From: a virus
Reading direction: 5' to 3' (one strand)
DNA: 64,000 bases
Virus record (IMG/VR): IMGVR_UViG_3300032282_003280
Span: 27,275 to 91,274 of that record
Shown here: positions 1 through 64,000 of the stretch, in pieces
How the letters are laid out: each line of letters starts with the position of its first letter
Position numbering within the stretch: position 1 is the stretch's first letter
Translations under genes and position numbers: made by a program
The notes under the pieces: model-generated
Told to the model about the DNA's origin: nothing
Database searches by the model: none
What the model saw: only the letters and a program-made list of their open reading frames with translations

Positions 1-11600: not shown

Positions 11601-13676
11601 TAATTCAGCTCTTACTTTAGATATTACATCTTTATTTATCTTATAAAGAAGTTCAGTCTGCTCAAATAATTTCTCAAATGATTTCTTTGTTTGTATATAC
11701 CTAATAGCAGAGTAAAGCTGGTTTAGCTTTATATTGTTTAAATCCTTACGTTTATCAGTAGGATGCTTTATCATAAAGTCATACAACTTATAAAGTTGCT
11801 GCACTAACTTATCCACTTGTGGAATACCTGTACTTTCTTCTCTTGTAGAAACAGGCAGTAAGTAGTCATTAGTTTCTAAGTCTACATTAGCATTACCTAT
11901 TTGCAGAGCCTTAAGCATTCCATCACTAGGGCCTCCTATATAGTAGTTAGCTATTATAGGAATGGCTCTAGTATACCTAAATTTGTCATATTTATAAATG
12001 TCTGATAATATTCTCTTATACTGAGTTATTTGAGCAGACCATTGATCTCTTTTATACCAAGGAACATCATCTTGTTTTTCAAGATTAAGATTCATTGATT
12101 TCCAGTCAAGTATATCTATTCCTCCTGGAGAGGTTATATCCTCATCTACTTTATCCGGTAAAATAGCTAAGAAGTCTACACTTCCGGCCATACCTTTACC
12201 ACTTTTATAATTTGGGTCAAACAAAGACACCTCAGTAAGAACTCTGGTACCTAATGGGTAAGATTGTAACCTATCTATTATGTTATCCTCAAGTGACTTA
12301 TAAAATATCCAGTTGCCGGTATTTGGAGCACCAAGGTCAAAAGGTTTTATATTTATAGAACCATCATCATTTCTAAGAATAAAACCATCCTCATCAGTAC
12401 ACCTACTAATTATATTCTCTATATCAGAGTGTATAGCAGTACCACCCTTTGCCTCCATACTCTCATCAATATCCTTAGATATATCCTTTTTACCAAATGC
12501 TCTCACATTTGATTTTTTGGTTTCTTCAGTTACCCTATATTGTACTTTTTCACCCTTGTACTCATAATAGTTTAACCTTTCTCCTGTAGGAGATACTGTT
12601 ATTATGTGTTTTAGGTCTTTTTTAGTTTGGTTTATTTTATCAACTACCTCAGATTGACGAGGGTTAGATTGTTTCCACTCATCATTACTAAACTGAAAAT
12701 AAGCACCATCTGTCTTTATATCTTCTGCAGCCCCTTTAAACCTTCCGGATAATATTTGAGATGCAAACTCTTCAAATGGGTATTGTTCATTTGATATGAA
12801 TAAAGATTTTATCCAATCAATAACTCTATCCCACCAATTTTGAGCATATGCTATTTGATCAGAAGTATCTAGTAGATTTTCTACACTGGATTCTCCTTGA
12901 ATACCTTTCATTATATATTCAGCAACTACCTTACCTATAGCTTCATCCTTTAATTTAGCTATATCCAGTTTACCCTCAGCAGTCTGATATGCATCTTGAT
13001 ACCTCTTAGAGTTAAGCACCTCACGATAAAGAGCATAATTACCTATCTTATTAAACATTTGTTTATATAAGGTAGGATTAGTTTGTTTAACTATTTCTAC
13101 AGCAAAGTGAGCAGCCTCCTCAGGGAGAGCAAATTTTTCTCTTCCTTCAATTAGGTAAACTATCTTTTCTGTAATATCAGCTATGCCGGCCCAATCAGTT
13201 CTACCGGCTTGTTGAAGAGCTTCTTTTTTACTTAGAGTCTCTATATCTACACCAATTCTCTTAAGAAACTCTTTAACTATTTTTATAGTCTCAGGAGAAG
13301 CCATAGAAGCAGGTATTTCTTCTGCTACATTTAAGAAAACACTAGATGGAACAGATTCTCCAAACACATCTACCTGCTCAGGAGATTGTTTATAGAAGTT
13401 GTCAATATAAGAATTATAATATGAGTCAATCATTTCTTCCGGAGGTGTTATTTTTATAAACATCCCATCAGAATAGCTATTAACTAAAGCTACTTTATAA
13501 CTATACTTGTTATTTATAGAGTCAGCTTTGTCATTAGCAACCCTATATGCTTGTTTACTATCCCAAACTTTATAGGACAGAAACAAACCATCATCTTTCG
13601 GGGTAATTCTTTTTGTAGAAAATTCACCCTGATAGCTTTGTATTAACTCTTTTTTTATATCTAGTTTACACTTCAT
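8604..13676 (-). CDS. Large crAss-like cargo (ejected) protein with a degenerate zincin-like domain and a PD-(D/E)xK nuclease domain
   Basis: 1690 aa, adjacent to the virion RNAP; LPEEAAHF; GGTAIH...TEVSLFD...AGSVDFL...ILDWKS...QITQY. Confidence 0.75.
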   Translation of the reverse strand: MKCKLDIKKELIQSYQGEFSTKRITPKDDGLFLSYKVWDSKQAYRVANDKADSINNKYSYKVALVNSYSDGMFIKITPPEEMIDSYYNSYIDNFYKQSPEQVDVFGESVPSSVFLNVAEEIPASMASPETIKIVKEFLKRIGVDIETLSKKEALQQAGRTDWAGIADITEKIVYLIEGREKFALPEEAAHFAVEIVKQTNPTLYKQMFNKIGNYALYREVLNSKRYQDAYQTAEGKLDIAKLKDEAIGKVVAEYIMKGIQGESSVENLLDTSDQIAYAQNWWDRVIDWIKSLFISNEQYPFEEFASQILSGRFKGAAEDIKTDGAYFQFSNDEWKQSNPRQSEVVDKINQTKKDLKHIITVSPTGERLNYYEYKGEKVQYRVTEETKKSNVRAFGKKDISKDIDESMEAKGGTAIHSDIENIISRCTDEDGFILRNDDGSINIKPFDLGAPNTGNWIFYKSLEDNIIDRLQSYPLGTRVLTEVSLFDPNYKSGKGMAGSVDFLAILPDKVDEDITSPGGIDILDWKSMNLNLEKQDDVPWYKRDQWSAQITQYKRILSDIYKYDKFRYTRAIPIIANYYIGGPSDGMLKALQIGNANVDLETNDYLLPVSTREESTGIPQVDKLVQQLYKLYDFMIKHPTDKRKDLNNIKLNQLYSAIRYIQTKKSFEKLFEQTELLYKINKDVISKVRAELKKDISSEDAEKLSKELRESYDTLSIYAEMDSSLRGIFSDDMSPDEKELHDKIQSTSSEARYILSNIKELRTELADKEAKKRGILGILIPENVITGLKRGFGQFSTQASAALRLAYKITEETTEDIRFEKRRELDILEKMNETLKKYGKDLLTYIKKKGSYSLIDQYDPEFYKTIKEKIDEKDASWIYDNIDVAAFEKAMDEKRRNKEAEIRATYYPGDEQNQNTLRDRDLKFLYDETTLYNEKGDLIPYAWLQYKNVKNFPKTDWYSKEYKDLLSKPDVLEFYNYIRKWNDIAEETGYLHASLTRNFLPFLNKGLSEDFTFKNMVDSMTSSLFDSLTLDPGSKVDIHNPFTGERVDILPKYFTNPIENEGDISTDIVKNIAMYVAKVVEYKNKQSVQESLRNLQFVEKHKDILQTNQYGEVVRGAVHLSNANNKNLELLNMHIRTSIYNEKNADRTISDAVAKVSKEKYDKFRDKLKRTTGITFPEIDNKGLSLFKFLDSSTQFFRLKQLGLSLGTPVVQLIGGTAQGFINGGKWWTKSDFAKAEWKHATNFIYKNDDLHTALMKEMMPLDADLFEDINSLSQKGKLSKNSISDVLLKLLTKADHMVAYSNWAAFMDNTIIIDGKIQNAREYYRNSAEYRKIYNKSISEAERTAIRKGFDAKVKELIEKHSLISKASIDKNGNLKIDGIELNDPSFLKYKTLIRNVGQTLTGNLSKENSSVSRMNAIYRAGMVFKNWIPRNLEVRFGGLSYNEATESFEQGRIRDFYNILGDGIFDRIGNITKMLVGKGNVYDIIRANDKGLNLLDIQYEMYKERFFTKKGINPENLTPKQLEEAEKLFPSKEEFFDLLRQNIKNEVTELKMLIGLLVLFGLVGSMEPPDKEDRSARAFFNYNLRVMDRMQDELSFYYNPVTFENLFGSSAFPAIGILKDVGKATSQILQEGYGTAIGDDEIKDKAHPLKYVFRALPVFKEANNYIAFFSDDLAKEMDIQINPQSSTR

Positions 13677-13678
13677 TA

Positions 13679-16600
13679 TTAACCGCAGTTATTTTGGTTT
13701 GTAATATCAATTGTAGGACCTCCCGAAACACTTATTATAGTACCAAGATAGTTCTTTTTTAAATCATTTAAGGCAGCTTCGTTTATTCTATCTTCATATT
13801 GACCTATTGTTTCTGTACTTTCTTTCTTTATAGAATCATGATATGATTCATGAAGAAGAGCAAATGTAAACCATTCTTCAAATTTAGAAAATTGATTTTC
13901 ACTTATTGGAGTAGTTGTACTTCCATCTTTTTGAGTAGATGGTCTTGTCCACGCTTTCTCATTAAATTTAGACCTCATAACAGATTCTACTATAACTATT
14001 TTACCTTTATCGTTTAACATAGCTACAGGTTTATCTTTAGGGCTATTTATACCATCAACAAATAACAAAGGTTTTCCTCTAAATGTACCTTTAGCCTTTG
14101 CACTTTCTACAGTTATTAAAGGTCTAATATTAGGTTTTACCTCTTCTCCTATAGGTTGAGTAGGGGCTAAGTTCTTAATCTCATCTTCAGACTTTAATGT
14201 AAATTCAGGTAAAATTTCCAGAGCTTCTGCTTCAGTGTAACCAAGTCTAAGAAGATAAGGTAAATTTAAGGTTTGTCTTTGATACTTCTTACCATCTTTG
14301 AGAGTTATTATCTCAGGTTTCATAGTATATTTATCAGAAGATTTGATCATATTTACTACTTCCTCATCAGATAATTCTACTACTTTCTCTGTATTATTAT
14401 TAAAACTAGAAGGTTTTATGATATCTGAGTATTCATTTATACTAGTACCATCTCCTAAAAGGTTTATGGCCTTGTATAGGAATTGTTCTTCTCCTTTATA
14501 GTTTATTGTGATTAAAGGGGTACCATCAGTGTTGTATACTTTTTTATACCCATAAAAGTATTCTGTAGGAGAAAAACCTTCTTTCCTTGCCTTTTTTATC
14601 TCTTCGGTACTTAAAGACCTATTTGTTAAGATATCCTTTAATTTTCCGGTAAATTTATCTTTAGCCCAAGCTCTTATTTTTATTACAGGCTTTGAGGCAA
14701 ATTTAGCATCGTATGTTTTATTTAACTGAATAATTGATAGATCATTTACTTGCCTTTTATTACCATTTTCATCTGTTATAACCTTGGTAGTAAAGACAGG
14801 AATAGAAGCTCCTCTTGTCTCAGTTGCTGGAAAATAGGGAGGTAAATAATCAGGAATTATGTCATCATCTCTCCATTTTTGCCTTTGGAACATAGCTTGT
14901 GAGTTAAACTCCTCAAGATTAGGGATACTGTCTATTTGATTCATTATTTGAGCTAAGTTAGCAGCATAGTCCTCTAATGGTATAAGATTTGCAAAAGATA
15001 TAGGAGAAGTGTATATACCTTGAATTATAGCTGCTTTTACTATATCATTATATAAATCAAAAGTACGAATATCATCTCTTAATTCTCTCAAATATCCGGT
15101 AAATAAATCTTGAGAATAACCATCAGAACCAGCTTTTATAACTATACCTACTGCAGAACCCTCAACACCTGTATCATGTATTTTTATTAAATCCAGAAGA
15201 TAATTAGCAGGATAAAGTGATTTTGCTTGAAGAACTTTTTTAGCTACAGATTCCCTTCCAGACATTAAGTTAGAAACTTCGTTAGATAAACCTGCACCTA
15301 TTTGAGATAAGTAATCTATAAAAGATGTTGTTATCTTATCAGCTATATTTTGGAACTTATCAGCCTTTACAAATTTCTCAGAGTAAATCTTCTTAATTGG
15401 ATCTAGTATAGCAGAAATCCTGTTACTATTAAATTTAAAGTATTCAGATAGAGCCAAATCACTTTTTTCTAGATATTCAGCATCTGTTCCTACATAAGAA
15501 GAATCCATTAAATTATCTATAGAGGAGATAATATTACCTTTAGCTACTTCAGTCCTTAGTTGCTTCCTAAGAAGTGCATCAGAGCTTCTGAAATTTGTAG
15601 TATCATAAGTATAAGCCTGAGTAAAATCAAATAATTGTTCAGCCATAGCAAAGTACTTAAAGAACTCTTTAAGCATTTGTCTCTGTTGATACTTAAAATT
15701 ATTATCTAATGTAGACTTATATTTAGGATTATTATATCTTAATATATTTCCCTTAAGGACACCTTCATCAAATTTAGTAGGTTCTTTTACGTCAGGTCCA
15801 CTAAAGTTATTACCCTCAATAAAATTCATTACACCTTCTGAAAACTCTTGTTCATCTTTTACAAAATCCAATATTTGTTTTTCATTATTCTCTACCCACT
15901 CTACATATTGTTTTATGATAGGTTGGTTCATAAAGAATGCTACAGTGCTCATAGGAACACCTAATCTCTCTAAGAACATAAAGGTAGATACAACCTTATC
16001 AGAGTAAATAACATCAGTAATAAAAGGATCTTTTGCAACATCCACAAAGGCGTTAATGTACTGAGATAATTTATTTGATATATACTTACCTGCTTTATCC
16101 ATAACTCCGGATAAAGAAGGATAAACTTTACCTCCTATAGTAACTGTATTATGTGGGAGATTTATAATACCATTTCCAATATAGTGGTTTTGTCTACTAT
16201 CTAAATTTTCAGTCTTAGAAGGGTCTATGTAAATAGATGATTTTTGGAACACAGATGTACCGGTAATACCAACAGCACCTATACCAACCCACTTCTTAGC
16301 GGTCAAAAAAGCATACCTAAGATTAGACATGTATGACCTATCCAGAAGTTTATTCTTTATAGACTCCTCACTCTTCATCTCTAATTTATTAATCTCAGAA
16401 GCTAGTTCTTGTAGATCTGTAGAAGTATTTGGTTCAATTAACCTATTAAAGTTACCAGGTAATTGAAGTAATTCCTGCATAGCATCTATATACTCATTAT
16501 CTAAAGATTGATTATATAACTTATCAATTAACTTTTCTAGGTCTGCTTCTTCTTTAGAAGCTGGTTTTTCAACACTTAGGATATACCGAATAGCCAAAGC

Positions 16601-19600
16601 GTCAGTCTCAAACTTACCATCTAAAAACTCACGTAATTTTTCTTTTGCTTCGGTACCTACCCCGTAATAAGGTACAAGTTTTAAATCCTTTGTAAAAGGA
16701 TCTACATATACATTTTTAAGGTATGTATTTAGTTTATCTATATCAAAGTCAGAACCTGCTTTAGTAGTAATTTCAGATGGAACAACTACTGTATTACCCA
16801 TTTCAGGAGCCAAGAAACCTTTTACTTTAAATACCTCCATAGAGTTAAGACCCTGTGTAGGAATACGGAAACCTATACCAGTAAGAATGGATCTACCTTC
16901 TTCAGTCTTATTAAGATACTCTATTATCTCTTCATCTGTATTATCTTGGAATATATCTAATTTCTTTAATTTATCTGCAAACCAGTTAGGGAGATATACT
17001 TCACACCAAGGTTCATCCTTAGTATAAAACTTAAGGTCAGTAGATGTAAGAACTACTGTCTTCTTTTCCTCATCTGTAAGAGCTTCATAATCAGTTACTT
17101 TCTCCCATTTATCATCTTTTTTATACATAGCCTGGCGACCATTCTTCTCCCATAGGAGAGATGTTACTTGAACTAGGGCCTTACCACTCATTGATGGAGA
17201 TGTGATAGATTTATCAACAAATGACCAAATAATATCTCTTATTTTAATATAAGAAGAGTTTGCCTCAAATGGGATTACAAAATCACCAGTCTCCGGATTT
17301 ATGTTTATTGATTCTATTATATTATCAGACAAATCTCTCTTATACATCTCACTCTTGAGAGCATTTGCAAGTTTTTCAGAGTCCACAACCTGATACCTAG
17401 TAGTTCCTGGAAAATTACCAGGTACCTCAATAACACCTATTTTACTAAGTAAAGAGTAGTAACCATTCTTAATTTTCTCTTTCTTAATAGTCTCAAATCT
17501 TACTACAGCTTTATAATGAGGGCTCATTTTTTTCTTATCATCCTCAGATAAAGAGTCCCACTCAGATTTTGATAATTTTATATCTGTAGGTATACCCTTA
17601 TCAAATAAATCTATAGTAACAATTTTATTAGATTGAGAACCTTCAGTTTGTTTTTTATCTGAGTAAGAGTTTTCTACCTGAATACCCCAATGCTTCCACT
17701 GTAACTCTACTTTATTATTAAATGGATTAGTGTTAAACGAACCATCTTGGTTGTATAGATTATTTTCTTCTTCTATACCCTCTTTTCTTCCTGAAGGCAT
17801 TATAACATAATCTATCCCCTCTTTGAACATTTTAACAAAGAGTTTCTCAAGATTTGGGTACCCCTCTACTGCAGAGTAGATTAGAGGCATCTGAGACATC
17901 TTATCTATTACATTATCTATATAACTCTTACCAAACTTAGGGCCAGTATAAAGAGATTTCAATACCTCAAGTTTATACTCCGGTTTAGGTTTAGACAATG
18001 TTTTTTTATCAGTCTCTTTAAGATTCTCTGAAGAGTAGTTATACTCACCTTTTTTAGAGAGTTGACTACGAGTATATGCCATCTCCCATTGATACCAACT
18101 TTCAGCTTGTTTATTATCCCATTGGCCATTTTTTATTTTAGCCTGACGAAATGCTGTAAGCATTATAGTAGATGAACCATCAGCCTCTGTTACCTTAGAA
18201 TAATTCTCATTACCAGATAAAGCTAAAGAACCAAATATATCCTCACTATTATTTGCTATTGTAGTAACAATAGTAGTTATGTTAGGTTTAAACTGTGTAT
18301 AACCAGGGTCATTAGAAGAAAGCTCCACATTGCCGGCTTTGTTATACATGTTATTTAACATATTATCTACATTTGTAGATTGATGGGTAGTTTGTCTAGG
18401 AGATAAATAAGATTTTATCCTTTTTGTCTCATCTAATTTTCCATCTTTAATTTTGAATTGATAAGGGTCTCCAAAGAGAATCTTATGCATCTCAATATTA
18501 GCAATAATGTAATTTACATTAGAGAATGTAAGAATATTATCTACTTGTTTAGAACTGAGATTATATTTATCCTTTACTACTAAACCTTTGGAGTCATTAA
18601 ATATACTATCTAAAAGTAAAGGTATTGAGTATACATTATCCTCTACAGTCCTAATTTGATTAAGTTTAGTAAGTTCCTCTCTGGATTTTTTAACTTTCTC
18701 CTCTATGAAGAATTTTACAGAACTATTTATTTCTTCTGTATTTTCAGTTATAAAATCATTTGGGTTTTCTCCCTTAAGGATAATATCAGATAATTTTGTC
18801 TGCAGACCCTCTGGGAGAATATCCTTAAAGAAACGAAGCTCTTTAGCCTTAGATTTAACATTCTTATTATTATCACGAATACTATATTCCTGGGCTAGTG
18901 TAATTTCATCCTTTAAATAGTCTTGAAAGATAGTATATATTTTACTCCATGCTCCTTGAGGATTAGCAAATGAGTTTAGGGATACAAAATCGTATAAATC
19001 AATTGACCATTGTGTAGAGCTATCTGCCGGTATAAGTACATAATATGTACCTTGAGCATTAAGATTTATTTCCTCTAATTTAGCATTTGGTCTAGTTAAT
19101 CTAGCAGTGCTAGTACCCTTTCCGTTATCATCAAATCCTTGAGCATAAGAAACTTTTATATTTACGCCTTTTTTCTTATTTCCATCTTCATCCCAAAAAT
19201 ATCCATCTTTCTTTAGGATTAGAGAGTTAGTAGCAAAAGAATCATTCAGTTCAGGATATAGTGATTTTAATTCATCTAAGGTTTCTGCACTATTAAAATC
19301 AAACTCAAAAGAAGATACCCTATTTCCACCAGTATAGTTTTGAATTCTTTTATTCTCTACATTTAGAGATGTAACTTCCTGACCCTCAGCACTTGCTTTA
19401 AGTAAAAGTTTTGATATCTCAGAAACTGGTTCTGATATACCAATAGTTTGCCAAGATCTAATATTCTTAAAACTATCTTTGGTATTAGCATAAGACTTTA
19501 TCCTATTAGCTAAAGATATTAGATTAGTTTTTTCTTTATCAGATAAGTTATAAACAACATTAATTGGAAAATCTATTCCTAATTTATTAAGGAATTGAAC

Positions 19601-22600
19601 TGCTCCTGCAGGGTTATTAGGTATGGCAGTAGAAGTTATCTTAGGAGAGACTTTATATAAACCATTCTCTTTAAGTACAAAATCAGAAGTTTTGAATGCA
19701 TATAACCATTCTCTAACCTTTTGTTTTATAGCACTATTTTGGTCTGACTCATTTATCTTAATATCACCATCCATGTTTAACATAGTCCATGCTATAGGCT
19801 TCTGCTTTGAGAAAACATTATAAAACTGTAGTAGTAACCTTAAAGAATCAGAATTAAGGGATGATTCATTAATAGCACCTGTATTAAGATCTATCTTAAG
19901 ACGTGATGCAAGTCTTTCATAATCAGAATCCTCAGATGCTAATTCCTGAATACGCTTAGACATATCATTAATGTCTCTTATACCATTCAGTTTATCATAT
20001 AGTACAGCAAATACTTTATTTAGATAAACTAACTCCATACCAGTATCATTTTTAAATACTTTGGTAAGACCTAAATCATTTTTACCTAGCTTGGAATCAG
20101 TTTTAGGTAAAGACGCAAGTATTAACTTAACAGCATATGGGGAACTCTTCTTAACGTCTACAGTAAACGCTTCAGGAGAGTAATCATTTCTATTAGAGTT
20201 TTCAATATTTATATTAGCAGTAGAAGCCTCATCAAACTCAATATTAAATCTCTTAAGATATATCTTTACTCTATTCATAATTTCCGACCACTCATCATTA
20301 TCAAATGAGCTATAGTCATCTCTTATAGAGTTTAAAGTATCTTCAGATAATATATCCTCTGTATTAAATATTGATTTATCAGGATTGTCTACAATACCAG
20401 TTAATAGTTTTACTATAACATCTTGTATAAGATCATGAGTATCTTCTTGACTATACCCAGGTATAGCACTATATTCTAAAGCAGTTAAGTCTAAAGGTAA
20501 AACTGCTTCTTTGAAACCACCCTTACTTATTTTCTCGAATAAAGAGTTAGTCATACTCTTTTTGGAGAATACACTCTTAAACCAGTTTATTAACTTGTTA
20601 AAGAATCTTAAAACTTTTTCGGATAAAGAAGTTGCCGATAATTGCTTTAATCTATAATCAGCAAAATCATCCGCTAACTTCTCTTTTAGTTGAGCATCTG
20701 TAGCTTTTGAGTACTCAATAGTTTTTCCACGATAGTCCTTAAATAAACCAGATTTAACTCTTTGCTCATTAAGTATTTCTTGTTTTTGAGCTTCTGTTAG
20801 AAAGTACTTCCATACAGCTTCAAATGCTTCGTGATAACCGGTACCGGCTTTAGCATTTTTAAATATGTAAGTAATACCATTAGATAACATACCCCAAGCT
20901 TTTCCACCATCAGTAGTATCAATTAACTCATTAAGTTCTACCATTGGTATCTGAGGTAACTTCTCCTTCATGAAGTTAGCCAGGTCTGCATATTCTGCAG
21001 CACTCATACGAGGTACGTTGGCACTACCTACCCTACTATAATCTCTATTATCCTTTACTTTTCCTTTAGTGGTCTTTGTAACCTTATTCTCAGTTTGACC
21101 TAAATCATTTTGAGAAGGTTGAAGACTTTCAGTAATTGTACTTTCTAAATATATAATAGCAGAATCTACATCAGAAAACCCTCCACCTAATTGATCTTTT
21201 ATTGCAGCCATTAAGAATCTACCATCAGGGAGTTTCTTAAGATTCATTGTCTGTATGGTATTCTTCAAATTCTCCTGATAATTAGGATCTTCCATATCTA
21301 ATATGGCTCTACCCTCATCATCTATAGTATACTTAAACTCAATACCATCATCAAACTTAAATACACCCTCACCCACCAAAGGTTTTTCCTCTTCTATAGG
21401 AGCCTCTTCTACAATAACCTCTTCTTTTTTAGGAGATACTATCTCAGCATTAGAGAGTATTATATACTTCTGGTCAAAGTTATAGTCATTAGGAACACTA
21501 TCAGAAATAGCTCTTACTGATGTATAAAGAGGTATCTCATCTATAGCACGACCTTTATCAGATAATAAGAAATCTTGGTAGTTTTTCCACTCTTTTGTTT
21601 GGGGGTTACCCTTTTCATCTATATCCGTAATCTCATAGAATGAGTCATTAAAGTTATTATCAAGTGTGTATTTGTTTACTTGAAAATAAGCAGCATCTAA
21701 GAAAGATTTTATCTTTTCTTCACCCTCCTTAATACCTTCCTCAGTAAAGAATACTTTTTCTCCTTTATTACCTAATATTAACTCAAAGGTCTCCGGGTTT
21801 ACGTAAATTTGATTTACAGAAGTTTTTGGAGTATCATTCCAGAAAAGGATATTACTCAAGTAACTCATTATAGAAGGATCAAAATTATAATCCTTTGAGG
21901 TACTATTAGCTAACTTTAAGATAAGTTTGTATAGAACATCCTTCTCCCTATTTGTTAACTTTCTATTACGGAGAATATAGTTTGTATCTTCCCACTGAAA
22001 TACTGTTCTTCCTTTAGGTATAGATACAGTTCTACCTTGATGAACAATTTGCCCATCAGGTACAAATAATACTTTATTATTATTTATAACTTTCTCAGAA
22101 GCAAGAGATTTTGATGCAGGTACTCTCTCACGAACACCATTTACTTCTGCAGATGGTATCGCAAATCCGGCACTTAGATTGAATTGGAATTTATCAACTC
22201 CTTTAGCGTTGAATATATCCTCTCTTGTTTTCTTAAAGGATTCTTGAAGTTCAGGATTATTCTTTATTGCAAAAGTAGAAGACATGGTTCCATAAACCAA
22301 TAAAGTAGGGTCAGTCTTTTCTCCAACTTTTCCCACTCTTTTACCTTCTTGGTCAATAAAATAAGCACCATCTTTAGTATCCTCAACTGTAACTAAAGCT
22401 ATTATACCATCTTCAGGAGAAACCCATTTCTCTCTTGGGAAAGTTCCTGCAATATGTTCTATTGCACCATCAATTCCTATAAGACCTTCTTGGTTTAAGG
22501 TAAACCTTATTTGACGTAGGTTTTCTCTATTAGGTAGATTTTTTGCTATACTAGCAAAGTGGAGATACCTTCTTATATGAGAAGGTACATTAGTTAATAC

Positions 22601-25591
22601 TTTTTTAGAATCTGTTGCTGCAGATGTAATAGCTGTAGTAGGAAGAGTTGAACTATAAGTATATTGTTCTGAAGTTTTTTCATTAGGTTTAACATCTGGT
22701 ACTACTTCTTCAGGATCTCCCTCTACTGGAATACCTGATTTATTACTAATTTCCTTTTGAGAATTTTTTAACTTATTTGTCTTCTCACGCTCTTTTGCTA
22801 ACTTAATAGCTTCTTCTGCTGCAAGCTCCTCTTTTGTTTTTTCAGCTTTATACTTAGATAAATCAGCTATATCTATTGTAGAAATATTACCTTCTGTATC
22901 CTCTACAGTAACTTTATTATCCTCTATGGAAGTTACTTTTACAGAACCTAAATTCTTTAGTTTTTCATTTCTTATATCAGCTTCTGCTAATGCATCTTTT
23001 TGATTATCATAAGTAACAACAGTCTCTCCCTTATAGGTAAGGTTGAAGGCATTTCCTTCCTGCATTACTTTATACTCACCCCCTGGTAAAGTTCCAGTAT
23101 AAGTACGACCAACCTGAATACCCTCTTTTTCGTTAGTAGGAACCTCTTCAGAAGGTTCTGCTTCTACATTATATATAGAGTCTTTCCATTTCTTGTAGTC
23201 AGAGGTAAATTTCTCATAACCTTTCTCAGAGAACAAATTATCATAAGCATCCCTAGCTATAACTTTGTCTCTACCTATTCTATTAAGGTCAGCACCTTTT
23301 TCAACTATAGATACTATTTGCTCTCTAGGGATAGACTGAAGATTTGATAAATTCCTATCAGAAACCTCATAGTTTAAAACATCTGAAGCTATTTTTAGTA
23401 AGTTATTCTCATCATTTGAGCTAATTGCAGTAGTTATATTAGAGGAAAGATTATTTAAATGTTGAATCTCCCTAAGAGTAGATACTCTTTGCTCATTTGG
23501 TATAGTTTTTTCATCTATACCTTTCTGAAGTTCTATAGCTTTTTGCTTATACTCATTACTAATGTTTCTAAGAGATTTTGTATCAGATATTCTCTGAGCA
23601 GCAGTATTATTAAGAAGTGGGTTTATAGATAATAACTCCTGAGATATATTATTTTCTCTTGAGGTATAATCCTTCTCCATATAAGAGTAGAAAGATAGGG
23701 CCCTTTTATACTCCTCAAATGCTGAATAATTCTCTGTATTATCTTTCGGGGAGAATGGGTTTTGAAATAAGTTAGATAAGGCATCTTCAGTTTTCTTAAT
23801 CTCACCTGCCTTATTGATTAACATATCTATATAAGAATGAGCACTTTCCTTATCTAACCCAAAAGTCTTAGACAATTCTTCCTGAGGGAGTTCCTTGAGG
23901 AGTTTTAACTGCTCAATCCTTAAATCAAACTGATTATTATCTATACCTGACTTTACAAAATTAAAGAACTCACTAGATTTAAAGTTCTTAAACTCATTTA
24001 TATTATTGTTCTTTACAGCTTCTTGTAGACCTTGGGCATTGTGCAAACTTTGAGCAGTTGCATCAAGTTTATTTGAGAATACAGCACCTATACCATTCTG
24101 ACTAAGAGCATTAATAGTTTTATTTGCAACCTCATCTTCTGATAACTTACCCATTTTTTTCTCTATACGAGATATAACAGGCCCTGTAATAGCACCAGTA
24201 AGACCGCCTATTAACATCTGTTCAAGACCTTCAGATGTACCAAATTGTTGCTTTAAACCTTCTATAGTAGAGTTAATAGCATCTTGAACCGTTAAGTTTT
24301 GTTTAGAGTTATACTTTTTTGTAAAGTAATCTTCAGTACCTTTTTCTACAGCATATTGACCACCCTCTTCAAAAACACCTTCTGTAAATATATTTCCGGA
24401 AGATCTTTTAGTTATATCCCATACTTTTGCACCTAATGTCTCAGGTTTAACAACTTTTAGGTTATCAATAGAACCTAATTCGTCTATAGCAGTAGAAAGT
24501 TTTATTTTTCCAGAACGAATCTCATTCTTTAAAGCAGAGAAAGGTTTTAGTATACTATCAAACTGAAGAGAATTTGATATACTTAATAGAGCTATATTTG
24601 CCCCATACCTAATATTTGCAGAACTTGTAGCTAAGTCTTCAATCTTTGTTAACTCTTCTCCAGTAGGGTTAAATCCATGCTCTGCTATATACTGATTTGT
24701 TAATTTTTCTTTTACATCATTATAACCTTGCCTTGCTTCCATTCCTGCTTCTGCATGTGCAGAAGTATATACACTTAAACCATATTGGATAGGTTTTGTT
24801 ATTTTTACTTGTCCTGCAGAGGCTGCTAAATCATTAAGGGTTAAAAAGTTTTTTTCGGTAGCACCTACAGTTTTCCCTAGATTTAGGACTTGTTCTACAT
24901 CATCAGTTTTTGAGAATATCTTACCAAGATATAAACCTGCTTTTGATACTTGATTTGAAATTAGTGGTATTTCACCTATACCCTCAGTAACAGCACCTAT
25001 AAGCGCATCCTGAACAGCTGCTCCTCCAATTGCACCAATAGTATAACCTAAATTTTTAAGAAACTTATCCCCCCAAAAATTAGCCATACCTGAAGGAGTT
25101 ACAGCACTCATAAAAGGATGTTCCTTTTCCCACTTAGTGTAGTAGTTAGGAAATTTATCCTCTAAGTTCTGCATCCATTTGTCAACCTCAAAAGATGCTT
25201 CATTTTTATAAATATTATCACCTTTAGATGCTCTTATAGCATCTGGAATAGTAAGCATTGCATTAGCAAAAGAACCTATAGCAAGTCCTCCCGTTTTAAC
25301 TAATGAATTACCTATTTGTTTATACCAAGGTTGAGCCTGACCATAAATTTCCTCATTATCTAATGAAGGATTATATATAGGGTACCTTGAAGATTCCTGT
25401 CCTGAGAAAGGGGTAAGTTGATTTGGTTGACCTTGCTCAAGTTTTAATGCCTGTTGTTTAAAAATATCTCCTAGAGACAGTTCTTGTGAAACTGGCTTTA
25501 CACTTGGATTATTTGGCTGAGGTATTGATTTATCAGCATTATAATTATCAGGTATAATTGGATTAATTTGGTTATTTATATCAAAAGGCAT
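13679..25591 (-). CDS. Virion-packaged two-barrel DNA-dependent RNA polymerase of crAss-like phages, with a long N-terminal cargo region and zincin-like domains
   Basis: 3970 aa; GFRIPTQ and catalytic KAGSDFDIDKL (DFDID at 16736-16750); FVDVAKDP; HEAFE (20819-20833) and HESYH (13838-13852). Confidence 0.92.
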   Translation of the reverse strand: MPFDINNQINPIIPDNYNADKSIPQPNNPSVKPVSQELSLGDIFKQQALKLEQGQPNQLTPFSGQESSRYPIYNPSLDNEEIYGQAQPWYKQIGNSLVKTGGLAIGSFANAMLTIPDAIRASKGDNIYKNEASFEVDKWMQNLEDKFPNYYTKWEKEHPFMSAVTPSGMANFWGDKFLKNLGYTIGAIGGAAVQDALIGAVTEGIGEIPLISNQVSKAGLYLGKIFSKTDDVEQVLNLGKTVGATEKNFLTLNDLAASAGQVKITKPIQYGLSVYTSAHAEAGMEARQGYNDVKEKLTNQYIAEHGFNPTGEELTKIEDLATSSANIRYGANIALLSISNSLQFDSILKPFSALKNEIRSGKIKLSTAIDELGSIDNLKVVKPETLGAKVWDITKRSSGNIFTEGVFEEGGQYAVEKGTEDYFTKKYNSKQNLTVQDAINSTIEGLKQQFGTSEGLEQMLIGGLTGAITGPVISRIEKKMGKLSEDEVANKTINALSQNGIGAVFSNKLDATAQSLHNAQGLQEAVKNNNINEFKNFKSSEFFNFVKSGIDNNQFDLRIEQLKLLKELPQEELSKTFGLDKESAHSYIDMLINKAGEIKKTEDALSNLFQNPFSPKDNTENYSAFEEYKRALSFYSYMEKDYTSRENNISQELLSINPLLNNTAAQRISDTKSLRNISNEYKQKAIELQKGIDEKTIPNEQRVSTLREIQHLNNLSSNITTAISSNDENNLLKIASDVLNYEVSDRNLSNLQSIPREQIVSIVEKGADLNRIGRDKVIARDAYDNLFSEKGYEKFTSDYKKWKDSIYNVEAEPSEEVPTNEKEGIQVGRTYTGTLPGGEYKVMQEGNAFNLTYKGETVVTYDNQKDALAEADIRNEKLKNLGSVKVTSIEDNKVTVEDTEGNISTIDIADLSKYKAEKTKEELAAEEAIKLAKEREKTNKLKNSQKEISNKSGIPVEGDPEEVVPDVKPNEKTSEQYTYSSTLPTTAITSAATDSKKVLTNVPSHIRRYLHFASIAKNLPNRENLRQIRFTLNQEGLIGIDGAIEHIAGTFPREKWVSPEDGIIALVTVEDTKDGAYFIDQEGKRVGKVGEKTDPTLLVYGTMSSTFAIKNNPELQESFKKTREDIFNAKGVDKFQFNLSAGFAIPSAEVNGVRERVPASKSLASEKVINNNKVLFVPDGQIVHQGRTVSIPKGRTVFQWEDTNYILRNRKLTNREKDVLYKLILKLANSTSKDYNFDPSIMSYLSNILFWNDTPKTSVNQIYVNPETFELILGNKGEKVFFTEEGIKEGEEKIKSFLDAAYFQVNKYTLDNNFNDSFYEITDIDEKGNPQTKEWKNYQDFLLSDKGRAIDEIPLYTSVRAISDSVPNDYNFDQKYIILSNAEIVSPKKEEVIVEEAPIEEEKPLVGEGVFKFDDGIEFKYTIDDEGRAILDMEDPNYQENLKNTIQTMNLKKLPDGRFLMAAIKDQLGGGFSDVDSAIIYLESTITESLQPSQNDLGQTENKVTKTTKGKVKDNRDYSRVGSANVPRMSAAEYADLANFMKEKLPQIPMVELNELIDTTDGGKAWGMLSNGITYIFKNAKAGTGYHEAFEAVWKYFLTEAQKQEILNEQRVKSGLFKDYRGKTIEYSKATDAQLKEKLADDFADYRLKQLSATSLSEKVLRFFNKLINWFKSVFSKKSMTNSLFEKISKGGFKEAVLPLDLTALEYSAIPGYSQEDTHDLIQDVIVKLLTGIVDNPDKSIFNTEDILSEDTLNSIRDDYSSFDNDEWSEIMNRVKIYLKRFNIEFDEASTANINIENSNRNDYSPEAFTVDVKKSSPYAVKLILASLPKTDSKLGKNDLGLTKVFKNDTGMELVYLNKVFAVLYDKLNGIRDINDMSKRIQELASEDSDYERLASRLKIDLNTGAINESSLNSDSLRLLLQFYNVFSKQKPIAWTMLNMDGDIKINESDQNSAIKQKVREWLYAFKTSDFVLKENGLYKVSPKITSTAIPNNPAGAVQFLNKLGIDFPINVVYNLSDKEKTNLISLANRIKSYANTKDSFKNIRSWQTIGISEPVSEISKLLLKASAEGQEVTSLNVENKRIQNYTGGNRVSSFEFDFNSAETLDELKSLYPELNDSFATNSLILKKDGYFWDEDGNKKKGVNIKVSYAQGFDDNGKGTSTARLTRPNAKLEEINLNAQGTYYVLIPADSSTQWSIDLYDFVSLNSFANPQGAWSKIYTIFQDYLKDEITLAQEYSIRDNNKNVKSKAKELRFFKDILPEGLQTKLSDIILKGENPNDFITENTEEINSSVKFFIEEKVKKSREELTKLNQIRTVEDNVYSIPLLLDSIFNDSKGLVVKDKYNLSSKQVDNILTFSNVNYIIANIEMHKILFGDPYQFKIKDGKLDETKRIKSYLSPRQTTHQSTNVDNMLNNMYNKAGNVELSSNDPGYTQFKPNITTIVTTIANNSEDIFGSLALSGNENYSKVTEADGSSTIMLTAFRQAKIKNGQWDNKQAESWYQWEMAYTRSQLSKKGEYNYSSENLKETDKKTLSKPKPEYKLEVLKSLYTGPKFGKSYIDNVIDKMSQMPLIYSAVEGYPNLEKLFVKMFKEGIDYVIMPSGRKEGIEEENNLYNQDGSFNTNPFNNKVELQWKHWGIQVENSYSDKKQTEGSQSNKIVTIDLFDKGIPTDIKLSKSEWDSLSEDDKKKMSPHYKAVVRFETIKKEKIKNGYYSLLSKIGVIEVPGNFPGTTRYQVVDSEKLANALKSEMYKRDLSDNIIESININPETGDFVIPFEANSSYIKIRDIIWSFVDKSITSPSMSGKALVQVTSLLWEKNGRQAMYKKDDKWEKVTDYEALTDEEKKTVVLTSTDLKFYTKDEPWCEVYLPNWFADKLKKLDIFQDNTDEEIIEYLNKTEEGRSILTGIGFRIPTQGLNSMEVFKVKGFLAPEMGNTVVVPSEITTKAGSDFDIDKLNTYLKNVYVDPFTKDLKLVPYYGVGTEAKEKLREFLDGKFETDALAIRYILSVEKPASKEEADLEKLIDKLYNQSLDNEYIDAMQELLQLPGNFNRLIEPNTSTDLQELASEINKLEMKSEESIKNKLLDRSYMSNLRYAFLTAKKWVGIGAVGITGTSVFQKSSIYIDPSKTENLDSRQNHYIGNGIINLPHNTVTIGGKVYPSLSGVMDKAGKYISNKLSQYINAFVDVAKDPFITDVIYSDKVVSTFMFLERLGVPMSTVAFFMNQPIIKQYVEWVENNEKQILDFVKDEQEFSEGVMNFIEGNNFSGPDVKEPTKFDEGVLKGNILRYNNPKYKSTLDNNFKYQQRQMLKEFFKYFAMAEQLFDFTQAYTYDTTNFRSSDALLRKQLRTEVAKGNIISSIDNLMDSSYVGTDAEYLEKSDLALSEYFKFNSNRISAILDPIKKIYSEKFVKADKFQNIADKITTSFIDYLSQIGAGLSNEVSNLMSGRESVAKKVLQAKSLYPANYLLDLIKIHDTGVEGSAVGIVIKAGSDGYSQDLFTGYLRELRDDIRTFDLYNDIVKAAIIQGIYTSPISFANLIPLEDYAANLAQIMNQIDSIPNLEEFNSQAMFQRQKWRDDDIIPDYLPPYFPATETRGASIPVFTTKVITDENGNKRQVNDLSIIQLNKTYDAKFASKPVIKIRAWAKDKFTGKLKDILTNRSLSTEEIKKARKEGFSPTEYFYGYKKVYNTDGTPLITINYKGEEQFLYKAINLLGDGTSINEYSDIIKPSSFNNNTEKVVELSDEEVVNMIKSSDKYTMKPEIITLKDGKKYQRQTLNLPYLLRLGYTEAEALEILPEFTLKSEDEIKNLAPTQPIGEEVKPNIRPLITVESAKAKGTFRGKPLLFVDGINSPKDKPVAMLNDKGKIVIVESVMRSKFNEKAWTRPSTQKDGSTTTPISENQFSKFEEWFTFALLHESYHDSIKKESTETIGQYEDRINEAALNDLKKNYLGTIISVSGGPTIDITNQNNCG

Positions 25592-28059
25592 TACTGAGAA
25601 TTATATTTTTTAGTGTAATAATCTTTAACTTCTGGTTGAGAGTGAGTTAGGGTATATACTAAATCTTCTCTTGTATATTTTTGACCGGTAAAAGGGTCAA
25701 TAGAGTTTGATACATTATTCAAACTTTGTACTATAACATCTACTGAATTAGGATTTGGTAAACTTGTTGTAGAATCATATTTAATATCTATTGCATTGGC
25801 CCCATCAAGAACTTTTATAGCATAGCCTCCAGAATAACCCTTAACTATTTTATATCTTAATTTTCCATCATCCGTAGTCATAGTATTTGGGCCAGAAGAA
25901 GGAGTACTACCGGTAAGATCTACAGTTTTTTGTAACCAACCATAAGGGCTTATATAGGGTACTATTTGTTGACTTCCTGTAAATTTTACTTGTTGAGTGC
26001 CTTCTTTTCCCTCAACACTAAAGGTGATATACTGTTGACCTGTTATATCAACATAAGAACCTATAGGTTTTATTTTTTCCTCATCTTTTATATCTTCTAA
26101 TCCTTGATTTACAACTTCTTGTTTTATTATCCTTCTTAGTGGTTGTACTTTTTCACCAGTCTCCGAAAATATATTAATTTTTGGAGCATATCCTATACCT
26201 CTATCTGCAAGTAGTTTATTTTGATACTCAACCCTTTTATCTAAAACATTGTTTATAGGTTTTATAATACCATCAACTACTTTACTGTATTCATTAGGAT
26301 TATTTACCAATTCCTTTAATCTATAAAATTCTGGACTTGATTTATATTTTTCAAGTATTGTATTTTTTGCAGTCTTTTCTGCATCATATCTTTGAGATCT
26401 TTCAGTACTTTGTTCGTTGATTTGCTGAGTAAGTTTATTTACATCATCATTAAACTTCTTAAAGGTTGTACTAAAATACGAGTTTGGAAGAATGTACAAA
26501 CCTCTTCCTGTAGGAGTCCCATCAGGAGAGTAGTTTTGTATATTTACAGTAATTCCTTTATTGTTAGTTATAGGAAATGCAGCAGTTGCTTCTTCTGCTG
26601 TTTTATTTTGTAACTCTTGAAGAGCATCAATTTGTAGACCTATTTGACGTTGTTGTTTTTTATAATCTAAATAATCTTTACTTGGAGAATTACCTTTTGC
26701 TATAGCATCTTCTTGAGCAGCTATATATGCAGTAAACTGAGCATCTTTTTGCTGAGGTGTTAAATTACTACCAGATTCTTTTAAACTATTAAAGTAAGTT
26801 TGTTTGAGTCTAGATGTTATACCTAATTGTTGAGTCTCTAATGATTTTATATTATCATGATTCTTATCTAATGAATATTTTGCTTCCTCACTAGGAGCAC
26901 CTCCTTGAACATCATACCCAAAACCCGGTGTAGTTGACTCCTTTACTTTTTGAGAAACATGATATAAAGGAGAATTTACATCTAAAGGTTCTCCTGTAGA
27001 AGGGTCTAGTCCGGCTTTTAAGAACTCTACATACCTATTAGCTAAAGGAGTTTCTTTTACCTCAGATTCAATATTTTGCTTTTGATATCTTATTATTGCA
27101 TCATTAGTTATAGAATTCCTAAATAAAGTATACTTTTTAGCACTGTCTGAAGCAGAAGTTAAGCCCTGTATAGTCTCCCTAAGGTTCCCTTCATTCTCAG
27201 CTAATATCTTTCTATACTTTGTTACTAAATCTGCATTATTAGGATTTGCATCTATTTGAGTTTGTATATTCTTATTTATAGAATCAAAGTGTTGTTTTAC
27301 TGTATCAATATAACCACCAATAGCTTTATTTATATCATCCGGTGTATGATTTCTAAACTCATAATCAGAGTCCATTTGAACAGCATCTTGATATTGAGGG
27401 TTTACCTGGAAGAAAGAGTTTACAGCATTTTTTATTGTGTCTGGAGAAACTAAACTTGATTTACTTATAACATACTCAAACTTACCATTCTCATTAATAT
27501 TGGTTGTTACATTAGGATCAAGCTCCTTTAGCATATCAGTTAGAGGTTTTCTATAATCCTGATATATAGAAGGTGATGACGGACCATTATAAATAGCTCC
27601 GGGAGTTTGATCATTATAATACTTTTGTATATATTGATCATCTCTGTATTTTGCTTGAGCAGGATATTTCTCTGGATTCTTTGAAGTCAACTCTCTTACT
27701 CCATTGTAATAAGATTTAATTTTATGAGTAGAAGCTACTGCATTTTGTATATCTTGATCTCTATATATCTCAGATGCCATAGAACCTACTTGAGATACCA
27801 TTCTTTGATTACCCCAGTCAGCACCTGCAAGATTGTTTATCTTTGTGGTTATATCATCTAACTTAGTCTGTAGATGTTCTTTATCTACATCACGTATTAA
27901 CTCTACTCCGGCTATTTTATCAAGGGTTCCCTCTATCTTCTGAACATTTTGGTCATACTGAGCTTGCTTTGCCATACCTATTTGAGCATATGTATTCACA
28001 TCATACGCTGGGGTATACTTAGCAAACTGAGGGTTAGGATTATCGTATTGAGAAGCCAT
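25591..28059 (-). CDS. crAss-like cargo/internal virion protein
   Basis: 822 aa with a helical N-terminus (KQAQYDQN); syntenic position before the RNAP. Confidence 0.65.
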   Translation of the reverse strand: MASQYDNPNPQFAKYTPAYDVNTYAQIGMAKQAQYDQNVQKIEGTLDKIAGVELIRDVDKEHLQTKLDDITTKINNLAGADWGNQRMVSQVGSMASEIYRDQDIQNAVASTHKIKSYYNGVRELTSKNPEKYPAQAKYRDDQYIQKYYNDQTPGAIYNGPSSPSIYQDYRKPLTDMLKELDPNVTTNINENGKFEYVISKSSLVSPDTIKNAVNSFFQVNPQYQDAVQMDSDYEFRNHTPDDINKAIGGYIDTVKQHFDSINKNIQTQIDANPNNADLVTKYRKILAENEGNLRETIQGLTSASDSAKKYTLFRNSITNDAIIRYQKQNIESEVKETPLANRYVEFLKAGLDPSTGEPLDVNSPLYHVSQKVKESTTPGFGYDVQGGAPSEEAKYSLDKNHDNIKSLETQQLGITSRLKQTYFNSLKESGSNLTPQQKDAQFTAYIAAQEDAIAKGNSPSKDYLDYKKQQRQIGLQIDALQELQNKTAEEATAAFPITNNKGITVNIQNYSPDGTPTGRGLYILPNSYFSTTFKKFNDDVNKLTQQINEQSTERSQRYDAEKTAKNTILEKYKSSPEFYRLKELVNNPNEYSKVVDGIIKPINNVLDKRVEYQNKLLADRGIGYAPKINIFSETGEKVQPLRRIIKQEVVNQGLEDIKDEEKIKPIGSYVDITGQQYITFSVEGKEGTQQVKFTGSQQIVPYISPYGWLQKTVDLTGSTPSSGPNTMTTDDGKLRYKIVKGYSGGYAIKVLDGANAIDIKYDSTTSLPNPNSVDVIVQSLNNVSNSIDPFTGQKYTREDLVYTLTHSQPEVKDYYTKKYNSQ

Positions 28060-28062
28060 TTA

Positions 28063-28094
28063 CAAATATATTAAATTTTATTGGTATCTCCAAG
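28063..28094 (-). promoter_or_regulatory. Bacteroidota-type promoter, probably giving a leaderless mRNA
   Basis: CTTG-N20-TATATTTG, then only TAA before ATG 28059. Confidence 0.6.
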
Positions 28095-28127
28095 TTTTAT
28101 TATTGATTTCAAAGAGATTAATTAAGA

Positions 28128-30260
28128 TTATTTCATAGAATTACCCCACTTAGCCATAGTTTTCTTCAAGGCTATCTTAGCACCATACTTAGCCTCTTCT
28201 TCTGGTTTATTTATAACCTCAGTTCTCATAAGTTTATTATCAGGACCATAAACTTGTTTTGTCTGTGTTTTTGACATTTCTGGGGATTTTGAAGATTGAC
28301 CAGTTACTAGTCTAGAATCAAAGTAATGAGGGTCATTCTGATTAACAAACTGACTGGTAGAAGGGTTATAACGATAACCAAACATATTTTCCATCATTCT
28401 TACTTGATTCTGTTGCTGTTTAGCCTGTTGTACTTTATCCACTATTGAGTTAGCTGCAGCATACTTACGAGACTTTGTAACAGCTTTATTCTTAGCCATG
28501 GTATCTTGTTGAATACCGGCAAATTGTAAATTCTGTAACATTGCACTATTTAGGAGACCTACATTCTTATTGGTAACATCTTCCTGAATAGCTTGGTTAG
28601 TCCTAAATTGGTCTGCAAGTACTTGAGAATCAGCATTATACTTCTGGGCACCTAGTACAGAGAGAGCCTCTGGATTATTGGGAAGTTGTTGAGTAAGAGC
28701 TCTAAAAGTAGAGTTATTTTCATTTAACTTATCCTGAAAAGATACTTGATAAGGAGTATATAAATTTGGTTGATATGAGAAGTGAGGTACATAATCAGGT
28801 CTTTCAGTAAGTGTTACCAACTCTGGGAGTACAGACAGTGGGTTAAAACCCATCTGATCAGCAAGAGATGTCTTTTTTACAGGTTGCATTGCTTTATTAT
28901 ATGCAGTCTGTTCAGCAATTCCTCTATTTAACTGACCTTGAGTAGCTTCTTTAGGGGTAAACTCATTACCAGGAATAGATAGTTCTTGCATTGGACTAAA
29001 ACCTAAAGAAGGCATTTCATTAGTAGTATACTTTTTATTTCCAGAAATTACTACCTCTGGCATTTGATTTATGTATTCTTTACCAGTTGCTTTTTTGTAG
29101 GCATTTTGAAGTTTTAAACTATTTGAGAACTTTAACTTCGAATCATCCCCAAAGTGAAGATGTTCTCCTGTCCAATGTTTAGTTTTTACTCCTCCTATAG
29201 AAGGTGCTTCATTTAAATAACCTAAATCGTTATTGGATATATACTCCATGACTTTAGGATTGTTCATAATAGACTTATTAAAGTCTTCAAAACTTGTATT
29301 ATTTCCAGGTTGTAAATCTACTGCTTTACCTTTTTGATGCCATGAAAAATCACCATCTGGTTTTCTTAGTGCAGAACTTACTTTATAAGGGATACCCTCT
29401 TGTTTTAATAAGTTAAGAAAACCTTGATAGCGAGTATCTAAACCATCTTCGGCCATCCCAAAGTAGTTAAGACCTTCAGGTACCATATTCATACCCATCT
29501 CAGCTTTAGAACCACCTCCTGCTACCCACCCGAAATAACGCCTTTGTTTAGGAGTAAGGGGTTGACCATGCACTGTTCCATCATGAAGAATTTCTCTTGC
29601 TTTCTCAGCAGATAACTGTCCACCGGCAGCATACATGAACTCTTGTGAGGGTGGGTCTACTTTAACTCGTAGGGTACCACCCTTCTTCATCTTCTTAGAG
29701 AGTTCCTGAGGTTCCATACCAAACTTATCGGCAGTACTAAGCATTGCATTCTGAGTAGTAGTCAATGTATCCTTCTGAAGATATGCTAAGTTATTCTGTT
29801 GATTAGCAGCATCTTGTAGAACTTTACCTGTATTAAAACTTAAGGCTTGATAGGGGTTATAGGGGCTGTTTGTATTAATATAGTCAGTAGCCTTAGTTTG
29901 GTTTTTAAAGGCTTTGTTCTCAATCTTTGCTATATCTTTGAATGCAGTCTTAAACTTTTGATTGGTTCCTGGTACTAACATATTACCTCCTACAATAGCG
30001 GAGTTGTCCATTGTTATACCATTATCAGATTGTGTTAAGAATGGTACAATAGATTGATCTCCTCCTCTTTGAGGTTGAATGTGCATAGTTTCCCCTGCTT
30101 CTGCCTCTATGACATTATTACCATAGCGAACCTTAGTACCACCCTTCTCATGAGACTTACCCTTTAGGAGAATAGTATTAGGACTTAACATCTCAAACTG
30201 ATTACCTTCTATCTGTAAACCAGTATCTGCTTTAGGGAGAGATTTTATACGTACCTTCAT
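28128..30260 (-). CDS. Cargo protein with GxSHExGG domain, xxGG-delimited modules and a peptidase M15-like (LAS) peptidoglycan hydrolase domain
   Basis: 710 aa; GKSHEKGG...EAEAGE; SALR...SWHQKGKAVD...EHLHF. Confidence 0.75.
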   Translation of the reverse strand: MKVRIKSLPKADTGLQIEGNQFEMLSPNTILLKGKSHEKGGTKVRYGNNVIEAEAGETMHIQPQRGGDQSIVPFLTQSDNGITMDNSAIVGGNMLVPGTNQKFKTAFKDIAKIENKAFKNQTKATDYINTNSPYNPYQALSFNTGKVLQDAANQQNNLAYLQKDTLTTTQNAMLSTADKFGMEPQELSKKMKKGGTLRVKVDPPSQEFMYAAGGQLSAEKAREILHDGTVHGQPLTPKQRRYFGWVAGGGSKAEMGMNMVPEGLNYFGMAEDGLDTRYQGFLNLLKQEGIPYKVSSALRKPDGDFSWHQKGKAVDLQPGNNTSFEDFNKSIMNNPKVMEYISNNDLGYLNEAPSIGGVKTKHWTGEHLHFGDDSKLKFSNSLKLQNAYKKATGKEYINQMPEVVISGNKKYTTNEMPSLGFSPMQELSIPGNEFTPKEATQGQLNRGIAEQTAYNKAMQPVKKTSLADQMGFNPLSVLPELVTLTERPDYVPHFSYQPNLYTPYQVSFQDKLNENNSTFRALTQQLPNNPEALSVLGAQKYNADSQVLADQFRTNQAIQEDVTNKNVGLLNSAMLQNLQFAGIQQDTMAKNKAVTKSRKYAAANSIVDKVQQAKQQQNQVRMMENMFGYRYNPSTSQFVNQNDPHYFDSRLVTGQSSKSPEMSKTQTKQVYGPDNKLMRTEVINKPEEEAKYGAKIALKKTMAKWGNSMK

Positions 30261-30284
30261 TATAAAGTTTTGTTTTTATTAGTA

Positions 30285-33200
30285 TTATTCAAAATCAATC
30301 TGATAACCTTTTGATATCAAATCACTTATTTGGTCAGGAGTAAGATCATAAGTTTGACCTTGTACCATACCTCCATCATCATGTTTCCACTTAGCAGCGT
30401 TCTGTGCAAATATAGCTCTCTTGCGAGTTAATGGGTTCTTAGAGTGGGTTAATTCTTCAGTAGATTTACCTGTACGCTTCTTAAGAGCATTGAACTTTCC
30501 TTTATTAGCAGGGTTAATATGAATACCAGACCTTGCTTCACCACCATAATTCATTACTTCACTATCCATCTGAGGATTAATACCCATACCCATATCTCCA
30601 CCATACTCCATATTAGACATTATCTTCTGCTGAACACTTTTAGGAAGAGCATTGAATCCTGGATTATTAGGTACATTACCACCATACTTAGTCATCTCAG
30701 CTTCATTAGTGTCTATAAGACCACCAAACTCATGCTTCCATTTGGCAGCATTTTTAGCAAAGTTGGCCTTTTGAACCATCAAAGATGAAAACTTATCTTT
30801 GTTTGAGAGAACATGTTTAGCAAATTGTTGAACACCCATACCATGTTTAGTTGCTGCTGCGGTAAAGGTACCTTTCTTTGCAGGGTCTAAATGAATACCT
30901 GATTTAGCTTCTACCATCTGATTATTAGGTTCATAGTTACCAAACGTCTTTTGAGGATCTGGGATATACCTTGGGTTATCATCAAAGTTCTGACCAAACA
31001 TTGCCATAGAAATTGGACCACCATCTTCAAAAGTATAATCTTCAGGAGTTCTATGTTGTTTTACAGTATATGGCATTTGTGTAGGGTCACTATAAGGTTG
31101 CCATTGACTTCCTTGAGAACCTGGGACAAAGTTTTGATATGACTCCCTAAGAAGTTGAGGAGATTGTGTTACCGGTAAACCTTGGTAAGTAGATGGTGAT
31201 GACTGTACATCACGAATGAATGGATAATGTTGATAACCAGCACTTCCTACAGGAGTATATCCAGTAAGGTTACCTGTAACATCATAGTTACCCATATATG
31301 ACATTGTAGGTTCTGGCATAGGTACAGGAACAGCATAAGGTTGAGGTTGTTGCATTTGACCCATACCCATATAATTACCTACAGGAGACATATAAGCATT
31401 ACTAGAAGGTGCTGTTACATCTTCAACTGGTACATCTTCTGTAACTACAATGTTACCTTTCTTTCTTGTTCTAGTGGTATATCCACCATCAGCGTACTTA
31501 TTGTACATATCAGTATTATTTATTAAGTTACCACCATCCTCATATATAGCTTGAGAACCAGTGCCCATTGAATATGGATTATAGTTTGCAGGATTATATC
31601 TACGTGTTGTTCTTTGACTTTGGTTTGGAATAAGTGCATTTAAGAATTGAGTACCTCCACTAGTAATACCACTCAATGCTCCTCCTATAGAACTTGCTAT
31701 TCCCCCAATACCTGATGCTATACTTGAACCAGAAGGCCCTTGACTTTTGGCACTTAAAGGTTCTGCTGTACTATTAGTCATAGCAGTATTTGCATTATAA
31801 TTATTCCAAGGTTGAATTTGCTGCATCATATTCTGATTAGCACCTTGATTTATCCAGTTTGGTTGATTAGGATCATCCATTCTCCAAGGTTGCATATAAC
31901 CACCTGCATCATATGTAGGGGTTGATTGGTAAGGCATCATCATAGTACCATTTTCATATACTTCTCCACCATCTTCCCATGTCTTTCTAGCAAATGCTCT
32001 AAAGTAAGGATTATGAGCTAAGTTATGTTTATGACGAGCATAGAAAGCCTTTTTTCTTTCAGGGTCATTAGGGTGTTGACCTAGTTTAGAATCACCAAAG
32101 TATTTCTTAGTACCATCAGGTCCAATAACAACATGGGTTTTTCCCTTACGTTCATTTGAACGTTTTACTATATAACCACCATTACCATATTCATCCATCT
32201 CATTAGGGACAGATCCACCATCCTCATGCTGAGCTTTAATTTTAGCTTCTTGCTTTAACATCTCTTTAGTAGGTTTTTTACCGGAACCACGGTTTTCTCT
32301 TATGTTATCCCAAAGACCTCTTTGAGAATAATGACCATCAGCTCTGCGAATCACTTCACCTCCATTTTTATAATTAAATTGTGATTCATTTGGTATATTA
32401 ACACTAGATTCTCCAAGGTACAAGTCTTTTAGATTTTTTTTAATTTCATCTGTCTTAGGAAGCAAATTTTTAAATCTTTGTTTAGGGTTACCTTTTACTG
32501 CAGCAATTGTAGGTTGAGTAAAAAAAGGAAATTCTGATTCATTAGTAACTATTTTAGTTTTAGGAAAGTTTAATCCTGTAACTCCATTAACTAAATTAAT
32601 TGGTTTATCAAGTTCTGGTTTATAATTTTCTAGAAATTTATTATATAAACCAATTGTTTCTTTTCTAGTTTGACCTTTAGTAACTATTTCTTCTGTTAAT
32701 TCATTTAAGATATCATTAGATACTCCTTGTTTATATAATTTTTTTGCTTGATCTACATTACCCATTTTTTTTAATTGATCTACTCTATTATTAAAATCTT
32801 GCATTATATCAGGGTACCTATAATACATTTCCATGGGAATAGCTTCTGCAACTCTTCTTCCTTGCGTACCTCCTGTATTTAATTGTTGATTCTCTCCAGT
32901 TCTTATAATTGTAAAATCCTTATTAGCGTTTCTTGCTGCTTGATTCCAATAAAGAGGTGATGAGTTAGCACTCATATTTCTATCAAATGTAGAAGCTCCT
33001 TGTGGTAAACGTTCGACCTCTCTCATCATTTTGTATTTAACTTCTTGTGGAGTCATATGAAAATAAGAGTGAGAAGTTATATCTCCAACATAAGGAATTT
33101 CTAGAGATGCTGCATTTATTGCATTATCTACTCTTTTTACAAAAGGTAAATCCGATGTATTTTTAAATGTATTATAACCTCCTTTTATAACATTAGGTAG

Positions 33201-33629
33201 TGGGGTAACTGTATTAAAAGGTTCCATACCTGAAGCTGCTGCTAATGCTTCTACTGTATGTAGAGCTGCAGGACCATATTCTCCTCTATAAACTTCTTCC
33301 GGTATAGCTGGTGCATTATAAAACCATGCTGTAGGGTTTACTATTTCTGTAGCATAATCTAAGGAGTTCTTATTAGCTACAAAGTTATCAGGTAATCTTT
33401 GTTTATTTAATGCATAACTTGCTGCTGTGGCAGGGTGAGTAACAACATCCCAAGCCTTAGAGGGAATACTTTGAGGATTTACCTGTTGTATATATGAAGG
33501 TTGTTGAGGTCTAACTTGACCTCTTGGATCTCCATACTCAAAATACTGTCTTTGTGGGATATAGACAGGATTAGCAGGTTGATCACTTACCTGATTATAG
33601 TTTACTATATTTTGCTTTTTCTTAGGCAT
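30285..33629 (-). CDS. Cargo/internal protein; polyprotein-like array of small basic modules separated by xxGG motifs
   Basis: 1114 aa; 13 xxxGG motifs in the C-terminal about 690 aa; two copies of the GIHxxPAxKGxF...FAxNAAKWKH module. Confidence 0.7.
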   Translation of the reverse strand: MPKKKQNIVNYNQVSDQPANPVYIPQRQYFEYGDPRGQVRPQQPSYIQQVNPQSIPSKAWDVVTHPATAASYALNKQRLPDNFVANKNSLDYATEIVNPTAWFYNAPAIPEEVYRGEYGPAALHTVEALAAASGMEPFNTVTPLPNVIKGGYNTFKNTSDLPFVKRVDNAINAASLEIPYVGDITSHSYFHMTPQEVKYKMMREVERLPQGASTFDRNMSANSSPLYWNQAARNANKDFTIIRTGENQQLNTGGTQGRRVAEAIPMEMYYRYPDIMQDFNNRVDQLKKMGNVDQAKKLYKQGVSNDILNELTEEIVTKGQTRKETIGLYNKFLENYKPELDKPINLVNGVTGLNFPKTKIVTNESEFPFFTQPTIAAVKGNPKQRFKNLLPKTDEIKKNLKDLYLGESSVNIPNESQFNYKNGGEVIRRADGHYSQRGLWDNIRENRGSGKKPTKEMLKQEAKIKAQHEDGGSVPNEMDEYGNGGYIVKRSNERKGKTHVVIGPDGTKKYFGDSKLGQHPNDPERKKAFYARHKHNLAHNPYFRAFARKTWEDGGEVYENGTMMMPYQSTPTYDAGGYMQPWRMDDPNQPNWINQGANQNMMQQIQPWNNYNANTAMTNSTAEPLSAKSQGPSGSSIASGIGGIASSIGGALSGITSGGTQFLNALIPNQSQRTTRRYNPANYNPYSMGTGSQAIYEDGGNLINNTDMYNKYADGGYTTRTRKKGNIVVTEDVPVEDVTAPSSNAYMSPVGNYMGMGQMQQPQPYAVPVPMPEPTMSYMGNYDVTGNLTGYTPVGSAGYQHYPFIRDVQSSPSTYQGLPVTQSPQLLRESYQNFVPGSQGSQWQPYSDPTQMPYTVKQHRTPEDYTFEDGGPISMAMFGQNFDDNPRYIPDPQKTFGNYEPNNQMVEAKSGIHLDPAKKGTFTAAATKHGMGVQQFAKHVLSNKDKFSSLMVQKANFAKNAAKWKHEFGGLIDTNEAEMTKYGGNVPNNPGFNALPKSVQQKIMSNMEYGGDMGMGINPQMDSEVMNYGGEARSGIHINPANKGKFNALKKRTGKSTEELTHSKNPLTRKRAIFAQNAAKWKHDDGGMVQGQTYDLTPDQISDLISKGYQIDFE

Positions 33630-36600
33630 TACTTATAAGATGGAACAGTTTCTTGGATTACAAATTTAGATATAAGTTTTACACCTGTCTTCTTTAGGAT
33701 ATGACGAAGTTTTGAGTACTTACCTCTTAATGGGTATTTCTTAAAGTCTCTCCTTGAGTAGTCAAGATTTGATACTATGAGGTCCTTCTCATCATTCTTA
33801 AAAGTAACTGGCGTTGTGTAGAAAGGTTTACTCTTATCCTTTACGATATCCCAGAAGTAGTTATAGTTATAGAAGTTATCACTACGCACAACTATAATCT
33901 CCTTATTATCAGTATTATACTTAGGATACTGCAAGTATTGAGATAAGTTATTATATTGCTTAGGTATAAGTTTTAGTACACCTGTACACTGTTCATTGTT
34001 ATAGATTACAGACTCATCAAAGTATTGGATATCATCCGGAATATAGAATGTATCATAATCTATATATACACGAGATTCAGTATAGTCCTTAACAGCTTGA
34101 AGTATCTCATCCTTTACTTTATATACAAATGGGTACTCCAAAATATATGGACACTCTTCTCCATAATAGTTGTTAAAGAGAGTAAATATTCTATTGTGTG
34201 TCCATGTTGCAGGATCATCTCCATTTAGACCACTATGGAAATAGTTTGGGTAAGCTATATAATAGTTAGGGGTAAATGAGTGGAATGATACCCATGACTG
34301 AGTCTTAAAGTTATAAGATAAAGTCCAAGACTTATCTATAAAGTATTTAGGATCACCTACTCGTATCTGAATATTCTCACTACCTGTATCATAGTAAAAA
34401 AGACCACCTAAATATTCTGTTTTATCAGGATATATGGGTTCATAGTCTAACTTAGTTATAAATATACGTTTGTAGAAGGCGTCATATGTACCTGTTAAAC
34501 CAATACCGTTTTGTGCATTATCTATATCCACATCAGGGTAGAAGTTAAGTATATTAAATGGAAGATTCTTTGAGAACCATTTATCCATTCCTTTATCAGC
34601 TAAGTCCTCAATATTAGTACCCTTTAAGAAGATAACCTGACCTCTCTTAGCATCAACAAATATATGACCAAACTCAGTCTTTATAAATAAAGTGTTCTGA
34701 GAACCGGCATAACCTACACTACTCTGGGAGAGGTCTAAAGGAATACTACCTGAGAATAACTGAGTATTACCAAGATAAGCATCAGGACCTTGAGATACCT
34801 GTACAGTAGTAAGAGCGTTATAAAGTTGAGTATTGTTCTCAAACCTTACCATTAATTGTCTATGCTCTATATTATCTATAGAGATCATCTTACCATATGA
34901 CTTAGGAAAATCAAAGTAAGCAGCCGGTCTATACACTAACCAGTTATTCTTTGTCTCCTCTAGGGATGATTTATCGGAGTATATTGCTCTGTTAGGAAAT
35001 TCTGTATAACATTTTTTAGTAGGATCATAATCCTCTCTTAAGTGAGTATATACATTCTCTTTATTTTGCTTAGAGTATGTTTGATTATAGTTATAGGTAT
35101 TGTCATACGCAATTGGAACATTTATTTCTTGGAACCAATCATCCGGAATATTTGTAGATACATTAGGGAAGAAGTTTCCCTCCTTCTCGTTAGTTGCTTG
35201 CCTATTGTCCACATTTACCTCAGATTCACAGAAGAAGTAAGGTACACCATATGCAAATAAAAACATTACACCTTGTTCTGATATACCTACTCTTTGAGAT
35301 AAGTCAAAGTTTATATTTTTTACTCCTATTTTTTCATATATCTGTTTAAATAGATTTGCTATAAACTTATTAGTATGGGCAACTCCCAGTCCTGCACCTG
35401 TTAAAATATTTAAAACAATAAATGCTCCTCCGGGATTAAATAAATCATTAGTTAAGGTAGTAAGTGCTCCTCCTTTATCTATATCTATATCAAAAGATTG
35501 AGGTTTAGTACTTAGCCAAAACATTGGATAATTTATATTACCCAATTCATCATATGCTATATCTGTTTGATTTGGTTGTGATACAGTATTATTAGTAAAA
35601 AATGGAAGTTTTGATTTATATCCAAAAAGGTTTATATAAATATCACCGCCAAATACAGTAGGTGCATTTAAAATAGGTTTATTATCTAAAGTATAAAGAT
35701 CTTGATAATAACCTGTATCTATAGTTTCATATGAATATACTCTTCCCCACTGATTTATAATATCTCTTTTTATAGCTCCGTAATATGAAGATATGTTTTT
35801 TTCTTGTATTGTTTGTAAATTTGATTTTATATCAATCGGTAAATAATCAGGATTAGGTACTAAGTGAAAACCACCATCTGTAAATCCTGTATTAGGGTTA
35901 CTAAAAGAGTAAGTTAATGTAGTAGGTACCAATGCACTTGTAATAGGAGGGACTATTACTAAAGAGCCTATAGGATTAACTATAGGATGAGTAAACCCAG
36001 GGTTTTGAAGATATGTTCTTATTATACCTGTACTTTTATTAGGGATAGTATTTATAGTAGATGTAATGTTTGTAGACTTTACAACAAATATATTACTTGT
36101 TCCAAATTCTTGATAAGCAGTTCCTATTGGAGGAGCTGGATTTATTCCAGGATATTCAACATAAAACCAATATTCTTCTAAGAATTCAGAGTGAGGACTA
36201 TTAATTGACTCTGGTAAATATCGAGAATCATCTATTGGTATAGAAGCATCGTAATTATGAGTAAACTCAAGATTTTTATTTACTTTAAGGTATATAGAAC
36301 TTTCTCTTCTATAATTATTTATATTTTTACTTACTAAATTACCATTTGAATCTATATCTTGAACACCTTCTACTGTATCGTTCAAATACTTATTATAGGT
36401 AATCCCTCTATTTTTATATCCTGCATTATATATAGGAGCATAGTCACCATATATACCAAATGAATTAAAAGAATATCCAAAGTTAGTATATGGAACTAAT
36501 TTTTCAAACATATCCATTGCTGATTGATATGTTGGGGCTACACTAGCTGATGAAAAGGTAGGAGATCCAAACTGACCTGCCCCCAGGGTAAATCCACTAG

Positions 36601-38809
36601 AAGCTGCAATAGCAGCAGCACCTTGTATTGTATTTCGAGTAAGAAACTTATACTCTGCATTATCTTTTACTGGAATAAAATGACCATAAGATTTACCATA
36701 TATTATTTGTTCTAATTTAAGGTACTCCCCTGCGTTTGAAATTGAGGGCTGGTCAAAGTGAGTGTCAGGACTGTGGAATACAAATCTACTTTTTGCTCCT
36801 TCGTTAAATCCTTGTAAAGCCTTATCAGCACGATAAGTTTCCCCATTATCAACAGGTCTAAGTTTTTCTTTTGCATAAAAAGGATCTGGCCTTAAATCAT
36901 TATAAGGATAGTTTGGATAGAGATAAGTTTCTCCATCATAATCAGATTCTCCTACATTATGTAGTATACCTTTAGCAATTATTGATTTATTTGCAGCACG
37001 ATTACCTCTTAATATCTTAAAGCCTTGTATATTATCTTTCTCTTCTTGGGTAAGGTCAGAACTGTTTATAGCATCCCATAATGATCCCATATCTACCTTT
37101 ACTCCTATAGGATAAATCTTATAGGTATTGGTTTGATTAAAGGTAGTACCTGAGTCAGACTCTAGAAGGTTACCATTCTTAGGCCTATTTGCACTATGAA
37201 TTGGAGTAACTAATAAGTCAGGAAACTTGTGATGTCTAATTTTTTGTCCGGCTAAATCTCCCCATATAAATTCATTATTTGGGTATGTATCTCCGGAATC
37301 AGCATTATAACCATCACCACTCTCCCAATAACCAAATTGACCATATTGAAAAGGTCCTACATAACAATCATCATCTTGTTTCTTATTTAGGTACTCAGTT
37401 GTAAACCCTGTTACAGAACCGGTATTATACACTCTCCACTTCTGTTTTCCTTTAGGGTCTTCACAAGGATTTACAGTAGAGAATGAATTATCTAAGTTAG
37501 AGGTACCTACTACTTCACGATCATCATTAGTAGCAATTCTACCAGGTATGTGAAATGACCTAGTCTGTTTACCATTCTTTAGGATAAAACACCCCTCAAA
37601 GGCATATATCTCATCTCGGAAGTAGCCTCTATAGTTTGCTGCATTAGCACCATTGCTATACCCCTCAAAGGTATTATAGGGTATTTGGTAAGTTTCCCAA
37701 TTAAGATTTACCTTAGACCATATCTTCTGATAGTTTATATCCTCATTTTGTCTAAGGATATCCCAACCTAAAATATTGTCAACCTCAAAAATATCCCCTG
37801 CAGTATCATAATATGGATACTTTATTAGTATATCAGCTATATCTAGTTTTATAGGAGACTTCTCTACTCCTGTATAAGTATATCTTATGGGAGCTTTATT
37901 AGTAGTTATTGGGAGAGTTGCAACTAACTCTACAGAAGGTATATTATTTATTGTCTTAACTACAGCCAGATTAAAGTACTCATATAACCCAGATGTATCA
38001 AGGTCATTTATCTCAAGTACTATTGCTTTTGATGCAGGTAGATTATAAGTTGTACCTACCTTTTGTTCAAATATACTAACAGGATTACTTACATTATAGT
38101 AAGATGTATAACCCTCTCCTCTAGAGTTTGCATATTGAATAGCAAATTGATAGGTGCCCATTATAAGTTCACCACCAACTACTACCTCAGTAGCTCTAAC
38201 CTTAGGAACTCTAAAGTTGGGTTGTACATTAAGTTTATTAACATCAAGAAGACCATCTATTTTTATCTTCTTATAATCATTATGAGGGTCAGGCATCTCA
38301 ACCCATGGAAGGTCTTCAAAATCAAGATATCTACGAGGGTTAAGCCCATCTGTCCAATATATTTGAGTAGAACAGTTTGTAGTCTTTACGACTGCCTTCT
38401 TTATTGGGTTATGAATACTAAAGTTTAACTTACCTCCATTACTATATAAAGTACCTGGGATAATTAATTGATTTTGGTTATACAGCTTATCTGAGAGAAT
38501 AGGTATATAAATACACTCATTCTCTATACTGTATCCTATTTGAGATTCTCCTGTAGAGGGATTAGTTATCCAGTATATTATTCTGGATAGGTTAATTATG
38601 TTCCATTGACCTATAGATACAAATCCTTCAGGAAACTCTACACACTTAGTATTACCTGTGTCATTACCATAAGAAACTGAGTTACCATCAAAGTTCTCAA
38701 CATTGGCATTCATGGCCATAGTAAGTTGACCAGGTTGTACCTGTTGAATAACTGAATCTAGGTTTAATCCTATATTAGCACTCTGTATGTTTATTTGGTT
38801 ATCTGCCAT
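33629..38809 (-). CDS. Tail muzzle / stabilization protein (P22 gp10-like, crAss-type)
   Basis: 1726 aa; IYWTDGLNPRRY, GYFRDEIYAF, IRHHKFP, VFGGDIYI, WTLSY...WVSFHSF. Confidence 0.85.
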   Translation of the reverse strand: MADNQINIQSANIGLNLDSVIQQVQPGQLTMAMNANVENFDGNSVSYGNDTGNTKCVEFPEGFVSIGQWNIINLSRIIYWITNPSTGESQIGYSIENECIYIPILSDKLYNQNQLIIPGTLYSNGGKLNFSIHNPIKKAVVKTTNCSTQIYWTDGLNPRRYLDFEDLPWVEMPDPHNDYKKIKIDGLLDVNKLNVQPNFRVPKVRATEVVVGGELIMGTYQFAIQYANSRGEGYTSYYNVSNPVSIFEQKVGTTYNLPASKAIVLEINDLDTSGLYEYFNLAVVKTINNIPSVELVATLPITTNKAPIRYTYTGVEKSPIKLDIADILIKYPYYDTAGDIFEVDNILGWDILRQNEDINYQKIWSKVNLNWETYQIPYNTFEGYSNGANAANYRGYFRDEIYAFEGCFILKNGKQTRSFHIPGRIATNDDREVVGTSNLDNSFSTVNPCEDPKGKQKWRVYNTGSVTGFTTEYLNKKQDDDCYVGPFQYGQFGYWESGDGYNADSGDTYPNNEFIWGDLAGQKIRHHKFPDLLVTPIHSANRPKNGNLLESDSGTTFNQTNTYKIYPIGVKVDMGSLWDAINSSDLTQEEKDNIQGFKILRGNRAANKSIIAKGILHNVGESDYDGETYLYPNYPYNDLRPDPFYAKEKLRPVDNGETYRADKALQGFNEGAKSRFVFHSPDTHFDQPSISNAGEYLKLEQIIYGKSYGHFIPVKDNAEYKFLTRNTIQGAAAIAASSGFTLGAGQFGSPTFSSASVAPTYQSAMDMFEKLVPYTNFGYSFNSFGIYGDYAPIYNAGYKNRGITYNKYLNDTVEGVQDIDSNGNLVSKNINNYRRESSIYLKVNKNLEFTHNYDASIPIDDSRYLPESINSPHSEFLEEYWFYVEYPGINPAPPIGTAYQEFGTSNIFVVKSTNITSTINTIPNKSTGIIRTYLQNPGFTHPIVNPIGSLVIVPPITSALVPTTLTYSFSNPNTGFTDGGFHLVPNPDYLPIDIKSNLQTIQEKNISSYYGAIKRDIINQWGRVYSYETIDTGYYQDLYTLDNKPILNAPTVFGGDIYINLFGYKSKLPFFTNNTVSQPNQTDIAYDELGNINYPMFWLSTKPQSFDIDIDKGGALTTLTNDLFNPGGAFIVLNILTGAGLGVAHTNKFIANLFKQIYEKIGVKNINFDLSQRVGISEQGVMFLFAYGVPYFFCESEVNVDNRQATNEKEGNFFPNVSTNIPDDWFQEINVPIAYDNTYNYNQTYSKQNKENVYTHLREDYDPTKKCYTEFPNRAIYSDKSSLEETKNNWLVYRPAAYFDFPKSYGKMISIDNIEHRQLMVRFENNTQLYNALTTVQVSQGPDAYLGNTQLFSGSIPLDLSQSSVGYAGSQNTLFIKTEFGHIFVDAKRGQVIFLKGTNIEDLADKGMDKWFSKNLPFNILNFYPDVDIDNAQNGIGLTGTYDAFYKRIFITKLDYEPIYPDKTEYLGGLFYYDTGSENIQIRVGDPKYFIDKSWTLSYNFKTQSWVSFHSFTPNYYIAYPNYFHSGLNGDDPATWTHNRIFTLFNNYYGEECPYILEYPFVYKVKDEILQAVKDYTESRVYIDYDTFYIPDDIQYFDESVIYNNEQCTGVLKLIPKQYNNLSQYLQYPKYNTDNKEIIVVRSDNFYNYNYFWDIVKDKSKPFYTTPVTFKNDEKDLIVSNLDYSRRDFKKYPLRGKYSKLRHILKKTGVKLISKFVIQETVPSYK

Positions 38810-38821
38810 TTTTAGTTATAC

Positions 38822-39679
38822 TTATGACTGACGATATTTAAGATTACGTCTGTAGTCTACACCTATTTGCCTAAATTTTTCATTTACTGTTTGCTTCTTT
38901 AATTCTATTTCAGCAATTATAAAAGCCTCAGCTTGTTGTTGTTCAGCCTTATTAAGTTTTAACTGAACCTGGTTAAATGTCTCATCAGTTACTAAGTTAG
39001 AAACTTGCTCAAAACACTTATATACTAAAAACTTACGTATAAAATCTTCTACCCAAAAATTCTTAGGTATAAGTTGTTCACCATCAGCCTCAGCCTCAGC
39101 ATAATATATTAAGTGTATTTTACCTTCTGCAAAGTTGGTTACTATGTTACCATTATGAATATCATAGGTATACATTGTACTTGCATGTTCATTTGCACAC
39201 CATCCTATTTGACATCTTGTAGATGGCATATTGCCGGGAGTTAAGAGAAATGTTCTCCTAAATGAGAATAGATAGGTGTCTGTTACTTTATGGGTAACAG
39301 CGTATGATGTATCGCAATCTTCTTGAGTTAAGAAACAAGGATCACAACTAGAAAGATCTTCTGTTCCTATTCTGCAGTCTTTCTGATAATAAAGAGATGA
39401 TGCTGCCTGTATAGGACTTGATTTCCAAACACTGCACATCCATGCTTCCCTAGCTCCTGCAAATCCCTCAGGGAGACATGCTTGATAATCACATACCTCT
39501 AGAATAGTTTCCTCTATTCTAAATGATGATTTTCTAAACCTACGTAGACAATGTTCTATCCACTTAGGAAACATCATATCATCTATAATCCCACTATTAA
39601 AATAGGATTTTAGCTGTTCCTTTACTTCAGCCACTATAGGACCTGGTGAAGTAAATTCTTGTTTATAGTATAGGGACAT
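38822..39679 (-). CDS. Tail ring / tubular protein (P22 gp4-like)
   Basis: 285 aa directly upstream of the muzzle; IVTNFAEGKIHLIYYA...LIP. Confidence 0.75.
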   Translation of the reverse strand: MSLYYKQEFTSPGPIVAEVKEQLKSYFNSGIIDDMMFPKWIEHCLRRFRKSSFRIEETILEVCDYQACLPEGFAGAREAWMCSVWKSSPIQAASSLYYQKDCRIGTEDLSSCDPCFLTQEDCDTSYAVTHKVTDTYLFSFRRTFLLTPGNMPSTRCQIGWCANEHASTMYTYDIHNGNIVTNFAEGKIHLIYYAEAEADGEQLIPKNFWVEDFIRKFLVYKCFEQVSNLVTDETFNQVQLKLNKAEQQQAEAFIIAEIELKKQTVNEKFRQIGVDYRRNLKYRQS

Positions 39680-39681
39680 AG

Positions 39682-40185
39682 TTAATTCTTTTTATATAAC
39701 CTGGAAGTATACTCCACATAAATGTCTTTATATCCAGGATTCTCTTTTAATGTTGCAGGTAATTTTCTTGATAGGACTCTACAAAATTCTACTTTCCAAA
39801 TATCAGTAAATTTAAATCTAGCCTCTTTAGGTGACCAATACCAACAAAACATATAACCATCTGAGTGAAGATTTAGGTGATATATACGTTTTCCGTACTT
39901 CTTAGACTCTAACCAGTTTACAGGAAGATGTATCATCTTTTCACCGGTAATAGTATTCTTCTTGTATTTATTTCTTTTATATTTATTTATACTTATATGA
40001 CCTAAACCAAAAGGAAGTTTGATTAAATTTCCAGTATTTAGTATATAATCACCCAAAAGATTATTATATGTATAAAGAATTTTTTTATACTGTACAAAAG
40101 ATATAACTATCTCCGGATGGTTAGTGCAGAAAACCTTGTAGTTTTCCCTAGAGGCTGTTCGGAATTCCCTTTTTGGTCTAGGCAT
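39682..40185 (-). CDS. IHF/HU-like basic DNA-binding protein conserved in crAss-like phages
   Basis: 167 aa, IKLPFGLGHISINK...VNWLESKK; syntenic position. Confidence 0.7.
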   Translation of the reverse strand: MPRPKREFRTASRENYKVFCTNHPEIVISFVQYKKILYTYNNLLGDYILNTGNLIKLPFGLGHISINKYKRNKYKKNTITGEKMIHLPVNWLESKKYGKRIYHLNLHSDGYMFCWYWSPKEARFKFTDIWKVEFCRVLSRKLPATLKENPGYKDIYVEYTSRLYKKN

Positions 40186-40338
40186 TTAAATTTTTATCCA
40201 ATCATTTTTTGATTTATCACAAATCCTACATCTGTATAGGGCAGTTATTTTATACTGATATACACAGTAATATTTATGTAGACTTATAAGACACGGTAAT
40301 CTCTTTATTAATTTACTAAGCTGATGTATCCATGTCAT
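40186..40338 (-). CDS. 50-aa putative zinc-binding protein; not in the ORF track
   Basis: MTWIHQLSKLIKRLPCLISLHKYYCVYQYKITALYRCRICDKSKNDWIKI; fills the gap exactly and its stop abuts the next ATG. Confidence 0.5.
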   Translation of the reverse strand: MTWIHQLSKLIKRLPCLISLHKYYCVYQYKITALYRCRICDKSKNDWIKI

Positions 40339-40990
40339 CTTCTGTTTTATCATCTTTAGATTGTTTATAAGTTTTAAGAAGTGTTTCTCTGGTCATAGTC
40401 AATACATTATTGAGCAGATAACCAGGAATCTTAAATTCAAGATCTAAAGGGTTAGTAGGACAAGGTGCTGGATCAGCACAAGTATAAATAGCAAAATCTA
40501 CATCCTCCTCAAAGTATGCAGATAATCTTACAGACTCAATATTAGGGTCTGTTATATATAAATACTCATTCTGTATCCAGTAGTATTTTTCAATTTGTTT
40601 TCCAGGATAAAGCTGAAGAAGAGTGACATACCTGTTAGGATCACTAAACTTAAACATTACTTTCTTATCCATTGATGCCACATACTGAGTAAGTAGGCCA
40701 TATTTATTCTCACCAATCTTAGGCAAGGTCTCTTTTGACCTAGCTATCATACATGGTGATACATAATTACAACATTGAGATAGAGGAACTTCCTCCATCT
40801 GTATACATGGTAACTCAGTAAATATACTATCTGATGAGTAAAGCAAACGTTTATCTAACTCCCTCTTTATCAAAAGAGAAGCTACAGACTTTAGCTCATT
40901 AGCTATAGCTCTGTCAGATATTAGATTATCACTTGATAATAGTTTAAAACTGGTCCTTATTTGGGATACAGCTTCTCTTAAAGTTGGCAT
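40316..40990 (-). CDS. Tail ring protein (crAss-type)
   Basis: 224 aa; LPCIQMEEV, YYWIQNEYLYI, FEE, EFKIP. Confidence 0.7.
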   Translation of the reverse strand: MPTLREAVSQIRTSFKLLSSDNLISDRAIANELKSVASLLIKRELDKRLLYSSDSIFTELPCIQMEEVPLSQCCNYVSPCMIARSKETLPKIGENKYGLLTQYVASMDKKVMFKFSDPNRYVTLLQLYPGKQIEKYYWIQNEYLYITDPNIESVRLSAYFEEDVDFAIYTCADPAPCPTNPLDLEFKIPGYLLNNVLTMTRETLLKTYKQSKDDKTEDDMDTSA

Positions 40991-42204
40991 TACATTACTT
41001 CTTTATAAATATCAGTTAATGAATTATTCTCCTCTATGAGGAATGCGGTCATCTCTGATTTAGTTGTGGTATACCCGTTTTGAGAATCCCACTTTGAAAC
41101 ACTTTTAGATAGAGCCGGTAACCTAAAAAACTTCATACCCCCAATATCTCTTGACAACTCACTATGCTTATCTCCTGTAAAAATTAGGAAGTTATCGCAC
41201 TCAGACCACTGATCCTTAAACTCTATAGGAAAGTTTTGGGCCAATTTTTCAGGCTTCATTACATCTCCATGATTAAAGGCCATTGCCGTATTTGAGTATT
41301 TTATATACTTTGTGTAGTCAGGTGATATATCAAATGACACATTCTTTTGATTCCTAAAGTATACCTGTAACCAACTTACCATATGCCATCCTACATACTC
41401 ATCATGATTACCCGGAATATAAAGTACTTCAAGTTCATCTGTGTACTCAAGAAGTTTGGTAATTATAGAGGCTTCATGTTGACAAATTAATTGAAAACCT
41501 AGTTGATATGGAAGTATATTTTGTTGGGGTGTAAACTTTACTGTGGCATTTGTCCATTCTGAGTTAAACTCATCAGAACCAATTATATATACTACCTTTT
41601 GGAGATTTGAGGATAAAGATGCCTTCTTAAGAATCTTTACCATTTTATGCTCTATAGAATCAAATCTGTCTGCAATATTATTCTCACCATTTATATCATA
41701 CTTATTAAGGTGAGAATCTTGTTTATTAAAAACCAGGCAGGTATTTGTAAATTCTATCTCTTTCTTTTGTTTCTTTATTTCAGGAGATGCCGGTTTATAT
41801 GTCTTTAGGAATTCTAAGAAGTCCTCCTTAAGGTTGATTGTGTCTTTCTTCTTCTCAGAGAAGAGGGCAGATACTTGGTAACCTTTGCCTTTTTGCTTTG
41901 ACCAATACTGGGATAGCTTCCATTTATTAAGATCTATCTTATGGTCATTTATAACATCTTCTACTGTAGGAGGTTTTTCATAGTAGTAGCTTATATTGTA
42001 GGTACCGTTATCAAAATTCATCTTCTCATAGTTAGAAGAATTATCTTTTTCCGGCCTTACATAGTGACCATCCTCCAGCCTTATTTCCTTATATAAAGAG
42101 ATTACCTCATCAACAGTAATTCCTATTTGAGAGGAATACCACTCAAAACTCTTCTTTCTTGGGATAAGATGCCTGAGATGATCCTTTTTAGTTTTAAAAC
42201 CCAT
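40990..42204 (-). CDS. Calcineurin-like metallophosphoesterase with N-terminal extension
   Basis: DSH, GSD, GNHD, HGD and GDKH motifs. Confidence 0.85.
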   Translation of the reverse strand: MGFKTKKDHLRHLIPRKKSFEWYSSQIGITVDEVISLYKEIRLEDGHYVRPEKDNSSNYEKMNFDNGTYNISYYYEKPPTVEDVINDHKIDLNKWKLSQYWSKQKGKGYQVSALFSEKKKDTINLKEDFLEFLKTYKPASPEIKKQKKEIEFTNTCLVFNKQDSHLNKYDINGENNIADRFDSIEHKMVKILKKASLSSNLQKVVYIIGSDEFNSEWTNATVKFTPQQNILPYQLGFQLICQHEASIITKLLEYTDELEVLYIPGNHDEYVGWHMVSWLQVYFRNQKNVSFDISPDYTKYIKYSNTAMAFNHGDVMKPEKLAQNFPIEFKDQWSECDNFLIFTGDKHSELSRDIGGMKFFRLPALSKSVSKWDSQNGYTTTKSEMTAFLIEENNSLTDIYKEVM

Positions 42205-42222
42205 TAGTATGTAGTTTAACTA

Positions 42223-42254
42223 CAAAGATAAATACTTTTTTCAATATAACCAAA
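42223..42254 (-). promoter_or_regulatory. Bacteroidota-type promoter
   Basis: TTTG-N20-TATCTTTG. Confidence 0.7.
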
Positions 42255-42319
42255 GATAAATAGCAAAATTTCGTTATTCAAAAGGTATTTTGAAAGATTT
42301 GTTATTAAAAATTATTAAA

Positions 42320-42349
42320 AACTAAAATAGCCCCTATACAGAGGCTATT
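42320..42349 (-). terminator. Rho-independent terminator after the holin candidate
   Basis: AATAGCC/GGCTATT stem followed by a T-rich tract on the minus strand. Confidence 0.55.
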
Positions 42350-42365
42350 AAAAATTCATATCTTT

Positions 42366-42596
42366 TTACTTATTAACAAGGTTATCATTAACTCCATCTG
42401 CCTTCTTATTAAAGTAATAACCGGCTACAAAACCTGCTAATCCATACATATTACCTACAATTAAGATAGCAAGGTCTTTATCTGCCACCTTACAACATAA
42501 TGAAATACTTGATATAACAATAAGACCAACTATAATAAGAAGAGCTATAATAGAACCTATTGAAGCTTTTGAGAAGTTGAATAGTAAATTCTTCAT
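42366..42596 (-). CDS. Holin-like small membrane protein
   Basis: 76 aa; two hydrophobic helices; GYYF motif and a charged tail. Confidence 0.55.
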   Translation of the reverse strand: MKNLLFNFSKASIGSIIALLIIVGLIVISSISLCCKVADKDLAILIVGNMYGLAGFVAGYYFNKKADGVNDNLVNK

Positions 42597-42603
42597 ATAT
42601 TAT

Positions 42604-42732
42604 TTATTTACCTTGTCTACGATATTTAGATACTGCTTTGTCTTTTGGTCCTGCAAACTTTTTATACCTACGACCTTTGCGTTTACCAAAGGTTACTTTT
42701 AATTTCTCAGAAGAGGATTTAACTTTTGCCAT
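42604..42732 (-). CDS. 42-aa very basic peptide; not in the ORF track
   Basis: MAKVKSSSEKLKVTFGKRKGRRYKKFAGPKDKAVSKYRRQGK; A-rich leader. Confidence 0.65.
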   Translation of the reverse strand: MAKVKSSSEKLKVTFGKRKGRRYKKFAGPKDKAVSKYRRQGK

Positions 42733-42758
42733 TTATTAAATTTTATTTATATGAGAGT

Positions 42759-42786
42759 AAAAAGGAAGGGGGAATAATCCCCCTTC
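42759..42786 (-). terminator. Rho-independent terminator
   Basis: GAAGGGGA...CCCCTTC stem followed by CTTTTT on the minus strand. Confidence 0.6.
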
Positions 42787-42836
42787 AAGTCCCCAATCAA
42801 TGAGTAAAACCAACAAAACTCATGAAGGGGTAAGTG

Positions 42837-44567
42837 TTATGACGATAAGGTGACTTTTACAACAAACTGTGTAACACCTGTACCATATATAAATGGATTA
42901 ATAGAAATTGTAGCACCGGCACCTAATGTACCTGATTGAGAAGAAGAACCTGGTACAGTAGCACCTAAAGTATCTTGCACCTCTACAGTATAGTTAGTAC
43001 CTGCAGCATTATTATTAGTAAGGCTAAATGCTCCTTGAAGAGTTGTGTTTGGTGAAGTTACTGTATACCAACCTGTATCAAATGTTACATCATCTAGTAC
43101 TGTATTAGCATTGTAGAATGTAGCAGTTGGACTAATCTGAGTAAGAGTAATTGTATTATCCTGAGGATCTCCTGAAGCAACAATTCTTAACATTACTTGC
43201 TTAGGATTATTACTAGCACAAGGTTGACAATCACAAACCATAGCACAGAATGCAGCAGATAAGGTTGGGTCTGATTGAATTGCATCAAGGAGATTAGTTG
43301 CTAAATTTGTATAATTTATAGATGGGGTAAGATCTACCTTCTCAGTACCTGAGTTATAAGATTCTGTAATAGTTATAGAAGATGTAATATCACTTTGACC
43401 TTCTACCTTATCTATTAAATAACCAGCAGAAGCATCACCTGCATCAGCCTTAACTAATTTATCTTCGGCAGTACAATCAATAATTACAGTACCTGGGGCA
43501 GTAATAGTGTCAAATGACATATTAGTGCCAGCAGTCATCTTATTAAGAAGATAATCAGGGTTTGTATCTCCTGAATTAAGTGCAACAAACTTATCAGTTA
43601 TTCCAAGTGAGGGGTTTAACTCAAGGTATATACCTGAGCAAGGATCTCCTGGAGTATAATATGATGTAGTAAATTGAGTAGTATCAAATGCTACTATCCT
43701 TTGTTGATAAGTTGTATTTAAGTATGATAATATAGTATTGAATACAGAGTATAAATCTGCACCTCCTCCAGGATTAGGGTTAGTTATACATGATGTATAA
43801 GTTACATCATCTATATCAAATGTAGGAGAGGTACAAGCTAAATCCCTAATCTTAACTACAGTATCATATAAAGAATCAGTTGTAGTAACCGGAGCTGCTA
43901 AACAAGAGCCAACATTATTAAATGTAGGTAATACTGTTATAGTACTAACTTGAGACTTAAGATCGCATATTTGATCAAGTACTATATTAAATGCATCTGT
44001 AATGTTTGTAGGTGCTGATATTACAGTATAGCATTGATTCCAGTTAGCTGATGAAGGGTCTATACTTGCATCTACTGTACATAAAGCATTAATGACCTTA
44101 GTTATAGCTTGATTTAAAGTATCAGAATTAACTATACCTAAACTAGTACATGATATAAAACCAGGATTGTTAATAGCATCTATCTGATTCTGTAAGTTAG
44201 TTATACCGCTTGTATAAGTTGTACTTGCAAAAACACTAAAATCAGTTGATAGGTCACAAACATATTGAGAGATTGTCTCTGCAAAAGTCTGAGCACTATT
44301 TATGGTCTCTATATCTGATAGACAATAATAATTAAAGTCTGCCCAGTTAGTTCCACCAAGTGCACCTATCGTAGCATCTATATTAGATAATATAGTCTGA
44401 AGATCAGTATTACTATAAGTAACTATGTTTAACAGGTTTGGTCCTGTATACAGAACATTCTGTGCATCTACCTGATTAGTAGAGCATGAACCTGGTGTAG
44501 TAGGACAACCTGGAAAACTATAGGTAAAATAGGTTGGTGTGTTTGAATTACAGTTATTACAACTCAT
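42837..44567 (-). CDS. Cys-rich fibrous structural protein (tail fibre/hub-like)
   Basis: 576 aa; repeated helix+Cys units; two (P/A)xYLxxK repeats; Ig-like C-terminus. Confidence 0.6.
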   Translation of the reverse strand: MSCNNCNSNTPTYFTYSFPGCPTTPGSCSTNQVDAQNVLYTGPNLLNIVTYSNTDLQTILSNIDATIGALGGTNWADFNYYCLSDIETINSAQTFAETISQYVCDLSTDFSVFASTTYTSGITNLQNQIDAINNPGFISCTSLGIVNSDTLNQAITKVINALCTVDASIDPSSANWNQCYTVISAPTNITDAFNIVLDQICDLKSQVSTITVLPTFNNVGSCLAAPVTTTDSLYDTVVKIRDLACTSPTFDIDDVTYTSCITNPNPGGGADLYSVFNTILSYLNTTYQQRIVAFDTTQFTTSYYTPGDPCSGIYLELNPSLGITDKFVALNSGDTNPDYLLNKMTAGTNMSFDTITAPGTVIIDCTAEDKLVKADAGDASAGYLIDKVEGQSDITSSITITESYNSGTEKVDLTPSINYTNLATNLLDAIQSDPTLSAAFCAMVCDCQPCASNNPKQVMLRIVASGDPQDNTITLTQISPTATFYNANTVLDDVTFDTGWYTVTSPNTTLQGAFSLTNNNAAGTNYTVEVQDTLGATVPGSSSQSGTLGAGATISINPFIYGTGVTQFVVKVTLSS

Positions 44568-44588
44568 CTATATATTGTTAATTTTTTA

Positions 44589-45704
44589 TTAGTAAGTTCT
44601 TACAATCCAGTAACCATAGATAGTAGGAGGCCTATTCTCGTGTTTTTGATTTCCACCAGTAGAACCTATTGATACATTAGCATAACCAGTACCTGTCTGA
44701 CTTGATTGATTATTTACCTGTGATGTATAATTACTGGTATTACTTCCTCCTGCTGGTTGGAATGCTCCTCCAGTATTGGTACTGTGAGTGTGGCCTGAGT
44801 CTGAGGCACTGTGATTATGAGAAGGCATTTGAGGTACAGTAAGTTGTACTTTATAATCACCTTTTCTATCTAAAATTGCAGTATTTATATCAGGATCATT
44901 TTGTGCAGTAGGATTAACTTGATATATAAGAGTGTTACCATTTATACCAGGCAATGAAGTTGCTCCGGCTGCTGTGTAACCTCTCATATCAGGGGTATTA
45001 TTAAAACCATTACATATATACCACCCATCCATATAAGTTCCTGGGATACCCTTACCTGAACTATCAAAGTTAGACAAAGGAGCATAACTCCACTGAGGGG
45101 TAAATAATGGTACAAATCCTACAATCTGAACCGATGTACTAGAACCGCTACCTGTAACTATAGTTCCTTTATTTTGATTTGACCATATATGTGTTCCTAT
45201 ATAGTTACCTACACGATTATCAATAGTTTGTGCAAGATTTCCATTTTCTAGTTGAGAAGTAAGATTATCTACTTGAGACTTAAGATCGCATACTTCATTA
45301 ACTACAGCTTGTAATAATGATTCTGTTGTATAAGTCCCGGGAGCTAAGCACTTAGGATCATAATTATATGGAGTATTTATCTGAGTAGTTAAATTATCTA
45401 CAAGTTGCTTTAATGTACAATTAGAGTCAAACAATACCTGAAGGAGTACATCTAAAGTTTTATCTTTTCCTATAAGCTGTTGTGACATAAATGTACAACC
45501 CGGTGTAATAGAAGACAATTCTATACCAGTGCCATCAGTAATAGTTAATAACTTAGTAATCACTGCAGTTTCTACTTCAGTAAGAGTATCACCGGTACAT
45601 ATCCCTAACAAAGGAACTGCCTCACCTTGCCATATAGTACAATTAGAAGTAGTAACTATTGGACAAATATTTTTTAAAGAACTATTAGTACAGCCTGAGC
45701 CCAT
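44589..45704 (-). CDS. Tail fibre protein with a phage tail-collar domain
   Basis: GWYICNGFNNTPDMRG, LTVPQMPSHNH and GGNQKHENRPP motifs. Confidence 0.8.
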   Translation of the reverse strand: MGSGCTNSSLKNICPIVTTSNCTIWQGEAVPLLGICTGDTLTEVETAVITKLLTITDGTGIELSSITPGCTFMSQQLIGKDKTLDVLLQVLFDSNCTLKQLVDNLTTQINTPYNYDPKCLAPGTYTTESLLQAVVNEVCDLKSQVDNLTSQLENGNLAQTIDNRVGNYIGTHIWSNQNKGTIVTGSGSSTSVQIVGFVPLFTPQWSYAPLSNFDSSGKGIPGTYMDGWYICNGFNNTPDMRGYTAAGATSLPGINGNTLIYQVNPTAQNDPDINTAILDRKGDYKVQLTVPQMPSHNHSASDSGHTHSTNTGGAFQPAGGSNTSNYTSQVNNQSSQTGTGYANVSIGSTGGNQKHENRPPTIYGYWIVRTY

Positions 45705-45705
45705 A

Positions 45706-45978
45706 TTAACAAAGAGAATTAGTTAGTTTGCGAATTTTTGAGATAACCTGATTTACATTTACATCACACATCCAATCTGCATTATTTACAACACTTCTTA
45801 GTATATCTTTATATACTATAATGTCTTCATAAGCATCATAATTGATATTTGTATTAAAACCAAATCTTATATTATTGAGTTGTTCAAGACCATATTGTGC
45901 AATCTTTTTGTCTATTACCTCAAAAAGATCACACAACGGAGTCTTACAACTTTTTTCAACAGAAGGGTTTATAAACAT
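45706..45978 (-). CDS. Small structural-module protein
   Basis: 90 aa, tightly packed in the operon. Confidence 0.6.
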   Translation of the reverse strand: MFINPSVEKSCKTPLCDLFEVIDKKIAQYGLEQLNNIRFGFNTNINYDAYEDIIVYKDILRSVVNNADWMCDVNVNQVISKIRKLTNSLC

Positions 45979-46091
45979 TAATTAGGTTTGACTTTTGTTT
46001 TACCATAACAGCTTGGACATAAACCGTTGGTAGTTTGACATTGCTTGATTGATTTTCCACAACCTTTACATTTTACTTGACCGCAGCCCAT
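45978..46091 (-). CDS. 37-aa CxxC...CxxC zinc-finger peptide; not in the ORF track
   Basis: MGCGQVKCKGCGKSIKQCQTTNGLCPSCYGKTKVKPN; TAATG coupling to the next gene. Confidence 0.65.
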   Translation of the reverse strand: MGCGQVKCKGCGKSIKQCQTTNGLCPSCYGKTKVKPN

Positions 46092-46104
46092 ATATTTGGT
46101 TTTA

Positions 46105-46632
46105 TTAGTTACATTCGCAAGGTTTGATCTTATCTAATAATGACCATGCTTTTGTATACATATCCATTGCTGAGATAATATCACACTGATTTGCTGCTGC
46201 AACACTGCCGTCTATTAACAATCGTATATTACGAAGTTGTTCTTTAAATCTTGATCTTAAAGTACCATTACACTCACAAGAAGCATCTACTGATAAAAAT
46301 ATTCTCTCATACTTAGCTACTATTTGAGCTATGCGCATGAAAGATTTCTCTACCCAAGTTGTAGCATTTGGTGCTACAGAGTACTTCATTGTGTACACTC
46401 CATCAGGGAGTGGCATTGGTTCTAAGCCACAAGCTATATTAAAATGATCAGCAGTGTATATATTTACAGCACGAGGAGTAAATACAACATTTACTTTATT
46501 CCATCCTCCCGGAGGAGTAATTTCCATTGATACATTTGTAGGTGCTACTGCATAATTACTCAAATCTATAACTCCTAGAGAAGTTACAGCATATGTATCT
46601 AATAAAGTAAAATCTAAACTTGTAGTAGCCAT
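46105..46632 (-). CDS. crAss-type capsid vertex / structural protein
   Basis: 175 aa, LPDGVYTMKYSVAP; Cys-rich end (KPCECN). Confidence 0.55.
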   Translation of the reverse strand: MATTSLDFTLLDTYAVTSLGVIDLSNYAVAPTNVSMEITPPGGWNKVNVVFTPRAVNIYTADHFNIACGLEPMPLPDGVYTMKYSVAPNATTWVEKSFMRIAQIVAKYERIFLSVDASCECNGTLRSRFKEQLRNIRLLIDGSVAAANQCDIISAMDMYTKAWSLLDKIKPCECN

Positions 46633-47162
46633 TAATCTTTAAATTGAAATGAATTATTTCTAGCAAGCCATCCTTTTAAGAATACTTGTTGAGAAGAGTC
46701 TGTTCTAACTATTGCATAATAAAAATCTTCTCTACTTTTCTTTAGTGTGGTAAATAGTTTTGCTGAATCAATAGCATTTATTGCCTGAATTGTAGCAGGA
46801 CCTATTACCCCATCTGATTTTATACTTGGAGGTAAAAGTTGTTGAACTTTTTTTACAGCTTTTGCTGGCCCAGAGTTATAGCCCCAATCAAACAAAAACT
46901 CAGCTATAGACTGAGAATTTATTTTGTCTCCACCAACCTTATCCCAATATAATTTTTTAGCTAATTTTTTTACATCATCCTTGGTAATCTTCTTAAGATC
47001 CTGGATGTCTATGTCACCATCACCATCTTTATCATAACCAACTCTTATCCATGTTTCCAGCGTAACACCCATATTAGTGGCACCACCTCTGTCATATTGG
47101 TTATCCACAAAACCTCCTTCATGTCTGAGGAGTACATCGAAGTACTTATCGAAGTTTGCCAT
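46632..47162 (-). CDS. Endolysin, GH108 lysozyme with a peptidoglycan-binding domain
   Basis: HEGGFVD...DRGGATNMGVT; DGVIGPAT; FLKGWLAR. Confidence 0.9.
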   Translation of the reverse strand: MANFDKYFDVLLRHEGGFVDNQYDRGGATNMGVTLETWIRVGYDKDGDGDIDIQDLKKITKDDVKKLAKKLYWDKVGGDKINSQSIAEFLFDWGYNSGPAKAVKKVQQLLPPSIKSDGVIGPATIQAINAIDSAKLFTTLKKSREDFYYAIVRTDSSQQVFLKGWLARNNSFQFKD

Positions 47163-47172
47163 TTTTTCATTG

Positions 47173-47219
47173 AAAGAAAAAAGAGGAAGGAAGTATCTGT
47201 TTCCAGGCTCCCTTCCTCT
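47173..47219 (-). terminator. Rho-independent terminator after the auxiliary capsid gene
   Basis: AGAGGAAGG/CCTTCCTCT stem followed by TTTTTCTTT. Confidence 0.6.
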
Positions 47220-47244
47220 ATGGGTTTAAAGTTAAATTATTAAA

Positions 47245-48324
47245 TTAAGGTAGTGTAGTAGTAGTAGTAGTAAATACCTCAGGGCTTTCGTCAGTTGGAG
47301 AACCAAAGAATGCAATTACTACATCTATAAAGTTAGTATTACTAGAACTTTGAGGAACTGCTAAGATTACACGATAGTTTTGCTTAACACTTGGGTTCCA
47401 AGCCTCATCTACTGGGGATGTAAACTCAAGATAGAAAGTATCATAAACCTCGTTAGGTTCTACTAGAGATACGAAGCCATTGTTCCAGATATCCCATTTG
47501 AACAGATGCTTAGCAATTGGTGGTACACGATAGCTATGGTAATCCTTCTCCAATTTAGCAATCTCTGCAGACAAACCTATTGGGTAACTACGTTCTTGAA
47601 CTGTAGTAACAGTTGCAAAAGGATCACAGTTATTCCATACATTATAGTCTTGAGTAGTCTCAGGACCTTTGTAAGCCCATGCCCAGAATTTAATCTGATC
47701 ATATTGGTAAGGAAAAGCTGAAGGATCACAACGAGTAGGATCTGGAGCTATTGGAAGAGCATTAATTCGTAAGAAATAACCTCCCATAGTAGGCATTTTT
47801 TCAGCTACTAAGAATTGATTAACCAGAATATCAGCATTAATTTTAGCTACATATGCATCTATCAAAGCCTCTGTATCAACAGTATCACAAGGATCATCAC
47901 CACAATCACAACAAGGAGTTGTAATAGTCCATGAACGAGTTAAACCATTGAAGAAACCTGTGTTTGCATAGAATGACCTAATACGTACAGAGATAGTAAC
48001 ATCTTCACTACATTTAGCAGCAAAATCTGTGATATCTATAATCTGATCAACAACAGATGCATTACCGGCAACTGCGTACCAATTAACTACATTTTTCTTA
48101 TAAATCTTATCAGAACGTACTGAACCTACACCTGGCATAGTAGGTTCTTCATTACCTTGACATATATAAACATAAGGAATGTTAGTCAAGTTACCTGTAG
48201 TTGCAATTGAGTAGTCAGGGCGAAATACACCAATCTGACCAGCCGACAAATTGTCTGTGCTACCTGTTGTAGGGTAAACATTAGTACTTGGTACTACAAA
48301 GAGTAAAGTAGGAGCAAAATCCAT
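47245..48324 (-). CDS. Auxiliary capsid (decoration) protein with a C-terminal TTTTTTLP tag
   Basis: 359 aa; crAss synteny downstream of the MCP; codon style of a highly expressed gene; followed by a terminator. Confidence 0.65.
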   Translation of the reverse strand: MDFAPTLLFVVPSTNVYPTTGSTDNLSAGQIGVFRPDYSIATTGNLTNIPYVYICQGNEEPTMPGVGSVRSDKIYKKNVVNWYAVAGNASVVDQIIDITDFAAKCSEDVTISVRIRSFYANTGFFNGLTRSWTITTPCCDCGDDPCDTVDTEALIDAYVAKINADILVNQFLVAEKMPTMGGYFLRINALPIAPDPTRCDPSAFPYQYDQIKFWAWAYKGPETTQDYNVWNNCDPFATVTTVQERSYPIGLSAEIAKLEKDYHSYRVPPIAKHLFKWDIWNNGFVSLVEPNEVYDTFYLEFTSPVDEAWNPSVKQNYRVILAVPQSSSNTNFIDVVIAFFGSPTDESPEVFTTTTTTLP

Positions 48325-48355
48325 TTTATTTTCGGAATTTTAAGTATTAAATAAT

Positions 48356-49078
48356 TTATTCGTTAATTTTATTCTTAAGAGCACCAAACTCAACTTGAGG
48401 AGTGTTCTCTGTTTCCATTGCAAGTTCAAGGACTGTTAAGTCTAAAAGCTCATCTGCCAGATAATCAGGCAATTCACTATCTTGAGTTGTAGAAGGGGTT
48501 CCATCAAACTTTATATATCCCTCATAATCAATCAGTTGTGGGTATCTAATATATGACAAACTAATATTGTCAACATTAAAGGTTCCATCAGTATATACTG
48601 TAATCTTATTATCAGATATAACAGCTATACTCTCTTGATACTCAAATGAAGGTATGTAGTTCTTATTGCCCATATAAGTGGACAAATCACCGTGCTTAAT
48701 TATCTTTGAGATATACAGAGGTCTTCCGGAACATTGACCTTTAGTACATAGAGCAAAAAGGTCAAGGGGTAACATGTATTTCTCCTTTAGGAGATTTAAG
48801 TTTCCACTAAAGGAACTGTAAGCACCATTTGATGTATTTACTACAGATAGTTGTTCAAAAGTTTCAACCAAAACCTGTAGGTCTTCATATCTTTTCTTAA
48901 AGGAGTCTAAGCCTAAGTTATAATTATTATTAGTACTTATCTTCCTTTTTATAAGTTTTATTTGAGCTTCATTGAGAGCTAAGATTTTGTCTTCCAGAGG
49001 TATATTTTGATGCTCTGATGACACTTTCTTATTTAGCTTCATGTCAATCTTATAGAGCAAATCTTTTACTGGAATCAT
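48356..49078 (-). CDS. Head-tail ring protein (crAss-type)
   Basis: 240 aa, LNEAQ...YIRYP...SELP. Confidence 0.7.
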   Translation of the reverse strand: MIPVKDLLYKIDMKLNKKVSSEHQNIPLEDKILALNEAQIKLIKRKISTNNNYNLGLDSFKKRYEDLQVLVETFEQLSVVNTSNGAYSSFSGNLNLLKEKYMLPLDLFALCTKGQCSGRPLYISKIIKHGDLSTYMGNKNYIPSFEYQESIAVISDNKITVYTDGTFNVDNISLSYIRYPQLIDYEGYIKFDGTPSTTQDSELPDYLADELLDLTVLELAMETENTPQVEFGALKNKINE

Positions 49079-49079
49079 C

Positions 49080-50054
49080 TTAAACCTCCATTAACTGTTT
49101 AGCTTTTATTCTTTCTTCAAGGGCAAGGTATTCATCTTGATTTTTAGGATCAATCAGATACTCTAAAGCAGCATCTTCATTAACACCTATCTTAACATCC
49201 CCATCATATACAGCACTTTTATTCTTACGATATACATTAAGCAGCAAAGCTCTTTTAATAATGTACTTCATACTTAAGGTTTCATCTGAAACTTTGGCTA
49301 TGGCATTGAAGAGATTTATATTTGTCTTATCTCCTTTTGCGCTCTCCTGTATGAAGTTATCAAGAGCATTGTAAATCATCTCAGGTTTAGAGTTCGAAGT
49401 TACTGGAAGACCTAACAATATAGCAACTTTTAATTGCTTTGTAGGATTCATATCTAATAATTCAGCAATTGCTTTATTAATTAAAGTTTTTTGCTCATAT
49501 ATTATACCTGATTCAAACTCCTCATCTTTAACATAATATGTACACTGAGAAGGAATTGGACAACGTGGTGTCTTTATACCTTTCTGCCATGTATTGTATG
49601 AAGGAGCTATTGTAGGATAAACTCGTAACCAATGATAAGTTATTGATTCAAATGCATCTGAGAGATTAAACTTATTATCATCATCTATCAGTTTGATCAT
49701 TCTAGCCCTCTCATTAGTGTTATACAAATCGACATTCATCATATCTGTATAAAAATCACTCTTAGGACTTAAGTTTAATCCGGTAGCTAATTCTAATTCC
49801 TCCTTTATAGCAGTTACATATGCTCGCTCTTTAGCTGCTTCACTTGGAGAAATCTTCGCCATTTGACGAATATAAAGTGCATCAGGATCTAAACCATTTC
49901 TATAAGTACCATCCTTCTCTTTATAAGGAAATAGTGTGATACCACAAGTAGGCCATTTTGTTAGACCTTCTCTAGATAATGAAGCTGATAACGTATAGCC
50001 TTGTTGAGAGCTATGTTGCTTTTTGATAGGAGAAATTATACCTATTTTGCCCAT
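49080..50054 (-). CDS. Conserved crAss-like protein downstream of the MCP (gene-75-like)
   Basis: 324 aa; synteny; PTIAPS, YLIDPKNQD. Confidence 0.65.
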   Translation of the reverse strand: MGKIGIISPIKKQHSSQQGYTLSASLSREGLTKWPTCGITLFPYKEKDGTYRNGLDPDALYIRQMAKISPSEAAKERAYVTAIKEELELATGLNLSPKSDFYTDMMNVDLYNTNERARMIKLIDDDNKFNLSDAFESITYHWLRVYPTIAPSYNTWQKGIKTPRCPIPSQCTYYVKDEEFESGIIYEQKTLINKAIAELLDMNPTKQLKVAILLGLPVTSNSKPEMIYNALDNFIQESAKGDKTNINLFNAIAKVSDETLSMKYIIKRALLLNVYRKNKSAVYDGDVKIGVNEDAALEYLIDPKNQDEYLALEERIKAKQLMEV

Positions 50055-50084
50055 GTTGTAATTATTATTTTATTTGGTTTTATA

Positions 50085-50205
50085 GTACCTACAGCAGTAA
50101 CGAACTGCAAAGATTCTTAGTCTGTAGGTAAAAGGGTGCAGGGGGTTCCTTAAAGTGGGGAAGTTTGAGGTTCCCCCTGCGGTGGGTTGTATCTTACAGG
50201 ATACT
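50085..50205 (-). other. Structured RNA elements 3' of the MCP: tRNA-like minihelix plus two hairpins
   Basis: TACCTACAG/CTGTAGGTA (50086-50130), GCAGGGGG/CCCCCTGC (50138-50180), GTATC/GATAC (50189-50204). Confidence 0.5.
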
Positions 50206-50212
50206 TTATATA

Positions 50213-51754
50213 TTAGTACTGAGGGATTTCCTCAATTATAACTGTGCGAGAAAGATCTTCTACGAACAAGTCAGCACGGTCTTCCATCCAGATTTTGTAA
50301 CCAGGATCCATAGATGCAGAACTCATACCTTGAGAAGCTGCAAAACCTAAGTGATGTGCACGACCATCTACATAACCCCAAGTCATTGAAGGAGCACCTT
50401 TCAAACGTACTTCACGTACATTATTCTTAGGAGTACCATCACCTTCAGGAGAGATGTCGAATACCAAGAATACCGGAGTAGACTTTTTGTTTTGACCATA
50501 TTCTGAGTTAGTTTGAGGCTCATCCAACTCTTTCAAGTGAACTAACTCAATCTTACCAGATTCCATAGTAACTACAGATTCAAATGCATAGTTAATAGTC
50601 ATATTCTGGCCAGAACCTTGGATAAAACGCTCATCAGCTATAATAGTCAAACCTGAGTTAAGAGCGTCTTTTTTAGCTGCTTGACGGAAAACCTCAATAC
50701 CAGCTTCATTGGTATAAACCTTAACCTTACGGTCTTTAATATCCACCCTACGGTAGAAAAGGTCACCAAATACATTACGCATGATGTTGATAGAGAATTC
50801 TCCACGAGGATACTGTACTAAGTTACCATTATGGCGCATCTTCCAATACAGACCTTCAACAGCCTTTTTAACTTCTTGTTGTGAACCACCGGTTTTAGCA
50901 GTACCTGGTTTACCCCAGATCATACGCTTAACCTTAGTGTCCATCATCCATTTACGCATTTGAGTTTCCACGAATGGTTCCCAACGCATGTCCAGGATTT
51001 GAGGGGTAGCTATTTCATTGTTACGGTATTTAGTGTATACCATCAAATCCAAAGGCTTACCATTTTTATCTTTCATTGTACGTTGATCAGCCCACTTAGT
51101 TACAGTATGTTCAATACCATAAGCAGCAGAAAGAGATTCATACAAAGTGATTGATTGACCTAACTCAGGAAGACCTGATAATTTTTGGTCAAATTCACCA
51201 ACTAATGTATCAACGTGCATGAACTGAATACCAAGTTGTAACCAAGTATCATCAACATAATCAGTAAGAGGAGAGTCAGTTACAAGAGTAACAGTATACA
51301 ACCAACCTACTGAATATGGTTCAGGGTCTTTAGTTATATAGAAGTTAGGACCATACCTACGATCAGATGTAATTACATCATGAATAAAGAATGCCTTACG
51401 ATCTAAAACTATTTGGAATTCTTGACCATCTATACCAGGGCGATTTAAATTAGCAGTACTATCTGGTAAAGCGACTAATGCAGGGTATTGATAGGGAACA
51501 CCTATCTTCCATTGCCAATAATCTGTATCTGGGAAATAAGGAGTTGACTGATTGATCATTTGAAGGAAATCATTGTTGTACATCGCAGTCTGCGTATACA
51601 ATGTGATGATTTTCTTATCATAATCACTCGGCTCCATCATGTGCAGTGACTGCAAGTGATTGGTATCTGTTAATTTACCAATTGCACGGTTATCGAAAGA
51701 GGATACCCTCGTGGCTTCATAACCTACAAAACCTGGGTCTTTAGAAAATGCCAT
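50213..51754 (-). CDS. Major capsid protein (HK97 fold, crAss-type)
   Basis: 513 aa; TDTNHL N-terminus; position after portal and scaffold; strong codon bias. Confidence 0.88.
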   Translation of the reverse strand: MAFSKDPGFVGYEATRVSSFDNRAIGKLTDTNHLQSLHMMEPSDYDKKIITLYTQTAMYNNDFLQMINQSTPYFPDTDYWQWKIGVPYQYPALVALPDSTANLNRPGIDGQEFQIVLDRKAFFIHDVITSDRRYGPNFYITKDPEPYSVGWLYTVTLVTDSPLTDYVDDTWLQLGIQFMHVDTLVGEFDQKLSGLPELGQSITLYESLSAAYGIEHTVTKWADQRTMKDKNGKPLDLMVYTKYRNNEIATPQILDMRWEPFVETQMRKWMMDTKVKRMIWGKPGTAKTGGSQQEVKKAVEGLYWKMRHNGNLVQYPRGEFSINIMRNVFGDLFYRRVDIKDRKVKVYTNEAGIEVFRQAAKKDALNSGLTIIADERFIQGSGQNMTINYAFESVVTMESGKIELVHLKELDEPQTNSEYGQNKKSTPVFLVFDISPEGDGTPKNNVREVRLKGAPSMTWGYVDGRAHHLGFAASQGMSSASMDPGYKIWMEDRADLFVEDLSRTVIIEEIPQY

Positions 51755-51784
51755 CTTATACTAAGATTTTTTTGTTATTTTAAA

Positions 51785-53008
51785 TTAATCGAAAAATGAT
51801 TTAGAAATTGGTGCTTGATGAGTCCTCTTAACTATTTTATCCTTTGTGGCTAACTTGTTAAATAACTCATTATTTTTTTCAGATGCTAACTTATTCTTTA
51901 CTTTAGATAGATCCATCTTATTCTTAAGGAGAAGAGCTACTTTTACTTTTAACTCATAGTTTTCTGGTTTACGAAGTTCTAATAAATCCTTATCAAACTC
52001 TGTTAACCTTTCTCCTGAAGGCATTTGCCATTTAGAGTCATCTGTTAGGTAACTAAATGTCTCTCTGGCAATTTTATCACTAACTGGGATACCATCAAAC
52101 TCTTTTGTTTTGAGTTTATCAGCAAGGATTTGATTCATTTGCTGAACATAGTATTGTTTATATTGGAGTTTCTGCTTTTCTTGAGAAGCCCTTTCGGCAA
52201 CTAACTCTTGCATCTCAGCTTCCTCTTGTTCAACAAGAGTAGTATGAAAGTCTGCAGCTTCCTCCTCTAAATCACCAGTGTCTATTAAACGTTGTAATTT
52301 TTTCTCAACTTTATCAGTTGGTAGACCTTGTCTACGATAGAATTCTCTAACTACTGATTTTTGATTATCTTCTACTGATAGATCAAGTTCTTTAACTGTC
52401 TCTAACTCAGCATATTTTGATAGGTACTCTTGTGGAGATACTCCTTGTACAAAGATTGAGTTAAATACATCCAGGCCTTCTTGACCATATTTAGATGTAA
52501 TAAAACTATATATTTGAGATTGTGCTTGACTCTGTATCTCCTTTATGAACTTATCTTTAAATTGTTCTGGAGTAGTTATTGTTTCTTCTTCACCCTCTTC
52601 TCCTTGAGAGAAGATACCTAAAGATGTTAGCTCTTCAGCAAGGACTTGAAATGTATTCTCTTCAGGAGAATCTTTCTTTGTAGATGAAGGTTGATCAACA
52701 ACTTCTTCCTCACTATCCTCTTCTTCAGACTCTTCTTTTTTAGGAGTACCAAATAGTAATTCAGCAACTTCCTCTGGGTCTGTAGTTTCCTGTGTTGAAA
52801 CAACTTCTTTTTTATCTTCTTTCTTCTCTTCCTTCTTAGGTTCTTCCTTTACAGGTTGAATATCTTCCGGATTAGAAGTAGCAGATGGGCCTCCAAATAA
52901 TATATCAGACGTATCTACATCAGATATAACACTAGTACCCTGAATACCGAAGTCTTCTCTATTTAAGTCTATATTAATAGACTCAGTCTGTGTACTCGGA
53001 CCTACCAT
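51785..53008 (-). CDS. Acidic coiled-coil scaffold-like protein (crAss gene-77-like)
   Basis: 407 aa, E/D-rich, between portal and MCP. Confidence 0.7.
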   Translation of the reverse strand: MVGPSTQTESINIDLNREDFGIQGTSVISDVDTSDILFGGPSATSNPEDIQPVKEEPKKEEKKEDKKEVVSTQETTDPEEVAELLFGTPKKEESEEEDSEEEVVDQPSSTKKDSPEENTFQVLAEELTSLGIFSQGEEGEEETITTPEQFKDKFIKEIQSQAQSQIYSFITSKYGQEGLDVFNSIFVQGVSPQEYLSKYAELETVKELDLSVEDNQKSVVREFYRRQGLPTDKVEKKLQRLIDTGDLEEEAADFHTTLVEQEEAEMQELVAERASQEKQKLQYKQYYVQQMNQILADKLKTKEFDGIPVSDKIARETFSYLTDDSKWQMPSGERLTEFDKDLLELRKPENYELKVKVALLLKNKMDLSKVKNKLASEKNNELFNKLATKDKIVKRTHQAPISKSFFD

Positions 53009-53049
53009 ATTGTAATTAGATTATTTTGGTTTTATCAGAAATGATAATG

Positions 53050-53081
53050 TAAAAGTATATTAAATAATTATATTTTCCAAA
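53050..53081 (-). promoter_or_regulatory. Bacteroidota-type promoter for scaffold/MCP
   Basis: TTTG-N20-TACTTTTA (one mismatch to TAnnTTTG). Confidence 0.55.
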
Positions 53082-53113
53082 TTTTTAAAGCATAAGTGGT
53101 TGAAAAAAAGCAC

Positions 53114-53125
53114 ATGTTATAGCAT
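53114..53125. promoter_or_regulatory. Operator-like palindrome ATGYTATARCAT, copy 2
   Basis: Exact repeat of the 8593-8604 site. Confidence 0.6.
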
Positions 53126-53139
53126 AAACTTTTTTACTA

Positions 53140-53415
53140 TTAATTATTAGGATTGTCTTTTTCCTCAAAATCATCATAATCAAGTTCACTCACCCTTTTA
53201 TTAAAGGTATCAAAGGCTTCTTTTATAACCATTTGAGGTCTCTCATCATAAAATGAGAGCACTAACTTATTATCAGTAAGGGCATAAAAGTCTGCCACAT
53301 CCTCTGTTCTAATGGCACAAGATGCCCAATATAACTCTTGATGTGAAGGGTCTATATCAAGAGCGATTAGATCCTCATCAACATCCTTTTTTCTAGCTCT
53401 TACTTGAATCCACAT
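53140..53415 (-). CDS. Small acidic beta protein (FlbD-like pattern)
   Basis: 91 aa; AIRTEDV...LVLSF...MVIKEAFDTF. Confidence 0.55.
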   Translation of the reverse strand: MWIQVRARKKDVDEDLIALDIDPSHQELYWASCAIRTEDVADFYALTDNKLVLSFYDERPQMVIKEAFDTFNKRVSELDYDDFEEKDNPNN

Positions 53416-53417
53416 AA

Positions 53418-56033
53418 TTATTTCTTTTTAGGAGGTTTAGATCTACCCTTAGCATTTTCCTTTGCTACAGCCAAATCATTCTTCATATTCTCTCTCTGAA
53501 CTTGAATCTTCTCCTTCTCTAACTGCATCTTCTGCTGAGATTCCTGCATCTTACCCATTATCTCCTGCTCTTTAGCTTGAAGTTCACGAAGTTTAATGTT
53601 ATAGTCAGTGGTAGCCTTACTTGATTCCATGCTAAGCCGTTGAGTCTCAAGTACATCTGGAACAGTGTTTGCATTTATATCCTCAGAACCAACTTTACCA
53701 AAACCGGTAGCCTGAATAATAGCTATACGTTCTTTAGATATACGATCTAATTGTTTTTGGTAAGCCTCAAACTCTTGTTCAGCTTGAGATAGTGTCATCT
53801 CTGTCTGACGTTGTTGCTCAGCAATCTGCTGTTGTTGTTGAAGTTTTTGTTCCTCCATTTGTTGAGCTTGTTGCTGCATAGCTTGTTTCTTCTCCTCAAA
53901 AGTCTTAAGGAGGTCACTAATCTTACGGATAGATTTAGTGTTAAACATAGCAGATGCCTCATAAGGACTCATACCATTTTGAAGCATAGATTGAGCCAAT
54001 GACCTAAACTCTCTAAGGTTTTGAACATCATCAGCTCTAGAGGTAGCAAATACCCAAAGGTCTCTACCCTTAAGTTCTGAACCATTTATACTTACAAAAC
54101 TTTGTTCTCCTTCAGTGGATAAGAAACGTAGGTTTGATGTTGGTTTATGAGATTCTATATACAAGGCTGCATCTAACATTGCCTGATATACTTTATTAAG
54201 AGTATACTCATGTTGTGCAAACCATGGCTCTGTTTGAGAGTGGGACTGAGATATTGCTGTATTTACACCAGTAGCTGTCTCTGTTGCCTTAAGTTCACCA
54301 AGACGTTGCTCAGATAGACCTACCATTTTCCAACACTCATTTCTCATCTCTACTGCGAAGTTATAGTAAGCCTGTAACTCGTTAGCCCTAGATAAGTTAA
54401 GTGCTGTGTGTTGATTAAATGATGAGGGAGCTTTTAGGTTCTCCGGAGAGTCATCTATAAATACTATACCCTTCTCACGAGCTTCAGTTTCCCATACCTC
54501 AAGAGCATCTTGATGATCACCATCTTTAGGTACCGGTATATGACGAATAGAAGTAAGGAATACCATACCCATATCCTTCTCTGTCAAACGGAATAAACGG
54601 TTAACTGCAACATCATAAAGCATTTGAAAGTGCTTCATCTGATCTACTAAAGATTTAGGTTCAACGTTCTTTATCTCAAATATAGAACCTATAATAGGAC
54701 AGTAGTCCATTAACTCAAGAGGTTTTACATAATATACGTCAATACCTATCTTAACTCCTTGGTACCATTGATTAATCCAACCCCACTCTAATGAAAGTTG
54801 TTGAGGGTGATCCCCTGATTTATAATTCTCATCTATAAGAACTGTCTCCTCAACCCCATCCTCGTTTATATAGGTTAATTTACCTATCTTCTTCTTAGAG
54901 CACCAATATGCACGTACAACCATGTACTTATTACCAAATACACCAACATTTGTAGTTACACCAAGGAAATCATTTAAATCATCCCTATTATCTTGTTTAA
55001 ACTCAGATTCTGCCATTAGACGATACTGATAAACAAGAGGGTCGTATACATCATACTGAACAGACTCAGCACCCGTTGACCTTGGTGAGACAAGATTAGA
55101 TTCACGAGAGTTAATAAGGTATGCTTGTTGAGACATCTTACGAAGATGAATAATCTCCTCCTCTGTGAGTTTAAACTTATGGATTAGCTCTGATAACTCC
55201 ATTATCTCAATACTACCGGCAGCATACGCACCTACCCCTTTATCCAAAGGATCTGATATATATTTTTGATCAGGTGATGTTAGGTACCAAACATTCTTTG
55301 GGTTAAGTACCTCAATAGCAAATCCTAACTCTGATGTATTTTCATATATATGATAAAACTCCCTGGCAGATATAAGAAAGTCCCTAAAGGCTTCCTCACT
55401 CTTCTCTTTCATGTTAAATCTTACCTTAAGACCCTCTATAACACGAGAACCCCATCTCTCAGCCATAGATGTATAGTCAGTAAGATATTCTTGAACCTTT
55501 TTCTGAGTCATTTGTTGTAACTCATCAGGAGTATCAATCTGAATACCTTGAGCAGCTAATATACCGGCCAACTTTGTTTGGGCAGTATCTATGATATACT
55601 GCTGAAGCATCTCAGTCCTAAACTGCATTTCTTCAGCCTTAGAGTAATCATCAAAAGCTTTTATTATTACATTATCAGGTCTTTTTGACATTTCTCCTGT
55701 AAGGGTATTAATTGCAGGAGTCATTATGTCATAGTGCTTTACGTATGATGGTAGATCTTCCTGTTCAAGTAATGTCTCTGTAAAAGACTGTAACTGCTTA
55801 TCCTGATAAAAATCATCCCTACGTATAACACCCTTTATAAGTTCATAGTTCCTTACAAAGGTTTTACGATTACGTGTATATTGTTGGACTGCTACATTAT
55901 AAAAATAATCCATGTTAGTCTTAATCCAATCATCTTCTTGCTTCTCTTTCTCAAGTACAAGTTGATTTGGGTAAAGATTCAGGAGATATTCCTGAGGAGC
56001 TTTATAATGTTTAGTATAATCTATTATAGGCAT
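53418..56033 (-). CDS. Portal protein
   Basis: 871 aa following TerL; INTLTGEMSKRP, SLVDQMKHFQMLYD, VGLSEQRLG; Q-rich barrel tail. Confidence 0.9.
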   Translation of the reverse strand: MPIIDYTKHYKAPQEYLLNLYPNQLVLEKEKQEDDWIKTNMDYFYNVAVQQYTRNRKTFVRNYELIKGVIRRDDFYQDKQLQSFTETLLEQEDLPSYVKHYDIMTPAINTLTGEMSKRPDNVIIKAFDDYSKAEEMQFRTEMLQQYIIDTAQTKLAGILAAQGIQIDTPDELQQMTQKKVQEYLTDYTSMAERWGSRVIEGLKVRFNMKEKSEEAFRDFLISAREFYHIYENTSELGFAIEVLNPKNVWYLTSPDQKYISDPLDKGVGAYAAGSIEIMELSELIHKFKLTEEEIIHLRKMSQQAYLINSRESNLVSPRSTGAESVQYDVYDPLVYQYRLMAESEFKQDNRDDLNDFLGVTTNVGVFGNKYMVVRAYWCSKKKIGKLTYINEDGVEETVLIDENYKSGDHPQQLSLEWGWINQWYQGVKIGIDVYYVKPLELMDYCPIIGSIFEIKNVEPKSLVDQMKHFQMLYDVAVNRLFRLTEKDMGMVFLTSIRHIPVPKDGDHQDALEVWETEAREKGIVFIDDSPENLKAPSSFNQHTALNLSRANELQAYYNFAVEMRNECWKMVGLSEQRLGELKATETATGVNTAISQSHSQTEPWFAQHEYTLNKVYQAMLDAALYIESHKPTSNLRFLSTEGEQSFVSINGSELKGRDLWVFATSRADDVQNLREFRSLAQSMLQNGMSPYEASAMFNTKSIRKISDLLKTFEEKKQAMQQQAQQMEEQKLQQQQQIAEQQRQTEMTLSQAEQEFEAYQKQLDRISKERIAIIQATGFGKVGSEDINANTVPDVLETQRLSMESSKATTDYNIKLRELQAKEQEIMGKMQESQQKMQLEKEKIQVQRENMKNDLAVAKENAKGRSKPPKKK

Positions 56034-56034
56034 A

Positions 56035-59000
56035 TTATCCGAATAATTTTTTTATAGAGTTCTTCTTTCTACTAAATATATCTATGTTACTTCCAAACAC
56101 AGAGTTTTTTCTTTCTTGTTTAAATAATGAGTTTATCCTAGGGTCTGACTCTAATGAGGATATCCTAAGAATTGGATCTAAGTGAGCAGCCATAGCAAGG
56201 GCCAACTCAAAAGCTATTATTCTATCGGTGTTAGCCTCAGGATAAAATCTACTTATCTCATCTAATAATACAGGGTCAAATACCTTATTTACCCCAAGTA
56301 CCTTACTGGTAACCACACCCTCATCATCTGTCTCAACACTAACTACTTGCTCAAGGTACTTCTTTAGGAGATCATGTAAGTGCTCAACAATCATTCTATT
56401 TGAACGGTGAACACCATACTCTCTCTTAACCTTAGAGCCGGGAGAAACTTCCTTAATCCAATCAGGTTGTCTCTCAAGGTATATAGGGGCTGCATTTATT
56501 CCCTTCATATACTCTATAAAGGAATACTCATCATTCTCCACAAGGGTTTTAGCATTGTAGAGTTCAATCAGAAGTCTTGCTTGTTCATGCCACTTCTCTT
56601 TATTATCAGGCCTAGCTACATAGTAGGCCACTATCATATCCTGAAACTTCTCTGAGAGAATATCATGTGTCCTCTTGAGGATATATACTGCTCCTAGAGA
56701 CTCGGAGTATTCTGAGGTCATTTGACGGTAAGGATCGACTCCTCCTACATATAACCCTAAAGGAGGGTCCTTCATAGGTGCCTCAAATATAACTACTGGA
56801 GCATCTTTATCATCTGATGGTTTAGCCGGCCAGTTAGTAATTGGTTTTTTATTTGTGGGTTGAAGAAGGATTGAGTTATCAGCAGCCCTCTCTAAAAACA
56901 CATTTCTCCCAATTATCTCATTATTAAATATCTTCTGACGTTGAATGCGAGCTGCATTACCATCAAACATATTATAAGAAGATGTCAGGAAACACTCTTC
57001 AGGAGTAAGGGGATAATACATCACAGTCTTTAGATAAGCCTGTTGATCATTTGCCTTCTTAGCTACCTCTCTATCCTTATGTATTAGTTTTAGTACCTTC
57101 TCTTCATTTGTCCTTTGGAACTTTAAGTTATAAAGCTCAGACTTCTTGGGTAGAGTAACATCCCTCTTATCCCTTAACCATTCTCCTAGAAGACAATCAT
57201 CCTTACCCTCCATTCTATAAGTACCGGGTAAGAAGAACCCAAACTTCTTTGGTTCATCCTTGGACTCTATAGCTAGAAAGTTATAGGCCTCAGGATTAAG
57301 AAATATCTTCTCAGCATCATGACCCTTCTCAAAGGAACCACCTGTTCCTACAAGTAGAGGTGAACATCTCCAACCAAATGGGGATGTAAATGCCGGTATT
57401 GCAGCCTCAAGACACCTAAGAAATGGAAACTTTCCAATCTCATCTATGATGAACTCAAATGCAGTAATACCTGCTGCAGCCTCCGTATTATTACCATCAT
57501 CAAAGTTACGTGGTAATATAGAGGAGAAAGGCATCCTAGTCCCATCGGGTGTCTTAATACCCATGGTAACCTGCCTCTTCCAATCATTTTCTATCCTAGT
57601 CCACCTAAAGTAGGGGTGAACGGCAGTTAAACCTTTATCTATCTTATCAGAGAGTAGTTTTAAGTCCTTGTCATTACCGGCAGAGATAACATTCTCTGAA
57701 CCCTCAAAAAGACAAGCAGCCCTACCAATTATGGAGGACTCTATCTCAGAGTTATGTGTAGGTGTAAAACCATCTGTTAAAAATAAATGGTCATCATTAT
57801 CTACTGTAATACAGGTTGCAAAATCTCTTCCTATATACCTAATATCTACAATTGATGTTTTTATAGACTTTGGAGTAGTGTGTAGTTTTATTCTGCTTAG
57901 TTTCCTACTTAATCTAAATACCGGTAAATTAGTATACAAGTAAATACTATAGGAATCTTTACAATTTACTAATATGTTATTCTTTTTATAACTTGCTTTC
58001 TTTTTTGTAATCTTAGCAGGAATACCCATACTCCTTACTAAAAAATAAACATCATCTATTAAATTTTTATTACTGTTAGAAAAACTTATAGTACCTCCCT
58101 TAGCGACAGTACCATCGCTATCCATTAATCCCTGAAGGAGGGCCAACCTCTTATCAAAAGAGTTATACAGATAATCTTTAGGTATATGCTTATTTAAAAA
58201 TAAGTTATACTGGTTTAGACTATTGGTAATAATATTCTTAGTAGTTGGGTTACCACCTCTTTTTCCTGATGTAATTAGGTATGTACAATCTCCATCTAAT
58301 TTAACCTCTAGATTATTTTTGGTGGAGTAATCTTTGATATAATCTACAACTTGCTTATCTATATTAGTTATTCTCACATCTCTAGAACCCCCATCACCTA
58401 ACCACAACCCTAAAAAATAAGGGTCTAAAAAAACATCTTTTTCAGTATACTGAACAACAGAGTTATTAGGTATTGAAAATCTCGTCTCCTCAATATGTCT
58501 TGTTACCTTATCCTTATACCCACTGTGAACTCTTTTATATTTGTACCTATCTTTTATCCACTTTAAATTTTCAACCCTCCAAGTCTGGGTATGTTTATCA
58601 AATACCCTCCATAGATGGTCCTCACAACATCTAATAATTCTACCATCAAGAAGTTCTACTTCATATATATCTTTCTCTCCCTGAGGAAAAACTCCTGTTA
58701 CCGTTGTTAGTTTACCATCTGCTCCATATATACTATCCCCTACTATTACCTCACCTATAGTTATTTCTCCCCCATCTTTATATAAGATAGAGTCATTTCT
58801 AAGAGCTTTTGCAAAACGTCTGGTACCTACTGCAATTAAACCCTTTCTCTCATCTTTAGCCTTCTTCCTAACCTCTGCAAATTCCCACTCATTATCACGA
58901 AGGAGAGGATTCTTAAACTTACGAAGAAGAGCCTTAGTTATAGGGTTCTCCTCATCTATATATATGTTCCAGTGGTTTGTATGCCAATAGAGCCAACCAT

Positions 59001-59136
59001 CAATATATACTCCATTAACGGTAAAGCCATTCTCTATCTTTCTACGTTCCTCCTCAAAGAAAGGTTCATACTCCTGAGATAATTTATCAGGAATAGACTT
59101 CATATTAATGAAGAACTCACTGGATGTAGATAACAT
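56035..59136 (-). CDS. terL: Terminase large subunit, intein-containing
   Basis: Walker A GTRRFAK|S split by the intein; Walker B IIDEIGK; VGTGG; RNase H-like GGVDPY; NTDRI. Confidence 0.92.
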   Translation of the reverse strand: MLSTSSEFFINMKSIPDKLSQEYEPFFEEERRKIENGFTVNGVYIDGWLYWHTNHWNIYIDEENPITKALLRKFKNPLLRDNEWEFAEVRKKAKDERKGLIAVGTRRFAKALRNDSILYKDGGEITIGEVIVGDSIYGADGKLTTVTGVFPQGEKDIYEVELLDGRIIRCCEDHLWRVFDKHTQTWRVENLKWIKDRYKYKRVHSGYKDKVTRHIEETRFSIPNNSVVQYTEKDVFLDPYFLGLWLGDGGSRDVRITNIDKQVVDYIKDYSTKNNLEVKLDGDCTYLITSGKRGGNPTTKNIITNSLNQYNLFLNKHIPKDYLYNSFDKRLALLQGLMDSDGTVAKGGTISFSNSNKNLIDDVYFLVRSMGIPAKITKKKASYKKNNILVNCKDSYSIYLYTNLPVFRLSRKLSRIKLHTTPKSIKTSIVDIRYIGRDFATCITVDNDDHLFLTDGFTPTHNSEIESSIIGRAACLFEGSENVISAGNDKDLKLLSDKIDKGLTAVHPYFRWTRIENDWKRQVTMGIKTPDGTRMPFSSILPRNFDDGNNTEAAAGITAFEFIIDEIGKFPFLRCLEAAIPAFTSPFGWRCSPLLVGTGGSFEKGHDAEKIFLNPEAYNFLAIESKDEPKKFGFFLPGTYRMEGKDDCLLGEWLRDKRDVTLPKKSELYNLKFQRTNEEKVLKLIHKDREVAKKANDQQAYLKTVMYYPLTPEECFLTSSYNMFDGNAARIQRQKIFNNEIIGRNVFLERAADNSILLQPTNKKPITNWPAKPSDDKDAPVVIFEAPMKDPPLGLYVGGVDPYRQMTSEYSESLGAVYILKRTHDILSEKFQDMIVAYYVARPDNKEKWHEQARLLIELYNAKTLVENDEYSFIEYMKGINAAPIYLERQPDWIKEVSPGSKVKREYGVHRSNRMIVEHLHDLLKKYLEQVVSVETDDEGVVTSKVLGVNKVFDPVLLDEISRFYPEANTDRIIAFELALAMAAHLDPILRISSLESDPRINSLFKQERKNSVFGSNIDIFSRKKNSIKKLFG
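57751..58806 (-). mobile_element. 352-aa Ala1 (class-3-type) intein with LAGLIDADG homing endonuclease
   Basis: Starts ALRNDS, ends TPTHN|S; WCT triad (DHLW, ATCITV, PTHN); LGLWLGDG and LQGLMDSDG. Confidence 0.9.
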
Positions 59137-59138
59137 TA

Positions 59139-59474
59139 TTAATCCTCCTTTTTAACAAACCTGGCCATCATACCACCATCAATAGTCTTTCCACCTCTAG
59201 CCTCTAATCTCTTCTCTTCAGCCTCCCTCATACTATTAACCTCCTTTAGGAGAGCAAGGTATTCCTTCATAGTATCCCGGATAGACTTTATCTGAGACTC
59301 TATTGAGGCTACCACCATTGGCATTGTTCCTCCTCCTTTGGTAGGTTTCCACTCTATACGATCCTTTAGGTTAGGTATAGGATTATTATCCATATACTCC
59401 TTCCACTCTCCTAACTTAGTTTCTGCCCAATCAAGTTCCGCCTCTATGTATACACTTTGTTTCTTAGTAGCCAT
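59139..59474 (-). CDS. Helical protein upstream of TerL; terminase small subunit candidate
   Basis: 111 aa, coiled coil ending in ARGG; position. Confidence 0.45.
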   Translation of the reverse strand: MATKKQSVYIEAELDWAETKLGEWKEYMDNNPIPNLKDRIEWKPTKGGGTMPMVVASIESQIKSIRDTMKEYLALLKEVNSMREAEEKRLEARGGKTIDGGMMARFVKKED

Positions 59475-59784
59475 CTTCTTCTTCCTCCTCCCCTTCTCTA
59501 TTATTTATACCCTTCATCAATCCCTCAAGAGTCATTGACTCCTCTATGATCTTATCAATAGGTACATTTAGGTTTCTATTTCCTGTTACCACTATATCTA
59601 ACTCTTTCTCAGATTTATATTTCTTACAGATATTCTCAAACTCTTTGTCTGATACCCCATCAAAGTTACAGTTATAATCTGAGAGCATTATAGCAAGATG
59701 TTGGGATACTGTCTCTTCAGGATACATTTTAAATATCTCCTTTAGGTGGTTAACAATCTGGCTCTTATAATTTATCTTGCCCAT
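59464..59784 (-). CDS. Hypothetical protein with acidic tail
   Basis: 106 aa, overlapping its neighbours. Confidence 0.6.
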   Translation of the reverse strand: MGKINYKSQIVNHLKEIFKMYPEETVSQHLAIMLSDYNCNFDGVSDKEFENICKKYKSEKELDIVVTGNRNLNVPIDKIIEESMTLEGLMKGINNREGEEEEEDGY

Positions 59785-60106
59785 ACGGTACCCATTTTGG
59801 AGTTAAGATTGATTCCGGATTATTATGATTATGGGAGTATATCCCACAATAACAAGTTAAACAGGCTGTCTTAGCATTTATGGGGCACCCACACATAGAA
59901 CATACATTCTTAGTGGTAGAACCCTCCATATTAGAGGTATTATAGGGACAAGATTGACATATCAACCTACGTCTCACTATCTCCTCCTGTTGGTCTTGAG
60001 GAAGATCCCCGTACTTCATCTTTACAGAGTTAACGTGCCCCTCCACTACCTTATCTATATTAGCTATTCCCTCCGGAAGTGCCTTCAGGATATTTATCAG
60101 GTTCAT
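59765..60106 (-). CDS. Cys-rich zinc-binding protein
   Basis: RRLICQSC...CSMCGC...AKT...C...KW; ATG 60106 preferred. Confidence 0.7.
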   Translation of the reverse strand: MNLINILKALPEGIANIDKVVEGHVNSVKMKYGDLPQDQQEEIVRRRLICQSCPYNTSNMEGSTTKNVCSMCGCPINAKTACLTCYCGIYSHNHNNPESILTPKWVPYGQDKL

Positions 60107-60407
60107 TATCGTCAAATATTATATTGGTTTTATAATCATTTTGTTCCGGGGTTAGGATAGACTGTGCTGGTACAAACCCACAAACAGTATTCTCTGTATC
60201 CTGATCACAGGCCTTCTTTAGGAATATATGATCATCTGACCAAGACTCCTTATCATCTTCAGTAACCCCAACTAACCGACCCTTATTATTAAAGTTAACA
60301 AACTCATAGAAGGGTAAGTAGTAGACAGATTGGTTCTCTACCCCTACAATTATACACTTTACCCCATTTACGTGGATTATACTTCCTTGTCCAATTTCCC
60401 TAATCAT
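60060..60407 (-). CDS. Hypothetical protein
   Basis: 115 aa within the operon. Confidence 0.55.
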   Translation of the reverse strand: MIREIGQGSIIHVNGVKCIIVGVENQSVYYLPFYEFVNFNNKGRLVGVTEDDKESWSDDHIFLKKACDQDTENTVCGFVPAQSILTPEQNDYKTNIIFDDNEPDKYPEGTSGGNS

Positions 60408-60741
60408 CAGTTGTCATTTTAGTTTTTAGGTACTCTATATCTGCAACGGTTGTCTTTAGCTTTAACTCCAGAGCTTTCCTGGTCCTCTCATCAGTCTCAA
60501 TCTTTAACTTCTTAGTGTGAGAATCCCGATAACTAATCAGTACCCTCATTTTACTCTTCATTGCCAGCTTCCTAAGAGAAAACTTACAGAGACCGGTAAC
60601 TTCTACCTCCTTATTAGAGGAGAGGGCCTTATTACTAGTCTTCCACTGATGATGAGCAACTGCCTCAACAACAGAGAGGGGTAACTCTACCTGGGTAGCG
60701 GTATCCTCTAATATCTTAGTTGGTATCTTCTGTTCTGTCAT
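60400..60741 (-). CDS. IHF/HU-like protein
   Basis: VVEAV...EVEVTGLCKFSLR HU-like pattern. Confidence 0.65.
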   Translation of the reverse strand: MTEQKIPTKILEDTATQVELPLSVVEAVAHHQWKTSNKALSSNKEVEVTGLCKFSLRKLAMKSKMRVLISYRDSHTKKLKIETDERTRKALELKLKTTVADIEYLKTKMTTDD

Positions 60742-61096
60742 TAATCGGTTGATTATCAGTCACTAACTTTATCTCTAACCTAATATCCTCCTTAAAGTCA
60801 ATCAGGATCTTAGGGTTTACCCTCATCTTCTTATTATCATCCTTTACCAGAAGACCTTGCTTCCTTAGCTTAGGGAGAATAGTATTCAGATAATTCTCAG
60901 AGAGATTAAACTTCTCTAAGAACTCACCTCTCAGTGGGGGTGTGGATAATGTCCCATTGACAGCAGAGAAGGCCACCAGGTCTAACTCTGTAGGAGAGAG
61001 GTGCATACCATTTATACTAAAGAGCATAGCATAGTAAACCTTCGCCTTCTCAAAGGGAGTCTTATAATTTTTCCTGATTTCCTGTTTAAGTGCCAC
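60716..61096 (-). CDS. Winged-helix (RepL/MarR-like) protein
   Basis: LSPTELDLV...LPKLRKQGLL...VNP. GTG 61096 preferred because the track's TTG lies inside the promoter and GTG follows the AACCAA...TACA leader. Confidence 0.6.
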   Translation of the reverse strand: MALKQEIRKNYKTPFEKAKVYYAMLFSINGMHLSPTELDLVAFSAVNGTLSTPPLRGEFLEKFNLSENYLNTILPKLRKQGLLVKDDNKKMRVNPKILIDFKEDIRLEIKLVTDNQPINDRTEDTN

Positions 61097-61120
61097 CTTG
61101 TAGTTAATTGGTTTGTTATG

Positions 61121-61152
61121 CAAAGATATAACAATAAAACATAAATAACAAA
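61121..61152 (-). promoter_or_regulatory. Bacteroidota-type promoter
   Basis: TTTG-N20-TATCTTTG. Confidence 0.7.
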
Positions 61153-61168
61153 ATACTTTTATGTACTA

Positions 61169-61180
61169 ATGCTATAACAT
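61169..61180. promoter_or_regulatory. Operator-like palindrome ATGYTATARCAT, copy 3 (inverted)
   Basis: AATGCTATAACATG. Confidence 0.6.
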
Positions 61181-61183
61181 GCC

Positions 61184-61555
61184 CTATTTTTTATTAAAGA
61201 AAGCATCTAATTTCTCTTGGAACTCCTCTATTGAGCAAGCTACCTGAATCTCAGTACCTGTATTAAGTACTATATCCACTACATCAAACATAGGGTTATC
61301 TGGGTTACTGATAGATTCCTCCATAGAGTAAGCCTGATTAAAGATAGATATCTGTGTAGGGTCTACAAAGATCTTCACATACTGAGGAGTTGGGGGCTCA
61401 TTATTATATACGGCTTTTTGTAAGGCCTTCCACTCTTCACCCTCATCTTCTTCCTCACCCTGAGATTCCTCTAACTGAGCCCTCATATACTTAAGGAGTT
61501 GACCATGTGGGTAGATCTTAGTAGTAAACCCAATAAACTTATTACTTATCATCAT
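61184..61555 (-). CDS. Small acidic protein (FlbD-like pattern); first minus-strand gene
   Basis: IFVDPTQI...IVLNTGTEIQVACSIEEF; ATG 61555 preferred over the TTG inside the promoter. Confidence 0.6.
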   Translation of the reverse strand: MMISNKFIGFTTKIYPHGQLLKYMRAQLEESQGEEEDEGEEWKALQKAVYNNEPPTPQYVKIFVDPTQISIFNQAYSMEESISNPDNPMFDVVDIVLNTGTEIQVACSIEEFQEKLDAFFNKK

Positions 61556-61573
61556 ATCATATAAATTATATCT

Positions 61574-61605
61574 CAAAGATAGGGGGTAAATATCAAAAAA
61601 CCAAA
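61574..61605 (-). promoter_or_regulatory. Bacteroidota-type promoter
   Basis: TTTG-N20-TATCTTTG. Confidence 0.7.
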
Positions 61606-61945
61606 TATTCTTCCCTTAAGGAGGAGAGAAAAACGCAGACACCACTCCTGGTTTATCTGCTTCTCCTTCTTCTCTTGTGCTTTCAGCACCGAAGGGCAGA
61701 ACAAAAAAACGGAATTTTCTCCACATTAACAAATATTTGTTTCTCTAAAGTGTGTAGTAAACTAAGTAGGGGGGTACCTATATAAACACTCCCCTCCCTA
61801 AGGGGTAAATAAAGTGGCCCCCGGCCTTATACCCCTATAAAATTTTTTTTTGAGGTATGTGCCCCACAGTATGTACAAATTATATTACCACTTGTGTGCT
61901 GACACCCCGGTGTAAATTTCGAGTTGACGGGTATCCCGTCATTAT
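61606..61945. other. Non-coding, GC-enriched strand-switch region with hairpins and G/C runs
   Basis: No long ORF; transcription diverges; several inverted repeats. Confidence 0.6.
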
Positions 61946-61971
61946 TCATTAACAATCTAAAAAATTACAAA

Positions 61972-62415
61972 ATGTTGTACACAGAATTAAAAAGCCAATT
62001 CGTACAGACCAACGATTCACAGAACAGTAACTATCGTCTGTTCAACACTTGCGAGAATCTCCTGAAGGAGTTTCCTAAGTACTTCCTTGACACTAACAGG
62101 AACTTCGTAACCTTCGTTAGTGCAGACGGTAAAGAGCGTATTACTGCGTTATTTAGCAGCAGGTTGCGTAAGGAAGTTGCAGCAGGGAACATTAATGTTC
62201 AAATGCAGCTTAAGCACTTGAGTGTTGCTGTTGTTACTTATCCAGAAAGCGTGGATAACAACGGTGTTCTACGCCCTGAAAGAGACGGTTTAGTGCTTAG
62301 CCTTCCAGAAGGTTACACTCAAGCATTTGACAGCAAGCTTGCACTTGCATCTAAGGCAGAACGCCCCAAGAGCAACGTGAGCTTCGCAGCACTTAATGCT
62401 GTCATCGGCAAATAG
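61972..62415 (+). CDS. First plus-strand (early-type) protein, function unknown
   Basis: ATG 61972 follows an A-rich TACAAA leader; host-like codon usage; followed by hairpins. Confidence 0.75.
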   Translation: MLYTELKSQFVQTNDSQNSNYRLFNTCENLLKEFPKYFLDTNRNFVTFVSADGKERITALFSSRLRKEVAAGNINVQMQLKHLSVAVVTYPESVDNNGVLRPERDGLVLSLPEGYTQAFDSKLALASKAERPKSNVSFAALNAVIGK

Positions 62416-62465
62416 TTGCACAGCGAGTCTCCCCTCAGTGGGGAGCTCCTGTTACCTACATAACG

Positions 62466-62499
62466 AGGGTTTCTCATTGCGAGAAGCCCTTGTTTTTAT
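62466..62499 (+). terminator. Rho-independent terminator
   Basis: AGGGTTTCTC-ATTGC-GAGAAGCCCT then TGTTTTTAT; extra hairpin CTCCCC/GGGGAG at about 62429-62445. Confidence 0.7.
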
Positions 62500-62723
62500 A
62501 TGTGGGTAGGGTTACAGAGTAATGTTTGGGTGGGATTTTTATAATTAATCAATAAAGAAAAAGATATGGTATTCTTATTATTACTACTACTATATATGAT
62601 TCTTCGTGGAGGAGAGGGTAATTCTTAGTTCTCCTTTAGGGTAAATGAAACTGATTTTCAATTCAAGCCCGGGAAATTTTAGAAATTATTAAACTTTTAG
62701 TTTCATTTTATTATATTTGAGGT

Positions 62724-62945
62724 ATGAAAAACAACATTAATATTACTGTTTGTAGTAAAAAAACCATCCTTCAGATGATAAAAGAGTCTAAAATAACTAA
62801 GAAGGACATAGCAAAGAGGTTATCTATATCTTCTCAAGGACTTAATAAGAGACTAAAAGACCCTGAGAACCTAACTATAAAACAACTAAGAGAACTATTA
62901 TCCCTTATAGGAGGATATAATCTTACCTTAGTAGTTGAGAACTAG
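62724..62945 (+). CDS. XRE/Cro-family HTH regulator
   Basis: ITKKDIAKRLSISSQGLNKRLK...LTIKQL; TATATTTG at 62712-62719 just upstream (leaderless-like). Confidence 0.8.
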   Translation: MKNNINITVCSKKTILQMIKESKITKKDIAKRLSISSQGLNKRLKDPENLTIKQLRELLSLIGGYNLTLVVEN

Positions 62946-62978
62946 TATAATTCGTTGATAATCAATGAGTTATGTATA

Positions 62979-62994
62979 TGTTTCATGTGGAACA
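62979..62994. other. parS-like palindrome
   Basis: TGTTTCATGTGGAACA; the reverse complement has one mismatch to TGTTNCACGTGAAACA; intergenic. Confidence 0.55.
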
Positions 62995-63092
62995 TTAGAG
63001 GGGTATGATCAATTGTGGATATAGAGGGTAATATCAAAATGATATAAAAATGCTATGGCTTTGAGGCGATATTATAGCGTAAACATAAACAT

Positions 63093-63407
63093 ATGAGTAT
63101 AATTAAAGCAATTGATGATCTTATAGATAATGTAGAGGATCTGCTTGGAGGATGTGGTATATTTTCTCCTGTATCTACTGCAATGGAGTATAATCCTTCT
63201 TTGTCTTCTATAGGTGATTATGATGTTAGTCATGAGGGTGACTCTGTCTGGTTAAAGGTTTGTATAGACAGTGGGGATGCACATACTCGAAGTATTGAGA
63301 ATTGTCTTTTAGTATTTAAGGAAACGTTTCCGGGATATATTAACTACTTTGTTGGTATTCAGGAGATTAATGGTATTCATGTAATAACTTTTTCTTTTGA
63401 TCTATAA
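63093..63407 (+). CDS. Hypothetical acidic protein
   Basis: 104 aa with an A-rich leader. Confidence 0.6.
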   Translation: MSIIKAIDDLIDNVEDLLGGCGIFSPVSTAMEYNPSLSSIGDYDVSHEGDSVWLKVCIDSGDAHTRSIENCLLVFKETFPGYINYFVGIQEINGIHVITFSFDL

Positions 63408-63414
63408 TTAAAAT

Positions 63415-63597
63415 ATGATATACTTTAAATATGGACTCCTATGGAGTCTTTTTCTCTTATATGTACTAATGGGCTTAACTTCTTGTTACTACCCTAAACA
63501 TGTGATAAAATCATATAAAAAAGGCTACTGTATTAAGACAGATACTACAGGAGGAAGACATTACTATACATCTAATTTAAGGGATTGTCCTTGGTAA
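63415..63597 (+). CDS. Small putative lipoprotein
   Basis: Hydrophobic signal followed by an LTSC lipobox. Confidence 0.55.
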   Translation: MIYFKYGLLWSLFLLYVLMGLTSCYYPKHVIKSYKKGYCIKTDTTGGRHYYTSNLRDCPW

Positions 63598-63612
63598 TAA
63601 AAATAAAACATT

Positions 63613-63759
63613 ATGAGAAAAAATATATGCTGGGTCTCAGCACCAATACTTGTAATTTTAATGGGTATCATTAACAATTTGAGTGCTTTTGAGTGCTTTG
63701 TCTTAATACCTTTGTTTTACTTAGCATTAGAGAATTATATGGATGGAAATAAAGACTAA
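63613..63759 (+). CDS. 48-aa membrane protein; not in the ORF track
   Basis: MRKNICWVSAPILVILMGIINNLSAFECFVLIPLFYLALENYMDGNKD. Confidence 0.5.
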   Translation: MRKNICWVSAPILVILMGIINNLSAFECFVLIPLFYLALENYMDGNKD

Positions 63760-63919
63760 GGTCTTCAAAGCCTTTAGAAAAGGTGAAAACAGACCAAAAT
63801 ACGTAGCAAAGACAGAAGTAAATAAAAGAATTCACCAAATTGCCATATGGGAGAATGAGGATGGATCCTTATACCTAAAAATAACACCGGCATCGGCAAC
63901 AACACTTAAAAAAAAATAA
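63743..63919 (+). CDS. 58-aa basic beta protein, DUF736/ssDNA-binding-like pattern; not in the ORF track
   Basis: MEIKTKVFKAFRKGENRPKYVAKTEVNKRIHQIAIWENEDGSLYLKITPASATTLKKK. Confidence 0.5.
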   Translation: MEIKTKVFKAFRKGENRPKYVAKTEVNKRIHQIAIWENEDGSLYLKITPASATTLKKK

Positions 63920-64000
63920 TAATAAAGAAGGTTGCTTATATACTAATGGAGTTATTGACTATGTAAATAGGGCAGATAATTCATGTAGTAGATATATAAG

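Follow-up and report, generated by a model that had tools for sequence, protein, structure and literature searches.

Gly-Gly motifs with a bulky upstream residue border the shuffled modules of a cargo-type protein in an uncultured crAss-like phage

Introduction

Among the viruses of the human gut, the Crassvirales rank first in abundance, and they are also common in the sea. The cargo proteins of these phages perform the first steps of infection and represent the least understood part of the particle. T4 and phiKZ-like phages encode a prohead protease of the gp21/gp175 type that cuts after Glu, and to our knowledge P22-like phages are devoid of a head protease. In adenoviruses, the cleavage consensus of adenain is of the Gly-Gly type with a hydrophobic residue upstream. 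The pS273R protease of African swine fever virus (ASFV) cuts at Gly-Gly-Xaa (PMC9950752). For crAss-like phages, Drobysheva et al. described fused RNA polymerase polyproteins as "likely cleaved" and reported a zincin-like protease domain in gp65 of phage phi14:2 (bioRxiv 10.1101/2020.03.07.982082). Autoproteolysis has also been proposed for the polyvalent proteins by Iyer, Burroughs, Anand, de Souza, and Aravind (2017; PMC5512222), whose text contains neither "linker" nor "crAss."

Here, we analyze a gene from the structural block of a crAss-like phage that encodes a string of small modules punctuated by Gly-Gly motifs. An earlier note, made from the sequence alone, had described its product as a polyprotein-like cargo, putatively cut after GG by a viral cysteine protease.

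Results

A cargo-type gene follows the muzzle gene

The window analyzed is a 64,000-nt stretch of a 91,274-nt viral contig (IMG/VR record IMGVR_UViG_3300032282_003280; 78% complete according to CheckV) that belongs to an uncultured Crassvirales (crAss-like) phage. It encodes a large terminase with a LAGLIDADG insert, a P22-like portal, a Crass_capsid major capsid protein, and the ring proteins R3/4, R2, and R1, and all its structural genes lie on the minus strand. Three of its genes are central here:

30285..33629, minus strand: whole ORF (P0001), 1,114 aa; modular cargo-type protein in the C1 (gp45) slot following the muzzle gene
33629..38809, minus strand: muzzle protein gene, 1,726 aa (PF25731 crAss_MUZ, E 6e-33), which fixes the genomic context
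28128..30260, minus strand: 710-aa cargo-type protein with four junction motifs and a module F common with homologues

The 1,114-aa ORF is uninterrupted, and the region covered by the earlier note corresponds to its C-terminal 695 residues (420-1114). The muzzle gene is followed by this ORF and then by ORFs of 710, 822, 3,970, and 1,690 aa, which matches the order found in Bacteroides phage PhiCrAss001, namely, gp44 (muzzle), gp45 (cargo C1), gp46 (cargo C2), and the RNA polymerase giants. In 79 related IMG/VR loci, the module-bearing gene was nearly always located directly after the muzzle gene or one gene later, in good agreement with the assignment as cargo made in the earlier note. The ORF thus lies immediately downstream of the muzzle gene, as expected for C1, and it shows sequence homology to gp45, although only locally, in one module (module C). 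No Pfam family was matched by the ORF at E ≤0.1 or by its parts at E ≤1, and PF25725, the CARG1 portal-binding domain, gave no match in the whole 91,274-nt record at E ≤10. Homologues of the ORF do carry PF25725 (crAss_CARG1), and relatives bear the cell wall enzyme domains Amidase_2, YkuD, and SLT (PF01464). We conclude that the ORF encodes a modular crassvirus cargo-type protein that is kin to C1/gp45 by its position and one shared module and that has no CARG1 domain. Judging from position and homology, the protein is most likely packaged in the phage particle and injected.

The 710-aa neighbor displays an SxHxxGxAxD...HxH signature with a weak Peptidase_M15_4 match (E 0.061), and its residues 16-68 harbor a weak CARG1-like G-x-SHE-x-GG signature (home-made HMM, domain E 0.0023). 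BLASTP of this protein against gp45 gave no significant match. As a lead, the two ORFs might together correspond to a split gp45.

Module map of the 1,114-aa protein

The protein was divided as follows, with folds as predicted by AlphaFold2 (AF2):

32388..33629, minus strand: residues 1-414, N-terminal domain, lineage-specific (5-8 homologues), no family match, only two GG
32214..32357, minus strand: residues 425-472, module A, GLWDNIR signature, between YKNGG and HEDGG; beta-hairpin and two helices, pLDDT about 60-70
31965..32189, minus strand: residues 481-555, module B, from YGNGG to WEDGG; three strands and three helices; the most conserved cassette
31725..31964, minus strand: residues 556-635, low-complexity Q/N/P/M spacer holding the variant YENGT and YDAGG; pLDDT <50
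31626..31724, minus strand: residues 636-668, putative Gly-zipper, transmembrane-like segment
31032..31625, minus strand: residues 669-866, prion-like Q/P/M/Y-rich spacer with free-standing YEDGG and YADGG; disordered in AF2
30720..31031, minus strand: residues 867-970, module C copy 1 and its leader, from FEDGG to HEFGG; three-helix core; phrog_20603 match; homologous to gp45 332-438
30597..30692, minus strand: residues 980-1011, module D, PGFNALP signature, from TKYGG to MEYGG; one helix
30369..30554, minus strand: residues 1026-1087, module C copy 2, from MNYGG to HDDGG; matched by gp45 376-438 at E 4e-8 and by 24 GenBank crAss records
30288..30368, minus strand: residues 1088-1114, C-terminal element E, always at the extreme C terminus in the family; candidate docking handle

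In the BLASTP comparison of gp45 with module C, a second copy was matched at E 0.002. The composition of the Gly-zipper segment is like that of the Gly-rich N-terminal region of gp45, for which a transmembrane prediction has been published (PMC10172136), although the similarity between the two is not significant. Element E was terminal in 103 of 103 occurrences and internal in none, so that the special place given to the C-terminal element in the earlier note proved justified.

The motif is strongly enriched and confined to two cargo-slot ORFs

All 13 xxxGG motifs listed in the earlier note were found in the ORF, with GG at residues 423, 471, 484, 554, 576, 699, 715, 870, 969, 983, 1010, 1029, and 1086. 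Twelve of these pentapeptides fit [YFWHM]xxGG, the exception being TKYGG, which has its Tyr at position -1. Five more GG lie outside this list, three in the Gly-zipper segment (642, 649, and 658) and two in the N-terminal domain. Enrichment over the rest of the proteome, a check suggested in the same note, was evident: residues 401-1114 contain 12 [YFWHM]xxGG where composition-preserving shuffles predict 1.36, and the other 35 ORFs of the window contain only 17 over 18,497 aa, including 4 contributed by the next gene (28128-30260). A single motif was found in the remaining 27 kb of the genome (replication half). The enrichment over shuffles, together with the scarcity in other ORFs, indicates that the motif is real and confined to two cargo-slot ORFs.

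With 8.7% Gly and several low-complexity stretches, the protein could in principle generate such motifs by chance, as a by-product of its composition. However, none of the 20,000 shuffles reached 12 motifs, and the GG positions are fixed relative to conserved modules across hundreds of divergent homologues (see below); the probability of this explanation is therefore vanishingly small. The GG codons are a mixture of GGT and GGA, indicating conservation at the protein level and ruling out a DNA-level recombination signal at these sites. Finally, the variants AKSGI and ARSGI are degenerate joints: they are placed exactly where, in 98 of 105 cases, homologues show GG right in front of the I-H-I that opens module C.

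Fixed-distance GG bracket modules that are shuffled among relatives

A search of 5.8 billion proteins yielded 676 relatives with a length close to that of the ORF, plus 3,498 that were shorter, and a profile of modules A and B retrieved 1,226 clusters at 50% identity, with proteins of 120 to 2,409 aa. The median motif count per homologue was 11. In 240 homologues, we counted how often each module had a flanking GG at a constant spacing:

Module A, about 45 aa, GLWDNIR: upstream 152/162, downstream 146/162
Module B, about 70 aa: upstream 226/228, downstream 227/228
Module C, about 50 aa, starts I-H-I and ends K-W-K-H: upstream 98/105, downstream 95/105
Module D, about 25 aa, PGFNALP: upstream 71/73, downstream 73/73

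This bracketing was reproduced in 85 independent representatives of 50%-identity clusters, which brings the homologues covered to 325, and the proposed location of the motifs at module borders is thereby confirmed on both sides of each module. The exceptions were mostly cassettes placed at the protein's own N or C terminus, where the outer GG was missing in 7/7, 9/10, and 7/9 cases. At least 37 module orders occur among the 240 homologues (BA 35, ABC 26, ABE 24, CDBA 16, DBE 15, and others).

Across the family, 74% of all GG have a Y, F, W, M, or H at position -3 or -1, compared to 27% expected. Double joints are frequent: 27% of successive GG are at most 10 residues apart, around a short and often acidic connector, the typical arrangement being two GG spaced by 4-8 residues. 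The last GG is followed by conserved tails of 6-10 residues, and no family protein ends at GG. Per 100 aa, module proteins contain 0.85 motifs, compared to 0.05 for the muzzle and vRNAP homologues and 0.12 for the other ORFs of the loci. The motif was also found in low-complexity spacers and as short N-terminal leaders of small proteins, and some phages have, between R2 and R1, a small gene for a module A with a Lys-rich tail whose motifs are only 2-5 residues apart.

Module C is present inside the C1 proteins of IAS virus and PhiCrAss001, and crAssphage cr53_1 encodes it alone in a 77-aa gene located amid its head genes, with a preceding leader that ends in Y-K-Y-G-G. Along with phrog_20603 and small proteins in BFVD, this gene bears out, for some of the modules, the impression recorded earlier that they resemble stand-alone small genes. 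The motif is the joint of a combinatorial cassette system common to thousands of relatives. No description of a bulky-x-x-Gly-Gly joint motif was found in the literature searched, and the paper describing C1/gp45 (Bayfield et al. 2023; PMC10172136) makes no mention of it.

Predicted folds and domain searches

We ran AF2 on residues 415-1114, using an alignment of 54 sequences. The pLDDT was above 90 in module B and 97 in module C copy 1, ranged from 57 to 88 in A, D, and E, and stayed below 50 in everything between. At least 11 of the 13 GG fell in these low-pLDDT stretches, directly abutting modules, and a second model, of A and B, agreed. As modeled, the joints would be flexible and the modules would be small independent domains.

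Foldseek of the 700-residue model against the PDB gave no match at E ≤0.001, and with VIA-align wide, the A+B model reached a best Z of 3.2, no solved structure resembling A or B. In the BFVD fold search, only uncharacterized viral proteins of 84-116 aa were matched. Searching each module separately, as had been suggested, was negative in Pfam and positive in PHROGs for three families of unknown function only: phrog_20603 (E 9e-6), phrog_7595 (E 0.003), and phrog_29070 (E 0.019). ESM Atlas gave weak leads only (best score, 0.86; DUF6321), and tblastn against GenBank phages gave no match for modules A and B. The sole matches of the PDB sequence search, designed PPR repeats and MccF, were rejected as spurious.

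Protease genes and the state of gp45 in virions

Within the 91,274-nt record, 78% complete, no match was found at E ≤1 to peptidases C5, C48, and C39 (PF00770, PF02902, and PF03412), and none to the prohead proteases S77 and S78 (PF03420 and PF04586). Pfam scans of 20 ORFs of the structural block detected no peptidase. The 3,970-aa neighbor contains a single HExxH, at residue 3914, in a region with no Pfam family match and no GenBank phage match (tblastn), and HExxH is present neither in the 1,114-aa ORF nor in its 710-aa neighbor.

In the cryo-EM model of gp45, segment 425-552 starts at A425 and runs through F426-G427-G428-W429 (PMC10172136). This A425-F-G-G-W429 stretch is the joint after module C and is homologous to joints of the 1,114-aa ORF. 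Together with the missing C5, C48, C39, S77, and S78 families, the absence of GG at protein ends, and the motifs spaced by only 2-5 residues, the continuity of this joint speaks against the cutting after GG by a viral cysteine protease that had been put forward in the earlier note.

We then took the MALDI peak lists of PhiCrAss001 virion gel bands 1-10 from the Source Data of Shkoporov et al. 2018 (PMC6235969), recalibrated them on trypsin peaks, and matched them against 28 PhiCrAss001 proteins with shuffled-sequence controls. The band sizes are listed from >300 kDa down to 15 kDa (PMC6235969), and bands 1-9 span >300 kDa to about 70 kDa, judged by the proteins recovered:

Bands 1-2: gp44 with gp34, gp40, and gp35
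Band 3: gp47 (43 peaks), gp50
Band 4: gp49 (45 peaks), gp44
Band 5: gp20 portal (9 peaks, z 2.6)
Band 6: gp26, gp22
Band 7: gp22, gp25
Band 8: gp25
Band 9: gp23

Nine large virion proteins were recovered, indicating that the fingerprinting works. In contrast, gp45 (90.8 kDa, up to 12 copies like the portal) stayed at the level of random matching (z ≤0.1) in bands 1-10, in a size range where it would co-migrate with abundant fiber proteins.

Discussion

We tentatively favor an explanation in which the motif would be an uncut joint. The C-terminal 700 residues would resemble beads on a string, made of autonomously folding cassettes of 25-70 aa (A, B, two C, and D) together with disordered spacers rich in Q/N/P/M/Y, the Gly-zipper segment, and a C-terminal tail locked in its position. 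In each joint (Tyr, Met, Phe, Trp, or His at -3 or -1, then Gly-Gly), the bulky residue would cap the adjoining module and the Gly-Gly would act as a hinge. Such a joint would most likely remain uncut and would let the string be packed and threaded out; since it would make the cassettes autonomous, recombination could swap them. This is in agreement with the muzzle gene lying immediately upstream, as in gp44-gp45 and nearly all of the 79 IMG/VR loci, and with the module C match to gp45 and the PF25725 domains of homologues. It also fits the bracketing of A, B, C, and D by fixed-distance GG, which are lost on the outer side at protein termini, the many module orders, the motif density specific to module proteins, and the AF2 models with GG abutting folded modules in low-pLDDT stretches. 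The continuous joint G427-G428 of gp45 and the failure to find either a GG-specific or a prohead protease in the genome point in the same direction. However, a plain hinge would not need the bulky residue that most family GG possess, and the motif also occurs where no module needs capping, that is, in spacers, in leaders of small proteins, and in tandem arrays of K-rich proteins. Moreover, gp45 is the one large PhiCrAss001 virion protein that escaped detection in the gel down to about 70 kDa, and the double joints with their acidic connectors look like multi-core precursor peptides.

These last two observations also count in favor of a reading that we consider unlikely, in which the motifs would be cleavage sites of some protease and the string a true polyprotein, freeing its small basic modules either inside the head or once injected. 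Candidate proteases would be a zincin-like domain packaged by crAss-like phages, an enzyme of the host, or peptidase domains belonging to the cargo itself. In form, the motif resembles known sites, which consist of a GG and, a few positions before it, a hydrophobic residue; the modules are autonomous units, vary freely in their order, and in some cases stand alone as genes, and gp45 pieces sit in both the tail and the capsid of PhiCrAss001 (PMC10172136). The "likely cleaved" RNA polymerase polyproteins and the zincin-like gp65 of phi14:2, the autoproteolysis proposed for polyvalent proteins, and the lone HExxH of the 3,970-aa neighbor can be cited in the same sense, but the region of this HExxH matched nothing in Pfam or GenBank phages, and the vRNAP-type giants, which are thought to be cleaved, show only background motif density. 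Where tandem motifs are separated by only 2-5 residues, cleavage would release di- to pentapeptides, which are meaningless products, and no family member ends at GG, the last one being followed by conserved tails. The absence of gp45 from the high-mass gel bands may also reflect masking by the co-migrating fiber proteins. A more ambitious version, in which the joints would form a cleavage code for a phage zincin-type domain, a host enzyme, or the cargo's cell wall peptidase, and the cargo genes would be true polyproteins freeing dozens of small basic peptides, is doubtful in our opinion. If true, it would account for the presence of gp45 pieces in the tail as well as in the capsid, with no need for a chain that threads through the portal. 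As a speculation, the achiral Gly-Gly may mimic D-Ala-D-Ala for the cell wall peptidase-type domains of several relatives.

Instead, each motif could serve as a short linear motif for binding to a site repeated within the particle (on the portal, the inner face of the capsid, the scaffold, or the tail rings), or it could stick cargo chains together into the DNA-free cargo zone. It would then represent a multivalent packaging tag, comparable to encapsulin cargo-loading peptides. Its restriction to cargo-slot proteins and its occurrence free in disordered spacers, in tandem arrays, and in leaders of small proteins are consistent with such a role. Aromatic residues or Met with Gly within Q/N/Y-rich disorder, which the motif resembles, form the sticker-and-spacer pattern seen in proteins that make condensates. 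In PhiCrAss001, the capsid contains a discrete cargo zone, and short ordered gp45 segments are bound to portal, rings, and muzzle (PMC10172136). Nevertheless, none of these three ordered contacts is reported as the motif on a repeated site (PMC10172136), and the strict bracketing and the loss of GG at termini suit a joint better than a free tag; we regard a binding or cohesion motif as improbable.

Being common to at least 1,200 clusters at 50% identity, the joint rule offers a simple tag for injected proteins in uncultured phages, and it maps natural cassette borders for the dissection of cargo proteins. If gp45 turned out to be cut in virions, this would reveal a new GG-specific processing system in phages, whereas a full-length gp45 would establish a new kind of uncut intermodule joint suited to threading proteins through the tail.

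Regarding known systems, the 1,114-aa protein is comparable to polyvalent proteins (PMC5512222) in being long and multidomain, in its delivery with DNA, which here is probable, and in its combinatorial domain orders, with relatives that include cell wall enzymes. However, the hallmark zincin MPTase is missing from it (no HExxH), and its modules, of 25-70 aa, are much smaller and match no domain listed in PMC5512222. With ASFV pp220/pp62, processed by pS273R (PMC9950752), and with the adenovirus precursors, processed by adenain, it shares the presence, at borders of virion core components, of Gly-Gly preceded by a hydrophobic residue. Unlike in these viruses, no clan CE cysteine protease gene was found in the record, and the bulky residue is located at P5 or P3 instead of P4 and is aromatic or Met rather than Leu or Ile. 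The internal proteins of T4 and phiKZ-like phages are injected, as the 1,114-aa protein probably is, and are likewise marked by a short repeated motif, but the record contains no S77 or S78 match and the crassvirus portal is P22-like.

The closest system is gp45 (C1) of PhiCrAss001, whose gene also comes right after the muzzle gene and which also contains module C and a Gly-rich hydrophobic segment. Furthermore, gp45 has bulky-residue GG at 209, 263, 332, 427, and 562, the same joints as in the 1,114-aa ORF, and its resolved segments 214-245 and 425-552 (PMC10172136) lie at or just after such joints. The two proteins differ in that modules A, B, D, and E are missing from gp45, whereas the 1,114-aa ORF has far more cassettes and no detected CARG1 domain.

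A possible split or expanded C1 region and small module A genes

The modular cargo-type ORF (30285-33629, minus strand) is adjoined by a second ORF:

28128-30260, minus strand: 710-aa protein carrying an SxHxxGxAxD...HxH signature and a G-x-SHE-x-GG signature

The match of this neighbor, with its SxHxxGxAxD...HxH signature, to Peptidase_M15_4 was weak and under the cut-off (E 0.061). The G-x-SHE-x-GG signature lies at residues 16-68 and is similar to the beginning of the portal-binding domain of gp45, cargo protein C1 of PhiCrAss001. The two ORFs together may represent a split or expanded C1.

Module A, the cassette of about 45 aa with the GLWDNIR signature, was also found in small genes between those for ring proteins R2 and R1 on four other crAss-like contigs:

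L055: 9998-10525
L074: 9992-10507
L077: 9995-10234
L079: 9992-10873

In these genes, the initial methionine is immediately followed by module A and then by a lysine-rich tail, which harbors up to nine Gly-Gly junction motifs spaced 2 to 5 residues apart.

Other genes of the window

13679-25591, minus strand: 3970-aa ORF that occupies the slot of the virion RNA polymerase
56035-59136, minus strand: 1033-aa protein at the large-terminase position, with a LAGLIDADG/homing-endonuclease insert (residues 318-402)
4100-6895, minus strand: 931-aa protein (22% Gly) with collagen triple-helix repeats (PF01391)
2048-3796: glycosyltransferase family 2 and TPR protein, downstream of the collagen-repeat gene
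46632-47162, minus strand: endolysin-type gene within the tail gene block

A Pfam search of the 3970-aa ORF returned no matches, and its single HExxH motif is located close to the C terminus, at residue 3914. This ORF may be an example of the fused polyproteins treated by Drobysheva et al. The terminase-position insert, matched by PF14528 (E 1e-11) and PF05204 (E 3e-10), probably represents either an intein or a homing endonuclease fusion. Seven PF01391 stretches were detected in the collagen-repeat protein (E 5e-53), and the endolysin-type product matched GH108 (E 2e-23) and PG_binding_3 (E 2e-13).

The tail complex of PhiCrAss001

By peptide-mass fingerprinting of the published peak lists (PMC6235969 Source Data), virion gel bands 1 and 2 (>300 kDa) were assigned to the muzzle protein gp44 together with gp34, gp35, and gp40. 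These bands are an SDS-resistant tail complex, observed in a reducing gel. This is in agreement with a 2023 report describing the PhiCrAss001 tail as disulfide stabilized.
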